Both the position numbers and the translations under genes were made by a program. DNA of 64,000 bases from Macrostomum lignano. Taxonomy: Eukaryota. Of the stretch, positions 1 through 64,000 are shown piece by piece. The stretch covers positions 62,001 through 126,000 of the forward strand of contig NIVC01002409.1 of assembly GCA_002269645.1 (NCBI GenBank). The letters are read 5' to 3'. Under the pieces are notes generated by a model that saw nothing but the letters and a program-made list of their open reading frames with translations, made no database searches and was not told where the DNA came from. Every line of letters begins with the position of its first letter. Positions within the stretch are counted from its first letter, which is position 1.

Positions 1-478
1 GGTGTACATCGATATGTAGTCAACGATATTAACACAAAATTAGGCTAGTGAAAACTACTTCTAGTAGGTGAAATTGCGTATATTTACATAAAAAGTAGAT
101 AAAACGTATCAGTATGTGTAAATATCGGTGCATAATGCATATTACCCGCCTGGCCAAGTGGTCCGGCTTTTCATCCGGTTTTGGTCCGTATCGTCCAGTT
201 TTTATGCCTTTACCGGACTACCGGACCAATTCGTCCGGTTATCGTCCGGTTTCGAAGTCCGGGTGAAAAACCGGACAAAAACCGGTCAAAAACCGGATGA
301 ATTTTTACTCCGGAATCATACCGGACGAAAAACGGACGAATTCGGCCCAGTTCCGGATGTAGGGACCTGTTTTGATCCGAATTTTTGTCCGGTTTCCATC
401 CGGAAACTTGTCCGGTCCTAATCGGACAATTAAGCGGACAAAATCCAGATGGAAACCGGACTAAATCTTGCGAGATCA

Positions 479-917
479 GTAAGTAAGCCTTCACAGTCTT
501 CACAGTCTACGAAGTGTACTTTTTAGTTATGCATCATACGTACAGGATTCGCTTTAACTCCGCCAATGCCGGTCCCAAGCCCGGTTGAAAAAGGAGGAGG
601 GTTTGGGGAGACGGTCTCTCCAGTAGAAGCCATCTTTCGTATCTAATTTATTATGAAGCTGAATATGAACTTCAATTTATACAGCAATTATCTGGCTACA
701 ATATATGACACTACCTCATGTGTAGGACTACCTCAAGTGTAGGAAAGCAAACAATTAGTTTCGCTATGATAGGTATCTTGGAGGTATCTTTACTGTGTCT
801 CCAGTAATCTTATAGATAACACTGTCCAATGACCCATACTATGATACCATTGATGATGAGCACTATATGTACTCTGAAAAACACGACTAACCTTAGCTCC
901 CCAAACTTGCATTGCAG
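479..917 (+). other. Predicted 5'-UTR intron of the transposase gene, containing the twister ribozyme
   Basis: Donor GTAAGT at 479-484 (alternative GTAAGC at 483), branch point GACTAAC at 885-891, acceptor TTGCAG ending at 917, 27 nt upstream of ATG 944. Confidence 0.6.
550..606 (+). ncRNA. Twister self-cleaving ribozyme (P1 type)
   Basis: UAA-CUCC-GCC-AAU-GCCGG-UCCC-AAGC-CCGG-UUGAAAAA-GGAG-GAGGG (555-601) matches the twister core as I recall it from the rice twister (UAACACUGCCAAUGCCGGUCCCAAGCCCGGAUAAAAGUGGAGGG). P2 is covaried (CUCC 558-561/GGAG 593-596), P4 is CCGG 569-572/581-584, and both pseudoknot partners are intact. P1 is weak. Predicted cleavage between U555 and A556. Confidence 0.88.
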
Positions 918-943
918 CCCGCACCTAGTGGTTGTCCGTGTCC

Positions 944-3900
944 ATGCAGCCCTCAGGACGCAACCGGCGGCAGTATATGCAGCAGCGAAGGTTCGAGCAG
1001 AAGCTAAAAGCTGCCATAAGTAAGGGTCAGCCGTCGCTTTCCCACTCCCCAATTCAACGCGATTCTGCAACTCTGCAGACCCACGAGCCGAAACCCTCTG
1101 GCAGCGTTAATCGTACGGCAGGTATGTACTGTTCATCGAATACATCACATGGCTGCAACGAGAGAAAGTGTTACTTTTTACTACTTCTTTCAATTCCTTA
1201 TACCTTCTCGGGACAGGCGATGGCATTGTCGCGGCAGCCAGCGCCAGCGTCGACGAAGCCGACAGCGACACTGACAGCTACGCCAGCAGTGGCGCGGCGC
1301 CCCAGGGCAGCGGCGACGAAGCCGACAGCGACACTGACAGCTACGCCAGTGGTGCTGCGCCCCAGGGCAGCGGCGACGAAGCCGACAGCGACACTGACAG
1401 CTACGCCAGTGGTGCTGCGCCCCAGGGCAGCGGCGACGAAGCCGACAGCGACACTGACAGCTACGCCAGTGGTGCTGCGCCCCAGGGCAGCGGCGACGAA
1501 GCCAACAGCGACACTGAACACTGACAGCTACGCCAGTGGTGCTGCGCCCCAGGGCAGCGGCGACGAAGCCAACAGCGACACTGACAGCTACGCCAGTGGT
1601 GCTGCGCCCCAGGGCAGCGGCGACGAAGCCAACAGCGACACTGACAGCTACGCCAGTGGTGCTGCGCCCCAGGGCAACGGCGACCAGGCCGACATCGACG
1701 CCAGCGGCGCTGCGTCCCAGGGCAGCGGCGACGAGGCCAACAGCGACGCCAGCGGCGCTGTGCCGCCAAACTTCGACCTCTTCCAGCACCCATGGCACGA
1801 TGGGGTACTGGCTGAGCCCATATACTCCATAGCGCCTGCCATTTGTGAGGTCAATGACTGCGCTATTGACCTGCAGATTCCCCGTGAAAAAGTCGGCCGG
1901 CTTTTGGCTACCATCCATCGCCTCGTCCCCGGCAACAGGTTGCCGCGGACGGCGAAGACGTTGTGGCGGAATATGAAAAAGGCCCAAAGTTGCATCGGCT
2001 CCTCAAAGTGCATGACTGTGTGCAATTCCTGTCGATGTAACTATCCAGGAGACAGCAGCCAGAATGAAGGACTTTGTCGGAACTGCAATTCTCAACTTGT
2101 CTCAAATTTCTGGGTGTTCGATATCCGTCAGCAAATTAGGACTTACATCGAGGCCTGTGGATTGCTGCAGAATGTCACCTTTCCCGTGGACTTCCAACAA
2201 CCGGAGGATTGCATTCACTTCTCAACCAGCCAAATGTATGCCGAGTTTATTGAGGCGATTGAACCCCAGGATCGAATGGACTTGTCCTACACCCTGAGCT
2301 CGGATGGCTTCTCGCTGCATACTACCAGCCGAGTTGAAGTCTGCCCCGTGTACATCAGCATCAACGAAGTCCACGACCGCTTCAAACTGAAGTATGTCGT
2401 CATTTGTGGTGTATGGGCGGGAAAGAAGAAATTGCACGCGTCTGCCTTCCTTCCTTGTCTCATCGGCGCGTTGAATAACCTGCGCACGCGAGGCGTCACC
2501 TACTTAGACGACGAATCTGTGCGACGGACAATCCGGTTTCATTCGCTTCAGACCCTCTTCGACGCACCCGCTCGGGCCGACGCTCTGAATATGAGGCACT
2601 GTACGGCCACTTACGGTTGCGACAAGTGCTACATTGCCACACGTCTGCACCCATCCGGCAGTGGTCGCTACTACGACGTGGAGATTACTCCCGCAATGCT
2701 GAACGAAGCCGCCCGTCTCGGTTGTGTGCAGACCGTCGTACGCAGCATGACCGACACGTCTCATCTTGCTGAACTGCATCTGCAACGGATACCTTCTGAT
2801 CCGAACGGCGACGTCCTTGGAGTCCGCGGTCATTCTCCCCTTGGCGAAATTCTCGGATTTTACTTCGTTCGAGGCTGTCCGCCGTGTTACCTGCATCAGC
2901 TCAACGTCGGTCTATGCAAAATGAAGATGCTGCAGTTTTTTTCTGTTCGGCGCGACAAGCCTGACCGTGGCCCAGTGTCCGGATTTACACGCGAGGCAGT
3001 ACCAAGTAGACGCCCGACTGCGGAATCTTTACGTGCCCGATTGCGTGCAGCGGCATTCCGTTCGTCCGCTCAGTGACCTACGCAATATGCGCGGTCACGA
3101 GTTTGAAATGTGGCTCCTCGCTTACGGGCCACTCGTTCTTGACGGAATTCTACCAAAGGCCCATATGGACCACTTCAAGGTCCTCTCTTCCGCTGTATTT
3201 TGGATGACGGCTGACTATGCGCCCAAAACCGAATTGCGACACGTGGAAATTTCCCTGCGGCATTACCACGCGAACTTGCAGCGTCTGTTTTCGCTACGGG
3301 CTCTCACCTACAATGCACATCAGGTGTGCTGCCACATGCTGGCCTATGTGCACCTCGCTGGATCCGCGCATCGCCTATCGACTGGCCTCTTTGAAACCAT
3401 GCACAACCGTTTGGCGCAACGTCTTCATGGGACCCGCCGCAGCGATGTCGAATTGGTGAATGCTGTTGAGCGCCAGATCGGCAGCATCCAAGCGAGAGCA
3501 CGACTCCTAGGCCGGCAAGTTCCACGGCAGCAGGATGAGCGGGACCTGCGCCGCTTTGAGATCCACACCGTCGGGGGCGCTGTCCTTCGCAGGCCGAAGT
3601 CTCAACAAGTTGGCTGGCAAACCGTCTCGCTGCTGTCTGGCTGGAAAGTCAGCGCGTATCGGCCTGCAGGCGCCAGGAGAGACGCGGCCTGCTTTGCGGC
3701 TGTCGCCGACCAAACGTCCCCAACAGAGTTCCGATTCTGTCGGGTAGCCTCCATCGACGTGGAAGGTGACATCGTCGTGCTGAAGATCATCGTGCTGCCC
3801 CTGATGCAACCCGAGCCGGACCCACTGGAGTCGCTGGCCCAAGTTCCTGCAGCCTCGGTAAATCGTGGCTGCCGCTTCGTCCACGTTAGGCGACTGGGCT

Positions 3901-4025
3901 GTGACCCATTCGGTGACCTACGCATTGAACCGGTCGCCGTGCGACTCGAGGCGCTTCGTGGGGTCTGCGGTCTGCATGGCCGCAAAATTGCCTTGTTGCC
4001 CCATCCGCAATTGTGCTTCGCGTGA
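944..4025 (+). pseudogene. EnSpm/CACTA DDE transposase, frameshifted in this copy
   Basis: Family motifs SDG (D at 2303), CPVYISINE, ICGVWAGKK, FDAPARA..N......YGCDKC (D at 2561), YLHQL..GLCK, LLAYGPLVL, TYNAHQ..H and GLFE. Model: 944-1121, intron 1122-1216 (GTATGT..ACAG), 1217-4025, with a 7-bp duplication (ACACTGA, 1511-1524) and a +1 shift near 3001-3008. Confidence 0.88.
1252..1760 (+). repeat. 60-bp coding tandem repeat (DEADSDTDSYASGAAPQGSG) in the transposase N-terminus
   Basis: About 7 near-identical units plus shorter degenerate units. Confidence 0.9.
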
Positions 4026-4647
4026 ACATTAACTGCTTCGATGCTTCGTTTGTAACTTCTGTTTCAATACATGTCCGTTTATTTATATTATGCTACGCTA
4101 GGTAAGCATAAGCAATTCAATAAGACAGGGATTTAACTCGTGTAGAACATATTCTGCTTGTTTTGCTGTATTATATTATGTATGCGTGCCGTACTAATAA
4201 TAATAAAATTTATCAAAAAAGACACTAATTTTGGTTGTACACTATTGCGTTGACTTCAATTATTAATGTAGATTTATCAAACATGGGTCTAATTGTAGGA
4301 GCATTAAAACTTATGGCAGAATTTTTTGTTGAAATTTGTTATAAAAACTCAATCGGATGCTTTCGTAAAAATCAGGTGCTAGAAAAATCGTACTCAAAGC
4401 CATTTTGATCCCAGCGAGTAAGGCTACTCGTAAGTGAAAGTTGAAGATCTTAGTAGACTGTTTAAATAACGGCATTTACATTTATGGCTGTGTATAGATA
4501 CAATGTGTAAGACCTGTCTGGGAAGCAAATGTAGTTTGATGGCTTGCTTAATTAAGGGTTATTTTTAAACGACGACCAAACGTAGTTTGAGCCCCTATTA
4601 AAATTGATGAGCGCCGAAATCCACACGCCTCACGCCTTTGCAGCTGC

Positions 4648-5488
4648 ATGGCAACTGGGCATTCTGGGCATTTCCCGTCATGGGCGGCCGGACGAAGCGA
4701 TACCCAGTCTATGCCTCTAGCAGATCTTCGATCCTGCATCCAAGAAGCCGAACAACGAGGCGTGCGCGTGTACACGAGTACTCGTAGTCTGCTACTCTTC
4801 GTGGAGGCACTGAACGTGATCGACTCAGGTTGGCTGGCTACAAGGCACTGTTTCCGACGAGACCTCATCAATTAATGCTTTAATTAACGCGCCGGCCTGC
4901 CAGACGTTTCCAGATATTCAAAAAGGAGCGACATTTCTTCTTGAGAGCCCAACACTTTTCAATGTCGACTCCGATTTGCACGGTCGCTACTCGTTGTCTA
5001 TCGCACCAGGGCAGATTCGACGCGTATATCCGCGCCCAGTGGTGGGTAATTCATTTATGTTCCGGTTTGCTTCCATCAATGCGTCGTTTCAGTCAGTCAA
5101 ATCACTTCAGTCAAACTCGCGGCACTTATTAGTTTATTTATTTATTCGCACGCACGCCAATATTATGGTCTGCACCGTCACATACTTACCACTGCAGGAA
5201 GCCACGTTCGTGAGCTATTACGGACCCGAGTCGAGCAGCTACCGTGACTACACGATCGTGTCCACAGAGGAACTTCCGACTAGTCGTCGACCATGTCAAC
5301 TCGGTTCGCCACCACCATCCAAAACGCCTGACAACGGGTCCCAAGAAAGCACCGAATGGAACATGTTTGACACCCAGTCTGAGTCCCAGTCTGCGCTGGA
5401 GGTGCCGGCATCTGCAGTCTTGGAGTGCGTCTGCGGCCAAGGCAATTTCCTCGGCTGCACTTGGTGCAGGCGACATGCTAAGAAGTAG
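4648..5488 (+). pseudogene. Transposon accessory gene: HROB/DUF4539-like OB-fold protein with a C-terminal Cys cluster, frameshifted
   Basis: Removing the TGGC duplication (4831-4838) gives LLLFVEALNVIDSGWLQGTVSDETSSINALINAPACQTFPDIQKGATFLLESPTLFNV..RYSLSIAPGQIRRVYP. By eye this aligns with the human HROB OB fold as recalled (FKDPTGEMQGTVH..LKPGSVLLL..YLNVTPNNLVHIY). Probable intron ~5042-5197. Ends CVCGQGNFLGCTWC. Confidence 0.55.
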
Positions 5489-5941
5489 AAAGTTTTACAG
5501 TAGAAACTATTTGGCGGTCTATTATATCCTAACGTATAGTTTGGTTGCCGAATTGCATTTTCTGCATTGCAGTTCTTCTGTCAAGTTGTGGCTTACCCTG
5601 ATAATTATTAAAGCTGACATCATTATTGAGAGAACTGCTGAGTTCTCTATTCGTGAAAATAATTGTGTCTATTTTTCTTTGCTTTTAATACTGTTTTAAG
5701 TTTCCATAGAAAGGCTTATGCGCTCCTCTCCTCTCCTCTCTCCTGTCTCCTATATCCTCTCGATCCTCTCTCCTATCCTCTCTCCCTAGCTCTCCTCTCT
5801 TCTCCTCTCCGCCATCCGCCATCCGTTACGGACAGTTCGCTTTCGTATTCAATTCAGTTGCATTAAGTCAGTTAAGTCAGCCACAGAAATTTTTACAGAA
5901 TGTACATCACAAAACGTTTCCCGCAGCACAACTGCATCGTT

Positions 5942-7931
5942 ATGGGCCACTTAAGTAAATCCAAAGAAAAAAATAAAAAACAAAGTGAAAAAAACGAAGC
6001 GAAAAGTCTAATTCGAAACGGACAACGCAGGCCACCGTCACCAAAAGGCGAAAACTGGAAGCGGCTGCTGGTTCCGCTGCTGCTTCGACAGAGCCGCCGA
6101 CCTCGGGCTCTACTGTACGTGCTGCTGGTTCCGCTGCTGCTTCGACAGAGCCGCCGACCTCGGGCTCTACTGTACGTGCTGCTGGTTCCGCTGCTGCTTC
6201 GACAGAGCCGCCGACCTCGGGCTCTACTGTACGTGCTGCTGGTTCCGCTGCTGCTTCGACAGAGCCGCCGACCTCGGGCTCTACTGTACGTGCTGCTGGT
6301 TCCGCTGCTGCTTCGACAGAGCCGCCGACCTCGGGCTCTACTGTACGTGCTGCTGGTTCCGCTACTTCTGCATACTTGCAGTACGACTGCGTGCCGTACA
6401 AAACAGAGGGTACGAGGAGATTCTTTTTATTCAAATATTCCAACTATCACGAGAAAACCGATGTGGTCTCCACGGACGACATTGTCGGCCGCAAACGCGA
6501 TTCGTCAATACCCGTCGCTGTGGGCAGCGAAGTTCTTATAATCAAGGCTAAAGTCAATAGAACTGCGGCCAAAAAGTGGCATGGCACCCTGGTGCAGGGG
6601 CCATTCACAGAAAGGAATGCAGCCGCACGTGCAGCTTCGTTAACTAATGTTCACACCACGAGTGTCGAGCTGCCAAGGACTTGTGGCTCCTGCCGCAGCT
6701 TTTCTGTCGAAGTCCAGCGCCAGTTGGCGCCAATAGAAACTTTACGTGAGTAAATTTTTACGTTTTTAGGCATACATACACCCTAAGCCAGGATCCTCAA
6801 CAGGACAATTCCCGCATATTTATAGGGGGACAGCTAAAATCGGCGACTCAGAAGGAGACCCAGCTGCGCGAAGATAATCAGTCGCTGACGGAGCAGCTTT
6901 GCGTATCCAGCAGAATGGAAAAAAGTCTGCTGCGCCAGTTGGAGGCAGAGCAGCGGCGCAGCACTAGATTGGTAGAAGCTGCGCAGCGCAGCAACTCGCT
7001 GCTTCTCAAATCGTCGGACATCCTCTGCCACGCCACGTCCGGCCGGGTAAAGTCCGGTACCAGTCAGTCCCTGACTGATCGGGAAACTTCTGAGTCAAGC
7101 ATGCAGAGGGGAGGAGCCGTTGGTGCAGCGGCGTGTGCCCATCAACAAGACGAAGATGAGGCCGATGAGGTCGATGAGGATCTCAGTTTCACATGCGAAC
7201 AGAATCTGTCTGTTGCACAGACTCGTGCGCTGCTGACTGCAAGCCAGAAGGCAGCAAACTGTTCGGAGACCTCGTCCTCGTCCGGCTACGTGTCGCTCTC
7301 AGAGACGCAGCCGTTCGTCAAGGTGCAATTTCAGCGGCGCGCGGATCTTCAAAGGCGACTGGAAGAATTCGGAAAGGTGCCAGCCCCGTCCGATGCGGAG
7401 CACGCAGATGTCACGTTCATTCGTGCAACGGCCCTGCAGGCCCTCCTCCGCGCTCTGCTGCGCACTATGTTCACGGACGAACAATTTGCTAGTTCTAGCA
7501 TATCGGGTCGCAACTCAGAGGTGGCAAACCCAGGAAAGATGGCTGCGGTGAGAGTCTGGCTGGCCGAGAACAAAATTAGCTACACGCAAGCCAATCTAAA
7601 CAGGGCGTTCAATCGTTGCAGTGATACGGCTAAAGACCACCTCGGCATCTCGGGTATCAAAAAGCGTGCAGCTATGTCCGTCCCAATGCGGTCCAAGAAG
7701 CCCGGTACAGGTGCCGCTGCAACGAAGCGCTCAAAGAAGGCCGCCCAGAGCAGTGAGAGCACAGTTGTTGTCATCGTGGACGATCCCAGTAGCGCCAACC
7801 AGAACATCTATCCGTCTGCTTCGAATGCTACAGTTGCCAGTTCGGCCGATGCGAGCGCCGGCAGTTCGACAGCCAATTCCGGCAGTAGCGGCACTGTCGA
7901 TATGCTGCAGGAACTGTATTCGAATGATTGA
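5942..7931 (+). CDS. Transposon accessory gene: NLS + 19-aa repeats + coiled coil + BEN domain
   Basis: Model 5942-6745 + 6826-7931; intron 6746-6825 (GTGAGT..TATAG) keeps the frame. One -1 indel is needed in the A-runs at ~5988-6006. Features: KRRK NLS, coiled coil (QLREDNQSLTEQL..LLRQLEAEQRR) and BEN-like LLRALLRTMFTDEQFASSSISG..NPGKMAAVRVWL at ~7440-7630. Confidence 0.65.
6064..6366 (+). repeat. 57-bp coding tandem repeat (AAGSAAASTEPPTSGSTVR), about 5 copies
   Basis: Identical units read directly from the sequence. Confidence 0.9.
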
Positions 7932-9024
7932 CTGATTTTTATAGTTCAGACTTTCTTACTTTCCTACGTTTTGATCGTATGAGCAGGTTGAAGCAACGTT
8001 TTGAGGAGTGTGAATAAACGGAACGGGAGTCGACGTAAGATTGTTTCTTTTAGTGTTTTTAGTAATTCAATGGACAAATCTACAGTACAGGATATTGTGT
8101 TTCATGCGTTTAATTTGTTTCTTTGTGAACTATTTGTGAACTATGGCTACAGTAGTAGCAGCAGCAGCAGTAGTAAACAAAATCAGCATTCTGTCTTCCG
8201 GTTTTCGCCCGTTGTTGGTCCGCTTCTTCATCCGGTTCAGCTCCACATTCGCACTCGCCCGGTTTTCGCCCGCTTTTGGTCCGGCTGTTGGTCCGGGAAC
8301 CGCCCGGACGAACTACCAGGTGAAATTCCAGATGAGCACCGGGCGAAGCAACCGGACGAAGTCCTCAAAAAACATGTTCTCGTCCGGATTCCTAACCATT
8401 TGCGGACAAACGAGATACGAGAAAAATAAAATACATAACGCACCGGATGAAAACCGGCTGCAAAGCCGGATTTGCAGCCGGATGAAAAACCGGACCACTT
8501 GGCCAGGCGGGTTACGAAACATATAGTTGTACAGTCATAAGCATATGGGCAGCAAAAAACACACAATGTAGGTGCATATTATCGATATATTTGCAGAAAA
8601 GTAGGTGAAATATACAAAATAATACAAAGCAGGTATATATCGCTTATTAGTGTAGTAGGTGCTTGTAGATGCTAGTATAATAAAAACATAGGTTGACTCA
8701 TACGCACAATAGGGCTCTCCCAGGACAATAGTAAGAGATACGCCCCCGCATTCCTCCCCAGCGCCGCGACCAAGGGACCGCGGGCTGAGTAATGTTTCGA
8801 GGGGATCCCAATGTACAGTGCAGGCAGAGAGCTATTTTCCTACCCAAATGGGGTTTTTATTCAAGGGACCCCTCACCTAGTACAGTGCGGGCAGAGAGGA
8901 GTAACAGAGAGCAATAGAGACCGCCCCATGTACAATGCGCTCCAGGGTTGAGGTGTCAAATGGGAGTTTTTGATCCCCCGCCCCAATGTACAGTGCGCTC
9001 CAGGGTGTCAAATGGGAGTTATGA

Positions 9025-9753
9025 GTGTCCCCTCACGGATACAGAGACTGCACAAGCAGAGTGCATTCCTCCCCAGGGCTTCCAAACGATAGTTATGAAG
9101 GACCCCTCACCAAGTACGGTGCGGGCGGGGTAACACGCCCCGGGGGGGAACCCCACGCGATCCTTATCGCTCACTCGCGAAAGCCATACGGACGGCTGGC
9201 GGCCCCATACACCCTCTTAGTCATGGAAGTGTGGAAGGACGGCTTCCCAGCAATCTATTTGAGCGAGCCAGAGTGGAAGAAGCTCGAAGCTTTGCGCCCT
9301 GACCTGGAGGCTGCCGCCCGCCTTCACGTGGACAAGCGGGTCGTGCTGGGCAATTTCAAGGCGGTCGAAGCTTCACGGGGGCGGATTCGTTTGCGGCGCA
9401 ATTGGCTCAATCGGGATCCAAAGTTTAATTGGCGCTACATGATCGAATTCACGCCGGAACTGTGGCACCGGATGCTTGCGGCCGGTTTAGACAAGCTCTT
9501 CAAGCCGGCACCCGAGGCCCCGCCGCCGGCAAAGCGAGCCAAGACAGAGACCCCTCCAGTAGCCAGGACTGAGGAGGAAAATCTCCAGGACGTTCTCCAC
9601 GACTCCAGGTTGTGGGTCTCAAGCCCTACCAATCCCCGCCCTGGGAAAATCTGTTTGACAAGAGTCAGCGCTGGTAGTTTCCTATTGGCTCACACCACCC
9701 CGCGGGGCCCCTATATAACTAATCTGTCCTGTCTTCAGAGAGCCAGGCCCTAA
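9025..9753 (+). CDS. PC4/Sub1-like ssDNA-binding protein (possibly tandem PC4 domains) in the outer element
   Basis: VVLGNFKAVEASRGRIRLRRNWLNRD..IEFTPELWHRM resembles PC4 (IGKMRYVSV..IDIREYW..GISLNPEQW). An upstream AIYLSEPEWKKL is a second half-motif. PAKRAK NLS. Start uncertain (ATG 9223 possible). Confidence 0.6.
   Translation: MSPHGYRDCTSRVHSSPGLPNDSYEGPLTKYGAGGVTRPGGEPHAILIAHSRKPYGRLAAPYTLLVMEVWKDGFPAIYLSEPEWKKLEALRPDLEAAARLHVDKRVVLGNFKAVEASRGRIRLRRNWLNRDPKFNWRYMIEFTPELWHRMLAAGLDKLFKPAPEAPPPAKRAKTETPPVARTEEENLQDVLHDSRLWVSSPTNPRPGKICLTRVSAGSFLLAHTTPRGPYITNLSCLQRARP
9629..9718 (+). promoter_or_regulatory. Pol II promoter-like cluster inside the outer element
   Basis: CCAAT 9629-9633, GC box CCCCGCCC 9634-9641, reverse CCAAT 9684-9688, TATATAA 9712-9718, then a CT-rich leader and CAACATG at 9798-9804. 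Confidence 0.45.
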
Positions 9754-9960
9754 TTCCTAGCTCTGATACTATACTCTCTCTCTCTCTCTGTTGATTCCAA
9801 CATGTCCCGCCGAGCTCTATCCACCCTCTGGGATAATAATCGCCCCCCCCCCTGAAGAGTTAACCTCCCTCGACGGTGAAATACCCGAACATATAATCCC
9901 CTAGGCACAGAAAACAACGGAACTGATAATTAGGGGGCTGATATATCCTTGGCTTGGGCT

Positions 9961-10779
9961 ATGTGGGCTATGACCTATGATAGCGACACTGAGTCTGAAG
10001 TTTTCGACCTCCCGCTGCTGACTATCGGAGGGGTTGTGAACGGTGCCCCTGCTGCTGCCGCCTCTGATTTGACCGCTGCATCTGCCGCCCTCTTTGAGGT
10101 CTCTGTTGATGAGCTGACCACTGCTGCGACCGTCTCTGCCTCTGCTGCCTCCACTGTTGTCTCGTCTGCTGCCGTCTCTGCCTCTGCTGCCTCCACTGTT
10201 GTCTCGTCTGCTGCCGTCTCTGCCTCTGCTGTCTCCACTGTTGTCTCGTCTGCTGCCGTCTCTGCCTCTGCTGCCTCCACTGTTGTCTCGTCTGCTGCCG
10301 TCTCTGCCTCTGCTGCCTCCACTGTTGTCTCGTCTGCTGCCGTCTCTGCCTCTGCTGCCTCCACTGTTGTCTCGTCTGCTGCCGTCTCTGCCTCTGCTGC
10401 CTCCACTGTTGTCTCGTCTGCTGCCGTCTCTGCCTCTGCTGCCTCCACTGTTGTCTCGTCTGCTGCCGTCTCTGCCTCTGCTGCGCCCGTCTCTGCCTCT
10501 CGCCTGGCCTCAATATCATCAGCCGCTTCGCTCCTTCTCTTTGACGATGAGGACGAGGATATGTCCGGGGAGATCGCCATGGTTCGTGAGCGCCTTCCCC
10601 GCATTGTGGCCTCATTTTTCCGCGGGGACATTGACTGGCTGAGGTCTCGCCACCCCGGCGGCCTGCCCTCCCAAGACACCTTTGTCAGAGCCTTTAATCG
10701 GGTTCTCGATACCTTGGTGTCGAGGGGGCTGGTCTACGGGAGGTGTTGGAGGCGGAGACGTTACACCAGGATTGGTTAA
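9961..10779 (+). CDS. Orphan ORF with a 42-bp Ala/Ser/Val repeat and basic C-terminus
   Basis: Open frame; about 8 copies of ASAASTVVSSAAVS (10130-10490); unique C-terminus ending RCWRRRRYTRIG. No family recognised. Confidence 0.4.
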   Translation: MWAMTYDSDTESEVFDLPLLTIGGVVNGAPAAAASDLTAASAALFEVSVDELTTAATVSASAASTVVSSAAVSASAASTVVSSAAVSASAVSTVVSSAAVSASAASTVVSSAAVSASAASTVVSSAAVSASAASTVVSSAAVSASAASTVVSSAAVSASAASTVVSSAAVSASAAPVSASRLASISSAASLLLFDDEDEDMSGEIAMVRERLPRIVASFFRGDIDWLRSRHPGGLPSQDTFVRAFNRVLDTLVSRGLVYGRCWRRRRYTRIG

Positions 10780-11287
10780 ATGGGGCGTAATTCGTATGCC
10801 TCTGACTCGGAGGCGTACCTGGCAGGTCCGGGAGCGCGCCCGACTGCGTGGGATGAGCCTGCTGCAGCTATCTGGCCCTCCAACTGGGAGGAGCACCTCT
10901 CGCTGGTGCGCTATACGGCGTCTCTACGCCTGTGGCGGCTGGGGGATCTAGATTTGGTAAGATATTACGCGGCATTTACATTTCATGTAATCATATACAA
11001 GGCTTATATTCTTTCTACATTGAATTTTTTAATTTTCACATTGACAGTCGGCTGACTACTGCTTCGAGAGCGCTGAGGAGGAGGCCGCGTATGAGACAGC
11101 CCTGAGGGAGCGGATGGAGGTTGACTCAAAAGGGGATTTCTCTTTATACTCTATTACTCTCTGCCTGCACTGTACTTGGGCCTCGCAACACACTGGGGAT
11201 CCCTCAACTTGGATTCTACTTGGAGAGTTACCCTCTGGGGATCCACTAAAACCCCCATTTGGGGGCTTGGGGTGGGAGCTGCGGTAA
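10780..11287 (+). CDS. Orphan spliced ORF in the outer element
   Basis: ATG directly follows the previous TAA. Phase-0 intron 10957-11047 (GTAAGA..TGACAG) joins to SADYCFESAEEEAAYETALRERME.., stop at 11285-11287. Confidence 0.4.
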
Positions 11288-12049
11288 AGTTTGACTGGAA
11301 TTCTGTATGTGGTCTGTTACTCTACCTCCACTGTACATTGGGGCGGGATCCCTTGAATAAAAACATGGGGAGGAATGGAATTTCTCTATGTTACTCCTCT
11401 CTGCCCGCACTGTACTAGGTGAGGGGTCATTGGGGCGGGGGATCAAAAACTCCCATTTGACACTTCAACCCCGGAGCGCATTGTACATGGGGCGGTCTCT
11501 ATTGCTCTCTGTTACTCCTCTCTGCTCGCACTGTACTAGGTGAGGGGTCCCTTGAATAAAAACCCCATTTGGGTAGGAAAATAGCTCTCTGCCTGCACTG
11601 TACATTTTGGGATCCCCTCGAAACATTACTCAGCCCGCGGTCCCTTGGTCGCGGCGCTGTGGAGGAATGCGGGGGCGTATCTCTTACTATTGTCCTGGGG
11701 GAGCCCTATTGTGCGTATGAGTCAACCTATGTTTTACATTATACTAGCATCTACAAGCACCTACTACACTAATAAGCGATATGTACCTGCTTTGTATTAT
11801 TTTGTATATTTCACCTACTTTTCTGCCAATATATCGATAATATACATTACATTGTGTTTTTTACTGCCCATATGCTTATGACTGTACACCTATATGCGTA
11901 TTTCGTAATATGCATTATGCACCGATATTTACACATACTGATACGTTTTATCTACTTTTTATATAAATATACGCAATTTCACCTACTATAAGTAGTTTTC
12001 ACTAGCCTAATTTTGTGTTAATATCGTTTACTACATATCGATGTACACC

Positions 12050-12850
12050 CATATCGGAAGAGTGTACACTCGTATCGGGAGAGTGTACCTTTGGCTCGGG
12101 AGGGTGTACCTTTGGGGCGCCTGCAGCATACATATCGGGAGGGTCGCCTGCGGCATACATGTCGGGGTACATATCGGGAGGGTGTACATATCGGGGTACA
12201 TACATAGGTACCGACGACCTGAAGAGACGACGAGGACTGGCCTGGGCCGCATTTTGATCTGTGCGCTCCGTGCTCCAATCTGAGGCCCTGGACGACGGGC
12301 TCAAGGCTCGGCTGTTTCAGACAGTCGTCGAGACTGTCCTGTTGTACAACGCCGAGACTTGGACCCTGACGGACGCCTTGGAGAGGCAGCTGGACGCTGC
12401 GCATGCGGCAATGCTGCGTGCGGCTTTCGGAGTGCGCAGCGGCCCAGGCAGCGAGACCAATGCCGCGCTCTACACTAGGGCACGCCTGATGCGGCCTTCT
12501 GACCTGCTGCGCGGGCGGCGACTTCAACTGGCTGGCCATGTCATCCGGTCGGAGGCCCGCTGTCCTGAGCCGCTACACGACATGCTGCTGCTCAAGCTGC
12601 AGGGACCGCGGAGGCGAGGCCAAGGGCGAACGGTGCGATACCCTGACCGACTTCTGAGTGACGCTGGCGCCCCGGACCAAGCAGGGGGATGCGACTTCCT
12701 GAAGGCAATGGCCCACAGACGCGCTTTCTGACTGCTCCCCCCTTTCTGGCTACTGCGTGGCCGGCGGGAGCAGTACCTTGTTGTTGTTGTTGTTATATAT
12801 ATCGGGAGGGTCGCCTGCGGCTCGGGAGGGTGTACATATCGGGAGGGTGC
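12050..12850. repeat. TCGGGAGGGTGTAC-type subterminal repeat array, split by the LINE insertion
   Basis: About 10 related copies at 12050-12205 and 12796-12850. Confidence 0.7.
12207..12794 (+). mobile_element. 5'-truncated RTE-clade LINE fragment (RT C-terminal region, 3' UTR, (TTG)n tail)
   Basis: DDLKRRRGLAWAAF* / ETVLLYNAETWTLT / RRLQLAGHVIR are typical of the region downstream of RTE reverse transcriptase. In-frame TGA near 12255; stop at 12731; TTG tail at 12778-12794. No convincing TSD. Confidence 0.8.
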
Positions 12851-14169
12851 GCCTGTGGCATGGGCGCCTAGATGGCGCTTGGCGCGGCGCGCACGCCAGC
12901 CAATGAGAGGCGAGGAGGGTTGACACCCACCCACCTCCAAAAGGGACCTTACGGGGTCATTTAGTAGTACGAGCTAAGTAATGTGCTAAGATTTTCATAA
13001 AACTAATTATATTGTGCGTATTACCTGCTTAGCCTAGTATTGATACAAGTAGTTAGCAGTGACGCAGTGGGAGGATTTTGATTTGGTGGATTTTCATAAA
13101 TTGCTCATTGTTAGGCTTTTTCACTCGATGCACAAAAGGATAAAAAATAAATTAATGTTGTTATATTAATTGCATTGCATTTATCTGCATTTGAAGCGGC
13201 ATTTGCAAGGGCCCCAAATATATTGTGATGGGAAAAGGGCACCAGGGATCAGGTGGGAGCAGACGCGAGGGGAGCAATAGTGAAGCTCATCAGAGATGCG
13301 GTGCGGCTCTTCGCTGAATCAATAATAACAGGCGGGCCCAAGGTGGCCGGGGGCAGTGACCCCCCACGAAAATATATTGCAGCATGGTAACAATGTACCA
13401 CCTCCAAGGTAGGAGTAAATAGCTTGCTAATGCCGCCCCTCTCTCCATCGCTATAAGGCGCACTTTCCCGTGTCCCTTTGCTAGTGCTATATAGTTACAG
13501 CCTTGGCGCCCCCTTAGCACTGGATGGCGCCCTTGCAAACATCGCCCCCCCCCCAAAAAAAACCCAAAAATCCTGGGCCCGCCATTAATCAGTAATAGCC
13601 TCGAAGTGCATATTTAAACAAATCCGTACCTTCTTTCAGTCGGCAGCTTCTTGAATTCATTCTTGGTGTGCTGCCGGGTGTTTACCGGGAAAATTAAAGC
13701 TGATGTGTGCAGCAGTATTAGTTTCTGTGCTGTGGTGTATGGGGGTAGAAAAAGGGAATCGAAGACACGAAGGGGCACTGCTGTCACTACTTATAATTGA
13801 ATAATGGATCAGTGATAAAAATTGAGTCATTTATTACATATCGTTGGAATTTTAGTGCCTGGTTTGCAGTCATTGAAAGAAATTGTTTTTTTGTTGTGGT
13901 TTAAGACTTTTTAAGAATTGACCTGTCAAACTGTTGCCATCAATCAAGAAGTCCCAGTCTCCGCCCATACAAAATGCCACCTCACTCACCGGGAATCCGC
14001 CATCATCGCTGCTATTCCTCATCGGAGACGTCGCCGTCAATCAATGGGAGCTGTCTGCAGGCCATCTGCATCCGGTACTCTTCGAGTCTTGTCTGCGAAC
14101 TTCGAATTGCAGCCGCAGGAAATCCTCGCAAGCCGCTTTTATCCGCTTCTCCTTCAGCAGGCGCCGCGC

Positions 14170-15390
14170 CTCCTGCTCCTGCTTCTGCTCCCGCTTCTGC
14201 TCCTGCTTCTGCTCCTGCTCCTGCTCCTGCTTCTGCTCCTGCTCCTGCTCCTGCTTCTGCTCCTGCTCCTGCACCTGCTCCTGCTTCTGCTCCTGCTCCT
14301 GCTCCTGCTCCTGCACCTGCTCCTGCTCCCGCTTCTGCTCCTGCTTCTGCTCCCGCTTCTGCTTCTGCTTCTGCTTCTGCTTCTGCTCCTGCTTCTGCTC
14401 CCGCTTCTGCTCCCGCTTCTGCTCCCGCTTCTGCTCCTGCTTCTACTTCTGCTTCTGCTCCCGCTTCTGCTCCTGCTCCTGCACCTGCTCCTGCTTCTGC
14501 ACCTGCTCCTGCACCTGCTCCTGTACCTGCTTCTACTTCTGCTTCTGCTCCTGCTTCTGCAACTGCTACTTCTGCTCCTGCTTCTGCTTTTGTTCCTGCT
14601 TCTGCTCCTGCTTCTGCTCCTGCTTCTACTTCTGCTCCTGCTTCTGCACCTGCTTCTACTTCTGCTCCTGCTTCTGCTCCTGCTTCTCCTCCTGCTTCTA
14701 CTTCTGCTCCTGCTCCTGTACCTGCTTCTACTTCTGCTTCTGCTCCTGCTTCTGCAACTGCTACTTCTGCTCCTGCTTCTGCTTTTGTTCCTGCTTCTGC
14801 TCCTGCTTCTGCTCCTGCTTCTGCTCCTGCTCCTGCTCTTGCTCCTGCACCTGCTCCTGCACCTGCTCCTGTACCTGCTTCTACTTCTGCTTCTGCTCCT
14901 GCTTCTGCTCCTGCTTCTACTTCTGCTCCTGCTTCTGCTTCTGCTCCTGCTTCTGCTCCTGCTTCTGCTCCTGCTTCTACTTCTGCTCCTGCTTCTGCTT
15001 TTGCTCCTGCTTCTGCTCCTGCTCCTGCTTCTGCTTCTGCACCTGCTCCTGCACCTGCTCCTGTACCTGCTTCTACTTCTGCTTCTGCTCCTGCTTCTGC
15101 TCCTGCTTCTACTTCTGCTCCTGCTTCTGCTTTTGTTCCTGCTTCTGCTCCTGCTTCTACTCCTGCTTCTGCTCCTGCTTCTACTTCTGCTCCTGCTTCT
15201 GCTTTTGCTCCTGCTTCTGCTCCTGCTTCTGCTCCTGCTTCTACTTCTGCTCCTGCTTCTGCTTCTGCTCCTGCTTCTGCACCTGCTCCTGCTTCTGCTC
15301 CTGCTTCTACTTCTGCTTCTGCTTCTGCTTTTGCTTCTGCACCTGCTCCTGCTTCTGCTTCCTGCTCCTGCTTCTTCTGCTCCTGCTCCG
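14170..15390. repeat. Low-complexity (GCT/CCT/TCT/ACT) triplet-based repeat, ~1.2 kb
   Basis: Read directly; it produces the poly-Leu, PAS, CS and RS ORFs in the track. Confidence 0.9.
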
Positions 15391-16251
15391 CACGGTACCA
15401 CCTGATCGACTGATCCCCACTCTTAAACCCTTCGCAATGTTTGCAAGTGTTGCGTCATGATACAACAGTAACTTCTATTGTTGTGGCACGGTTGATAGAA
15501 CTGCAGATTTTTCTAGGACAGTTATTTCCCGTCAGGTATGGAAGCCCAGAAGGAAGCTCAGCGCAAATATTTCACTGAGCGGCTTAAGGGCATTCAGGGA
15601 GGGTGACTCCATGGCGCAGCCTCAGCCGCTTGCATCCCTGCAAGCCAGGTTTGATTTCGGGGTCATGCACAGCACAGAAGTGCTGCTGGGGACCCTCTTT
15701 GATATGCAACTCTTTTTGTAGCTCCGTGGGCCACCATAGACGAAATAGGTATAGGCAACACTTGTGAAAATAAAATATACGATCATACTGCGAACACAAA
15801 AAGTTTGCAGTCAAATGAAAGGGAATTTTTAGCTTTCCAATGACTTTAAGCTTGTTCGATTTTAGGCATGCATTATAAAATCTATAGCCAAAATATCGCT
15901 ACTTTTTGGTTGCACCTCGTATTTCAGTTTTTCATACCAAAATTTTATACCAAAACAGCCAAAAAACAGTATTTTACGAGCGCAAGTCTATGATTCATCG
16001 GCTGCTCATGCGTGAAAACTTGCCGTGAAAGCGCAGCGCAGTCTTCTGTGGCATGCTAGCGAATGCAGACGCTGAGCTGCCTCCTATACTGCCAATCTCA
16101 GCCTCACGCCGAGCTTAACGCTTGGAGACTCGTTTTTCCAGAGCTGTGAGTTGAAAATGCATCAACCATGCGACAGCAGCCACAACAGCTCAACTCTGCC
16201 TATCGCATCTGAGACTTTGAGCGGCAGTTCGCCACCCAAAACCATCTGAAA

Positions 16252-17481
16252 ATGTACCTCGCAAGCCCTCTGCTGATGCTGCTGTGCGCTTGGCTGCTGA
16301 GTTCGGCTTTGTCGGCTGCTACAGGGACAACACAGATGATGCCAGGGACCTCGACGGACTGAACGGCATGTCCTCCATCGGGCCCTACGCGGTGAACACA
16401 GTTGAAAATTGTGTGAACAGGGACGACATGACACTGCAGCTGTGCAGCCAGATCTGCGAGCTGGGCAACTTCAAGTACTTCGGCGCGCAGTACAGCAGCG
16501 AGTGCTTCTGTGGAAACTCGTACGGCAGCCAGGGCGGTGCTCCAGTGAGCGACTGCAGCATGAACTGCGCTGGCAACGCTGGCCAGATCTGCGGCTCGGG
16601 AGACCGAAATTCGGTTTACCAGCAGTTTAACTACCGTCCCAGTGAGCTTTCTTGGCTTTGTTTTGCATTTTTAACAAGGGGGTATTTTTGGAGTATTATA
16701 TCCGGTGCTTCAAAAGTAATGAGCCCCCCGATTAGAAAACTCCCTTCCGCAGCAGATATAAAAAGCAAACTTATCCATATGGCAGCTGAACATCAACCAA
16801 ACATGCAGGTCAATTTTCAGCCCTTAAACTCTTAGCAACAGGTATGGCCTTGTTTAGGCGTTTGTGGCCTAACTGTAATCAGGCACAATGATAGATTATT
16901 CTGAGGTAAGGCTTCGCCTCGGCCTAGAAACGCATCCTCAGCCATTCTATACGCCATAGAAACAAATTTGGGGGGGGGGTGTTATCCTATACTTGAACCT
17001 AAGTGTAGCTCAGCCAGGTGATCCCAAATCTCAAGCAGCTGAGCAAATCTACTTGACTTTCTGATACAAACAGAAAATGAGTCACAATTAGCGCGCTCCA
17101 GTAAAAATAAGGGACGATTCCAGACACTGATAGAAGCGGACACTCAGCGAGAGATTGAGGATCCATAGCATATCCATATCCATAGCAATGCTCACTCTAG
17201 CTCTGGTGCTTGGCTGAGTTCAGATGCACTGCGTTTTGCTCATTGCAGTCGGCAACAAGTTCGTCACAGCTCCCCGCGTCTACATGAACGCGACCTCATC
17301 CGGCGGGCCCTTCTACCGCACCGTGCAGCCAACTAAAAGCCCCATTCAGTGCCTGTCGCTTTGCCGGTCCAGCTGCCAGGCTGTCCTGTTCCACCTGGGC
17401 ACCTGCTACCTGCTGAAACTGCCGGCTCTGCCGCAGCAGCTGGTCGGCATTCAGGGCGGGAAGTTCTTTGTCCGTGGCTAA
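16252..17481 (+). CDS. Secreted WSC-domain + PAN/apple-like protein
   Basis: Exon 16252-16641: signal peptide MYLASPLLMLL, a 1-nt indel at ~16282-16284, then WSC FVGCYRD..MTLQLCSQIC..YFGAQYSSECFCG..CSMNCAGNAGQICGSGDRNSVY. Phase-1 intron 16642-17248. Exon 17249-17481 with SPIQCLSLCRSSCQAVLF..CYL. Confidence 0.75.
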
Positions 17482-18362
17482 GAAGACCTGAGAGTGCATT
17501 CGTGCCTTGGTGAAAAATTGAGAGTCGAGTCGAACTCGCAAAATGATGACCCCGAACCGAATTCTGAGTTCTCATTCGCTGTCTCTTCCTAGCTACCCTC
17601 TCTTCAACAACATGAGACGTTTGAGAAGCTAAAAAAGTCAGCAGTTTAGCCTTGTTGCCATGTTCCTTAGGACAAAAACCTGAAGAAAAGGATAAAATAA
17701 TTGGGTCACTGCGCAACCCACACTACAGGTACAATTTGGTCATTTTGTGTTTATTTCATTGCTGTAATAAATAGTCAAAGAGTTCGAGCTGACTACTACA
17801 AGTAGAAGCCGGAGTACAAGCGTATATAATAATTGAAAAAGAGTTGCTATTGAAAAGACGAACAAAGGAAAACAGCCGAACCCGAGCGAGACTAGCAACC
17901 AGAGCAGAAGAAAATTGTTCGAGCACTGCTGTCTCATCACTCTACCACAAAATAGATGTCATGTGCATAAAAGAAGATAAAAATGAGACAAAAGTTTGTT
18001 CCAAATGATAAAATGGTGCACAGAAGTCGGAGAGGTTCGGGTGTCCTGCAATTACAACCAGCCTGATTTGTTCCACGAGAATTGAAAGATGCGCAAAGGA
18101 ATTCCGAGGGGGTATTTCGCTACGGGGGTATTTTTAAAGGGGAATCAAGGAGGCGGAAAAGAACAAAACGACCATATTGCCCATTGAATTTGCATGTAAC
18201 GCAGACAAATAGGGAGGAAAATTGGCAACTCCCTACTGACAGTAGGCTAGTAGTAACGCGGGCATTGAACATTGGTTTTTGTCAATCTAAAAAGTGATTA
18301 TTTGTCATGGACAAAAGAATCGCAGAGTCAGAAGGAAGTCCTTGATTTGGTTCGCGAGCGGC

Positions 18363-21300
18363 TTATTTGACCAGCCCGTCAATAACACCGGAGATTATTT
18401 CCACGCATTTGTTAATCTGCGCCTCGTTGATGACCAGCGGCGGCGCCAGGCGGATGATGTCGCCGTGGGTTGGCTTGGCCAGCAGGCCGGCCTCCGCCAG
18501 CTTCAGGCACACCTCCCAGGCATCGAACTCTGAGATTAAGGGGGAGGGAATCCAGGCTTGAGCAGGTGAGATTCGGCCTTTCTGGCTTCGAGTAGTACTA
18601 AATACTAAACAAGGGGTCGGGGATACAGAGGGGAGATGAGATGGGAAATGAGAGAGGGAGATAAGAGAGAGGGGTGTTGTTAAAGAGAGCGTAGTGACTA
18701 GCTCGTACTGCAAGTTAGTGATTGGGTGTAAGGCAATGAGGAAGTGAGGTGGAGATGAGAAAGGGGAGATCAGAGAGGGGAGACAAGAGACAGATGACAA
18801 GGGAGACAAGAGAGGGGAGATGAGAAATGGGAGATAAGAGGGGAGACAAGAGAGGGGAAAAAGAAAGGAAAGATATGAGAGAAGAGATGAGAGGGAGGTG
18901 AGAGAGGGGAGATAAGAGAGGGGAGATGAGAGGGAGATGAGAGAGGGGAGATGAGAGAGGGGAGATAAGAGGGAGATGAGAGAGGGGAGATGAGAGAGGG
19001 GAAAAAGAGAGGAAAGATATGAGAGGGAGGTGAGAGAGGGGAGATGAGAGAGGGGAGATGAGAGGGAGATGAGAGAGGGAGATGAGAGAGGGGAGATGAG
19101 AGAGGGAGATGAGAGAGGGGAGATGAGAGAGGGGAAAAAGAGAGGGGAGATGAGAGAGGGGAGATGAGAGAGGGGAGATGAGAGGGAGATGAGAGAGGGG
19201 AGATGAGAGAGGGGAGATAAGAGGGAGATGAGAGAGGGGAGATGAGAGAGGGGAAAAAGAGAGGAAAGATATGAGAGGGGAGATAGGAGAGGGGAGATAA
19301 GAGAGGAGAGATGAGAGGGAGGTGAGAGAGGGGAGATGAGAGAGGGGAGATGAGAGGGAGATGAGAGAGGGAGATGAGAGAGGGGAGATGAGAGAGGGAG
19401 ATGAGAGAGGGGAGATGAGAGAGGGGAAAAAGAGAGGGGAGATGAGAGAGGGGAGATGAGAGAGGGGAGATGAGAGGGGAGATGAGAGAGGGGAGATGAG
19501 AGAGGGGAGATGAGAGAGGGGAGATGAGAGTGAGATAAGAGGGCAGATAACAAACGGTGCAAACTGCAAGTGAGCAACAACAGGGAAACTCTGAGAAAAG
19601 CTGTCAGAATGCTGTGATCGGAGCAGACAGACTCCAGTCGCGCAATTGATACGATAGTTAGCAGCCAGACAAAGGCGGGGGGTATGGGCTCCGATTCTGA
19701 GAATCACGCGCTCCCCGCGTGCTTAGGTGAGGGCGGAGGGTGCGCAGGGGACGCACTCCGAAGCAGGAGTCTATGGAGTCTCAGCACAGGCTGCAGCTTG
19801 CAGAGCCCCCTACTCACTCACTGAGCAGCCACCCCTCCTCTCTCAGCCTGTCTGTCTGTCGTAATTGCCTTCTTAGCAATGCAGCACTGGAGGCCAGCTG
19901 TCCGGCATGCAGGCAACAGATTTACAAAACAGCAACGCTAAGAAAATTTTCAACCTGTGCGGTCGGTATGAATAAGCAATCAAAAAATTCTAATTAAAAT
20001 ATGCCTCACATTAAAACCCCAAAGCAATTTCCAGAGAGAGCAATTATCCTTCAAATGAGATTGGGATACAATAATCCTAAATCTAAACTTCCCTACTTAA
20101 CCCTAATCCTAGCCCTAACTTAAACTTCCAAGCGCGAGGGAACAGCCATAAAGATTCCAGACTCTGCCGGGCACCTCACCCTGACTGATCACGATGGCAT
20201 TCAGCAGGCCCTTGCCGCGCACGGTCTTCACCACCTTGCCGGACAGCCGGGACAGCTCCTTCCTGAGCAGCGTGCCCTGCCGCTCCGCGTTCTCCGCCAG
20301 GCCCTCCTCCTCCAGCACCTGCAGTGCCGCCATGCCGACCCGGCAGGCCATGGGGTTGCCGCCGTAGGTGGAGCCGTGCTCGCCGGGCCCGACTGACAGC
20401 ATCACTTCGTCATCGCCCAGCAGGGCGGACACCGGGTACAGTCCACCGGACAGCGCCTTGCCCAGGCACACCAGATCCGGCCGCACCTGTCCGAGGGGTG
20501 GGTTTGAGGATTTATCTAAGATTTTTGGGTATTTTTAATGTAAGTGTTTGACTTTTCGGGAATAATTCCCAAGTGTCCGAGTTTTTTATTTAATTACCGT
20601 GTCCGAGCTTTGGGATTTATGACGGTCGAGTGTCCGATTTTTTTTAGATGGCCATGTACGAGTTAGAGATTTATGATTTCCATCGAGTGTCCGAGATTTG
20701 AATTAAGAATGTCCAGAGTGTCCGAGTTTGGATTTATAATGTCCACTAAGTGTCCGAGTTTAGGATTTATAATGACCACTGAGTGTCCGAGTTGGCGATT
20801 TATAATGACCACCGAGTGTCCGAGTTTGGGATTTATAATGTCCACTAAGTGTCCGAGTTTAGAATTTATAATGTCCACCGAGTGTCCGAGTTTGGGATTT
20901 ATAATGTCCACCGAGTGTCCGAGTTTGGGATATATAATGTCCACCGAGTGTCCGAGTTTTGAGATTTCAAATCGCCGAGTGCGGTGACTCACCTTCTCGT
21001 GGTCGCTGCAGAGCCGCTTGCCAGTGCGCGCGAGGCCGGTCTGCACCTCGTCGCAGATGAGCAGCGCCCGGTGGCGGGTGCACAGCTCACGGGCTCCACG
21101 CAGGAAGCCATCCTTGGGCACCACGACGCCGGCCTCACCCTGGATGGGCTCAACCATGAAGGCCGCCACGTTGGGGTCCTGCAGCGCCTTCTCAAGGGCC
21201 TGCGGTGTGGGAAGGGAATAATGAGATTTATGCTATGAATTCCCTCACGGATTTTGACTTGGAATTTTCCTTGACAGCTACAAACTGGGGATTTCCATTG

Positions 21301-23118
21301 ACAGCTACAAACTGGGGATTTCCATTGACAGCTACAAACTGGGGATTTCCATTGACAGCTATGCCTTCGAAAAAATCGAATTGGTGGGATTCACCTTATG
21401 ACCATCGAATTGGGATTCACCTTGACAGCAATCGATTTGGGATTTTCCTTGACAGCTATTGAATTGGGATCCCCCCTGACAACTATCAAGTTGGGATTTC
21501 CCTTAGCAACTATAGAATTTGGGATTCTCTTAATAGCTATCGAATTGGGATTCCTCTTAACAACTATCGAATTGGGATTCCTCTAAGCAACTAAAGAATT
21601 TGGGATTCCTCTAAGCAACTAAAGAATTTGGGATTCCCATAAAAACTATCGAATTGGGATTCTCCTTGACAACCTTAAATTGGGATTTCCATACATAGTT
21701 GTCGATTTGAACCCTTTGACACAAACTAAATGAGGAATTCCCTACATCGCTAACGATACGATCTGGGATTTCCATATAATTTCTACTTACCGAAAATCGC
21801 CCAGAGCATTGACTCACTCACCGGTAAATCGTCGTATGGAATGATCTCAAAGCCCGGCATGAAGGGCCCGAAGTTCTTGAAGCTGGAGGGGTCGGTGGAG
21901 GCCGAGATGGCGCCGAGGCTGCGGCCCCAGAAGTTGTCGCTGGCGAAGATCACCTTGGCGCGGTTCTCCGGCACGCCCTTCACCGTGTAGGCCCAGCGGC
22001 GGGCAAACTTCACGGCGCTGTCGCAGGCCTCCACGCCGGTGTTCATCGGCAGCAGCTTGTCGTAGCCGAACAGCTTCGTGACGAATTCCTCGTATTCGCC
22101 CAGCAGCGAGCTGTAGAAGGCCCGGCTGCACAGCGCCAGCACCGAGGCCTGCTCGGTCAGGGCCGCCATGATCTTCGGGTGACAGTGGCCCTGGGGACGG
22201 CCGATTGGGGGGAGCGGGTTGAGAGACTGCGCATTGTGGGGGGGGGCAGCCAATCTCAAGGTGGCTGTCTCCAAGGGCTTTAGTTGCGTACTAACCGAAG
22301 CCAATTCTGCTTAACTTTTAACACTGACTTTCTCAAATATGTAGCACCATAATTCCACAATCAGCACTGAGGCAATTCTGCTCCATTGGCTTTGGCTTAT
22401 GGAGCAGAAAGCCAATTCTGCTTAACTTTTAACACTGACTTTCTCAAATATGTAGCACCATAATTCCACAATCAGCACTGAGGCAATTCTGCTCCATTGG
22501 CTTTGGCTTATGGAGCAGAAAGCCAATTCTGCTTAACTTTTAACACTGACTTTCTCAAATATGTAGCACCATAATTCCACAATCAGCACTGAGGCAATTC
22601 TGCCCACGGAGTCGTACACACGCTCACACAGTGTGTACAGCGGCTCTGAATCTACACGTACACGTACATGTAGCATGTACACTCGTGTGCCTTGGGAGGT
22701 TGGCCCTCATGACTGTGAATCGCAAGACAACTTCAGGACAATGTTTCATGCACAATCCCCACATTAATTTGACGTTTAGCCGAATCGAACCAGGGGACTT
22801 TCAGGTGCAAGAGCCAGGCGCTGGCAGTCTCAATTAATCGCAGCCACTCACCTGGTTGACAGCGCTGTAGGCGGACAAGAAGTCGAAGTACTGGTTGCCG
22901 TCCACATCGTACACGAAGACGCCTTTGCCGCGGCACAGCGCCACAGGCAGCGGGTGGTAATTGTGCGCCCCGAAGCGGCTCTCCCGGTCGTAGACAGCCT
23001 GCGACTTGGCCGTCTGCTTGCGCGGCCCGTCTTTCCAGTCCAGACCGCCCGAGGCCAGGGACCGCGAGAATCCTTGGCGGGCGAGGCCAAGGCTGCACTT
23101 GGATAGGCGGGAGAGCAT
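18363..23118 (-). CDS. OAT: Ornithine aminotransferase (mitochondrial, PLP-dependent class III aminotransferase)
   Basis: Exons 23118-22852, 22190-21822, 21199-20993, 20486-20180 and 18529-18363; all GT-AG and in frame, 438 aa. Motifs [52 protein letters not shown] (PLP Lys), [16 protein letters not shown]. Confidence 0.96.
18630..19545. repeat. GA-rich (GAGAGGGGAGAT-like) repeat in OAT intron 4
   Basis: Read directly. Confidence 0.9.
20690..20960. repeat. 33-bp minisatellite in OAT intron 3
   Basis: Unit TGTCCGAGTTTGGGATTTATAATGTCCACCGAG. Confidence 0.85.
21260..21710. repeat. Degenerate ~27-30-bp minisatellite in OAT intron 2
   Basis: Recurring GACA(G/A)CTA..AATTGGGATTTCC units. Confidence 0.75.
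22300..22602. repeat. 111-bp tandem repeat (2.7 copies) in OAT intron 1
   Basis: GCCAATTCTGCTTAAC starts at 22300, 22411 and 22522. Confidence 0.9.
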
Positions 23119-25128
23119 GGCTGCTGGATCGCTGATTGCATGCACGCAGTCAATTGAAGATCTGCTTGTAACAGATGGAGAAACTTTGTATTGACCAACT
23201 GGCCATCTGGCACAGTTCAAAAAATTCAAGATCAGGTTTCTGCGTCAGGATGCCAAATTTAATTTTGGCATCCTGAGTTTGGACCCCAGATTCTAAAAAA
23301 GCACCCTGTTATCAAGCTGGATACCATTAAACTCAAGCTTGAGTTATTTTTGCGATCAATTTATAATCCTTTGAATTCTTGGGATTCCAAAACTTTCATT
23401 AATTGTCAAATTGAAACAATTATTAAACATTGAGTCTGCAGACTTCCGCAACTTTTGTGTGTCATGGAACTTAGCAATGCAAAGAGCAATGCAATGCAAT
23501 TAGCAATGCAAATAGTCATACATAATTAGTACTACATGAGCAACACCCAGCTAAGCCAACTGAACTGGCGAGGTGAAAAGCCTCTGGCTAAAAGTATGTT
23601 GAAAGGCAGAAAGGTACAAAGGCAATGAGGAAAAGAAAAAAGAAGTCAACTGGATTTGTGGACCAACATAAGTCTAAACCAGAGCCAACAAAGTTACATT
23701 CTTCATTAAAACTAACTTGCATAGGAAGTGTAAATTAAGAAGATATTTATATATGGGTAGGGTAAAGATGTTGGTATTTTTATTGATTTTTTACTAATGC
23801 TAGCTGATATCCTAGTTTCAATTTGGTAACTTAGCTTTGGACTTAATAAGAGTCTAAATAGCATATTGGGATTCAGATGCTTTAAAAACCCAGTCTCTGA
23901 GGCTCAAGTGTCTATAGCAAAGGGAAGACCAGCTTTGATTAATGCAATCTAACCTTTGGACTTAGTAGCTGGCCTAGTTATCAAAATAAAATAAAATTTA
24001 AATTTATAGAGTTAGCATAATAATTCCTACAATCTATCTATCTAAACTTCATTTATACAATGTCTAGATCTTTATTGTATGGTAAAAAGACAGTTTGGCA
24101 TATATTTATCTCTACTTATAAAAATGAAAATACTATACAGTTGTGTTTGGCTATTTTTTATTCTGGTATATACGCTCGTAGTTGATATTGACATAGTCTT
24201 TAACAAGCGTTAGCTTTCCCCAATTAAGTGTAGATAATTTCAATGACAAATGATTTTATTGATATGTTTTGGAGACAAAGATTTATTTTGGTAATAATTT
24301 TTAACTTGTTTCTATGTCTATAACAAATGCTTTGACTATAAATAGAAGACTTGATAAATAGTAGGTTTAGTAATAGTATACTTTTTAGTAATACTTGTAC
24401 CCATTTACTGGAGGGAAAATCCATAAGAAATTATTTCTATAGGACTATCTAGAATAATATATACAATTCATGTTTTTATTTTATTAATCAAAGCATCAAT
24501 GACAATATAAGGACCACTGTTAGTAGAAAGACTCGGCACTCACAAACCATGGAAAAAGTTTTGAAGGCTAATTTTCAAATTTGGATACTATCTTTTCAGA
24601 TAAAAATATTAAGATGATTTTTAAACCATATTAGTAGCTGAATATTTTAAGAAAATTGACTGACCTTTCCACCTATTTTAGTAATGCTTGCCACTTCTAA
24701 TGAAGATTTTGGTGCTTAACTTGGATACAGTAGTGATATGGCTAATGCTACTGCTATTTTGTATGAGTTTGTATGATTTTTATGTCAAAATAATTGACTT
24801 CAATTAACTAGTATTTGCAATCAACATATAGTTTTTATTTTTGTAAAGATCATTAAAAAGGCTATGATTTTTTAGCAACATAAACCAATTACCAAATATT
24901 TTGGTGACTCACAAAAGGCAATGTTCCAGCAAAATATTGTAATTTTGCTGAATTACAATTTAGGCAAATTTACAAAAGCTAGTTAAACTTAAAGAAATAT
25001 TAAAGAAATGCATAAAAATATTAACAAATAAGAAAAAATAAGACATAAAATAACAAATACATAACAAGCTTTTACGTTTAATAAAAAAAATTCTAAAAGT
25101 AACAAAGAAGTAAATTTAATAAACCCTT

Positions 25129-26192
25129 TGAGGTGGGGGGAGAAAAGAAAAATTTTGTGGTGATCTTAGGAGCTTGGAGCGGGTTTTCTTTCAACTTTAA
25201 ACTGCCACCTTCGTGATCTTCGGCACTTGTAAAGTCGGAAAAATTTGCAGAAAATTCGGACGCTTTTCTCCTGTTTTACTCCGACTGCTGGGTTCCTCAG
25301 GTCCGGGGGAGGGTAGTCGTAATTGTAGCAGAGCGGTCGTTAGAGCGGCACGGTCGTTCAGATGGTAGACACCGTAGATTTTGACACCGTAGAATTTACG
25401 CGTTGAATGTGCTGATCGGCTTACTTTCGGTAGGGTAGAGCTGCCACCACCGTAATTTACGTATTACGGAACGTTGAAGTCTCAGACTTTCTTTGAGTTG
25501 AGGACTTGTTGTTTTACGCCCCACGGGCAAATAACTTAATATAGACTAACGAGGCTTCAGTTAATTAATAGGAAAATTAATAGCCGACTGTTTACGGTTT
25601 TATTAAGTAGACAAACGATAGTAATTAAGTGTTGATGCGACAGAGAGCTAGGTACGATCGATGAAGTGGATCCAGCGTGCCGGGGTGCTAAACTACTTAG
25701 GATTCTTAAGCTTTATTAATGGACTACAGCTAGTTAAAGGTTAAACACAAAGGATGAGAGGAAAAACAGTAAAAGAAAAGTTAAAAAGGTTAAAAAGTTA
25801 GAGAAAGTTAGAGAAGTTAGTGAAGCTAGAGAAGTTAGTGAAGCTGCAATTTCGCTTTGATTAAAAATACACGGAGAAGTTAGGACACAAGTTGGGGTGA
25901 ACAAGGCCAATGCTGGGATCAGTTACGGGATCCAGCGGTGGTGCATCAATTGGAAAAAACAAAATATTAAACCGAAAATAAGCAAAGTAAAATAGGCACG
26001 GGGGTGGGGCAGCAAAAGGGGCCACAGACGGGAAAGGGACAAACCACACAAGGGCGCAACCGCCGGACCAACCAAAGGGGCAAACCCAGGAACGATAGAT
26101 GGCGGGACACGTCATTTCACACCTCATGGTGGACCAAATGGGCCTAACCCGGGACAAGCAAAAAAAACACCGGTGGTAGCCCACCTACCACA
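25129..26192. mobile_element. Possible solo LTR
   Basis: TG..CA ends (TGAGGT.. / ..ACCACA), CCTT on both flanks (25125-25128, 26193-26196), higher GC than the surrounding AT-rich block. Confidence 0.4.
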
Positions 26193-26654
26193 CCTTTAAG
26201 CCTTAATCATTGGGTCTAGGTCTTGCTATGTTCTCTAGGTGGTAGAAATGGTATTGCCATTAGTTTATGACAAAGCAGGTTAGTCTTGTTATCATTTTCT
26301 ATCTCCTTTGCAATTTTTCCTAGAAAATTGGCCTTGGCTTCAAAAAATTATACAATCTTAACAAGGACAACTTATTTTAGCTCTATTGATATTTGTAAAT
26401 TGGCATAAATTTAGTTATGATTTTAACAAAGTAGTCTTAATTGCTACTGGGTAGTATACAATTCTTATTGTTAGTTTAAAAATAAATAAAATATATAGCA
26501 CTGTCCTTTCAAAATGAAAAAGCCTTTGAAAATGAATTTGCCAAAACATTATAATTTTGCAAAAATGTCACATATCCTTATGAAATCAGGATATGAGTTA
26601 TGATATGATGTATGAGTCACTAAAACTTCTTCATAAAAACAATTGTAACTCATA

Positions 26655-26928
26655 CATACATGCGCAACCTCCAAAATTCGGTCGGCCGTGCGACTTAGTT
26701 TAACAAAAATGCGACGTAGTTTTTAGCCAAAAATGCGATTTACATGTAAAAAAATCCTAAAGCAAAATTAACGCAACTTCAACTTGTCTTATTAACCCAA
26801 AATGCCTCGTCAGCTACTTAGTACTACTTCTTGGGTGTTTTTTGGGTGGGCATTTTTGCGACTTCCTTGGTTGGCCGCCAAATCGGTCGGCCAGATCGGC
26901 CGACTCGGCCGACTGTTGCGCATGTATG
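26655..26928. mobile_element. hAT-type MITE, 274 bp
   Basis: Perfect 14-bp TIR CATACATGCGCAAC / GTTGCGCATGTATG; 8-bp TSD AACTCATA at 26647-26654 and 26929-26936; internal TCGGCCGA repeats. Confidence 0.85.
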
Positions 26929-28413
26929 AACTCATACTATTAAAACTTGACCTAGTAGAAACAATCAAAGTATAATCATAATCACAAAGCTATAGACAGT
27001 CATAGTCATCGTCATGCATTTATGCATTATACAACAAAAGATGTAGCCATACCATACGTCCATAGCTATATAGGCCTACAATGACAAAAAATAAAATAAT
27101 ATACTAATCAATGCATGCAGATAAAGAGTGAAGTAAGCAGTATAGTACATAGCATTATATTATATACTCTTATAGTCGATTACGATTAAAATTACAGCTG
27201 CCAGTTGTCTTTAATTTGTGTAGTTGTAGTATAATATATATAAGAAACTGTTCCGGACTCTGGTCACGTGTTTTATTACCTACATGCGTCCAAGACACTC
27301 CCATGTGTCCTTCACTTATATAAGGCCAAACTTTCAATAGGGGTTATCTCAATGTCTTACTCTTATCAAAACCAAAGTACGTACGTAAAGTTATTGGCAC
27401 TAGCACTGGCACATAATTTTCCACGTATCGTGGAAAAAATATAGAGTTAAAAAAGTCCTTACCAATTCTAAAAAGTAACAGTTAATTTCAAATTTAATAA
27501 ATTATACTTTCAAAAATAAATAAACATACAAAATTTTTATTAAATAATAAAAACGGTTTTTTATTTTTTGTAGCCGTTGAGCTATACTTTATTTGTTATA
27601 TTTTCTTATCCTGTTTTTAAACGGGTTTTAAACATTAAAAAGAGTCCTGGTTTAAACATTAAACGATAAATTTCCATTATCGTGGCTTGTATGTATTTTT
27701 AAACGAAGAATTGCATTTTTTTCGTGAGAAACCTTGGTTTGAAATTATTAATTTGTCGTTATGTGCAATGACTTTTTGGTTTAGAAAATTTTCTAAAACT
27801 AATTATTTTTAGTTTATCAGTTTTAGTAAACCGAGTATTTTAGTACATACTAATATACTGTAATACTAATACATAGCTATGCTATACACTTACTCAGAAC
27901 TGTCTACTTGGCTCCTATTCAAGAGTTTCGAATTAGAAATGCAGCATTTGACAATTAAGGTTTTTAATTTTGAAAATACATTTTGTAGCAATATTTCTCA
28001 TAGCATATTTAACAACCAAAAGATTAAATTTATTGTGTTGTGCCAGTTTAATTTTACTTTTATATTTGATTTTGTACTTTTATTTTTCATTTTTTTGCCG
28101 CAATAATATTATTGTTATAACTGTTTATATGGACTTATAAAAATCATTCTTAGACCTAGAACTTTTTAATAGTTTTTTGGGCTCAAAAAGTTATTGAAAT
28201 GCAATCAAAACAGATTTTTTTGTTCAATTAATTAGTGTTATAAGTATTGGGATAATGCTTGTACTGACAATATTTTGCACTATTAAAAGATCTAATCCTT
28301 TGATTTAATGTTATGAAACTTTAGTGTCATATAAATTAAGTGAAAAGTGACAATTGCTGTTTTGGCATATTTTAGTAGTGATTTTTAATTCCTGCATGAG
28401 GCATAGCCATGAT

Positions 28414-31400
28414 ATGGCAGGGGATGTTAGTCTAGCCCTGGCCCCCAGAATCAGTACTTGGCCTCAATGGCTGCCACAAGCATTGCTGCTGATGTTGCTG
28501 CTGTTGCCATGGCCAGCTTCAACAGTCAGTCCCCAGATCAGTGGCATCCTGGTGGCACCATCAGCAAATGGTGTTTCACCCAGCGGCTGGAAGAAGACCA
28601 ACGATGGTGCTTATCAGGAGCTGCCATTCAACAAAGTGTTCACTTTCCACCTGTTTGGTCGCAACCTCAGCCAGGTGCTGAAGCTGGGGTTCAGCTACAT
28701 GCACAGGAATGACAGCGATTGCCAGGACACCAAGCTGTCCCAGTCCTTCGATGTCGAGCTTGTTGACGACAGTCGAGCCCTTGCGGAGGCGTCAGTGACG
28801 CAGACCTCAACCGTAGATGAGGTGGTTTACATCTGCGCCAAGCTGCGCGGCGCTGACGGCGCTCAGCACCGCTGGATGTTCTTTGGCAGCCATCTGCGGG
28901 TGTACATCTCCCGGGAGGTGTTCCCGATGTACGCCACGGTGCTGTTTATCTGCGGCCTGTTCACGCTTTCCGGCCTGTTCTCCGGCCTCAACCTCGGCCT
29001 CATGGCGCTGGACATCAACGAGCTGCGCATCATCTGCCGGGCGGGCAGCAGCGCGGAGAAGTCCTACGCCAAGAAGATCATCCCAGTGAGGAAGCGGGGC
29101 AACTTCCTGCTGTGCAGCCTGCTGCTGGGCAACGTTCTGGTCAACACCACCCTGTCGCTGCTCATGGACTCCATCACTGGCGACGGCATCTACGCTGTGA
29201 TCTCCGCCACTATTGGCATCGTCATCCTGGGCGAGATCATCCCTCAGGCTCTGTGCTCCCGCCACGGCCTGGCCATCGGCGCCTACACCATGCCGATCAC
29301 CATCTTATTCATGGCGCTCACCTCCCCGATTAGCTTCCCGCTGTCGTTTGTGCTGGACAAGGTGCTCGGAGAGGACTTCGGCCAGGTGTACGACCGCAAC
29401 AAGCTGAAGGAGTTCATCGCTGCCCAGGGCCTGGAGAAGACCGAGGCCAACATCATCCTGGGCGCGCTGTCCCTGCAGAATAAAACCATCTCTGAGGTCA
29501 TGCGGAACCTCGGCGAGGTGTACATGCTGCCCGCCGAGACCGTTATCGACTCCTTCACCATTGACCAGATCCGGGACACCGGCTTCACCAGGATCCCCAT
29601 CTATGACAAGGAGCGCAGCAACATCATCAACATATTGAACTTCAAGGACCTGACCATCGTTAACAGGGACACCCCCATGCGGGCGGACCTCATCTGCGAG
29701 TACTTCAACCGCCAGGTACAGGTGGTGTACGACACGGACACGCTGGACAACGCGCTAAAACTGTTCCTTAGCAACCGAATCCACCTGGCTATTGTGAAGC
29801 ATCACGTGGGCGAGGAAGAGGGCAACGATAAGGACCCGTACGAGGTCACGGTGGGCCTGGTGACGCTGGAGGACATTCTGGAGGAGATCATCCAGGAGGA
29901 GATCGAGGACGAGACCGACATTCCGGGTAATTTTCCTAGCTGAGATTTCAGGATAGAATCTGAAACTTCAGAGACTTCAGGATAGAAACCTGAGACTTCA
30001 GGATAGAACTGAGGCTTCAGGATAGAATCTGAGACTTCAGGATAGAATCATAGAACTGAGGCTTCAGGATAGAATCTGAAACTCCAGAGACTTCAGGATA
30101 GAATCCAAACTTCAGGATAGAACCTGAAACTTCAGGATAGAATCTGAGACTTCAGGATAGAATCTGAAACTTCAGGATAGAACCTGAAACTTCAGGATAG
30201 AATCTAAGACCTCAGGATAGAATCTAAGACTTCAGGATTGAACCTGAGACTTTAGGATAGAATCTGAGACTTCAGAATAGAACCTGAGACTTCAGGATAG
30301 AATCTGAGACTTCAGGATAGAATCTGAAACTTCTGGTGGCACAGAAGAAGAGTAACAAAATGAAGACTTGCTGCTTTTGCGCACCCAGTTTCTGGCGGAC
30401 CTGACCTCTAGTGCGCGATAAGAACAGGGTGAAGAGAAAGAGGGCTCGCGCCGCTGCTCATTCACGTCAGGAGCGGGGCTCAGCGATTGGGAGATAAGAT
30501 TACGCAGCCTTGCCTGTTTCAGTCAGGGGCTCATGAGCCAGCCATTTGAATTAAATTAAGTCAGTAATCGGAGCATATATTCTGAATGAAGAGCTCTGCA
30601 TGCGGGTATCAGCTGTGCGCTGGATCTGTCCGTGGAGCCTATGCGGGGCTGTCAAAATCAGGTGACAGTTAGAAGCCCCCTAGCAAAGATAGTCGGGGCA
30701 ATCTTCACTGTTTCAGTTGGGCCAGCCGCCCAACTCTTAGAAACTCTTAGGATTCTTAGAAAGACCGCACAACATCAACGGCTTGAGTGGATAGAAAATT
30801 TTGTCTCTTAGAAACTTTTTGAGGGCTGGGCCGGCTGGCATTACACAAGAAACAATGAACTACTTATATTTTATTGCGGAAGTTAAATTCATAAAAAGTG
30901 ATGCAAAAAAACTATTGAAGCAATAAAACACTCAAGGTAAATTTAAATATGAGCACTTTGAGTTTTTTTTTATTGGAATCTGCTCCGGTCAAACAATGGG
31001 TCTATGAGAATTTCCCGCAGGTTGTTTTCCTGCCGAGGTTTTCCCGCGGGGGTTTTCCAGTCGGAATTGAAATCTAGTCTATTCTATTCTAGTCTAATCT
31101 AATCTAATCTAGTCCAATTTAGTTCTAATCTAGTCTAATCTAATCTAGTCTAGTCTAATCTAATCGAATCTAGTCTAGTCTAATCTAATCTAGTCTAGTC
31201 TAATCTAATCTAGTCTACTCAAATCTAATCTAATCTAGTCTAGTCTAATCTAGTCTAGTCTAATCTAATATAGTCTAGTCTAGTTTAATATAATCTAGTC
31301 TAGTCTAATCTAATCTAGTATAGTCTAATCTAGTCTAGTCTAGTCTAGTCTAGTCTAGTCTAGTCTAGTCTTGTCTAATCTAATCTAATCTAGTAATCTA

Positions 31401-34400
31401 ATCTAGATTATAGTCCAATATAATTAAGTCTAGTCTAGTCTAATCTAATCTAGTCTAGTCTAGTCTAGTCTAGTCTAGTCTTGTCTAACTAATCTAATCT
31501 AGTAATCTAATCTAGATTATAGTCCAATATAATTTAGTCTAGTCTAGTCTAATCTAATCTAGTCTAGTCTTGTCTAGTTAATCTAGTCTAGTCTAGTCTT
31601 GTCTAGTTAATCTAGTCTAGTCTAGTCTTGTCTAGTTAATCTAGTCTAGTCTAGTCTTGTCTAGTCTATAGACTGGATTTCACTTGAAATTTAGTCTCGA
31701 AAACCCCTGCATGAAAAGCTTGCTACGGGAATTCTCGTGCTCCCAAAACAATGTCGTTGTTGCGGGACCAAAAATTGTAAATAATAAAAAATCTCATGTG
31801 TTTCTTTTTTGTGTAGTCGGCCCTCGAAGATTTCCTAGAAACGAAGGACTTAAGTAGTCCCAGAATTACAGCTCTTTTTGCTATTAAAAACAGTCACTTG
31901 TTGACCCTTCTTCGAGGAACGAAACTTTCCCACACTTTAGCTTCAAATGGGATTTTTAACCATTTCGAATGGGAAGTTAATCCGCGTCTGTTGACACTCC
32001 AGCTGAACTCCTCCTCATTGCAGAGGTGCCGCAGGTGAACAAGGCGCTTCAGGGCAGGCGGAAGTTTTGGAAGGACGTCAGCCTGAGCGGCACCTCGGCT
32101 TCACAGATTCCTGGCCAGCTGCGCTTGGCGGCCGCACAGAATCTGGCAATGCGTAAGGCGTGGCACTGACCCACAATGCCCTGATCCTCAGTTGCTTGGC
32201 CATCGCCCTCCCAGATCCTCAGTTGCTGGGCCATCGCCCTCCCAGATCCTCAGTTGCTGGGCCATCGCCCTCCCAGATCCTCAGTTGCTGGGCCATCGCC
32301 CTCCCAGATCCTCAGTTGCTGGGCCGCCGCCTCTTCTCCCAGACCAGTTGTCCCGTTTGCAGGTAAAGTTTGCAATGTAAAAGCACCACCCCTCTTATCA
32401 AATCGCCATCCCCACTGCAGAGTACAGCGAGCTGTTTGGCCGGAACGCAATTTTGGAGCCCGTCCTGGATCGAATGTTTGAGGAGAAAATCCTCGTGCGT
32501 CACATGTTTGTGTAAGCCGGCCTGCTCTGTTCGAGCTGAATCTGAAATCTGAGCTGGTGGTTGAAAATAATGGGGAACGGAAATATGCGCTGCTTTTGCT
32601 GCCCCCCTCTCCTGTTTAACCCTTCGATCGGCTCTGCTGAGCTCTCTGCTGCATCTTCTTGCAATCGGAGCCTGTATCAGTGAAGCAGGTCTTCGCTGCC
32701 AGCTTTTCCTTGTTAACTTTGTCTTTAATTTAATAAAGCCGAGTTCAAATAAATATTCTTTGATGTCCACCGCCACGTTTTTAAGCTAAGCGGGTCCTTT
32801 GATGTCTACCGCCACGCCTTTAAGTTAAGCGGGTCCATTGATGTCTACCGCCACGTTTTTAAGCTAAGCCATTCCTTTGATGTCTACCGCCACGTTTTTA
32901 AGCTAAGCCATTCCTTTGATGTCTACCGCCACGTTTTTAAGCTAAGCGATTCCTTTGATGTCTACCGCCACGTTTTTAAGCTAAGCGGGTTCTTTGATGT
33001 CTACCGCCACGTTTTTAAGCTAAGCGGGTAATTTTATGTCTACCACCACGTTTTTAAGCTAAGCGGGTTCTTTGATGTCTACCGCCACGTTTTTAAGCTA
33101 AGCGGGTCCTTTAATTTTCGACGAAATTTTCGAAATTACGCAGGTCTTTTGAAGCCCAAAAATGAGTTTCATACCCGATAAATTTCAGCTACGGAGACGA
33201 GGACCGGAACGCTCTGTACCGCAGGAACGAGCCCGCCGACTACGGCTGCTTCCTGTTGGAAGGTCGCGCCGTGCTGGGCATCGGGGTGGAGAACCTGGAG
33301 TTCGAGGCCACCATCTTTACCCTACTCGGCAGCAAAGCTCTCAGCGGTGAGTCTATCTGCTTGATACAATTATATCTACCCCTCCGCACCCAGTGTACAT
33401 CTACCCCTCTGCACTCAGTGTACACCTACCTCCACCCCTCCACCCAGTGTACATCTACGCCTCTGCACCCAGTGTACACCTACCTCCACCCAATGTACAT
33501 CGAACCCTCTCCACCCAGTGTACATCTACCCCTCTGTACCCAGTGTACATCTACCCCTCTGCACTCAGTGTACACCTACCTCCACCCAGTGTACATCTAC
33601 GCCTCTGCACCCAGTGTACACCTACCTCCACCCAGTGTACATCGAACCCTCTCCACCCAGTGTACATCTACCCCTCTGTACCCAGTGTACATCTATCCCT
33701 CTGCACCCAGTGTACACCTACCTCCACCCAGTGTACATCGAACCCTCTCCACCCAGTGTACACCTACCCCTCTCCACCCAGTGTACATCTATTCTCTTCA
33801 CCCAGTGTACATCTACCCTTCTGCACCCAATATACACCTACCTCCACCCATTGTACATCTACCCCTCTACACCCAGTGCAAACCTACTTATCTACATTTT
33901 CTCCCTAGCCGGTAAATTGTCCTTTGCCATTATTTATCCTGCTGCATCAACTAAGCCCTGTTCAGTGGCTTCCCGCAGCTTAGCAATCGATGGCGGCTCA
34001 TATGCACTGTTGATCCATAATTAGCCTGATCTCCAACCCGCTCGGGTGTGCCGTTCTCCTATTTCATGCATCTGACCTGTCTCTGGCTGTTTAACTATGT
34101 GTTATATCGGATTCACTATTTGCAACTGTGTTTTGCCCTTCCCGATCCGTCAGTGAGCCACTGCTGGACCCTTCCCGATCCGTCAGTGAGCCACTGCTGG
34201 ACCCTTCCCGATCCGTCAGTGAGCCACTGCTGGACCCTTCCCGATCCGTCAGTGAGCCACTGCTGGACCCTTCCCGATCCCTCAGTGAGCCACTGCCACC
34301 CTTCCCGATCCCTCAGTGAGCCACTGCTGGACCCTTCCCGATCCGTCAGTGAGCCACTGCTGGACCCTTCCCGATCCGTCAGTGAGCCAATGCCACCCTT

Positions 34401-37400
34401 CCCAATCCCTCAGTGAGCCACTGCTGGACCCTTCCCGATCCCTCAGTGAGCCACTGCCACCCTTCCCGATCCCTCAGTGAGCCACTGCTGGACCCTTCCC
34501 GATCCCTCAGTGAGCCACTGCTGGACCCTTCCCGATCCGTCAGTGAGCCACTGCCACCCTTCCCGATCCCTCAGTGAGCCACTGCTGGACCCTTCCCGAT
34601 CCCTCAGTGAGCCACTGCCACCCTTCCCGATCCCTCAGTGAGCCACTGCTGGACCCTTCCCGATCCGTCAGTGAGCCACTGCTGGACCCTTTCCGATCCG
34701 TCAGTGAGCCAATGCCACCCTTCCCAATCCCTCAGTGAGCCACTGCTGGACCCTTCCCGATCCCTCAGTGAGCCACTGCCACCCTTCCCGATCCCTCAGT
34801 GAGCCACTGCTGGACCCTTCCCGATCCCTCAGTGAGCCACTGCCACCCTTCCCGATCCCTCAGTGAGCCAATGCCACCCTTCCCAATCCCTCAGTGAGCC
34901 ACTGCTGGACCCTTCCCGATCCCTCAGTGAGCCACTGCCACCCTTCCCGATCCCTCAGTGAGCCACTGCTGGACCCTTCCCGATCCGTCAGTGAGCCACT
35001 GCTGGACCCTTCCCGATCCCTCAGTGAGCCAATGCCACCCTTCCCAATCCCTCAGTGAGCCACTGCTGGACCCTTCCCGATCCCTCAGTGAGCCACTGCC
35101 ACCCTTCCCGATCCCTCAGTGAGCCACTGCTGGACCCTTCCCGATCCGTCAGTGAGCCACTGCTGGACCCTTCCCGATCCCTCAGTGAGCCAATGCCACC
35201 CTTCCCAATCCCTCAGTGAGCCACTGCTGGACCCTTCCCGATCCGTCAGTGAGCCACTGCCACCCTTCCCGATCCCTCAGTGAGCCACTGCTGGACCCTT
35301 CCCGATCCCTCAGTGAGCCACTGCCACCCTTCCCGATCCCTCAGTGAGCCACTGCTGGACCCTTCCCGATCCCTCAGTGAGCCACTGCCACCCTTCCCAA
35401 TCCCTCAGTGAGCCACTGCTGGACCCTTCCCGATCCCTCAGTGAGCCACTGCTGGACCCTTCCCGATCCCTCAGTGAGCCAATGCCACCCTTCCCAATCC
35501 CTCAGTGAGCCACTGCTGGACCCTTCCCGATCCCTCAGTGAGCCACTGCCACCCTTCCCGATCCCTCGGTTCTTGGTAGCTCTCTGCCAGTGCACCGCTA
35601 TCTCAAAAGTACACGCTGATCTCTCTCTCCCTCAATTCAAGTACAGCCAGGCCAGCAGCCTCATCCCAATAATTATATCTGACCTGCTGCCGCTTCAGTT
35701 CTGCTTCTAATCTGTTTCTTTCTTCTGGGGAGCCGCCGTTCGCCTGGCCTACCAGCCAGAATGCGTTCTGCATTGGATATCTGCCCCCCGCCAGGGACTC
35801 TGCGCCCCCTGAGGTCGTATTTCCTCCCACAGAGGCCCGTCGCTGCTCTTGCCTTGCTGCAGTGTGTTTTACACGGCACACAGCCCCCCCCCCAGACTGC
35901 CGCTGGGGCCAAGGGGAAGTTGCTGGCTGGTCGGCCGGCCTCCCCTGTCCCTCTGTGCGATCGATGCAGCCCGTGCGAGACTCCGCTGAGACCCTCGCAC
36001 TATTGGCGAGTTCAGCGCGGCCTTCCGCTGCGGCAGTCGCAGAATAGCAAGCCCTAATTATATACAGGTTGATGTGGCAGAAAATTCTTAGCATTAGTGT
36101 TGGGCCTGCCACACTTTGCTCTACAAGCCAAGCACGTTATTTTGCTGTCCTGGTAGAAAGATGGGAGGGCAGGGAGACTGCTGCACTCTGCAGGCTTAGG
36201 AGAGCTGTGTGTGCTCACCTGTTTTCAACTAAGTCTGTCCCGGCCCCGGAGTCTGCACGTACTGTTGAGGAAGTTGGGATGAAGTTGGGATGAAGTGCAG
36301 TTTGAGCTCAGGCCGCTCAGGTTGAGCTGCGGTGTGGGCTGCAGTCTCCTTTCAATTTTACTGACTGATGGTTGGGAGGCCGGAAATGCACAGCTGCGAT
36401 TAGAATAATTTGTTGCAACTGTTCTTCTACCTGATTACACACTGAGGTCTACCTGATTACACAATGCGTTCTACCTGATTACACACTGAGTTCTACCTGA
36501 TTACACAATGCGTTCTTCCTGCTTACACACTGAGGTCTACCTGCTTACACACTGAGGTCTACCTGATTACACACTGAGGTCTACCTGATTACACACTGAG
36601 TTCTACCTGATTACACACTGAGGTCTACCTGATTACACACTGAGTTCTACCTGCTTACACACTGAGGTCTACCTGATTACACAATGCGTTCTACCTGATT
36701 ACACAATGCGTTCTACCTGATTACATACTGAGTTCTACCTGCTTACATACTGAATTTGAGCGAGTTCTCGTCTAATAGGTTTTCATGGCGAGATTCACTG
36801 ACTCATCGATCTGCGCGCAGCTTTCTCTTCTTCATGCTATCGACCTTCGGTTTCTATGCAGTACACTTAGTAGCAGAGCCGAGCGCTTATGTGGCGAATG
36901 CCGGGCTTTCCTACACTGGGTTCTGCATTGAGAGACAGAGAAATGAAATATCGACCTTGTCCGCTTCTATTATCTGTCGGTAATGACGCTGCACTCTGGG
37001 AGCTAGTGCTGTGAAAATGAGCACACACAGAGGCACACTTTCACCCCGCCTGCTCAAGCCCGGTCTGTCTGGGTTGGTCAGCCAGCAACTGGATTAAGAA
37101 GTGCAAGCACGCCTCAGTAAGACTTGCGAAATTCTGGGTCGTATTGAAACGGGCGGGAGGAAGGAAAAGAGGGAGGGAGATGAGGGAGATGAGGGAGATA
37201 AGTGAGATGAGGGAGATGAGGGAGATGAGAGAGATGGGGGAGAGAGAGATAAGTGAGATGAGAGAGATAAGTGAGATGAGAGAGATAAGTGAGATGAGAG
37301 AGATAAGTGAGATGGGGGAGATGAGAGAGATGAGGGAGATGAGGGAGATGAGGGAGGTGAGGGAGATGAGAGAGATTAGGGAGATGAGGGAGATGAGAGA

Positions 37401-39818
37401 GAAGAGGGAGATTAGGGCGATAAAGGAGATGAGGGAGATGAGAGAGATGAGGGAGGTGAGGGAGATGAGGGAGATAAGAGAGATGAGGGAGATGAGAGAG
37501 AAGAGGAAGATTAGGGCGATGAGGGAGATGAGAGAGATGAGGGAGATGATGGAGATGAGTGAGATGAGAGAGATAAGGGAGATGAGGGAGATGAGGGAGA
37601 TAAGAGAGATAAGGGAGATGAGGGAGATAAGAGAGATAAGAGAGATAAGAGAGATAAGAGAGATGAGGGAGATGAGAGAGAAGAGGGAGATAAGGGCGAT
37701 GAGGGAGATGAGAGAGATTAGGGGATTAGGGCGATGAGGGAGATGAAAAAGATGAGGGAGATGAAGGAAATAAGAGAGATGAGGGAAGGGAGGTAAAACA
37801 CTATATTCTGTGGCTCATGGACTACTAGGTGGATTGGAAACTGACCGGCCAAGCCGCAAGAGGTGCACAGAAAAAGAGAAGAATTGAGAAAATGCCAGAT
37901 AAAAGCAGAGAAGCTGCAATGCATTTTCGGCTCTACCTGGCTTCCATGTAACTTTTAGTTAGCTCGTGTTTGCACGGGCAAGTTAAAGCGACAGTCGCAG
38001 AGGCAAGCTGACCCTGAGCTCGCGCACTCGTTTCTCACCGTCAGGCGCTGCATCATCACCCAGCTGCTTTGCCAATAAAATGCGTTATCGTACCAGCGAG
38101 TTTCCAATCCAGACACCTAATGCTAGATTGCCATGCTTTCTCCCCAGGGGGAGGGTAGTCAAGGAGGCCGCGGCTCCGCCTCTGTACTGTTGGCAGTGGG
38201 AAAGCCCAATTGAGATTTTGAGACAGCACCATCCAATTGATTAATCTGTGATGAAGGATCGCCTTGGCTGGTCTGGCGGAAGCTTTAGTTGAATCTTTTT
38301 CGGTTTTTTATTCACTTGGCTGCAGGAGGGGCCGCCCGCCTCTGCACGCCTCGCTGCTAATTGGGCCTGCGCTAGTTTTTGGAGGCCGGGCTAACCCGTG
38401 TAATTACCTGCAGTCTCTCTTCTCCCTCACTTCAGAGATTTTCGCACAAAAGCTTGCTTTATTGACAGGCACCGTTCACGATCGCCAAAAATATATGCGC
38501 TGACTTGTCCTTTATTAATATTTCACATCTCTGTCACTTATTCCTGGTTCAATATTTAAATGTATAGGCAACCAACGAAATTGACGATTAATCTGAAATA
38601 CGCTTTCAGGCTACTTATTGGATTGTCAGTAGTCGATATGGGATTTTTCGACTGTGTTATTAAAGTATTGTAAAAGTACAAACAGATTTTGTCACGATAT
38701 GTATCGAAAGCTATTCTTTGGCCAATAGGTATGGACAATTATTTTTTGCCGATATGTATCGACAACTACTCTTTGCCGATATGTATCGACAACTACTCTT
38801 TGCCGATATGTATCGACAACTACTCTTTGCCGATATGTATCGACAACTACTCTTTGCCGATATGTATCGACAACTACTCTTTGCCGATATGTATCGACAA
38901 CTACTCTTTGCCGATATGTATCGACAACTACTCCTTGCCGATATGCATCGAAATCTATTCTTTGCCGATATGTATCGAACATCTATTCTTTGCCGATATG
39001 TATCGACAACTACTCTTGGCCGATATGTAACGACAACTACTCTTTGCCGATATGTATTGACAACTACTCTTTGCCGATATGTAACGACAACTACTCTTTG
39101 CCGATATGTATCGAAATCTATTATTTGCCGAAATGTATCGAACATCTATTCTTTGCCGATATGTATCGACTACTACTCTTTGCCGATATGTATCGACAAC
39201 TACTATTTGGCGATATGTATTTCTAAATGCATTGCAGTTGTCCGCGATCTGCACAAGCAGCAGCCAGAGCGGCTGGCCGACCCCGTCGAGCTGCGCCGCC
39301 TGCCCCAGTTCGTGCCGGACTACACGGCCAAGGCCAAGCAGAACATGCAGTACCTGAAGATCACGCAGGCCCAGTACGCCGCCCTGCTGCGCATCTCCGA
39401 CATCATCAGGCAGGAGGAGGCCGCGGCCGGGCGAGAGTTCGCCGGCCCGGAGCTCGAAGAGAAGCTCGGCGCCCTGTTCGCCGCCTACTTTCCCAGGCAG
39501 CTGGGCCGCCAAGGTATCGGCGGCAGGCGGCCGTCCCGCTTCTCCGTCAACAGCCCCTTCGCCGCCAGCGCCGCCGCGTCGCCTACTAACGAAGCCAGGG
39601 CTGCCGCCGCCGCCTTCCAAACCGCCTCTCCGTCATCGGTCGAAGCCTCCGCCAGCGCAGCCGCTTCCGCCGCCGCCGCCGCCCCAACCGCCCCCGCCGA
39701 CGCCGTCGTTGTGGTCGACGCTGCTCCGGCACCGGCCGCTGCCGTGGCCGCCGCTGCCGACGCTGCCGCCTCTGCTAATGACGATTCGCCATTGATTAAT
39801 GGGGGAGTCAGCGCTTGA
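28414..39818 (+). CDS. CNNM: CNNM/ACDP metal (Mg2+) transporter: DUF21 + CBS pair + cyclic-nucleotide-binding-homology domain
   Basis: Exons 28414-29926, 32024-32152, 32421-32511, 33189-33346 and 39238-39818; GT-AG, in frame, 823 aa. Motifs SGLFSGLNLGL, LLLGNVLVN, GEIIPQALC, GFTRIPIY, GLVTLEDILEEIIQEEIEDETD, FVPDYTAKA. ATG 28396 is an in-frame alternative start. Confidence 0.9.
29945..30332. repeat. 20-bp minisatellite (GAGACTTCAGGATAGAATCT) in CNNM intron 1
   Basis: Read directly. Confidence 0.9.
30998..31744. mobile_element. MITE-like element whose interior is a (TCTAG/TCTAA)n microsatellite
   Basis: Imperfect terminal IR (GGGTCTATGAGAATTTCCCGCAG / CTACGGGAATTCTCGTGCTCCC); inner IR TGAAATCTAGTCTAT 31068-31082 / ATAGACTGGATTTCA 31668-31682; AAACAAT on both flanks. 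Confidence 0.6.
32180..32325. repeat. 31-bp minisatellite in CNNM intron 2
   Basis: Unit GATCCTCAGTTGCTGGGCCATCGCCCTCCCA. Confidence 0.85.
32757..33112. repeat. 39-bp minisatellite (about 9 copies) in CNNM intron 3
   Basis: Unit CTTTGATGTCTACCGCCACGTTTTTAAGCTAAGCGGGTC. Confidence 0.9.
33375..33885. repeat. Composite CCCAGTGTACA-core minisatellite at the start of CNNM intron 4
   Basis: Read directly; variable unit lengths. Confidence 0.85.
34135..35567. repeat. 33/31-bp two-variant minisatellite in CNNM intron 4
   Basis: CCCTTCCCGATCC(C/G)TCAGTGAGCCACTGC followed by TGGA (33 bp) or CA (31 bp). Confidence 0.9.
36427..36752. repeat. 22-bp minisatellite (CTACCTGATTACACACTGAGTT)
   Basis: Read directly. 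Confidence 0.9.
37175..37790. repeat. GA-rich 9-bp-period repeat (GAGATGAGG/GAGATAAGA)
   Basis: Read directly. Confidence 0.9.
38745..39215. repeat. 27-bp minisatellite ending just before the CNNM last exon
   Basis: Unit TACTCTTTGCCGATATGTATCGACAAC. Confidence 0.9.
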
Positions 39819-39889
39819 GGAGTTTTTTCATCACCCCCTGTCGGCTAGCTGGGTCCCGGCCTCCCCTCTGCTCCCTTCGTTACTGCTGG

Positions 39890-40498
39890 CTGCTGCTGCT
39901 GAGTCAGTGTGCTGGCTGCTGCTGAGTCAGTGTGCTGGCTGCTGCTGAGTCAGTGTGCAGGCTGCTGCTGAGTCAGTGTGCTGGCTGCTGCTGAGTCAGT
40001 GTGCTGGCTGCTGCTGAGTCAGTGTGCAGGCTGCTGCTGAGTCAGTGTGCAGGCTGCTGCTGAGTCAGTGTGCAGGCTGTTGCTGAGTCAGTGTGCTGGC
40101 TACTGCTGAGTCAGTGTGCTGGCTGCTGCTGAGTCAGTGTGCTGGCTGCTGCTGAGTCAGTGTGCTGCTGAGTCAGTGTGCTGGCTGCTGCTGAGTCAGT
40201 GTGCTGGCTGCTGCTGAGTCAGTGTGCTGCTGAGTCAGTGTGCTGGCTGCTGCTGAGTCAGTGTGCTGGCTGCTGCTGAGTCAGTGTGCTGCTGAGTCAG
40301 TGTGCAGGCTGTTGCTGAGTCAGTGTGCTGGCTACTGCTGAGTCAGTGTGCAGGCTGCTGCTGAGTCAGTGTGCAGGTTGCTGCTGAGTCAGTGTGCAGG
40401 CTGCTGCTGAGTCAGTGTGCAGGCTGTTGCTGAGTCAGTGTGCAGGCTGCTGCTGAGTCAGTGTGCAGGCTGTTGCTGAGTCAGTGTGCAGGCTGCTG
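39890..40498. repeat. 23-bp minisatellite downstream of CNNM; each unit contains TGAGTCA
   Basis: Unit GAGTCAGTGTGC(T/A)GGCTGCTGCT. Confidence 0.9.
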
Positions 40499-41114
40499 AT
40501 TGTATCAACAGCTCTCCAGAAAAAGAATTACGAGCCAAGCTCCTATAATCGCCCAAAATGTAATATTTCCCGAATCCCAATTCCCTGAGCGAGCCCACAA
40601 AGCCATCCCACAAGCGCTAAGTGAGTTGCCTTTTCGATTTTGTTTTCTTACATCTGTTTTTGCAACGGCGTGTTTTGTTAGGTCACACCCGAGCTCTAGC
40701 GAGGATTTTTCACATTGTCAATCAAGACTTACAGCAGTTTTTCATGACTGTTTGTCCTATTTTTGTCTTCTTGTTCTTCTGCGCGGCGCCCATCGACAAA
40801 GATAAAAAGAAAAAAGTGCAACACAAAAAAACAATTTTCTCTTTCTATATTGTGCGTTTTGCCTTATCTACCGAGAAAAAAGATATTTTTGCTAGATGGA
40901 GTCCCCTGATACACTTTGTGACTCTTTCTCTCTGGCTGACCGCCCTAGCATAAATGTATTGCCTGTGTCTGATGACGACTGACTCTGGACAGTGCGTGGT
41001 TTTTTATTCCCGCTTTTGTCTTGTTTTTAATTTTTTTACTGTTTCCTATCCGAGATAGTTTTTATTTTCTTCCAGTTTTTGTTAGCCTATCGATTATTTG
41101 CAGCAGTTAGAGGT

Positions 41115-41588
41115 CCGCGGAGTGAGGTGGGTGATAGGAATGTACATTTAGACCCTGTAAACTTATAGAGCCTCGATGCCAGCCAATGAGATTCAAGGAA
41201 TGGTTTGTAGTGGCGATTGGCGGCGTGAGGTGGGTTCTAGAGGGTAGGAATGTACATTTAGAGCCCTGCGTGTTTTGAGCGCCGATGCCAGCCAATGAGA
41301 TTCAAGGAAGGGTTTTTAGTGGCGGCTGGCGGCGTGAGGTGGGTTATAGAGGGTAGGAAGGAATGTATATTTCGAGCCCGTGCGTGTTTTGTAGCGCCGA
41401 TGCCAGCCAATGAGATCGAAGGAAGGGTTTTTAGTGGCGGCTGGCGGCGTGAGGTGGGTTATAGAGGGTAGGAAGGAATGTATATTTAGAGCCCGAGAGT
41501 ATTTTGTAGCGCCGATGCCAGCCAATGAGATTCAAGGAAGGCTTTCTAGTGGCGGCTGGCGGCGTGAGGTGGATTCTAGAGGGTAGGC
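41115..41588. repeat. ~109-115-bp tandem repeat, 4 copies, each with CAGCCAATGAG
   Basis: CCAAT at 41183, 41292, 41407 and 41522. Confidence 0.85.
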
Positions 41589-42429
41589 AGACGGCACAGA
41601 TTTCCTTTGATTTTTTAGCTCTAAATTTATAGTTTTTAATCGCCATCGCGCTTAGTTACCGTACTCCGGCCTGATTCAGCTCATAGCGTGTTTTTATTCG
41701 TGTTTTAACGTGTTTGCAGTTCGGATTCTGATAATGATTGCTGATTCTTGACGTACAAGTTTGGAAATTCATATTCAAGTTTCAAATTCAAAGAGATCAA
41801 CACATTCAATATGTTTATATAACTCCTCTAGACATTTTGTTATGTTGCATATTTTTATTCATTTGCTCACTCATTAGCATTGAACATTCGGTCTGTGCTT
41901 TGTTGCCGCTGTGCCTGCGGCCTGCTGGGGCTCCGATGAAGTTCAGTTTTATAATCATTTGCTCGCATTAGCGTCCAATTTGATAGCTATTTGAGTACCG
42001 CTATGAGCATCTTTCACTTATCTGCACTTTTTTTATTTCTACATGTACCTCATCATGCGCTAAATGACACATTTTGTGCACTGCACTTTTATTTAAGCTA
42101 ATTAACTAATTACCACCTGTGTTTTCTACTAGAGTATTGACTGTAGTAACTAAATATAAGTAGCACAATGGCATGCATATTTTACTAAACAGTTCCTTGC
42201 CTACTGGCTCGAGATCACTTTAGTTAATGGAAATCAAATCGACTTCAAATTGGGTTTTATTTTTTTAGTATCTGAATGTTGCTTACTGCACTACTGACAG
42301 TAGGGCACTGAGATTACAAATCATACCATGACATTCGACTGCAAGCATTAAATAATAATTATGTCGAATTATCGCTCAAAACAGTCACGGTGCCTTTATT
42401 GGAACCATCAGTGCCTGAATTACAATTAA

Positions 42430-42688
42430 TGCCTGAATCCCAATCAGTGATACCTGAATCCCAATCAGTGATACCTGAATCACAGTCATCATAGCCTGAA
42501 TCACAGTTATCATAGCCTGAATCACAGTCATCATAGCCTGAATCACAGTTATCATAGCCTGAATCACAGTCATCATAGCCTGAATCACAGTCATCATAGC
42601 CTGAATCACAGTTATCATAGCCTGAATCACAGTCATCATAGCCTGAATCACAGTTATCATAGCCTGAATCACAGTTATCATAGCCTGG
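42430..42688. repeat. 21-bp minisatellite (CCTGAATCACAGTCATCATAG)
   Basis: Read directly. Confidence 0.9.
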
Positions 42689-44148
42689 GTGCTTTCGAGC
42701 TCTCACTGATATAGATCTTAGATTTCCTCAGTTGCCATGCAGTCGTCCAGATAAAAGGTCCATGCCGCCATGTCCTCTCCGAGTCAATAAATCCTGCTCA
42801 AGCGCTTCCTGTTTCTTGAGTAGCGGGCTGATGATGAGGTCTATTTTCTGTCTCTCCGCTACTAGACAGCCAGTTTCGATTGACTTCACGCAGGCCAGTC
42901 ATTTCTTATTTTAGAAGTCCATGGCAGCAGCAGCACTTGGCCAGCCGCAATATAATATCTCCAGCGAGAAGTGGGTAGAGCTGGACTCGAAGAGGGTCGC
43001 CTCTGATGGAGAAAGCCTGCCAGCGAACTCACTTATAAGCTGCCGAGCTGCGATGACAATCAGAGATTCCGGGCTCGGGGACTCGTCAGTTCAATCTCCC
43101 CAACTGATTGAGGGGAGGTCCGAGAAAATCCCATTAGTAAGCTAAGGGGCGTGGAGTACTAGACCTAGAATGTGGAGAGAAGGATGAGACAGCCCCAGCC
43201 AAGGAGTTTTCAGCTGAGTTTTGTAGTCTGTTCCATCTGCAGAGGCGTAAGCAGCTGGCAAAAATGCATTTGGCGCCACTGGTGCTGGCGCCACTGGTGC
43301 TGGCGCCACTGGTGCTGGCGCCACTGGTGTTGGTGGCGCCCCCCAATGAAAACTCCGGACTAATCTTTCCCCGCCAAACCGGACATTCTGTCCGGGACTC
43401 CATGGCCAAAGGATTTCGCATTAAAGTGAGTCAGCTTCTGCTCACGAAATCCCCTTTTTCGCCCAGATCCCAGCCAGAGAAATCCCGCCTGAGCCAAGAG
43501 GTTCATCTCTCCCGCGCGTCCAAGAAGGCCGAGCCGCTGCATGCGCGGGCAAGTCGGGCAGGGCGGCCACGCAGCCGCCGTTTATTTCCGGTGTTGGTCG
43601 GCAACAGTAAAACAAAACAGAAACAAAACAGAAACGACTGGGACGTCAGGAGCAGAAAATTATAAAAACAACAACGGACAGAAGATCATCTGGGTGACAG
43701 GAATTCTTTGGGCGATAATGGGATTCTATTTATGAGTAATATCTGGGGAGGCCTGCTGAGAACAAAAGACTATTCAGGTGAGTAGGGGGGGGGGGGCACT
43801 CGTGTGCTCCGGTGCAGAGTGGACAACATGAAGCTGACGGTGCGGCAGGGAGGGTCCGACAGCACGGGACAGAAAATGACATCTCTTTGCGCGCCTGTCG
43901 GGGACCTCAGCGGACACTTGGACTGGAAACTGATACTGGGTGCAAAAGTCAGCCATGCTGAAATTGACCCAAGTGTTCCAGTCCAGGTCAGCAGTGGTCC
44001 CGAGCGCCTGCTCAGGCTAACAACTCATTTTATAGACAAATCTGATAACTCAAAACTGAAGAAAGAACACAAGATAACAAAACAATTGTTAATGGATAAA
44101 AAACACAGCTGAAAGAGAGGGGGCAGCTGGGAGGATGATGATGGGGCG

Positions 44149-45249
44149 TCACGCGTACGACCTGAGCTCCGTGAAGACGTCGATGAAAAAGGCCGGGTCG
44201 GAGTTGAGCCGCAGCATGTCGGCGCTGCGCAGGTTGGCCAGGCTGATGCATCGATCCCAGAATGCCGCCCGGTTGCCGTCCACCAGGAAGGGCTTGAGCG
44301 GGTAGCTGATCTCGTTGCCCATGTAGGAGTAGGCCACGTACAGGCAGGTGAGCAGCGTGGCCTGCAGCTGCCGCTCCGAGGCGATGTCGGCTGGCACAGC
44401 CGCCTTCACCAGCAGGTAGAAGAACACGAGGTTCGGCGGGTTCACGAAGGCCATGTCCGCCCAGCCCTGCAGGATGAGGTTGCGGTCCACAGAGCGGATC
44501 CAGGACACCACGGAGCCGGAGTCGCAGTGGAGCTCGGAGCAGTGCTGGCGCAGGAAGGCCGCCACGCACTTCAGCAGATCCGAGGTGCTCGCCTGCACCA
44601 GCAGCCGCCGGCTGTCGGAGGCGCCGGACCGGCCGGTGTTCTCCTTGTCGCCTTCCGGCGTCACGCCGGCAGCGGCCGCGGCGGCGGTGCCAGCCGAAGC
44701 TGAGGCAGCGGCGGCGCCTGCAGCCGAAGCTTTGATGGCGTAGCAGGAGGTGGACTTGGTGAGGCCGGAGCGGCTCTGCTGCGACTTGCAAGGGGCCGCC
44801 GGCAGCTGCAGTTGTTGCTGCTGCGGCTGCAGCAGGTGGCCTCCGTGGTGATGATGATGATGAGGCTGGGGATTCTGCGCCCCGCCATCATGGGACCAGT
44901 TGGAAATCGTGGCTATGGACGATGGCGGCAGCAGCTGGTGAGGCTGCTGGGGCTGCTGGGGCTGCTGCTTGCCCGCCAGCTGCTGCTGCTGCGCTGCCGT
45001 CTTGTCCTTCCGCCTGCCGAAGCCGGCCTGCCCGATGCTGAGGTTGCGGAAGCTGATGGAGCTCGGCAGGCCGGATCTGAACAAGCCGCTCGAGTGTCCG
45101 GAATTGGCTGAACTACCCCCGGCCAGGGAGGCCCGGTCAGTCTTGAGGCTGAAGGTGGACTTGGAGGTGCGCAGCTGCTGGCCCCATCCGCTGCCACCGT
45201 TGATGCCGTTGGGCGGCCCGTCTCGGGGCGAGGAGAGCGCCGTGCCCAT
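44149..45249 (-). CDS. CDK5R1: Cyclin-dependent kinase 5 activator (p35/p39 family), single exon
   Basis: N-terminal MGT myristoylation-type start; C-terminal QASTSDLLKC, WIRSVDRNLILQGW, FVNPPNLVFFYLL, LTCLYVAYSYMGNEISYPLKPFLV, FWDRC, FTELR. Confidence 0.93.
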   Translation of the reverse strand: MGTALSSPRDGPPNGINGGSGWGQQLRTSKSTFSLKTDRASLAGGSSANSGHSSGLFRSGLPSSISFRNLSIGQAGFGRRKDKTAAQQQQLAGKQQPQQPQQPHQLLPPSSIATISNWSHDGGAQNPQPHHHHHHGGHLLQPQQQQLQLPAAPCKSQQSRSGLTKSTSCYAIKASAAGAAAASASAGTAAAAAAGVTPEGDKENTGRSGASDSRRLLVQASTSDLLKCVAAFLRQHCSELHCDSGSVVSWIRSVDRNLILQGWADMAFVNPPNLVFFYLLVKAAVPADIASERQLQATLLTCLYVAYSYMGNEISYPLKPFLVDGNRAAFWDRCISLANLRSADMLRLNSDPAFFIDVFTELRSYA

Positions 45250-46364
45250 GGCTGTCCGAGCTGAGCTGCGAATGTCGGCCGCGAGTTCAGCAGAAGCGGC
45301 GGGCCATTGCGGATGATCAACTTTCTTCTTGAGCTTCTTGTGCTTCTTCGGCCACCGATAAGTTTTCGCAGCGGCGATCGCACGAGTCGGGGAGGCTGGG
45401 CCGGGGTTCAGCGAGCGCCCGGCATCGCCCCGCTATTTAAAACTGAAACCTGCGCTTGCGAGCCGGGGTGGAGAGGGCAGGCAGGGGGGAGGCTGTGAGC
45501 TCGCGAATGCAGGCAGACGCCAAAGGAAAAGCGACTCGAGACGAGGCTGCAACTACAGCAGGGGAAGCTGGGCTGGGGCAGATGAAGGCTGAGCAGCTGG
45601 GGCTACCTGCGACCTGAGACCGGGGGCTGAGCGCAAAGGGAAATTGGAATGGGGAGAGGCTGGGCGAAGTGGCGGAGGATGAGGCGCGGCGGCTCTACGG
45701 CGACGCTGAGCTGCATTGGCTGGAGAGGCGGGAGATGCGCGGGTTTGAGCAGGGGAACTCAAGCACTGGCGCTGCCCCCGCTCAGCCTCTCCCTCTCTAT
45801 CCCCCCTTCCCAATCCCAGCATCCGTCACTGCCTCATCGCGGGCTGCAGAGCAGCGTGGGGCCGGCTGAAGCCCATAAAAATCGATACGCGCTGAGGCGG
45901 GAGGGAGAAGGCGGCACGCCACCCCCCCCCTGCCTGCCGTCCCCGCGGTATCCAAGGCCGGGCGGAGGCGGCCGCAGCTGAGGGCGTCTCCGCGCCTCGC
46001 TCCCTCGCCCTGCCGCCTCGGGGCAGGGGAACGATGCAAAGAATGAGGGAAGAAACTCCCGCATTAGGGATTGGGAAGGGAAGAGTCTGCTGGGGGAGAG
46101 GCCGACAGACGCAGTGGCTGCGCGAAGGACGCCCCGCTGTCCTCTGGGCGGCTGCCCTGAGCATCCAGCGAGTGAAAGCTGCCCGGGTTTGTTGTGCAAG
46201 ACGGGAAAGGGAAAGCGGAGGCTGAGGGGATGATGGCGGATGCTGGACAGGATAATGAGGAATTAATGAAGAATTGGAGAACTATTAAACTGACTGCTCG
46301 ATGTGAAATGGTAAACTGAACAAAGATTCAATCGTGGAGAGGGGAACGTGGGGTTTAGACACGG

Positions 46365-46861
46365 GGGTGAGGATCGGAGACGGAGGGTGAGGATCGGAGA
46401 CGGAGGGTGAGGATAGGAGATGGAGGGTGAGGATCGGAGACGGAGGGTGAGGATCGGAGATGGAGGGTGAGGATCGGAGACGGAGGGTGAGGATCGGAGA
46501 TGGAGGGTGAGGATCGGAGACGGAGGGTGAGGATCGGAGACGGAGGGCGAGGATCGGAGACGGAGGGTGAGGATCGGAGACGGAGAGTGAGGATCGGAGA
46601 CGGAGGGTGAGGATCGGAGATGGAGAGTGAGGATCGGAGACGGAGGGTGAGGATCGGAGACGGAGGGTGAGGATCGGAGACGGAGGGTGAGGATCGGAGA
46701 CGGAGGGTGAGGATCGGAGACGGAGGGTGAGGATCGGAGACGGAGGGTGAGGATCGGAGATGGAGGGTGAGGATCGGAGACGGAGGGTGAGGATCGGAGA
46801 TGAAGGGTGAGGATCGGAGATGGAGGGTGAGGATCGGAGATGGAGGGTGAGGATCGGAGAG
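46365..46861. repeat. 20-bp minisatellite (CGGAGGGTGAGGATCGGAGA)
   Basis: Read directly. Confidence 0.92.
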
Positions 46862-47237
46862 GAAACACGCTGAAAAATATATTATAAATGAAAATGGGAA
46901 CAGATGAAGAACAGCGAGAAGTGGACAGAGACACAAAGAGCAGGGGATGATAACTGGATGTTGCGACGTTTGAGCTGGGATTAATGGCGAAGTCGCGAGC
47001 TCATCTCTCATCCCGATTTTATCCTCGGTCAGTGAGGAGATTCGCAATTGTTCCTCTCAGTCGCGATTGTGTTTCGGTTGCTGGGCGACCGAATGCGAAC
47101 CCGGTGATCAGTGCGGCTTCGACAAAGGAGGGAATTATAGGTAGGGAAAAGGTAATTAATATCAGGGCGGACAAATGGGCTGCACTGTCTTTGTTAAAGT
47201 CGCTTGATTTACAACTCTAAGGCAGATGGGACTCTAA

Positions 47238-48773
47238 GGCATGCCTTCATCTCACTGTGCGCTTATCCCAGCATGCCTTCATCTCACTGTGCGCTTATCC
47301 CAGCATGCCTTCATCTCACTGTGCGCTTATCCCAGCATGCCTTCATCTCACTGTGCGCTTATCCCAGCATGCCATCATCTCACTGTGCGCTTATCCCAGC
47401 ATGCCTTCATCTCACTGTGCGCTTATCCCAGCATGCCTTCATCTCACTATGCGCTTATCCCAGCATGCCTTCATCTCACTGTGCGCTTATCCCAGCATGC
47501 CTTCATCTCACTGTGCGCTTATCCCAGCATGCCATCATCTCCCTGTGCGCTTATCTCAGCATGCCTTTATCTCACTGTGCGCTTATCCCAGCATGCCTTC
47601 ATCTCACTTTGCGCTTATCCCAGCATGCCTTCATCTCACTGTGCGCTTATCCCAGCATGCCTTCATCTCACTGTGCGCTTATCTCAGCATGCCTTTATCT
47701 CACTGTGCGCTTATCCCAGCATGCCTTCATCTCACTTTGCGCTTATCCCAGCATGCCTTCATCTCACTGTGCGCTTATCCCAGCATGCCTTCGTCTCACT
47801 TTGCGCTTATCCCAGCATGCCTTCATCTCACTGTGCGCTTATCCCAGCATGCCTTCATCTCACTTTGCGCTTATCCCAGCATGCCTTCATCTCACTGTGC
47901 GCTTATCCTAGCATGCCATCATCTCACTGTGCGCTTATCCCAGCATGCCTTCATCTCACTGTGCGCTTATCCCAGCATGCCTTCATCTCACTGTGCGCTT
48001 ATCCCAGCATGCCTTCATCTCACTGTGCGCTTATCCCAGCATGCCTTCATCTCTCTGTGCGCTTATCCCAGCATGCCTTCATCTCACTTTGCGCTTATCC
48101 CAGCATGCCTTCATCTCACTGTGCGCTTATCCCAGCATGCCATCATCTCCCTGTGCGCTTATCTCAGCATGCCTTTATCTCACTGTGCGCTTATCCCAGC
48201 ATGCCTTCATCTCACTTTGCGCTTATCCCAGCATGCCTTCATCTCACTGTGCGCTTATCCCAGCATGCCTTCGTCTCACTTTGCGCTTATCCCAGCATGC
48301 CTTCATCTCACTGTGCGCTTATCCCAGCATGCCTTCATCTCACTGTGCGCTTATCCTAGCATGCCATCATCTCACTGTGCGCTTATCCCAGCATGCCTTC
48401 ATCTCACTGTGCGCTTATCCCAGCATGCCTTCATCTCACTGTGCGCTTATCCCAGCATGCCTTCATCTCACTGTGCGCTTATCCCAGCATGCCTTCATCT
48501 CTCTGTGCGCTTATCCCAGCATGCCTTCATCTCACTGTGCGCTTATCCCAGCATGCCTAAATCTCACTGTGCGCTTATCCCAGCATGCCTTCATCTCACT
48601 GTGCGCTTATCCCAGCATGCCTTCATCTCACTGTGCGCTTATCCCAGCATGCCTTCATCTCACAGTGCGCTTATCCCAGCATGCCTTCATCTCACTGTGC
48701 GCTTATCCCAGCATGCCTTCATCTCACTGTGCGCTTATCCCAGCATGCCTTCATCTCACTGTGCGCTTATCCC
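47238..48773. repeat. 32-bp minisatellite (ATCTCACTGTGCGCTTATCCCAGCATGCCTTC), ~1.5 kb
   Basis: Read directly. Confidence 0.92.
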
Positions 48774-49291
48774 GCTTATTTGATGAGCTTTCTTTCTTGT
48801 TGCCAGGCCCTCCCTCAGCAAGGGGAGAGAGTTATTACTGCACTGAGATTACGGAGGCTGATAATTGAAGACTCTTCAGTGTCTCCCCCCCTTTTAGAAG
48901 AGGCCGACAAGCAAAAATCCGGAAACTCGCGGCTTTTCAATCAGCCGTCGGCCAGTCGGGGGGGGGGGGTTGGCGGCATCGGGGAAGATGACAGATCATC
49001 TCTGCGGTGGGGGGGGGGGGCGGCACAGCAGACACGCTGATTAGCGCTACGAGTGCGATATGAGAGAGTGAGAGCGGCTGCGAGGCAAGCAAAGAGGTGA
49101 GGCGAAGGGCCTGGCTCGGAGTTCTTATTAATTATTAGGCTGCTAATTGAGTCCCTCATGAGAACAGCGGGAAGCCCCCACTGCTGCCCGAGGGTCTCCA
49201 GGGCTCGGGAGGCAGCGAACTCTGGAGGGGGGGGGGTGAACTTAAGAAGTGAGGCCGGATTGACTCGGCCGCGATGACCTCTGACAGCACC

Positions 49292-50955
49292 GGTGTGGGG
49301 ATCTAGCTGATTGAGGGTGTGGGGATCTAGCTGATTGAGGGTGTGGGGATCTAGCTGATTGAGGGTGTGGGGATCGAGCTGACTGAGGGTGTGGGAATCG
49401 AGCTGACTGAGGGTGTGGGGATCGAGCTGGCTGAGGGTGTGGGAATCGAGCTGATTGAGGGTGTGGGGATCTAGCTGATTGAGGGTGTGGGGATCGAGCT
49501 GGCTGAGGGTGTGGGAATCGAGCTGACTGAGGGTGTGGGGATCGAGCTGGCTGAGGGTGTGGGGATCGAGCTGGCTGAGGGTGTAGGGATCGAGCTGGCT
49601 GAGGGTGTGGGGATCGAGCTGGCTGAGGGTGTGGGAATCGAGCTGACTGAGGGTGTGGGGATCGAGCTGGCTGAGGGTGTGGGAATCGAGCTGATTGAGG
49701 GTGTGGGGATCTAGCTGATTGAGGGTGTGGGGATCGAGCTGGCTGAGGGTGTGGGAATCGAGCTGGCTGAGGGTGTGGGGATCGAGCCGACTGAGGGTGT
49801 GGGGATCGAGCTGGCTGAGGGTGTGGGGATCGAGCTGGCTGAGGGTGTGGGGATCGAGCTGGCTGAGGGTGTGGGGATCGAGCTGGCTGAGGGTGTGGGG
49901 ATCGAGCTGGCTGAGGGTGTGGGAATCGAGCTGACTGAGGGTGTGGGGATCGAGCTGGCTGACGGTGTGGTGATCGAGCTGGCTGAGGGTGTGGGAATCG
50001 AGCTGGCTGAGGGTGTGGGGATCGAGCCGACTGAGGGTGTGGGAATCGAGCTGACTGAGGGTGTGGGGATCGAGCTGGCTGAGGGTGTGGGAATCGAGCT
50101 GATTGAGGGTGTGGGGATCTAGCTGATTGAGGGTGTGGGGATCGAGCTGGCTGAGGGTGTGGGAATCGAGCTGACTGAGGGTGTGGGGATCGAGCTGGCT
50201 GAGGGTGTGGGGATCGAGCTGGCTGAGGTGTAGGGATCGAGCTGGCTGAGGGTGTGGGGATCGAGCTGGCTGAGGGTGTGGGAATCGAGCTGACTGAGGG
50301 TGTGGGGATCGAGCTGGCTGAGGGTGTGGGAATCGAGCTGATTGAGGGTGTGGGGATCTAGCTGATTGAGGGTGTGGGGATCGAGCTGGCTGAGGGTGTG
50401 GAATCGAGCTGGCTGAGGGTGTGGGGATCGAGCCGACTGAGGGTGTGGGGATCGAGCTGGCTGAGGGTGTGGGGATCGAGCTGGCTGAGGGTGTGGGGAT
50501 CGAGCTGGCTGAGGGTGTGGGGATCGAGCTGGCTGAGGGTGTGGGGATCGAGCTGGCTGACGGTGTGGGAATCGAGCTGACTGAGGGTGTGGGGATCGAG
50601 CTGGCTGACGGTGTGGTGATCGAGCTGGCTGAGGGTGTGGGAATCGAGCTGGCTGAGGGTGTGGGGATCGAGCCGACTGAGGGTGTGGGGATCGAGCTGG
50701 CTGAGGGTGTGGGGATCGAGCTGGCTGAGGGTGTGGGGATCGAGCTGGCTGAGGGTGTGGGGATCGAGCTGGCTGAGGGTGTGGGGATCGAGCTGGCTGA
50801 GGGTGTGGGAATCGAGCTGGCTGACGGTGTGGGGATCGAGCTGGCTGACGGTGTAGGGATCGAGCTGGCTGAGGGTGTGGTGATCGAGCTGGCTGAGGGT
50901 GTGGGTATCGAGCTGGCTGAGGGTGTGGGGATCGAGCTGACTGAGGGTGTGGGGT
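49292..50955. repeat. 24-bp G-rich minisatellite (GAGGGTGTGGGGATCGAGCTGGCT)
   Basis: Read directly. Confidence 0.92.
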
Positions 50956-51895
50956 CTCAAGCGAGTCCCATCCCAGCCTCAAGCGAGTCCCATCCCAGCC
51001 TCAAGCGAGTCCCATCCCAGCCTCAAGCGAGTCCCATCCCAGCCTCAAGCGAGTCCCATCCCAGCCTCAAGCGAGTCCCATCCCAGCCTCAAGCGAGTCC
51101 CATCCCAGCCTCAAGCGAGTCCCATCCCAGCCTCAAGCGAGTCCCATCCCAGCCTCAAGCGAGTCCCATCCCAGTCTCAAGCGAGTCCCATCCCAGCCTC
51201 AAGCGAGTCCCATCCCAGCCTCAAGCGAGTCCCATCCCAGCCTCAAGCGAGTCCCATCCCAGCCTCAAGCGAGTCCCATCCCAGCCTCAAGCGAGTCCAA
51301 TCCCAGCCTCAAGCGAGTCCCATCCCAGCCTCAAGCGAGTCCCATCCCAGCCTCAAGCGAGTCCCATCCCAGCCTCAAGCGAGTCCCATCTCAGTCTCAA
51401 GCGAGTCCTATCCCAGCCTCAAGCGAGTCCAATCTCAGCCTCAAGCGAGTCCCATCCCAGCCTCAAGCGAGTCCTATCCCAGCCTCAAGCGAGTCCCATC
51501 CCAGCCTCAAGCGAGTCCCATCCCAGTCTCAAGCGAGTCACATCCCAGCCTCAAGCGAGTCCCATCCCAGTCTCAAGCGAGTCCCATCCCAGCCTCAAGC
51601 GAGTCCCATCCCAGTCTCAAGCGAGTCACATCCCAGCCTCAAGCGAGTCCCATCCCAGCCTCAAGCGAGTCCCATCCCAGTCTCAAGCGAGTCCCATCCC
51701 AGCCTCAAGCGAGTCCCATCCCAGCCTCAAGCGAGTCCCATCCCAGCCTCAAGCGAGTCCCATCCCAGTCTCAAGCGAGTCCCATTCCAGCCTCAAGCGA
51801 GTCCCATCCCAGTCTCAAGCGAGTCCCATCCCAGCCTCAAGCGAGTCCCATCCCAGCCTTAAGCGAGTCCCATCCCAGCCTCAAGCGAGTCCCAT
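50956..51895. repeat. 22-bp C-rich minisatellite (TCAAGCGAGTCCCATCCCAGCC) abutting the 24-bp array
   Basis: Read directly. Confidence 0.92.
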
Positions 51896-52433
51896 CTCTC
51901 ATTTTACCCCCAGAGCTGCGGCAGTTGACAAAGTTCCCCTTGCACTTCAGGCCAGGTTGATGAATAATTAATGAGCCAGACGGGTTTCCCGCCATTGATA
52001 TGTGGCGAAGCTTAAGGGCGATGCGATGCAAATTTAATGAGCCGCGATGGCCGGACCTTCTTTGGCAAAATTCCTTCACAGCCTCCCCCATCCGAGATGA
52101 AGCTCTGTCGCACTGAGAGGGGTCGCTGCAGTCGCCTGGGGAAAGTAAAAGCCGAGTAGGGGATTTCTGCGGAGAGCGCCTCGGGCCGTGCGTCATCGCA
52201 TGGATTCTCGTGCTAATCCCAACCCCCTGCGGCTCTGATCCCAACGATTTATGTCAATCCCAGGCAGGTATTTTTAGCGCCCCCTGCGAAATTATCCCAT
52301 AATGGGAGACTGGCTTGCTTCTGACAAATATTTAATAATGCCCAGGCACTGCGCACGTAATTGCGCGCGTTTTGGAGCTAAAAATTCGGGATAATGGAGG
52401 CGGGGATGACAGCTGGGCTGGCCTTTTTGGCAG

Positions 52434-52922
<489 letters not shown>

Positions 52923-53264
52923 CAGATATTCCAAAAGTCAGTTTTCGTTGCCTCATAGATGCCTCAAGGTCTCTTTTAGAAGGCAGGAATTCCCCAAGCT
53001 CAGCATTTCTCCTCCATCTGGAAGAACACCCCCACCATCCCCTACGTCCCCTCCGTCTGGAAGAATTTCCCGATCAATTATTCTCCCTCACGCATGTGAG
53101 AAGCCGGACCGCTACTTGCGTTTAAGTGGTCCATTTTATAGAAATTTAATAAGCAGAAAAAAGCAGCAGCAGCTACTATCAGTTAGTGAGTAGGTAGCTG
53201 CGGTTTCATAGTGAACTGTCGGTCACATAGGGTAGGGTAACAATACATATAGTGGATTTGCAAT

Positions 53265-55670
53265 CCATCTCACAGATTAGCAATCCATCTCATTGATTAG
53301 CAATCCATCTCACAGATTAGCAATCCATCTCACAGATTAGCAATCCAGGTCACAGATTAGCAATCCAGCTTACAGATTAGCAATCCATCTCACAGATTAG
53401 CAATCCAGCTTACAGATTAGCAATCCAGCTCACAGATTAGCAATCCATCTCACAGATTTGCAATCTAGCTCACAGATTAGCAATCCAGCTCACAGATTAG
53501 CAATCCAGCTCACAGATTAGCAATCCATCTCATAGATTAGCAATCCAGCTCACAGATTAGCAATCCATCTCATAGGTTAGCAATCCATCTCACAGATTAG
53601 CAATCCATCTCACAGATTAGCAATCCATCTCACAGATTAGCAATCCAGGTCACAGATTAGCAATCCAGCTTACAGATTAGCAATCCATCTCACAGATTAG
53701 CAATCCAGCTTACAGATTAGCAATCCAGCTCACAGATTAGCGATCCAGCTCACAGATTAACAATCCAGCTCACAGATTAGCAATCCATCTCACAGATTTG
53801 CAATCTAGCTCACAGATTAGCAATCCAGCTCACAGATTAGCAATCCAGCTCACAAATCAGCAATCCATCTCACAGATTAGCAATCCATCTCATAGATTAG
53901 CAATCCAGCTCACAGATTAGCAATCCATCTCATAGGTTAGCAATCCATCTCACAGATTAGCAATCTAGCTCACAGATTAGCAATCCATCTCACAGATTAG
54001 CAATCCATCTCACAGATTAGCAATCCATCTCACAGATTAGCAATCCAGCTCACAGATTAGCAATCCATCTCACAGATTAGCAATCCATCTTACAGATTAG
54101 CAATCCAGCTCACAGATTAGCAATCCATCTCACAGATTAGCGATCCATCTCACAGATTAGCAATCCATCTCACAGGTTAGCAATCCATCTCACAGATTAG
54201 CGATCCATCTCACAGATTAGCAATCCAGCTCACAGATTAGGGATCCAGCTCACAGATTAACAATCCAGCTCACAGATTAGCAATCCATCTTATAGATAAG
54301 CAATCCATCTTACAGATTAGCAATCCATCTCACAAATGAGCAATCCATCTCACAGGTTAGCAATCCATCTCACAGATTAGCAATCCATCTCATAGATTAG
54401 CAATCTAGCTCACAGATTAGCAATCCATCTCACAGATTAGCAATCCATCTCATAGATTAGCAATCCATCTCATAGGTTAGCAATCCATCTCACAGATTAG
54501 CAATCCAGCTCACAGATTAGCAATCCAGCTCACAGATTAACAATCCAGCTCACAGATTAGCAATCCATCTCACAGATTAGCAATCCATCTCACAGATTAG
54601 CAATCCATCTCACAGATTAGCAATCCATCTCATAGATAAGCAATCCATCTCACAGATTAGCAATCCATCTCATAGATTAGCAATCCATCTCACAGTTTAG
54701 CAATCCATCTCATAGATAAGCAATCCATCTCACAGATTAGCAATCCATCTCATAGATTAGCGATCCATCTCATAGATTAGCAATCCATCTCATAGATTAG
54801 CAATCCAGCTCACAGATTAGCGATCCATCTCACAGATTAGCAATCCATCTCATAGATTAGCAATCCATCTCACAGTTTAGCAATCCATCTCACAGATTAG
54901 CAATCCATCTTATAGATAAGCAATCCATCTCGTAGATTAGCAATCCAGCTCACAGATTAGCGATCCATCTCACAGATTAGCAATCCATCTCATAGATTAG
55001 CAATCCATCTCACAGATTAGCGATCCATCTCACAGATTAGCAATCCATCTCACAGATTAGCAATCCATCTCACAGATTAGCAATCCATCTCATAGATAAG
55101 CAATCCATCTCACAGATTAGCAATCCATCTCATAGATTAGCAATCCATCTCACAGTTTAGCAATCCATCTCATAGATAAGCAATCCATCTCACAGATTAG
55201 CAATCCATCTCATAGATTAGCGATCCATCTCATAGATTAGCAATCCATCTCATAGATTAGCAATCCAGCTCACAGATTAGCGATCCATCTCACAGATTAG
55301 CAATCCATCTCATAGATTAGCAATCCATCTCACAGTTTAGCAATCCATCTCACAGATTAGCAATCCATCTTATAGATAAGCAATCCATCTCGTAGATTAG
55401 CAATCCAGCTCACAGATTAGCGATCCATCTCATAGATTAGCAATCCATCTCATAGATTAGCAATCCAGCTCACAGATTAGCGATCCATCTCACAGATTAG
55501 CAATCCATCTCATAGATTAGCAATCCATCTCATAGTTTAGCAATCCATCTCATAGATTAGCAATCCATCTCACAGTTTAGCAATCAATCTCACAGATTAG
55601 CAATCGAGCTCACAGATTAGCAATCCATCTCACAGATTAGCAATCCATCTCACAGATTAGCAATCCATCT
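53265..55670. repeat. 20-bp satellite (CACAGATTAGCAATCCATCT), ~2.4 kb
   Basis: Read directly. Confidence 0.95.
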
Positions 55671-55972
55671 CCAAAGCCGCTAGCTGTGCGATAGCTGTCT
55701 TTATGCTCAAATCCACTCCGGAGAACTCTTCAAGAGCAGACAGGGTTTGAGCAGACGCTTGCTTGCACCCAGTGTTGACTGTGGGATTCTCTGCGTGCTT
55801 CCCCATCCATTTGGCCTCCCGGCTGTTGACTCAGACGGTGGGGAGGCCGCCGCCTGCCAAAACCGGTGGTGGGAAAAACTGGGCGTTTATGACGGGATGA
55901 GCCAAGGAGAATTTGAACCAGGATGTGGAGTGCCAGCTATTCCATTAATCAGAATTCAAATGGAATCCAATT

Positions 55973-56595
55973 ACACTGGCACAATGCCATTCCAGCTTGA
56001 GTTCACACTGCCATTCCAGCTTGAGTTCACAATGCCATTCCAGCTTGAGTTCACAATGCCATTCCAGCTTGAGTTCACAATGCCATTCCAGCTTGAGTTC
56101 ACAATGCCATTCCAGCTTGAGTTCACACTGCCATTCCAGCTTGAGTTCACACTGCCATTCCAGCTTGAGTTCACACTGCCACAATGTCATTCCAGCTTGA
56201 GTTCAAACTGCCATTCCAGCTTGAGTTCACACTGCCATTCCAGCTTGAGTTCACACTGCCACAATGTCATTCCAGCTTGAGTTCACACTGCCACAATGCC
56301 ATTCCAGCTTGAATTCACACTTCCACAATGTCATTCCAGCTTGAGTTCACACTGCCACAATGTCATTCCAGCTTGAGTTCACACTGCCACAATGTCACTC
56401 CAGCTTGAATTCACACTGCCACAATGTCACTCCAGCTTGAGTTCACGCTGCCACAATGTCACTCCAGCTTGAGTTCACACTGCCACAATGTCACTCCAGC
56501 TTGAATTCACACTGCCACAATGTCACTCCAGCTTGAGTTCACGCTGCCACAATGTCACTCCAGCTTGAGTTCACACTGCCACAATGTCACTCCAG
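55973..56595. repeat. 24-bp minisatellite grading into a 32-bp variant (..CCAGCTTGAGTTCACACTG..)
   Basis: Read directly. Confidence 0.9.
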
Positions 56596-57416
56596 TTTCC
56601 AATCTACCGGGTGCTGCTTTGAGAAATGCCTGGGTTGGGGAGAGCAGCTCTCCAGATCCCGCTTCGAAGACTCCTCGGATGAGCGCGGCGACTCATTTTA
56701 AAGTGGAGTCGCTGCCCGACCTGCCCACCTGCGCCTCATCTTGCTGGCGACAGAAATTCAACCTGCCTCTGTCTGGCTCTCTCTTCCACTCTCTCCCTCT
56801 CTCTCTCTCAGGTCTTCTGTTTGCCGGCTCATGCGCTGCTCGTGGCCATCAAATACAGCCGTCACCTACCTCTCTTTTCTCTCTCGGCTCTACGGTGCAT
56901 GCGTGAGTACTGAGCATGGTGAGCAGTGGGTGTACTCACGGCCCCCCTGCCCACTGAATCCCATTCTCCGTCCTGAGCCAGCTCAGCTCCCCCCCCCCGC
57001 ACGAACCCCGCCGCCCCGCCCCGGCAAGTACGATGGAGGACGGCGGGAAACACAGGCAGAGACCACAAGACAAACACCACCCCACCCCCCCATTCCTGTC
57101 CTCAGCCAACTCCGGAGAACAATCGCTTCAATAAGAAACTCAAAAAGCGAGTCTGCAGCTTCGACCCTCGCCCAGGCACCCCTCCAATATTATTCGGCTG
57201 TTCTTTGCATTCTCTATTGTCAACTCGTCTCTGCGGGTCTGAGCTCCCCCCGCGTCTCCCGCGTATTTCAGTTTATATTGTCTGCCGATAGTCTCGGCGA
57301 GAGTCAGGTCCAGTCGGCTCGACACTCAAGGAAGCAGAGTTTTTTATTATTCTTAAGAAGCGCAAGCTACGAAAGCAAATTGCCAAATTCTAGGAATGCG
57401 TCAGAGAAGCGCCACA

Positions 57417-62677
<5,261 letters not shown>

Positions 62678-63709
62678 ACCTGCCTCAAGAGACTGCATGG
62701 GCTTATGCGAGCTGCGGCATCAACAATTTACTGCGGGATTTTGATACCCTAATTGTTCGCTTTTGCTCGACAGCGGGGGTTGTTTTTATTTCGAAGCGCC
62801 ATGGAATTTGTTATAATCATGGCCCCAAGTTCATCGGCATGTCCGCCTGACCATCGCCCAGTGTACATGTTTGCCGCACATATATGAGTTCAGTGAACTC
62901 ATCCGATATTAACTATTGTATACCTGGCAACACGTATTATTGAAAATTTTAAAACACGTCTTTAACCAATCTCGTTCTACTGCGATTCGATTCTCCAATG
63001 CTGCTGTTTACGATAAATTTCCTATTATATATCCATTTTTGATTAACTGAAATTCGATAAATTTTATGTAGTAGATTCTTTCCGATAGATTCACGACAAA
63101 AGGTTGCGTCCTGCACTGCCACATGCGCGGTGCACTGGATTGACTGCTAATTAAGTTCAAGCAGGTGACTGTCTTCAAAGATAAGCGCTCTATCGATTTT
63201 GTACAAATTTCATTTTTAATTACTTTTTTATCTCAACGTTTCAATGGTCTAATCTGCTATCTAAGCTCGTATGCATGTACTTTTATCGGTGTATGTATTT
63301 TGGCACTAATTTAAATAGTGATTTTGTCGAATTTTCTTTCCTTTTAGATTTAGATCTAGTTGAAACTTTAACAAACATACTTTTAGCTTTTTGAAATTGA
63401 GAAAGCCAATCTAAGTTCAAATTTATTTAAAATTTCTCTCCTATTTTTAAAACAGGTGTTTTTGTTAATTGTACCTCGCCCGATTTTAACTAACACTGCT
63501 TATCCAGAATGAAATAAATATACTGTTCATGCCTCCCAGGTGGTTCAACTCAGCCGATGGCATTCTTAACGCCGCTGCATGAGCGCCTGTAAAGATCCAA
63601 CCAATTGAACTCCACATAATTACGGGTATTTGATAGTGTTCATTTACAAACCTTGCCATTTTTCTTCTAGGAGTCTGCATGAGAGTTTACTTAGCTGTCC
63701 ACGCACCAC

Positions 63710-64000
63710 CGTCCCCTCCCCTGCCATCCCTCACCATCCCCTTCCCTGCCATCCCTCACAATCCCCTCCCCTGCCATCCCTCACCATCCCCTTCCCTGCC
63801 ATCCCTCACAATCCCCTCCCCTGCCATCCCTCACCATCCCCTTCCCTGCCATCCCTCACTCACCATCCCCTCCCCTGCCATCCCTCACCATCCCCTTCCC
63901 TGCCATCCCTCACTCACCATCCCCTCCCCTGCCATCCCTCACCATCCCCTTCCCTGCCATCCCTCACCATCCCCTTCCCTGCCATCCCTCACTCACCATC
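63710..64000. repeat. 25-bp C-rich minisatellite running off the window end
   Basis: Unit CTGCCATCCCTCACCATCCCC(T/C)TCC. Confidence 0.9.

Follow-up and report, generated by a model that had tools for sequence, protein, structure and literature searches.

We analysed a 64,000-nucleotide stretch of the Macrostomum lignano genome (assembly GCA_002269645.1, contig NIVC01002409.1, positions 62,001 to 126,000 of the forward strand; henceforth the window), at whose left edge lies an element bounded by long terminal inverted repeats (TIRs). Between the repeats are the last codons of a protein-primed polymerase (pPolB) gene, a truncated gene for a PC4-fold protein and a broken orphan gene, and both TIRs are interrupted by foreign DNA. 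The features are as follows, in window coordinates.

1-144, + strand: left TIR, middle part, reaching about 235 bp to the left of the window
145-8511, + strand: EnSpm/CACTA-type transposon in the left TIR, with CCC..GGG ends and a TTA duplication at 142-144 and 8512-8514
944-4025, + strand: EnSpm transposase in two ORFs (944-3076 and 3087-4025), Transposase_21/DUF1258-like
6915-7931, + strand: EnSpm accessory ORF with a weak BEN-domain match (E = 0.034, below the cut-off)
8512-8988, + strand: left TIR, inner part, 96% complementary to 11428-11896
9171-9224, - strand: 3' end of the parent pPolB gene (17 codons and the stop), 89-92% DNA identity to 1244-1313 of parent copy C493
9223-9753, + strand: beheaded PC4-fold gene (ORF1), its ATG at 9223 made by a deletion junction
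9802-11149, + strand: broken orphan gene (ORF2 and ORF3), interrupted near 9850 and at 10730-10780
11428-12206, - strand: right TIR, inner part, from the arm alignment
12207-12794, + strand: putative LINE-like 3' fragment of about 590 bp with a (TTG)n tail, within the right TIR
12795-12968, - strand: right TIR, outer part and true terminus of the family-A type, 5'-ACTACTAA from the end
12969-12974, no strand: the six bases next to the terminus (ACGAGC), with no counterpart for comparison as a duplication on the lost left side

The long inverted arms noticed in the first-pass annotation are real, with about 850 bp paired on each side. They align as 8520-8988 with 11428-11896 (96.2% over 472 bp), -177 to 145 with 11905-12206 (91.6%; a minus sign denotes positions before the window) and, as a third block, -236 to -171 with 12795-12860 (97%). 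The interval that they enclose, put at some 2.4 kb by that annotation, measures 2439 nt. On the right, the element terminates at 12968 with ...TTTAGTAGT, an end of the family-A type, and the reported lack of a canonical AG..CT terminus holds. On the left, the outer ~110 bp of the TIR and the terminus are gone, and an inverted copy of TIR positions 7-83 stands in their place. Extending the sequence leftwards, as had been proposed for finding the matching terminus, located none: the terminal 108 bp have no match in 30 kb leftwards, nor in the extra flanks of two homologous loci, and the left terminus is lost.

The window copy is a dead, internally deleted remnant of a polymerase-bearing unit at a single locus, and not a mobile non-autonomous family. 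About 5.4 kb are missing, with 2-bp microhomology at the junction: window positions 9159-9224 match 1244-1313 of C493, and from 9228 onward the match continues at C493 position 6704 and beyond. This deletion joins the last 17 pPolB codons to the beheaded PC4-fold gene. Of 40 rows scored among 116 candidates, just three contain the junction. They are homologous copies of one locus, and all three have the right flank in common as well. An empty pre-insertion site of the whole element was not found, the right flank occurring only in these three filled copies. What had been read as three compact forward-strand genes resolves into ORF1 and the pieces of one broken gene, since ORF2 and ORF3 both align within one 360-residue open frame of the parent, where the orphan gene consists of one reading frame plus a last exon. 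Inside the broken gene lies a 42-bp tandem array (10040-10543). The dN/dS of window ORF1 against C493, 0.22, reflects the history of the lineage and is no sign of ongoing decay.

The 8.4-kb EnSpm/CACTA insertion is present in two of the three homologous copies of the window locus. A homologous locus without it, L013, has arms of 793 bp at 97.9% identity and is a real empty allele. The annotation had inferred this insertion by taking an intact right arm as the empty site; the insertion stands on the strength of L013, and the right arm is itself interrupted by the ~590-bp fragment. The inserted element has a Transposase_21-type transposase, a short TIR with subterminal repeats and a 2-3-bp duplication, the features expected of EnSpm/CACTA; Transposase_21 clusters score 0.96, and the Pfam match to DUF1258 (E = 0.019) is below the cut-off. 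The fragment in the right arm is putatively part of a LINE-like element, judging from its (TTG)n tail and an RTE-type C-terminal motif.

The arms are multicopy in the genome, and full copies carry no transposase, as the annotation had it for the window copy; neither of the outcomes named there as refuting its reading was thus obtained. Family A comprises 56 pPolB places (hand count, with all 134 candidates for the polymerase exon scored). The parent units span 8.7-10.5 kb (median 9546 for polymerase units, n = 21), end in 5'-ACTAC...GTAGT-3' and have TIRs with aligned blocks of 0.4-1.2 kb. A 6-bp target duplication flanks 53 of 54 paired units, and it was perfect in the first tested copies (11/11 in family A, 1/1 in family B); small units of 1.1, 3.2 and 5.7 kb also carry duplications. 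Public sequencing runs contain the parent sequence. The longer copies for which a search had been proposed exist with pPolB, and polymerase-bearing copies showed neither integrase nor capsid genes: markers for integrase, capsid and ATPase gave 0/21 in complete polymerase-bearing units (tblastn, E <= 1e-6) and 0/12 in the first tested copies (11 A, 1 B; E <= 0.01), the markers being taken from resident Polinton families, so that very distant homologues could escape. ORF maps of the 9.5-kb parents leave no room for an integrase/capsid module. The proposed deletion derivative of a Polinton/Maverick-like element is therefore supported by the pPolB and 6-bp duplications of the parents, and the alternative label of a mobile family falls with the single locus. 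The novelty sits in the parent, in which integrase and capsid are missing and the ends are reversed to AC..GT. From the Polinton set of characters it has pPolB, the 6-bp duplication and long TIRs, and it lacks an integrase on the same element, the capsid/penton/ATPase/protease module, AG..CT termini and intronless genes.

The parent polymerase matches Pfam DNA_pol_B_2 (PF03175; E = 1.8e-17 and 5e-28) and belongs to the protein-primed group-2 (Alpha) class. Pfam scans detected no helicase family in the polymerase exons, so the pPolB-SF1 helicase (Tlr1-like) arrangement of transpovirons is absent. In a FastTree phylogeny (22 of 28 rows, with long-branch warnings) the family polymerase stands apart from those of four resident canonical Polintons. 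The parent pPolB is a spliced gene. Four joints of CT..AC type, affecting the polymerase and the orphan gene, were found in contigs of three runs from three studies, whose RNA status is guessed, none being on record as RNA; run X17 contains none, and in two of the three one joint has a TG..GT reading with two intervening letters. By arithmetic, the lengths skipped bring adjacent ORFs back into frame. Many copies carry frame-breaking single-base indels. On the large polymerase exon dN/dS is 0.03-0.14 in 15/15 comparisons with C493, and we therefore conclude that the polymerase is under purifying selection; from the palm-exon table, four short or frameshifted rows were set aside. Families A and B are about 70% identical, with three intron positions that, from ORF boundaries, read as common to both, and the capsid-less state therefore looks old.

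The assignment of a PC4-like gene is upheld for the full-length parent protein; the window product has lost about 35 N-terminal residues, and with them the first strands. The predicted structure of the protein has a pLDDT of 90, and in a Foldseek search human PC4 fills its six top rows (probability 1.0, rmsd ~1.8, E 0.003-0.01). Full-length comparisons gave Z 9.1 with Pur-alpha (rmsd 4.2, 118 aligned) and Z 6.5 with PC4 (rmsd 1.7, 66 aligned), and the family-B homologue matches Pfam PC4 above the cut-off. From this modelled fold the protein may bind single-stranded DNA. UniRef names attached to ORF1, such as 'replication endonuclease', are unsupported automatic labels.

The same ends also bound DNA that carries no genes. 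We found 25 gene-free palindromes of whole unit length (median 9071 bp) with the ends of the polymerase units. They lie at unrelated loci, their left flanks differ from their right flanks, and direct 6-bp duplications surround them. Searches for the end patterns gave 254 and 118 matches, compared with 6 and 1 for reversed controls. Units of different types have variable terminal cassettes in common, and many palindromes contain subterminal DNA of both the polymerase-unit and the capsid-unit type; L165 and L166, for example, combine family-A TIR blocks with 200-bp blocks 97% identical to subterminal DNA of L201. A comparison of the palindromes with one AG..CT family showed no similarity.

L201 is a locus at which integrase, capsid, protease and ATPase genes follow an ACTAC tip. 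Its integrase is of the rve type (E = 2e-9) and its capsid protein a double jelly roll (Foldseek E = 9e-18 to the PBCV-1 capsid); TBP-like, protease-like and ATPase-like ORFs accompany them, and a PDB sequence search with the protease gave no match. Its terminal 45 nt, known from one L201 end only, agree at every position with those of polymerase copy C307 (L045), which for that one end may correspond to the matching segment termini of Bidnaviridae, and also match palindromes L160 and L203; beyond 45 nt, L201 diverges from the family ends. The locus contains a 1.39-kb tandem duplication. No polymerase occurs in the 9.9 kb examined, which cover one end of the unit. In the relative L209 (proteins 58-76% identical), ~1.7 kb separate the integrase/capsid genes from an ACTAC end on their upstream side, too short a distance for a polymerase, so that absence of a polymerase from the capsid unit combines two different copies. 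Neither contig matched a family-A or family-B polymerase (all 134 candidates scored). The integrase/capsid module appeared in one of 60 stretches at ACTAC ends without a nearby polymerase match, compared with 56 family-A polymerase places. This imbalance speaks against the split proposed below, although the ratio is biased, the stretches having come from the first 100 of 212-254 ACTAC-end matches and L201 diverging beyond 45 nt.

Taken together, these units are likely a split Polinton, in which a ~9.5-kb polymerase unit (pPolB plus PC4-fold gene) and a separate integrase/capsid unit would co-operate, the window copy being a dead derivative of the former. Using protein priming with strand displacement, the polymerase unit would copy whatever DNA bears the common tip, perhaps with the help of the PC4-fold protein, which would bind the single strands; the integrase of the capsid unit would insert any such DNA, leaving 6-bp duplications; and the capsid would package units of about 9 kb. 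Extrachromosomal co-replication could let ends and subterminal blocks recombine and produce snap-back palindromes that act like defective-interfering genomes, and the palindromes are best read as defective snap-back passengers of a bipartite Polinton. The window copy would have inserted once and then shed 5.4 kb as well as its left end; it would also have acquired the putative LINE fragment, and two of the three homologous copies an EnSpm element. We give even chances to a fuller version: a segmented dsDNA virus of the PRD1-adenovirus lineage with a spliced polymerase segment, an integrase/capsid segment and private AC..GT ends, whose parallel lineages A and B are each parasitised by ~9-kb gene-free snap-back palindromes replicated, integrated and size-selected by both segments, with a variable terminal cassette shuffled among all members. 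A strict size limit is weakened by the duplications around the 1.1-, 3.2- and 5.7-kb units.

It is rather unlikely that the polymerase units are instead satellites that borrow the integrase, and perhaps the capsid, of resident AG..CT Polintons, with L201 a rare recombinant that acquired an ACTAC tip. The residents (ends AGTAGTA..TACTACT) are an alternative helper because hundreds of them, with their own integrase and 6-bp duplications, populate the genome and family units are nested inside them. PC4-fold genes are shared between the two groups at ~30% identity, the ends differ at positions 2 and 5 only (ACTACTA versus AGTAGTA), and the 60 stretches yielded a single ACTAC capsid locus. L201 is nevertheless not a resident with a swapped tip, because its genes are only 29-42% identical to those of the resident families examined, with 29-38% for integrase and capsid against the AG..CT-ended ones; L209 adds a second, diverged ACTAC-ended relative, and the palindromes have L201-type subterminal blocks (up to 97%) and do not resemble the AG..CT family tested.

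Less probable still is an ordinary, monopartite ACTAC-ended Polinton, extant or extinct, that mobilised all these units as its deletion derivatives, as for the zebrafish and Nematostella N1 elements. PMC4028283 describes non-autonomous Polintons as well as capsid genes lost in concert, deleted canonical copies occur in this genome (C291/C494, with a truncated polymerase), and L201 is read from one end only. Speaking against such a parent, 0/21 complete units and 0/10 distant loci have an integrase or capsid marker beside the polymerase, the polymerase is under purifying selection within capsid-less units, and the intron positions read as common to A and B despite their divergence. The ten distant polymerase matches, sought as an autonomous parent, comprised two family-B copies, C234 (one broken Alpha polymerase to which nothing else in the genome is closely related) and fragments or spurious matches. 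As partner we rejected the C291/C494 family, which has AG..CT ends, a group-1 polymerase and no DNA similarity to A or B units; integrase matches beside C1157/C1158 and C471 proved to be pieces of other elements. Collections of viral and metagenome contigs contained nothing, and contigs aligned on the TIR did not reveal a partner unit. Although long-read assemblies can yield fold-back chimeras and many copies have single-base indels, it is scarcely credible that faulty assembly or a local inverted duplication produced the arms and palindromes, and for the family this explanation is already refuted by the differing flanks and direct duplications at unrelated loci, the end-pattern counts over reversed controls and the parent sequence in public runs.

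Polintons are defined by polymerase and integrase together, and the consulted literature reports that the capsid module can be lost but describes no division of labour. If true, a split system would be a natural complementation test: Polinton integrase and polymerase would act in trans on any right-tipped DNA, and the cis signal would map to about 45 bp. The self-synthesis model would gain support because extrachromosomal strand-displacement replication should yield snap-back palindromes, and a common length of ~9 kb in units with and without genes would count as indirect evidence for packaging, a long-open question. The window copy itself is a fossil pointer to the system, no more. Motifs in these units that we read by eye as presumable vOTU and Vsr domains are Polinton-like.

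Polintons/Mavericks, proposed as adintoviruses, have long TIRs, 6-bp duplications and a pfam03175 pPolB, as outlined in portions of PMC8502044, PMC8097293, 10.1101/2023.08.22.554363 and PMC11161782. The units share these characters, a PC4-fold gene as in the residents and, on the second unit, an rve integrase, double-jelly-roll capsid, protease and ATPase. They differ in separating the polymerase from integrase and capsid, in gene-free unit-length palindromes with the same ends, in ends of the form 5'-(ACT)2..(AGT)2-3' versus the (AGT)2..(ACT)2 reported in vertebrate Mavericks, and in a spliced polymerase, intact vertebrate Mavericks being described as intronless in the relevant section of PMC8097293. 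Non-autonomous Polintons that miss a module (Polinton-1N1_DR, -2N1_DR and -N1_NV) appear in Table S1 of PMC4028283, where the Nematostella N1 entries retain capsid, penton and ATPase; integrase and polymerase are not among its columns, and integrase-less polymerase units are therefore not discernible there. Here, by contrast, the form that is abundant and under selection is the unit with the polymerase alone, and a complete parent with these ends was not found. In the literature searched, which comprised few subscription journals and one supplement and excluded Repbase, no bipartite Polinton, member of this family or palindromic Polinton derivative is described.

Transpovirons likewise have a replication module without a morphogenesis module (PMC11161782, in part), and a passage of 10.64898/2026.10.13.758929 speculates that replication modules may move alone. 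Transpovirons encode a pPolB-helicase derivative (excerpts of PMC11161782 and 10.64898/2026.10.13.758929), and the latter excerpt has pPolBs consistently paired with DDE integrases; unlike either, a full pPolB stands here without integrase in cis. Yeast killer/helper linear plasmids of the pGKL1/pGKL2 type are also capsid-less pPolB replicons with TIRs and two-DNA dependence, and the available part of PMC13348850 describes them as cytoplasmic, with a polymerase on each and without integrase or capsid, whereas the present units are nuclear, spliced and integrated. Bidnaviruses (BmBDV) offer two DNAs with matching termini and a Polinton-derived pPolB on one; in the sections of PMC4061559 and PMC8502044 concerned they have ssDNA and a parvovirus-type capsid and do not integrate, whereas here the encoded capsid protein is a double jelly roll and both unit types are integrated. 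If the split is real, these units would represent a surviving step on the way to bidnaviruses and linear plasmids.

The element at the left edge of the window is almost certainly an internal deletion derivative of a ~9.5-kb, ACTAC-ended, polymerase-carrying Polinton-like unit, to judge from sequence comparison. Self-alignment confirmed the long inverted arms that the first-pass annotation had placed around some 2.4 kb and divided them into three pairings (negative positions lie left of the window): 8520-8988 with 11428-11896 (96.2%), -177..145 with 11905-12206 (91.6%) and -236..-171 with 12795-12860 (97%), enclosing 2439 nt. The right arm, taken to be intact, is in fact interrupted, and the left arm carries a large insertion:

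145-8511 (8367 bp), in the left arm: EnSpm/CACTA-type insertion bounded by CCC..GGG ends and a TTA duplication and encoding a Transposase_21-like protein
12207-12794, within the right arm: LINE-like fragment

The right terminus reads ...TTTAGTAGT at 12968. Extension leftwards, as had been suggested, traced the arm to -236, but the left terminus is gone and an inverted piece of the arm stands in its place. The EnSpm element is polymorphic across three homologous loci, being absent at L013 despite common flanks and present at L014 with 99.8% identity; a 60-bp tandem array lies inside its transposase ORF, a 57-bp one occupies 6007-6426, and its accessory ORF is BEN-like. Elsewhere in the window, low-complexity tandem arrays of 12 bp and 13-14 bp (13974-15413 and 18600-19560) create long spurious ORFs.

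Compared with the parent copy on contig C493, window positions 9159-9224 align with the 3' end of the polymerase gene and positions from 9228 on with the PC4 gene starting near codon 36, so that ~5.4 kb is missing, with 2 bp of microhomology at the joint. The earlier suggestion of a deletion derivative of a virus-like element thus pointed in the right direction. The three compact plus-strand ORFs it described hold up only in part: the ATG of ORF1, the PC4-fold gene, was created at 9223 by the deletion junction, and ORF2 and ORF3 both align with a single 360-residue parental frame. At least 121 matches to ORF1 were found among the 150 of 249 candidates scored across the 764-Mb assembly, and in other copies the PC4-fold gene and a protein-primed polymerase are arranged head to head. 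Among named proteins the nearest are UniRef entries from the flatworm Macrostomum lignano. Longer copies of the kind that the annotation proposed to look for exist as regards pPolB; integrase, capsid and ATPase markers found no match in any of the 21 complete polymerase-bearing units. Of 116 candidates for the junction itself, 40 were scored and 3 have it; these are also the places with a common right flank, and the deleted form shows no sign of mobility. The window copy is a fossil at a single locus.

The parental units fall into two families. Family A units span 8.7-10.5 kb, with terminal inverted repeat (TIR) blocks of 0.4-1.2 kb, ends of the form 5'-ACTACTA..TAGTAGT-3' and exact target-site duplications of 6 bp; family B has the same overall plan, a polymerase ~70% identical to that of family A and ACTACGTA ends. 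Four of the eight complete B copies examined are ~9.5-kb polymerase-only units plus non-coding filler, two have LINE-like insertions in the 5' region of the polymerase gene, one carries PC4 and dUTPase genes, and one was assessed by marker search alone. A family-B variant with a PC4-fold gene, a serine-rich ORF and dUTPase occurs at L048, L046 and L179, the last being a derivative that arose by inverted duplication, has no polymerase and carries dUTPase twice.

A genome search with the polymerase exon, in which all 134 candidates were scored, gave 56 places at ≥85% identity and about 40 at 53-76% (hand count). The polymerase matches PF03175, its closest outside relatives are animal and environmental proteins at 30-36% identity, and it stands apart from four resident canonical Polinton polymerases in a tree subject to long-branch caveats. 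Its large exon shows dN/dS of 0.03-0.14 in 15 of 15 comparisons. Contigs from three studies (X3, X4 and X14, runs whose RNA status is a guess) skip 70, 70, 69 and 232-234 nt in this gene, with CT..AC ends wherever ends are readable, and by arithmetic on the ORF map the four skips bring the ORFs back into frame. In the orphan gene, the parental version of ORF2 and ORF3, contigs of X3 and X4 leave out a further 91 nt (GT..AG); none of these joints occurs in contigs of X17. Because a variant without the orphan gene sits at separate loci with differing duplications (C24, C1024), this gene is dispensable. The full-length PC4-like protein has a confident predicted fold that matches human PC4 and Pur-alpha. 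Separately, C234 (L095:8189-10000, L096) holds one broken, AT-rich Alpha-type polymerase, 31-36% identical to the family and 8 kb from a penton-like ORF; no close relative of it was found in the genome.

Gene-free units with the same ends form a second class. Among 54 paired units, 25 contain no genes, are flanked by a 6-bp duplication and show self-complementarity of 80% or more from end to end. They measure 5.7-9.9 kb (median 9071, against a median of 9546 for polymerase units), with arm identity mostly 99% or more. Fold-back artefacts are ruled out, since every palindrome lies at a different site. Both end types are represented, and all those listed are 8-9.9 kb, gene-free, their own reverse complement and flanked by a 6-bp duplication:

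A-end palindromes: L153-L157, L159-L162, L164, L165, L168, L196, L203-L205
B-end palindromes: L173-L178, L180, L183

The A type is pieced together from TIR blocks of polymerase units and subterminal blocks of the L201 type (77-97% identity), and the B type is 76% like the filler of polymerase-only B units. These palindromes are candidate defective-interfering genomes of a Polinton. Coding units with large internal inverted duplications and intact target duplications (L040/L041 on C1090, 11.3 kb; L031/L032 on C1158, 10.5 kb) represent intermediates towards full palindromes. Bases 9-27 of ACTAC-ended units form a hypervariable cassette, usually alike at both ends of one copy; identical variants turn up in polymerase units, palindromes and L201, which looks like frequent end exchange.

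L201 (C150:71201-81200) is the one stretch with an integrase/capsid module among 60 examined at ACTAC-type ends without a nearby polymerase match, among the matches listed. Its TBP-like, integrase, penton-like, capsid, protease-like and ATPase-like genes run into the ACTAC end, and its capsid model matches the PBCV-1 capsid (E 9e-18, predicted structure). Over its final 45 nt L201 matches the end of polymerase copy C307 without a difference, and the two diverge beyond. No polymerase lies within the 9.9 kb read, a stretch that leaves the upstream end outside. A 1.39-kb tandem duplication (99%; L201:7097-9876) covers the ATPase gene and subterminal region, one ATPase copy being frameshifted. The upstream genes recur, 58-76% identical as proteins, at L209 (C251), where an ACTAC end (3260-3314) precedes them by ~1.7 kb. 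This end is a hybrid, its first 27 nt being family-B-like and followed by a family-A subterminal motif; L209 may be family B's partner. From L201 and L209 combined, we infer a composite capsid unit of about 10 kb without polymerase. Three proteins in public contigs are 80-81% identical to the L201 capsid.

We consider it probable that a polymerase unit and a separate integrase/capsid unit with a shared tip form one system. Less probably, polymerase units could be satellites of resident canonical Polintons, which carry integrase and are abundant alternative helpers; however, resident ends read AGTAGTA..TACTACT, unlike those of family A, and the separate L201 module shares its 45-nt tip with C307 while its proteins are only 29-42% identical to those of resident families. 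Against the two-unit reading count the single capsid locus (among the ends listed) versus 56 polymerase places, the one known end of L201, the helpers just named, and short units that have duplications too; the system is known here from genes and sequence, with particles and trans-action hypothetical.

At least three distant canonical groups coexist in the genome (L071-L090, L134-L152), several with PC4-like and TBP-like genes, one with dUTPase and one with an adenovirus pX-like match (E 0.009). An AG..CT-ended family (L081-L084; C291, C494) has integrase, capsid, TBP-like and PC4-like genes and a group-1 polymerase truncated or largely deleted. ACTAC-ended units are nested with canonical Polintons at L202, L024, and L031 and L033/L034, as a palindrome in an integrase gene, a Polinton in a palindrome, and family-A units beside other-family Polinton fragments. 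ORFs beside one canonical Polinton (L049:2791-4785) give the impression of a signal peptide and the start of a cysteine-containing envelope-type protein.

For the two-unit system, Polinton, adenovirus and phi29 biology provide the basis of a protein-priming and strand-displacement scheme. Copying of an excised or incoming linear unit would start from a protein primer at the shared tip, while the PC4-fold protein covers the strand being displaced; template switching would homogenise and extend TIRs, swap terminal cassettes and produce snap-back palindromes. The L201-type unit would supply integrase, giving the 6-bp duplications described as a Polinton integrase signature (PMC8097293), and possibly a capsid favouring ~9-kb DNA. 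The window copy would have inserted by the same route and decayed afterwards. The terminal-protein/vOTU organisation is treated in PMC11161782.

In operation such a system would resemble a Polinton. Its polymerase unit nevertheless lacks three features of the group, an integrase in cis, a capsid module in cis and AG..CT ends, and its polymerase gene is spliced. Capsid-less and non-autonomous Polintons are already known (PMC4028283), and C. elegans remnants have a polymerase beside a TIR without integrase (10.1101/2024.01.15.575659). In a 2026 preprint, mobile replication modules are raised as a speculation, but pPolBs are reported as paired with DDE integrases (10.64898/2026.10.13.758929); related work includes 10.1101/2023.08.22.554363, PMC11161782, 10.1101/2025.04.19.649669 and PMC13348850. 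No bipartite Polinton is described in the literature searched, a limited coverage with Repbase outside it. Bidnaviruses have a two-part genome whose termini match, but they are described as ssDNA viruses with a capsid different from that of L201 (PMC4061559, PMC8502044). The family behind the window copy is of the Polinton kind and stands a fair chance of being a segmented virus with defective passengers.

What the first reader, a model, noticed from the sequence alone, without database searches (positions are those of the whole stretch)
145..8511. Three-gene animal EnSpm/CACTA transposon: transposase + OB-fold protein + BEN-domain protein
Seen: between intact TIRs, three co-oriented, intron-containing genes. 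Known: plant CACTA elements pair the transposase TnpD with TnpA, which binds the subterminal repeats. Inference: here a BEN protein (sequence-specific DNA binding/repression) and a HROB-like OB fold (ssDNA/HR factor) may replace or extend that accessory role, giving a transposase/end-binder/repair-modulator module plus a ribozyme. I do not recognise this combination as described.
Basis: partly seen in the sequence, partly recalled or inferred. Interest (0 to 1): 0.85.

Follow-up and report, generated by a model that had tools for sequence, protein, structure and literature searches.

The report
CACTA-like animal transposon with BEN-domain gene
This is a real, recently inserted but broken copy of an animal "cut-and-paste" transposon whose small family always carries a second gene for a BEN-type DNA-binding protein, whereas the supposed third "OB-fold" gene is found only in this copy and is weakly supported.

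Summary
Window 145-8511 is a discrete DNA transposon. It has 34/35 matching terminal inverted repeats and a 3-bp TTA target duplication. An uninterrupted paralogous empty site lies 3.4 kb away. The transposase has the DDE, C(2)C and H(4)H signature of the CACTA/Mirage/Chapaev (CMC) group, and its next-closest relatives are Pfam Transposase_21 proteins. It belongs to a small, well-separated clade (Macrostomum lignano and metagenome contigs) with CCCG termini.

Gene 3 lies downstream of the transposase in all seven members examined. It encodes a small N-terminal domain, a CxxC motif, a coiled coil and a C-terminal domain. That domain matches solved BEN domains by profile-profile comparison (91% probability, P 9e-7). 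I propose it is the TnpA-like binder of the subterminal RTCCGGTT repeats.

Gene 2 (the "OB/HROB" gene) is absent from all six relatives and has no database homologues. It reaches only a sub-threshold Pfam HROB hit (E 0.0035), so the three-gene module is not a family trait.

All three genes in this copy carry frame disruptions. A twister-like ribozyme (46 bits, below Rfam's cut-off) sits in the 5' leader of this copy only.

Verdict: a new variant of a known kind, of moderate interest.

The parts
142..144 (.). Left copy of the 3-bp target site duplication (TTA)
   Evidence: Sequence. The empty site GCATA-TTA-CGAAA at 11906-11908 carries a single TTA.
145..178 (+). Left terminal inverted repeat, beginning CCCGCC
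   Evidence: 35-nt arms, 97% complementary. The terminus is unique to the two ends. CCCG termini are shared with L001 (CCCGCTG) and L002 (CCCGTTG).
145..478 (.). Left subterminal region with RTCCGGTT repeats in both orientations; probable promoter region
   Evidence: RTCCGGTWT gives 10 matches against 0.99 expected, 8 of them in the element's ends. RTCCGGTT gives 7 hits here. The same motif gives 17 matches against 0.57 expected in L001, all subterminal. The promoter role is inferred.
479..916 (+). Candidate 5'-UTR intron (donor GTAAGT at 479, acceptor ...TTGCATTGCAG at 916)
   Evidence: Sequence reading only; 42% GC against 56% in the exon. Inferred.
551..606 (+). Twister-P1-like self-cleaving ribozyme motif, lacking the optional hairpin and with a weak P1
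   Evidence: Rfam RF03160: 46.2 bits, E 6.7e-8 (9 kb) and 4.7e-7 (64 kb), below the gathering score of 67.2; full model span 1-68. Absent from L001-L005.
944..4025 (+). Gene 1: CMC-type DDE transposase (exon 1 944-1124, intron 1125-1216, exon 2 1217-4025); frame-disrupted
   Evidence: 43% identity to P0001 and 33% to P0002 over 97-98% of the query. D (2303-2305), D (2561-2563), CxxC (2618-2629), Hx4H (3318-3335) and E (3393-3395) are invariant in alignment A2. The next-tier relatives hit Transposase_21 in 26 of 35 cases.
1245..1699 (+). 60-bp tandem repeat (7.4 copies) encoding an acidic Ser/Asp-rich stretch of the transposase N-terminus; a 7-bp duplication at 1511-1524 breaks the frame
   Evidence: TRF; three-frame translation.
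2936..2942 (+). T7 run where the transposase reading frame shifts (a mutation or a homopolymer sequencing error)
   Evidence: The frame switches from 503 to 501 here. Removing one T restores ...LQFFLFGATSL..., which aligns with P0001 and P0002.
4609..5488 (+). Gene 2: orphan gene with a weakly HROB-like OB region (4762-5041), candidate intron 5042-5197 and a Cys-rich C-terminal tail; frame-disrupted near 4705 and 4830
   Evidence: Pfam HROB E 0.0035, 17.7 bits (cut-off 30.8), profile positions 17-83 of 85; TPP1 OB E 0.16. No homologues. Exon GC 54-57% against 33-42% in the flanks.
5942..7931 (+). Gene 3: family-conserved accessory gene (exon 1 5942-6745, intron 6746-6825, exon 2 6826-7931). 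It encodes a Lys-rich NLS-like start, a 19-aa repeat, an N-terminal domain (6373-6745, ending in CxxC), a coiled coil and a BEN-like domain (7308-7679).
   Evidence: Homologues lie downstream of the transposase in L001-L005 and P0005. hhalign against solved BEN domains gives Prob 91.4%, P 9.1e-7, and the controls are negative. Pfam BEN E 0.0037. The coiled coil has pLDDT 80-94.
6064..6363 (+). Perfect 57-bp tandem repeat (5.3 copies, 100% matches) inside gene 3 exon 1
   Evidence: TRF.
8191..8511 (.). Right subterminal region with CCGG-core repeats
8478..8511 (-). Right terminal inverted repeat
8512..8514 (.). Right copy of the target site duplication (TTA)
11906..11908 (-). Paralogous empty site (a single TTA) in the other arm of a ~620-bp inverted repeat
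   Evidence: blastn of both flanks; three-way alignment.

Best explanation
Window 145-8511 is one nested, recently inserted but now defective copy of a cut-and-paste DNA transposon of the CMC (CACTA/EnSpm-Mirage-Chapaev) group. It belongs to a small, distinct animal clade.

Shown features of the clade:
- CCCG...CGGG termini.
- 3-bp target duplications.
- Arrays of short subterminal repeats.
- Two conserved genes: a DDE transposase, and downstream a protein with a small N-terminal domain, a CxxC motif, a coiled coil and a C-terminal BEN-type DNA-binding domain.

Inferred mechanism:
- The transposase probably recognises and cuts the termini through its N-terminal CxxC...CxxC zinc ribbon.
- The BEN protein plays the part that TnpA plays in maize En/Spm. 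It binds the RTCCGGTT repeats at both ends, pairs the ends through its coiled coil, and probably also represses the promoter that lies within those repeats.

Gene 2 is a lineage-specific passenger or a recent addition. Its similarity to the HROB OB fold is weak, and it is not part of the family's core machinery.

A twister-like ribozyme in the sense strand of the 5' leader or intron is also specific to this lineage. If active, it would cut the transposase pre-mRNA and damp its expression.

This copy cannot make any of the three proteins as it reads: there are frame shifts in all three genes.
For: - Discrete insertion: TIRs; TSD and empty site.
- CMC membership: D, D, CxxC, Hx4H and E are invariant across the window, P0001 and P0002. 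This is the pattern given for CMC/Transib/RAG1 in PMC12730594.
- The profile finds 8127 relatives. Of 35 next-tier relatives, 26 hit Pfam Transposase_21, 11 DUF1258 and 4 Plavaka.
- Distinct clade: full-length members score 586-1586 bits, and the next tier scores 221 or less.
- CCC termini are already reported for animal CACTA-like elements (PMC1636069).
- Second 3-bp TSD: AGT in L002.
- Gene 3 is conserved inside the TIRs of L001 and L002, and downstream of the transposase in L003, L004, L005 and P0005.
- BEN: hhalign Prob 91.4%, P 9.1e-7. The reversed control gives P 0.64, and the best of 30 column shuffles gives P 0.012. Pfam BEN is the recurring sub-threshold hit in four divergent members.
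- Subterminal motifs: window 10 against 0.99 expected; L001 17 against 0.57, all subterminal; L002 uses a different motif, 6 against 0.03.
- Gene 2 is absent elsewhere.
Against: - No experiment or RNA data supports this. DNA binding by the BEN protein and its target motif are inferred by analogy with TnpA and with BEN-solo factors.
- The BEN call fails Pfam's gathering score in every member. The profile search of PDB sequences found nothing. The single-sequence AlphaFold model of the domain was of low confidence.
- The termini are CCC, not the CAC/CACTA usual for EnSpm and Chapaev.
- The window transposase itself reaches only DUF1258 at E 0.006 in Pfam.
- L001 shows no clear TSD. A chimeric metagenome assembly is a possible cause.
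- Only one copy from this genome is available, so recent activity and selection cannot be measured.
Confidence: 0.75

Rival explanations
1. This is a conserved three-protein module in which a transposase, a BEN end-binder and an HROB-like OB-fold ssDNA/repair factor act together, with the OB protein modulating repair of the excision gap.
For: - Gene 2 is GC-rich like the exons, sits between AT-rich spacers and has a plausible intron and poly(A) signal.
- Pfam HROB is its best hit (E 0.0035, nearly the full model), and a second OB family (TPP1) is the runner-up.
- L002 also has an extra ORF in the same slot.
Against: - Gene 2 has no counterpart in L001, L003, L004, L005 or P0005. L004 has only about 170 bp between the transposase and gene 3.
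- ORF229 of L002 is unrelated (pairwise E 0.034 over 19 aa).
- There are no homologues anywhere.
- Gene 2 carries one or two frame shifts.
- The fold is not confirmed.
Confidence: 0.12
2. Gene 2 is a captured or transduplicated fragment of a host gene, possibly the host's HROB orthologue. It is carried as a passenger, as CACTA and Mutator elements often do, and has no role in transposition.
For: - It is lineage-specific.
- It is frame-disrupted.
- It sits between the two conserved genes, where L002 carries a different, unrelated ORF. That suggests a permissive slot for insertions.
Against: No host parent gene is visible in the window or in the protein database. The block has its own intron-like segment and poly(A) signal, which a functional gene would also have.
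Confidence: 0.45
3. The BEN protein is not an end-binding transposition cofactor. It would instead be a regulator aimed at the host or at the element's chromatin: a repressor of transposase transcription, or a factor that targets or shields the element, using its N-terminal domain as a chromatin reader.
For: - Characterised BEN proteins are transcriptional repressors and insulator factors (established knowledge; see PMC11601247).
- TnpA itself doubles as a promoter repressor (PMC1636069 background).
- Gene 3 has an extra conserved N-terminal domain of unknown fold.
Against: Strict linkage with the transposase in 7 of 7 elements across about 30% protein identity argues for a role in the element's own life cycle. 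So does the coiled coil suited to pairing two ends, and so do the repeat arrays at both ends. The two roles are not exclusive.
Confidence: 0.3
4. The region is not a mobile element. It would be a host gene cluster that happens to lie between inverted repeats.
For: Only one copy is present in the window.
Against: The paralogous empty site has precise boundaries and a single TTA. Related TIR-bounded elements occur in other organisms. The transposase carries the catalytic signature.
Confidence: 0.01

Closest known systems
Maize En/Spm (CACTA) with TnpD transposase and TnpA subterminal-repeat-binding protein
   Same: - Transposase of the same superfamily (transitive link to Pfam Transposase_21).
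- 3-bp TSD.
- Arrays of short subterminal repeats in both orientations at both ends.
- A second element-encoded protein gene lying downstream of the transposase ORF.
   Different: - Termini are CCCG, not CACTA.
- The accessory protein is BEN-like with a coiled coil and has no detectable similarity to TnpA.
- The genes look like separate units with their own poly(A) signals. Alternative splicing from one promoter, as in En/Spm, is not excluded.
- The host is an animal.
Animal CACTA-like 'TRC' elements (SmTRC1 of Schistosoma mansoni, and Tribolium and Aedes elements; DeMarco et al. 2006, PMC1636069), classed today as CMC
   Same: Animal hosts, a Transposase_21-related transposase, TIRs starting with CCC, and internal tandem repeats.
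   Different: Those elements were described with 2-bp duplications and a single transposase ORF. The clade here has 3-bp TSDs, a conserved BEN-type second gene, and transposases that do not reach the Transposase_21 model directly.
Chapaev / Chapaev3 (CMC) transposons
   Same: 3-4 bp TSD. Chapaev3 uses TWA, and the window's TSD is TTA (PMC4079192). They share the CMC catalytic motifs and are widespread in invertebrates.
   Different: Chapaev termini are invariably CAC...GTG. L002's TSD is AGT, not TWA. No BEN gene is described for Chapaev.
PIF/Harbinger two-gene transposons (transposase plus Myb/SANT-like DNA-binding protein)
   Same: The logic is the same: a separate element-encoded DNA-binding protein is needed beside the transposase. 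The TSD is 3 bp, often TTA/TAA.
   Different: The transposase family is unrelated (DDE_Tnp_4). The DNA-binding domain differs (Myb/SANT rather than BEN).
BEN-solo DNA-binding factors (Drosophila Insensitive and Elba/Bsg25A; vertebrate BEND6, BANP, NACC1)
   Same: The C-terminal domain of gene 3 aligns with the signature LLxxLFxxEELxxxSxTG helix-loop and the following Pxxxxxxxx[IV]R helix of solved BEN domains.
   Different: Those are host genes, whereas this one is carried inside a transposon. This one also has a different N-terminal domain plus a coiled coil, and it is below the Pfam threshold.
HROB/MCM8IP OB-fold protein (Pfam PF15072)
   Same: Weak match across nearly the whole 85-position model (17.7 bits).
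   Different: The match is below the family cut-off, there are no supporting homologues, the fold is not confirmed, and no MCM8/9-binding motif was assessed.
Twister ribozymes in Schistosoma non-LTR retrotransposons (PMC8501958) and intronic self-cleaving ribozymes
   Same: A twister core (UAAC...GCC...GCCGGUCCCAAGCCCGG...GGAGGG) associated with a mobile element.
   Different: Here it lies in the leader of a DNA transposon, in one lineage only. It scores below Rfam's gathering score and has a weak P1.

Membership tests
CMC (CACTA/EnSpm-Mirage-Chapaev) DDE transposons | DDE catalytic triad in an RNase-H-like core | tested here: met
   D181 (SDGF), D267 (DAPARA) and E544 (LFET) are invariant in the three-sequence alignment. 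The corresponding D, D and E are nearly invariant (90% or more) in the 35-sequence alignment of relatives.
CMC (CACTA/EnSpm-Mirage-Chapaev) DDE transposons | [quoted passage not shown] | tested here: met
   C286-x2-C289 lies 19 residues after D267. H519-x4-H524 lies 20 residues before E544. All are invariant.
CMC (CACTA/EnSpm-Mirage-Chapaev) DDE transposons | Significant match to the family's curated profile (Pfam Transposase_21, DUF4218 or DUF1258) | tested here: not met
   The window protein reaches only DUF1258 at E 0.0057 (16.6 bits against a 33.1 cut-off). P0001 and P0002 have no hit. The link is transitive: 26 of 35 next-tier relatives hit Transposase_21.
CMC (CACTA/EnSpm-Mirage-Chapaev) DDE transposons | Short (2-5 bp) target site duplication | tested here: met
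   TTA, confirmed by the empty site; AGT in L002.
EnSpm/CACTA in the strict sense | 5'-CACTA (or CAC)...GTG-3' termini | tested here: not met
   Termini are CCCGCC...GGCGGG here, CCCGCTG in L001 and CCCGTTG in L002. CCC termini are reported for animal CACTA-like elements.
EnSpm/CACTA in the strict sense | Subterminal repeat arrays plus an element-encoded protein that binds them (TnpA) | tested here: inconclusive
   The repeat arrays are present and significant, and a conserved second protein is present. Binding was not tested, and there is no sequence similarity to TnpA.
BEN domain (PF10523) | Match to the curated profile at the gathering score | tested here: not met
   Window 17.9 bits against a 23.2 cut-off (E 0.0037); L002 E 0.06; L004 E 0.032; P0005 E 0.04.
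BEN domain (PF10523) | Profile-profile similarity to experimentally solved BEN domains across the signature helices | tested here: met
   The 7-sequence family profile was compared with Insv (4ix7), BEND6 (7yul), NACC1 (8yzs) and BANP (7yug): Prob 91.4%, P 9.1e-7, score 40.1. The reversed control scores 9.0, and 30 shuffles score 18.8 or less.
BEN domain (PF10523) | All-alpha BEN fold; sequence-specific DNA binding | tested here: inconclusive
   The single-sequence AlphaFold2 model predicts helices in the region but with pLDDT below 50. DNA binding cannot be tested with these tools.
HROB / DUF4539 OB fold (PF15072) | Match to the curated profile at the gathering score | tested here: not met
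   17.7 bits against a 30.8 cut-off, E 0.0035. No hit at all when the whole 226-aa protein was scanned.
HROB / DUF4539 OB fold (PF15072) | Five-stranded OB barrel | tested here: inconclusive
   The AlphaFold2 model has mean pLDDT 45. Its strand-strand-strand-helix-strand-strand order is compatible with an OB fold, but the Foldseek hits are meaningless (best E 0.9).
Twister ribozyme (RF03160, twister-P1) | Covariance-model score at or above Rfam's gathering score | tested here: not met
   46.2 bits against 67.2. E 4.7e-7 for the whole window, spanning the full model length. The optional hairpin is deleted, and non-standard pairs are flagged at the outer P1 stem.
Twister ribozyme (RF03160, twister-P1) | Self-cleavage activity | not testable with these tools
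   Needs an in vitro transcription and cleavage assay.

The most novel reading that the evidence does not exclude
An animal CMC clade has replaced (or never had) TnpA. It uses a coiled-coil BEN-domain protein as its subterminal-repeat-binding transposition cofactor. This would be a direct link between mobile elements and BEN DNA-binding domains. It would raise the possibility that some animal BEN-domain transcription and insulator factors are domesticated transposon proteins, as THAP, CGGBP1 and Myb-like NAIF1 are. In this host lineage the element additionally picked up an HROB-like OB-fold gene and an intronic twister ribozyme that throttles transposase mRNA.
Probability: 0.2. Interest if true: 0.75.

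Novelty: new variant of a known kind. Interest (0 to 1): 0.5.

Why it matters
Two-component DNA transposons (En/Spm TnpA/TnpD, Harbinger transposase plus Myb-like protein) are the best models for how elements recognise their own ends and regulate themselves. They are also a recurrent source of host transcription factors.

A CMC clade that invariably carries a BEN-domain protein would add a new pairing of transposase and DNA-binding domain. It would give BEN domains a mobile-element context in eukaryotes. It would also offer a testable protein-motif pair, the BEN domain against RTCCGGTT.

I found no paper in the searchable library linking BEN domains to eukaryotic DNA transposons. Repbase reports could not be searched.

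The OB-fold gene and the ribozyme are single-lineage curiosities until more copies are seen.

Tried and rejected
- Pfam on all raw and repaired ORFs gave only sub-threshold hits.
- Word-indexed homologue searches with the gene 3 alignment and with gene 2 gave no hits.
- JGI metagenome contig scans with the transposase alignment and with gene 2 found nothing.
- PDB sequence searches with the gene 3 whole-protein, BEN-region and N-domain profiles, and with the gene 2 OB region, found nothing useful. A recalled HROB-like consensus found no solved HROB OB domain to compare with.
- Single-sequence models of gene 2 (pLDDT 45) and gene 3 (only the coiled coil was confident) were too poor. Foldseek on the gene 2 model returned noise.
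- The MFE fold of the ribozyme region is uninformative, because the fold is pseudoknotted.
- A PIF/Harbinger reading (TTA duplication, two genes) was considered and rejected. The transposase has CMC motifs, and L002's TSD is AGT.
- ORF229 of L002 was considered as a gene 2 homologue and rejected.
- A nested origin of the 470-940 leader (ribozyme carried by another repeat) was considered. No other copy exists in the window, so this stays unresolved.
- Outgroup contigs L006 and L007 were too short to say much, though L006 shows no second gene.

Full report
**Observation**

The coordinates are right. An inverted-repeat search gives 35-nt arms at 144-178 and 8478-8512 with 97% complementarity. The 22-nt terminus CCCGCCTGGCCAAGTGGTCCGG occurs exactly twice in the 64-kb window, once on each strand at the two ends, against zero expected. 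The sequence immediately outside is TTA on both sides.

The strongest evidence came from the flanks. Bases 1-144 match the reverse complement of 11906-12049 at 97.9%. Bases 8512-8988 match the reverse complement of 11428-11908 at 95.5%. The two matches abut and share three bases. A three-way alignment shows the uninterrupted site GCATA-TTA-CGAAA.

So the element sits in one arm of a ~620-bp inverted repeat, and the other arm is a paralogous empty site. This fixes the insertion at 145-8511 with a 3-bp TTA duplication.

**Anatomy**

Three GC-rich blocks (54-59% GC) lie on the + strand. They are separated by AT-rich spacers (33-42% GC) that contain AATAAA or ATTAAA signals.

- **Gene 1** starts at ATG 944. 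The N-terminal motif RRQYMQQRR is shared with relatives. It has a 92-nt GT-AG intron (1125-1216) and then runs to the stop at 4023-4025.
- **Gene 2** occupies about 4609-5488, with a candidate 156-nt intron (5042-5197).
- **Gene 3** runs from ATG 5942 to the stop at 7929-7931, with an 80-nt intron (6746-6825).

None of the three is intact:
- A 7-bp tandem duplication (ACACTGA, 1511-1524) inside a 60-bp coding minisatellite breaks gene 1.
- A T7 run (2936-2942) breaks gene 1 again.
- Gene 2 needs one or two frame changes, near 4705 and 4830.
- Gene 3 needs one in an A-run near 5988-5994.

The homopolymer cases could be sequencing errors. The 7-bp duplication is not.

Both ends carry arrays of CCGG-core repeats. 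RTCCGGTWT occurs 10 times against 0.99 expected, and 8 of the 10 are in the terminal ~340 bp of the element.

**Transposase**

The repaired protein finds two proteins in the word-indexed search: P0001 (43% identity, marine metagenome) and P0002 (33%, Macrostomum lignano).

A profile of the three, run against 1.84 billion representatives, finds 8127 relatives at E 0.001 or better. There is a sharp gap. Full-length members of the close clade (P0001, P0003-P0006) score 586-1586 bits, and three fragments (P0007, P0008, P0010) score 245-371. Everything else scores 221 bits or less.

Of 35 sampled proteins (mostly next-tier), 26 match Pfam Transposase_21 (the En/Spm tnp2/TnpD family), 11 DUF1258, 4 Plavaka and 1 DUF4218. 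The window protein itself reaches only DUF1258 at E 0.006.

The alignment shows these residues as invariant: D (SDGF), D (DAPARA), C-x2-C nineteen residues later, H-x4-H, and an E twenty residues after that (LFET). This is the order and spacing given for CMC, Transib and RAG1 in PMC12730594.

The CCC terminus is atypical for EnSpm and Chapaev (CAC). It was, however, noted for animal CACTA-like elements of Schistosoma, Aedes and Tribolium in PMC1636069.

I therefore accept 'animal CMC/EnSpm-like transposon'. It is a separate clade, not a canonical CACTA or Chapaev element.

**Relatives and the accessory genes**

Genomic context was recovered for six relatives.

- **L001** (10.2-kb Tara Oceans contig) is a complete element. 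Its 33-nt TIRs begin CCCGCTG. The same RTCCGGTT motif occurs 17 times against 0.57 expected, always subterminal. It has an intact 863-aa transposase.
- **L002** (Macrostomum lignano) has TIRs beginning CCCGTTG, a 3-bp AGT duplication, and a different subterminal motif, GG(T/A)AACTTTTGG (6 against 0.03 expected).
- **L003, L004 and L005** came from looking up P0003, P0004 and P0006.

In every one, a homologue of gene 3 lies downstream of the transposase on the same strand:
- L001 7509-8237 plus 8575-9342.
- L002 14816-16225.
- L003 5097-6365.
- L004 2947-4419.
- L005 19103-20371. This was detected at E 5.8e-7 by a profile that did not include it.

The gene model P0005 fuses the two proteins.

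The architecture is conserved at 20-45% identity:
- an N-terminal ~100-aa domain ending in LLKGPF...A..A and CxxC;
- a coiled coil (pLDDT 80-94 in the single-sequence model);
- an acidic linker;
- a C-terminal domain with the pattern VPL...V.V...L.R.L.R.LFS.EEL...S.SGR...P....VR...C.

Gene 2, in contrast, has no counterpart in any relative. L004 has about 170 bp between the two conserved genes. L001's spacer is full of stops. L002 has an unrelated 229-aa ORF there.

**Is gene 3 a BEN protein?**

Pfam BEN is the recurring hit in four divergent members, but always below the 23.2-bit cut-off: E 0.0037, 0.06, 0.032 and 0.04. Profile searches of PDB sequences found nothing.

I then retrieved real BEN-domain sequences from solved structures: Insv 4ix7, BEND6 7yul, NACC1 8yzs and BANP 7yug. 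I used a recalled consensus only as bait. I compared their alignment with the family profile using hhalign.
- With five members: Prob 56%, P 1.1e-4.
- With six: 83%, P 8.8e-6.
- With seven: 91.4%, P 9.1e-7, score 40.1. This covers the signature helix-loop and the following helix, and extends over 89 columns at low stringency.

The reversed alignment scored 9.0 (P 0.64), and thirty column shuffles scored 18.8 or less. I take the BEN assignment as well supported by sequence, but structurally unconfirmed.

**Is gene 2 an OB-fold/HROB protein?**

The evidence is one Pfam hit of 17.7 bits (cut-off 30.8; E 0.0035) covering positions 17-83 of 85. TPP1's OB domain is a distant second. The hit disappears when the whole protein is scanned.

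- There are no homologues in either protein resource or in the metagenome scan.
- There is no PDB sequence hit.
- No solved HROB OB domain is available to compare with.
- The AlphaFold2 model has pLDDT 45, and its Foldseek matches are noise.

The call is possible, at perhaps 40-50%, but unproven. In any case the gene is not a family component.

**Mechanism**

Shown: a CMC transposase with an intact catalytic signature, defined ends, a 3-bp duplication, repeat arrays at both ends, and a strictly linked BEN-like coiled-coil protein.

Inferred, by analogy with En/Spm (TnpA binds subterminal repeats, pairs the ends and represses the promoter; background in PMC1636069) and with BEN-solo factors (sequence-specific binding):
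- The BEN protein binds the RTCCGGTT repeats, brings the ends together through its coiled coil and modulates the promoter embedded in the left repeats.
- The transposase, which has its own N-terminal CxxC...CxxC ribbon (weak DZR hits), cuts at the CCCG termini.

Two observations fit co-evolution of protein and site, but they are also what shared descent alone would give. The window and L001 share both the motif and the closer BEN sequence. Macrostomum has a different motif.

**Ribozyme**

Rfam's sensitive mode finds a twister-P1 match at 551-606 on the sense strand (46.2 bits, E 4.7e-7 for the whole window). It spans the whole model, with the optional hairpin deleted and a weak P1. It fails the gathering score of 67.2.

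It lies between the left repeats and the transposase ATG, inside what reads as a 5'-UTR intron (479-916). None of the five related loci has one. In the library, twister has been tied to non-LTR retrotransposons (PMC8501958), not to DNA transposons.

If active, it would sever the cap from the transposase message unless splicing wins. This is speculative.

**Novelty and verdict**

The element type is known, and the CCC-ended animal CACTA-like group is known. The consistent BEN-type second gene appears not to be described in the searchable literature; Repbase could not be consulted.

I rate it a new variant of a known kind. Interest is moderate because of the BEN-transposon link, and it is tempered by the single defective copy and the absence of functional data.

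Noticed in passing
window 551-606 (+): Twister-P1-like ribozyme core in the 5' leader or candidate intron of the transposase gene. It scores 46.2 bits (below Rfam's 67.2), is significant by E-value, lacks the optional hairpin and has a weak P1. It is present only in this lineage of the family.
   Followed up: partly
window 1-144 + 8512-8988 versus 11428-12049: The transposon is nested in one arm of a ~620-bp inverted repeat (96-98% identical arms). The repeat brackets ~2.4 kb holding ORFs 9025-9753 and 9949-10779 and a 42-bp minisatellite (10124-10500). This may be another mobile element with long inverted ends. The left arm runs off the window start.
   Followed up: partly
window ~12200-12400 (+): The translated sequence ...LFQTVVETVLLYNAETWTLTD... 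resembles the C-terminal part of non-LTR retrotransposon reverse transcriptases. This was seen by eye only.
   Followed up: no
window 28354-29943 (+), 44149-45249 (-), 59293-61651 (+), 16284-16835 (+): Host-gene-like ORFs read by eye: CNNM-type (DUF21/CBS) transporter, CDK5 activator p35-like, FAS1-domain exons and a WSC-like domain. They indicate a metazoan host. They were not profile-tested.
   Followed up: no
window 59867-60120, 60290-61230, and many other blocks (13.9-15.5 kb, 46-52 kb): Introns and spacers are packed with long micro- and minisatellites, e.g. (GTCA)n and about 70 copies of the 13-mer GGGATCCGGGTTC. These produce the strong skews in the composition profile. The coding minisatellites inside genes 1 and 3 of the transposon (60 bp x7.4; 57 bp x5.3, perfect) fit this genome-wide tendency.
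   Followed up: no
L002 12993-13682: The Macrostomum element carries an unrelated 229-aa ORF with a Gly/Ser/Arg-rich repeat in the same slot (between the transposase and the BEN gene) where the window has gene 2. This suggests the spacer tolerates lineage-specific additions.
   Followed up: partly
P0005 residues ~905-960: One family member's gene model fuses the transposase and the BEN-type protein. It has an extra Cys/His-rich stretch (CTFCGSWPPEFHCDRCPPVGQHTCDGCNTQFH) in place of the usual N-terminal domain. No contig was on record for it.
   Followed up: no
window 2027-2095 (transposase residues ~89-111 of the repaired protein): A conserved CxxC...CxxC pair lies upstream of the catalytic core, with weak double-zinc-ribbon hits in P0004 and P0006. 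It is a candidate TIR-binding module of the transposase.
   Followed up: no

What the first reader, a model, noticed from the sequence alone, without database searches (positions are those of the whole stretch)
479..917. Twister ribozyme inside the 5'-UTR intron of a DNA-transposon (EnSpm) transposase gene
Seen: a complete twister core with covaried P2 (555-601), in sense orientation, between a GTAAGT donor (479), a GACTAAC branch point (885) and a TTGCAG acceptor (917), just upstream of the transposase ATG. An 8-bp hairpin (604-622) follows and could compete with the weak P1. Known: twister ribozymes in animals are typically associated with non-LTR (RTE) retrotransposon 5' ends, and P1 is dispensable in minimal twisters. 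I know of no report of one in a cut-and-paste DNA transposon. Inference: cleavage could race splicing and cap transposase output (self-limiting switch), or the motif is a passenger captured from an RTE 5' end.
Basis: partly seen in the sequence, partly recalled or inferred. Interest (0 to 1): 0.9.

Follow-up and report, generated by a model that had tools for sequence, protein, structure and literature searches.

The report
Twister ribozyme inside a DNA transposon
A genuine twister self-cleaving RNA motif sits in the non-coding leader of a cut-and-paste (EnSpm-like) transposon in the flatworm Macrostomum lignano, but it looks like a small piece borrowed from a retrotransposon, not an original part of the transposon, and no function is shown.

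Summary
Window 551-606 (+) matches Rfam twister-P1 over the whole model (46.2 bits, E = 4.7e-7 for the window). All core nucleotides, P2, P4 and both pseudoknots are present. P3 is absent and the canonical P1 is weak. The score is below Rfam's cut-off, but P3-less twisters that head retrotransposons score 38-55 bits.

The host element is a real DNA transposon (145-8511):
- 34-nt inverted ends starting CCCGC
- a 3-bp TTA target duplication
- an empty site elsewhere in the same window
- a CMC (CACTA/Mirage/Chapaev) transposase, broken by one frameshift

The genome is Macrostomum lignano.

The intron (479-917) is plausible but untested.

I favour a passenger origin:
- Four related CMC elements have no twister.
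- None of 114 metagenome loci with this twister type has a CMC transposase, and 32 have an endonuclease/reverse-transcriptase ORF directly downstream.
- An internal paralogue of the flanks (5826-5867) lacks an 82-nt segment (556-637) that starts at the predicted cleavage site (p about 0.003).

No other copy of this family could be retrieved, so whether the twister is conserved across copies is open. Cleavage and any regulatory role are inferred, not shown.

The parts
142..144 (.). Left copy of the 3-bp target-site duplication (TTA)
   Evidence: The empty-site alignment shows a single TTA in the uninterrupted copy of the host repeat.
145..178 (+). Left terminal inverted repeat, starts CCCGCCTGGCCAAG
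   Evidence: the repeat finder I1: 97% complementary to 8478-8512. The exact 23-mer occurs only at the two ends. The related element L002 also starts CCCGC.
159..470 (+). Left subterminal repeats (CCGGAC/GTCCGG-type motifs), the presumed transposase-binding and promoter region
   Evidence: Direct and inverted repeat families. The same motif type occurs in L002.
479..917 (+). Putative 5' leader intron, or an outron if SL trans-splicing uses AG 916-917. Untested.
   Evidence: GTAAGT at 479, GACTAAC at 885-891, TTGCAG at 912-917. Eleven out-of-frame uATGs lie between 556 and ATG 944. No transcript data.
551..606 (+). P3-less type-P1 twister ribozyme. Predicted scission U555|A556. P2 558-561/593-596, P4 569-572/581-584, T1 574-576/599-601, T2 562-563/579-580.
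   Evidence: Rfam RF03160: 46.2 bits, E = 4.7e-7 in the window, full model. Score is typical of the subclass.
603..623 (+). 9-bp hairpin immediately 3' of the ribozyme core
   Evidence: MFE and centroid fold. It does not match the covariance model of the RTE post-twister hairpin.
536..642 (+). Possible long-range P1 (536-555 pairing with 626-642) enclosing the twister and the hairpin as a three-way junction. Not statistically supported.
   Evidence: MFE fold -34.4 kcal/mol, but z = -0.87 against shuffles.
556..637 (+). Candidate 82-nt insertion (twister + hairpin + tail) bounded by CTTT microhomology (552-555 and 634-637). Its 5' edge coincides with the cleavage site.
   Evidence: With this segment removed, the flanks align to 5826-5867. 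Score 39 against 24 undeleted; 1/500 shuffles and 3/1096 real tiles reach it. In the anchored junction test, 0.4% of anchors score as high.
944..3076 (+). Transposase ORF, first part (frame 2). Contains the 60-bp in-frame tandem repeat at 1245-1764, the zinc-binding cysteines and the first two catalytic Asp residues.
   Evidence: ORF list, TRF, alignment to relatives.
2936..2942 (+). T7 homopolymer where the transposase frame shifts by 1 nt (a real mutation or an assembly error)
   Evidence: Frame translations. The repaired 750-aa protein aligns as one stretch (16-749) to P0001.
2940..4025 (+). Transposase ORF, second part (frame 0), with the catalytic Glu region (HEFEMW)
5826..5867 (+). Internal paralogue of the twister flanks, without the twister module, just upstream of the second gene block
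6915..7931 (+). Second transposon ORF (338 aa), function unknown, only a weak BEN-domain hint
   Evidence: No homologues found.
8198..8477 (+). Right subterminal repeats
8478..8511 (-). Right terminal inverted repeat
8512..8514 (.). Right copy of the TTA target-site duplication
11617..12049 (-). Uninterrupted, inverted copy of the host repeat that serves as the empty site. The target TTA is at 11906-11908 (TAA on the + strand).
   Evidence: The left flank 1-144 and the right flank from 8512 onward (aligned through about 8800) align contiguously to it.

Best explanation
Window 551-606 encodes an intact P3-less type-P1 twister self-cleaving ribozyme. It lies in sense orientation in the non-coding leader of an 8,367-bp CMC-superfamily (EnSpm-like) DNA transposon of Macrostomum lignano, between the left subterminal repeats and the transposase ORF.

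The most likely origin is secondary. An insertion of about 82 nt (556-637) derived from the ribozyme-processed 5' end of a non-LTR (RTE-like) retroelement RNA landed in the transposon leader. The twister is therefore a passenger, not an ancestral or necessary part of the transposon.

Expected consequences (inferred):
- If the leader is transcribed from the subterminal promoter region, the RNA should cut itself between U555 and A556, separating the capped 5' piece from the transposase-coding part.
- The segment 479-917 is probably removed anyway, either as a cis-intron or as an outron by SL trans-splicing. The net effect on transposase output is therefore expected to be neutral to mildly attenuating.

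Shown: the motif, the transposon, its superfamily, and absence of the motif from relatives. Inferred: the origin, transcription, cleavage and its consequence.
For: Motif:
- Genuine and complete, with a score typical of P3-less twisters that head APE/RT elements.

Host element:
- TIRs and a 3-bp TSD with an empty site in the same window.
- 3046 protein relatives. 35 of 50 carry Transposase_21, 21 DUF1258, 7 DUF4218 and 3 Plavaka, and the invariant D, D and E residues are kept.

Not a family feature:
- No twister at E <= 1 in four related CMC loci: the complete 9.9-kb element L002 (44% transposase identity, same CCCGC termini and CCGGAC-type subterminal motifs), L003, L005 and the M. lignano paralogue L004.

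Usual context of this twister type:
- A metagenome scan for CTCCGC..CCGGTCCCAAGCCCGG..GGAGGAGGG gave 114 loci, about half with the same 5-nt + 8-nt L2 architecture.
- None has a CMC transposase.
- 32 have an APE/RT-like ORF on the same strand directly downstream (30 of the 70 loci with at least 800 nt downstream), and none on the opposite strand. Pfam confirmed RVT_1 in all six tested and the endonuclease domain in five.
- This matches Perere-3 in Schistosoma mansoni (PMC8501958).

Insertion signature:
- With 556-637 removed, the flanks align to an internal paralogue at 5826-5867. Score 39 against a shuffle mean of 21.4 +/- 3.8 (1/500), 3/1096 real tiles, and 24 undeleted.
- The 5' breakpoint falls at the cleavage site within a 4-nt CTTT ambiguity. 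Only 0.4% of control anchors score as high.
- An RTE-like fragment in the same window (12138-12731) shows that such elements live in this genome.

Leader removal:
- The eleven out-of-frame uATGs after the cleavage site argue that the leader is spliced out, not translated through.
- About 39% of M. lignano transcripts are SL trans-spliced (PMC5730564).
Against: - Only one copy of this transposon family could be examined, so 'this copy only' cannot be separated from 'all copies'. The relatives that lack the twister are distant (at most 44% protein identity).
- No RT ORF or recognisable retroelement sequence follows the twister. Similarity to metagenome loci stops at the ribozyme core.
- The covariance model of the conserved RTE post-twister hairpin does not hit 602-632.
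- An 82-nt insertion carrying only a 5' end is not a standard TPRT product.
- The indel evidence is modest (p about 0.003-0.004), and the deletion boundaries were chosen after inspection.
- The one Macrostomum-like RTE whose 5' end could be read (L120) shows no twister.
- The nearest twister variants by sequence (CAAAG or CGAAG / TTGAAAAA) sit next to a Helentron ORF, not behind an RT. The donor need not have been an RTE.
- All core nucleotides are intact, which also fits selection.
Confidence: 0.55

Rival explanations
1. Integral regulatory module. The twister is a fixed component of this transposon family. Co-transcriptional self-cleavage inside the leader intron races splicing and so caps transposase output, in the way proposed for the intronic Cpeb3 ribozyme.
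For: - Sense orientation. Every catalytic and tertiary-contact nucleotide is intact.
- The position between a consensus donor and a branch/acceptor pair is rare in this window.
- There is a precedent for a splicing-versus-cleavage race in Cpeb3 (PMC10919898).
- The element is young: TIRs 97% complementary, host-repeat copies about 97% identical. Intactness is therefore weak evidence either way.
Against: - Absent from all four related CMC elements examined.
- No second copy was available to show conservation.
- The internal paralogue suggests a recent insertion.
- This copy carries a frameshift in the transposase.
- No transcript evidence for the intron or for the cut.
Confidence: 0.17
2. Co-opted 5'-processing cassette. 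As in RTE/R2 elements, the ribozyme trims read-through host transcripts, so that the transposase can be expressed without its own promoter from the uncapped 3' cleavage product.
For: - In S. mansoni, twister-variant cleavage was sufficient for translation of a downstream reporter (PMC8501958 abstract).
- The element sits inside another repeat and could be read through.
Against: - 388 nt and 11 out-of-frame uATGs separate the cut from ATG 944. In RTE-like loci the ORF mostly starts within about 0-400 nt of the twister, and in the full-length examples within about 0-200 nt.
- Splice signals suggest that this stretch is removed.
- Relatives have no ribozyme.
Confidence: 0.06
3. Silent relic. The motif is a true twister by descent but is irrelevant here. 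It is either not transcribed in this orientation or misfolds: the canonical P1 is weak, the GGAGGAGG stretch allows an alternative pairing register, and a hairpin flanks the core. No cleavage occurs in vivo.
For: - The canonical P1 has one Watson-Crick pair.
- The MFE fold uses a shifted register for CUCC (596-599) and shows no unusual stability, z = -0.87.
- The copy has a broken transposase.
Against: - P1 is dispensable for near wild-type cleavage (PMC5408937).
- P1-poor variants in Schistosoma are active (PMC8501958).
- The same P3-less 5+8 architecture recurs in dozens of loci, many attached to intact ORFs.
Confidence: 0.2
4. Chance resemblance built from the CCGG-rich subterminal repeat vocabulary of the transposon.
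For: Fragments of the core resemble the element's own repeats: CCGGTCCTAA at 412-421 against CCGGTCCCAA at 569-578, and AAGTCCGGGTGAAAAA at 255-270 against AAGCCCGGTTGAAAAA at 577-592.
Against: - Full-length model match with E = 4.7e-7 in the window.
- 95-98% identity over 47-49 nt to the closest independent natural twisters.
- P2, T1 and T2 are all complementary.
Confidence: 0.02

Closest known systems
Twister / T-variant ribozymes at the 5' end of Perere-3 (RTE clade) non-LTR retrotransposons of Schistosoma mansoni (PMC8501958)
   Same: - Flatworm host.
- Identical P2 (CUCC/GGAG), L1 (UAA / GAGGG), P4-L4 and a UUGG-like 3' P1 strand.
- Poor P1, whose 5' strand comes from flanking DNA.
- The junction with flanking DNA lies at the cleavage site.
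   Different: - The Schistosoma examples listed have a P3 stem and a 5-nt GUAAA L2 strand, and an APE/RT ORF follows them.
- Here there is no P3, L2 is an 8-nt UUGAAAAA, no RT follows, and the host is a DNA transposon.
P3-less twisters heading APE/RT ORFs in metagenome contigs
   Same: Same 5-nt + 8-nt L2 architecture and the same Rfam score range (38-55 bits).
   Different: They are followed by a conserved, covarying hairpin plus CGUAAAAA and then an ORF of about 1000 aa. The window's hairpin does not fit that model and no RT follows it.
Oryza sativa Osa-1-4 twister (the three-stem crystallised form; reviewed in PMC5408937; its sequence is recalled from memory)
   Same: Minimal P1-P2-P4 architecture without P3, with the same L4 and pseudoknots.
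   Different: It has a fully paired P1 and a different P2 sequence. It comes from a plant and has no transposon context that I know of.
Cpeb3 intronic HDV-like ribozyme of mammals (PMC10919898)
   Same: A self-cleaving ribozyme in sense orientation inside an intron. Its cleavage competes with co-transcriptional splicing and lowers protein output.
   Different: It is a different ribozyme class, sits in a conserved host gene, and has experimental support. Here both the intron and the cleavage are unverified.
R2 SIDEs: short internally deleted R2 elements that keep the 5' ribozyme and the 3' end (PMC3414825)
   Same: A precedent for very short retroelement derivatives that keep the 5' self-cleaving ribozyme.
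   Different: They carry an HDV-like ribozyme, are rDNA-specific and have a recognisable 3' end. The 82-nt module here has no identified 3' recognition sequence.
Maize En/Spm (CACTA) and animal CMC (Chapaev/Mirage) transposons (general knowledge; Pfam Transposase_21, DUF1258, DUF4218)
   Same: 3-bp TSD, subterminal repeat arrays, a DDE transposase related to tnp2, more than one gene, and an untranslated leader with an intron.
   Different: The termini are CCCGC, not CACTA. No ribozyme has been described in these elements in the literature I could search.

Membership tests
Twister ribozyme, type P1 (Rfam RF03160) | Strongly conserved nucleotides of L1 and L4 (at least 10 positions >97% conserved), including the A 3' of the scissile bond | tested here: met
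   All upper-case consensus positions match in the cmscan alignment. The definition is taken from PMC5408937.
Twister ribozyme, type P1 (Rfam RF03160) | Essential stems P2 (4 bp) and P4 | tested here: met
   P2 is 558-561 with 593-596, all Watson-Crick. P4 is 569-572 with 581-584.
Twister ribozyme, type P1 (Rfam RF03160) | Complementarity for pseudoknots T1 (L4 with the L1 3' strand) and T2 (L4 with L2 GC) | tested here: met
   By inspection: CCC 574-576 with GGG 599-601, and GC 562-563 with GC 579-580. Folding tools cannot model pseudoknots.
Twister ribozyme, type P1 (Rfam RF03160) | Stem P1 adjoining the U-A cleavage site | tested here: inconclusive
   The canonical register has 1 Watson-Crick pair of 4. 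A long-range alternative, 551-555 with 626-630, appears in the MFE fold but is not significant. P1 is dispensable for cleavage (PMC5408937).
Twister ribozyme, type P1 (Rfam RF03160) | Score at or above the Rfam gathering threshold (67.2 bits) | tested here: not met
   46.2 bits. P3-less natural examples linked to RT ORFs score 38-55 bits, so the cut-off excludes the whole subclass.
Twister ribozyme, type P1 (Rfam RF03160) | Site-specific self-cleavage | not testable with these tools
   Needs in vitro transcription and a cleavage assay.
CMC (CACTA/EnSpm-Mirage-Chapaev) DNA transposons | DDE transposase homologous to tnp2 (Pfam Transposase_21 and allies) | tested here: met
   The window protein has no direct significant Pfam hit. 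Its relatives do: 35/50 Transposase_21, 21 DUF1258, 7 DUF4218, 3 Plavaka. The invariant D178, D264 and E residues are kept.
CMC (CACTA/EnSpm-Mirage-Chapaev) DNA transposons | Short TSD (2-4 bp; 3 bp for CACTA/EnSpm) flanking the TIRs | tested here: met
   TTA on both sides and once in the empty site.
CMC (CACTA/EnSpm-Mirage-Chapaev) DNA transposons | Termini beginning CACTA/CACTG (CACTA/EnSpm proper) | tested here: not met
   The termini are CCCGCC...GGCGGG. The element is therefore a CMC member but not a canonical CACTA element.
CMC (CACTA/EnSpm-Mirage-Chapaev) DNA transposons | Arrays of subterminal repeats at both ends | tested here: met
   CCGGAC/CCGGAT-type motifs at 159-470 and 8198-8500. 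The same type occurs in L002.
Twister-headed RTE-type non-LTR retrotransposon (Perere-3-like) | APE/RT ORF on the same strand shortly downstream of the ribozyme | tested here: not met
   No RT or APE similarity within the element. The only RTE-like fragment in the window is at 12138-12731.
Twister-headed RTE-type non-LTR retrotransposon (Perere-3-like) | Target-site duplication abutting the cleavage site | tested here: inconclusive
   Only a 4-nt CTTT repeat (552-555 and 634-637). Longer anchored matches are at chance level. The paralogue comparison supports an 82-nt indel.
Twister-headed RTE-type non-LTR retrotransposon (Perere-3-like) | Conserved post-ribozyme hairpin plus CGUAAAAA, seen in many metagenome examples | tested here: not met
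   The hairpin covaries in 24 loci, but model R1 gives no hit at 602-632.
Spliceosomal 5'-leader intron | GT...AG boundaries with consensus donor, branch site and polypyrimidine/acceptor | tested here: met
   GTAAGT at 479, GACTAAC at 885, TTGCAG at 917. This is sequence only.
Spliceosomal 5'-leader intron | A spliced transcript joining 478 to 918 | not testable with these tools
   No transcript data are reachable. The GenBank annotation of this assembly excluded transcripts overlapping repeats (PMC5730564).

The most novel reading that the evidence does not exclude
The twister is a fixed, selected component of this Macrostomum CMC transposon family. It cleaves the transposase pre-mRNA leader in competition with cis- or trans-splicing and so sets transposase dosage. 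That would be the first ribozyme-based autoregulation described in a eukaryotic cut-and-paste transposon. Together with the Helentron-linked paired twisters seen in metagenome contigs, it would mean that twisters are recurrent accessories of DNA transposons, not only of retrotransposons.
Probability: 0.13. Interest if true: 0.8.

Novelty: new member of a known kind. Interest (0 to 1): 0.4.

Why it matters
The biological role of twister ribozymes is documented only for RTE-type retrotransposons in Schistosoma. A natural, intact twister lying in sense inside a transposase pre-mRNA would be a ready-made test of how intronic or leader self-cleavage interacts with splicing and SL trans-splicing. 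Macrostomum lignano can be made transgenic, so the test is practical.

If the module proves to be a passenger, it still matters in two ways. It documents how ribozyme-processed retroelement 5' ends get scattered into other mobile elements. It also shows that Rfam's twister-P1 threshold misses the whole P3-less subclass.

Tried and rejected
1. Rfam at gathering thresholds found nothing. The motif appears only in E-value mode.
2. Other copies of the same transposon family could not be found.
   - Protein searches with the transposase core and with ORF3 returned nothing.
   - Exact-protein look-ups of four window ORFs (6915-7931, 2967-4025, 944-3076) failed, as did those for two relatives, P0003 and P0007.
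   - There is no second copy in the window.
   - Copy-level conservation and covariation could therefore not be tested.
3. A long TSD abutting the cleavage site was sought. Only chance-level 7-9-mers turned up.
4. Homology of the 603-623 hairpin to the conserved RTE post-twister hairpin was tested. The hairpin covaries among 24 metagenome loci, but the covariance model does not recognise the window sequence. Rejected.
5. Extended similarity of 479-931 to any fetched locus was sought. It is confined to the ribozyme core.
6. A Macrostomum-like RTE 5' end (L120) was inspected for a twister. None was seen.
7. The long-range P1 and three-way junction seen in the MFE fold is not more stable than shuffles.
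8. Pfam on the window ORFs directly gave only a weak DUF1258 hit. The superfamily had to be assigned through relatives.
Full report
**Source.** The window is from Macrostomum lignano, a free-living flatworm. The intronless CDK5-activator gene at 44149-45249 (-) is found exactly on NCBI GCA_002269645.1, contig NIVC01002409.1. Window position equals record position minus 62,000. NIVC00000000 is the Mlig_3_7 assembly (PMC5730564). Other window genes are metazoan: CNNM, fasciclin, ornithine aminotransferase.

**The observation.** Rfam at gathering thresholds reports nothing. In E-value mode RF03160 (twister-P1) matches 551-606 on the + strand across the whole model. The score is 46.2 bits, with E = 4.5e-9 in a 600-nt search and E = 4.7e-7 in the whole window, where it is the only credible hit.

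All highly conserved positions are present. Reading the sequence against the family definition in PMC5408937:
- cleavage site U555|A556
- P2 CUCC 558-561 with GGAG 593-596
- P4 569-572 with 581-584
- T1 CCC 574-576 with GGG 599-601
- T2 GC 562-563 with GC 579-580

P3, which is optional, is missing. The L2 3' strand is UUGAAAAA. The canonical P1 has a single Watson-Crick pair. P1 is dispensable for catalysis (PMC5408937), and P1-poor variants are active in Schistosoma (PMC8501958).

The score is below the 67.2-bit cut-off because of the architecture, not decay. P3-less twisters that directly precede intact endonuclease/RT ORFs score 38.4-55.2 bits, and P3-bearing ones score 65.8-68.1.

The MFE fold also closes a long helix, 536-555 with 626-642, around the twister and hairpin. 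Its stability is not unusual (z = -0.87), so I do not rely on it.

**The host element.** It is a verified DNA transposon.
- A 34-nt TIR (145-178 and 8478-8511) begins CCCGCC.
- Both ends carry arrays of CCGGAC/CCGGAT-type subterminal repeats.
- The element sits in another repeat. An uninterrupted inverted copy of that repeat lies at about 11617-12049. Aligning it to the flanks shows one TTA where the filled site has TTA on each side, so the TSD is 3 bp and the boundaries are exact.
- The transposase is in two overlapping frames (932/944-3076 and 2940-4025) that differ by one base at a T7 run.
- The repaired 750-aa protein finds 3046 relatives. The best (P0001, 44% identity) aligns in one stretch over residues 16-749. 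The frameshift is therefore a lesion of this copy or an assembly error, not an intron.
- The window protein has no significant Pfam hit itself. Of 50 relatives, 35 match Transposase_21 (tnp2), 21 DUF1258, 7 DUF4218 and 3 Plavaka, and the catalytic D, D and E columns are kept.

It is therefore a CMC (CACTA/Mirage/Chapaev) element. That is 'EnSpm' in the loose Repbase sense, without CACTA termini. P0001 lies on a 10.2-kb marine metagenome contig (L002) that holds a complete 9.9-kb relative with the same CCCGC termini and the same subterminal motif type.

**The intron.** The donor, branch and acceptor motifs are there. GTAAGT is rare in this window (3 on the + strand), and only this one is followed by CTAAC-N10-40-YAG within 1 kb. 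Eleven out-of-frame ATGs lie between the cleavage site and ATG 944, so this stretch is very likely removed from the mature mRNA. Roughly 39% of M. lignano transcripts are SL trans-spliced, so the AG at 917 could equally be a trans-splice acceptor. No transcript evidence was reachable, because the GenBank annotation excluded transcripts overlapping repeats.

**Is the twister part of the transposon?** Three lines of evidence say probably not originally.

(a) Relatives. No twister appears at E <= 1 in L002, L003, L005 or the M. lignano paralogue L004, 46 kb in all, and no core 12-mer is present.

(b) Usual context. A metagenome scan for this P2/L4/L1 combination returned 114 loci.
- About half share the exact P3-less 5-nt + 8-nt L2 layout.
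- None has a CMC transposase.
- 32 have an APE/RT-like ORF on the same strand starting right after the ribozyme (30 of the 70 loci with at least 800 nt downstream), and none on the other strand.
- Pfam confirmed RVT_1 in all six tested, and the Exo_endo_phos endonuclease domain in five of them.
- This mirrors Perere-3 in Schistosoma.
- The scan fixed P2 = CUCC/GGAG, so it describes that subclass only.

(c) An insertion signature.
- When 556-637 is removed, the joined flanks align to 5826-5867 inside the same element.
- The alignment is TACGTACAGGATTCGCTTT + CGTATCTAATT against TACGGACAG--TTCGCTTT + CGTATTCAATT.
- The score is 39 against 24 undeleted. Shuffles average 21.4 +/- 3.8 (1/500), and 3 of 1096 real tiles reach it.
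- In an anchored junction test, only 0.4% of positions in the element do as well as the cleavage site.
- The breakpoints share CTTT.
- An insertion that starts exactly at the ribozyme's 5' product end is what a retro-derived copy of a self-cleaved RNA would look like.

This evidence is moderate, not strong.

**Evidence against the passenger reading.**
- No RT sequence follows the twister.
- Similarity to other loci ends with the core.
- The covarying RTE post-twister hairpin is not what the window has.
- An 82-nt 5'-end-only insert is unorthodox for target-primed reverse transcription.
- I could not obtain a second copy of this family.
- The closest twister variants by sequence (CAAAG or CGAAG / UUGAAAAA) belong to a group that occurs as pairs about 273 nt apart. 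In L070 they lie about 450 nt downstream of a 1733-aa Helentron Rep/helicase/endonuclease ORF. The donor may therefore not have been an RTE.

**Mechanism (inferred).** Transcription from the subterminal region would include the ribozyme in sense. Cleavage at U555/A556 would leave a capped 5' fragment ending in a 2',3'-cyclic phosphate, and a 5'-OH RNA carrying the transposase ORF.

If 479-917 is a cis-intron, cleavage before exon ligation would lower output, as proposed for the Cpeb3 ribozyme (PMC10919898). If 917 is an SL acceptor, cleavage is harmless.

My confidence in each reading:

| Reading | Confidence |
|---|---|
| Retro-derived passenger with neutral-to-attenuating effect | 0.55 |
| Silent relic | 0.20 |
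| Selected self-limiting switch | 0.17 |
| RTE-like expression cassette | 0.06 |
| Chance resemblance | 0.02 |

**Novelty.** Full-text searches found twisters linked only to non-LTR retrotransposons. They found no self-cleaving ribozyme described inside a eukaryotic cut-and-paste or Helitron-type transposon. The ribozyme itself is an ordinary member of a known class, and its location is unusual. The interest is moderate, and would be high only if copy-level conservation or in vivo cleavage were shown.

Noticed in passing
L070 (twisters at 192-246 and 465-519, - strand; ORF 959-6157, - strand); also L074, L100, L101, L114: The metagenome twisters most similar to the window's (CGAAG or CAAAG / TTGAAAAA) occur as same-strand pairs about 273 nt apart. 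In L070 they lie about 450 nt downstream of a 1733-aa Helentron-type ORF (Helitron_like_N + PIF1 + Exo_endo_phos). This suggests a twister-bounded unit in the 3' region of a rolling-circle DNA transposon. I found no report of this.
   Followed up: partly
window 11617-12049 (-) versus 1-144 and 8512-8800: The transposon is inserted in another repeat, and an intact inverted copy of that repeat lies 3 kb downstream. This gives a perfect empty site (about 97% identical) and shows that the insertion is recent.
   Followed up: yes
window 12138-12731 (+): A 5'-truncated RTE-like non-LTR fragment (C-terminal RT region). It is 50-88% identical to short metagenome proteins and to a UniRef Macrostomum lignano entry. 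The element ends in a (GTT)n tract.
   Followed up: partly
window 1245-1764: The N-terminal part of the transposase ORF contains 7.4 copies of a 60-bp in-frame tandem repeat. A 7-bp insertion near 1516 switches the repeat's reading frame, and a possible short intron lies at 1122-1215. The true N-terminus of the protein is therefore uncertain.
   Followed up: no
window 255-270, 412-421 versus 569-592: The transposon's own subterminal repeat vocabulary (CCGGTCCTAA, AAGTCCGGGTGAAAAA) resembles parts of the twister P4/L4/L2 (CCGGTCCCAA, AAGCCCGGTTGAAAAA). This is probably coincidence.
   Followed up: no
L006-L119 (24 representative loci in alignment A2): Many twister-headed APE/RT elements carry a conserved hairpin immediately after the ribozyme (UUGG-GCGUGRGG-loop-CCYCACCCC), followed by CGUAAAAA. 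It shows compensatory changes in 6 of 9 pairs, with 88.6% of cells paired. I have not seen this extra 5'-UTR element described.
   Followed up: partly
Rfam RF03160, tested on L017, L018, L029, L062, L068, L078 and the window: The twister-P1 gathering score (67.2 bits) excludes P3-less natural twisters, which score 38-55 bits. Standard annotation pipelines will therefore miss this whole subclass.
   Followed up: yes
window 13900-15500, 18300-19700, 46200-48900, 50100-52000, 57900-58700, 60100-61250: Very long micro- and minisatellite arrays produce spurious long ORFs in several frames. This fits the high tandem-repeat content reported for this genome.
   Followed up: no
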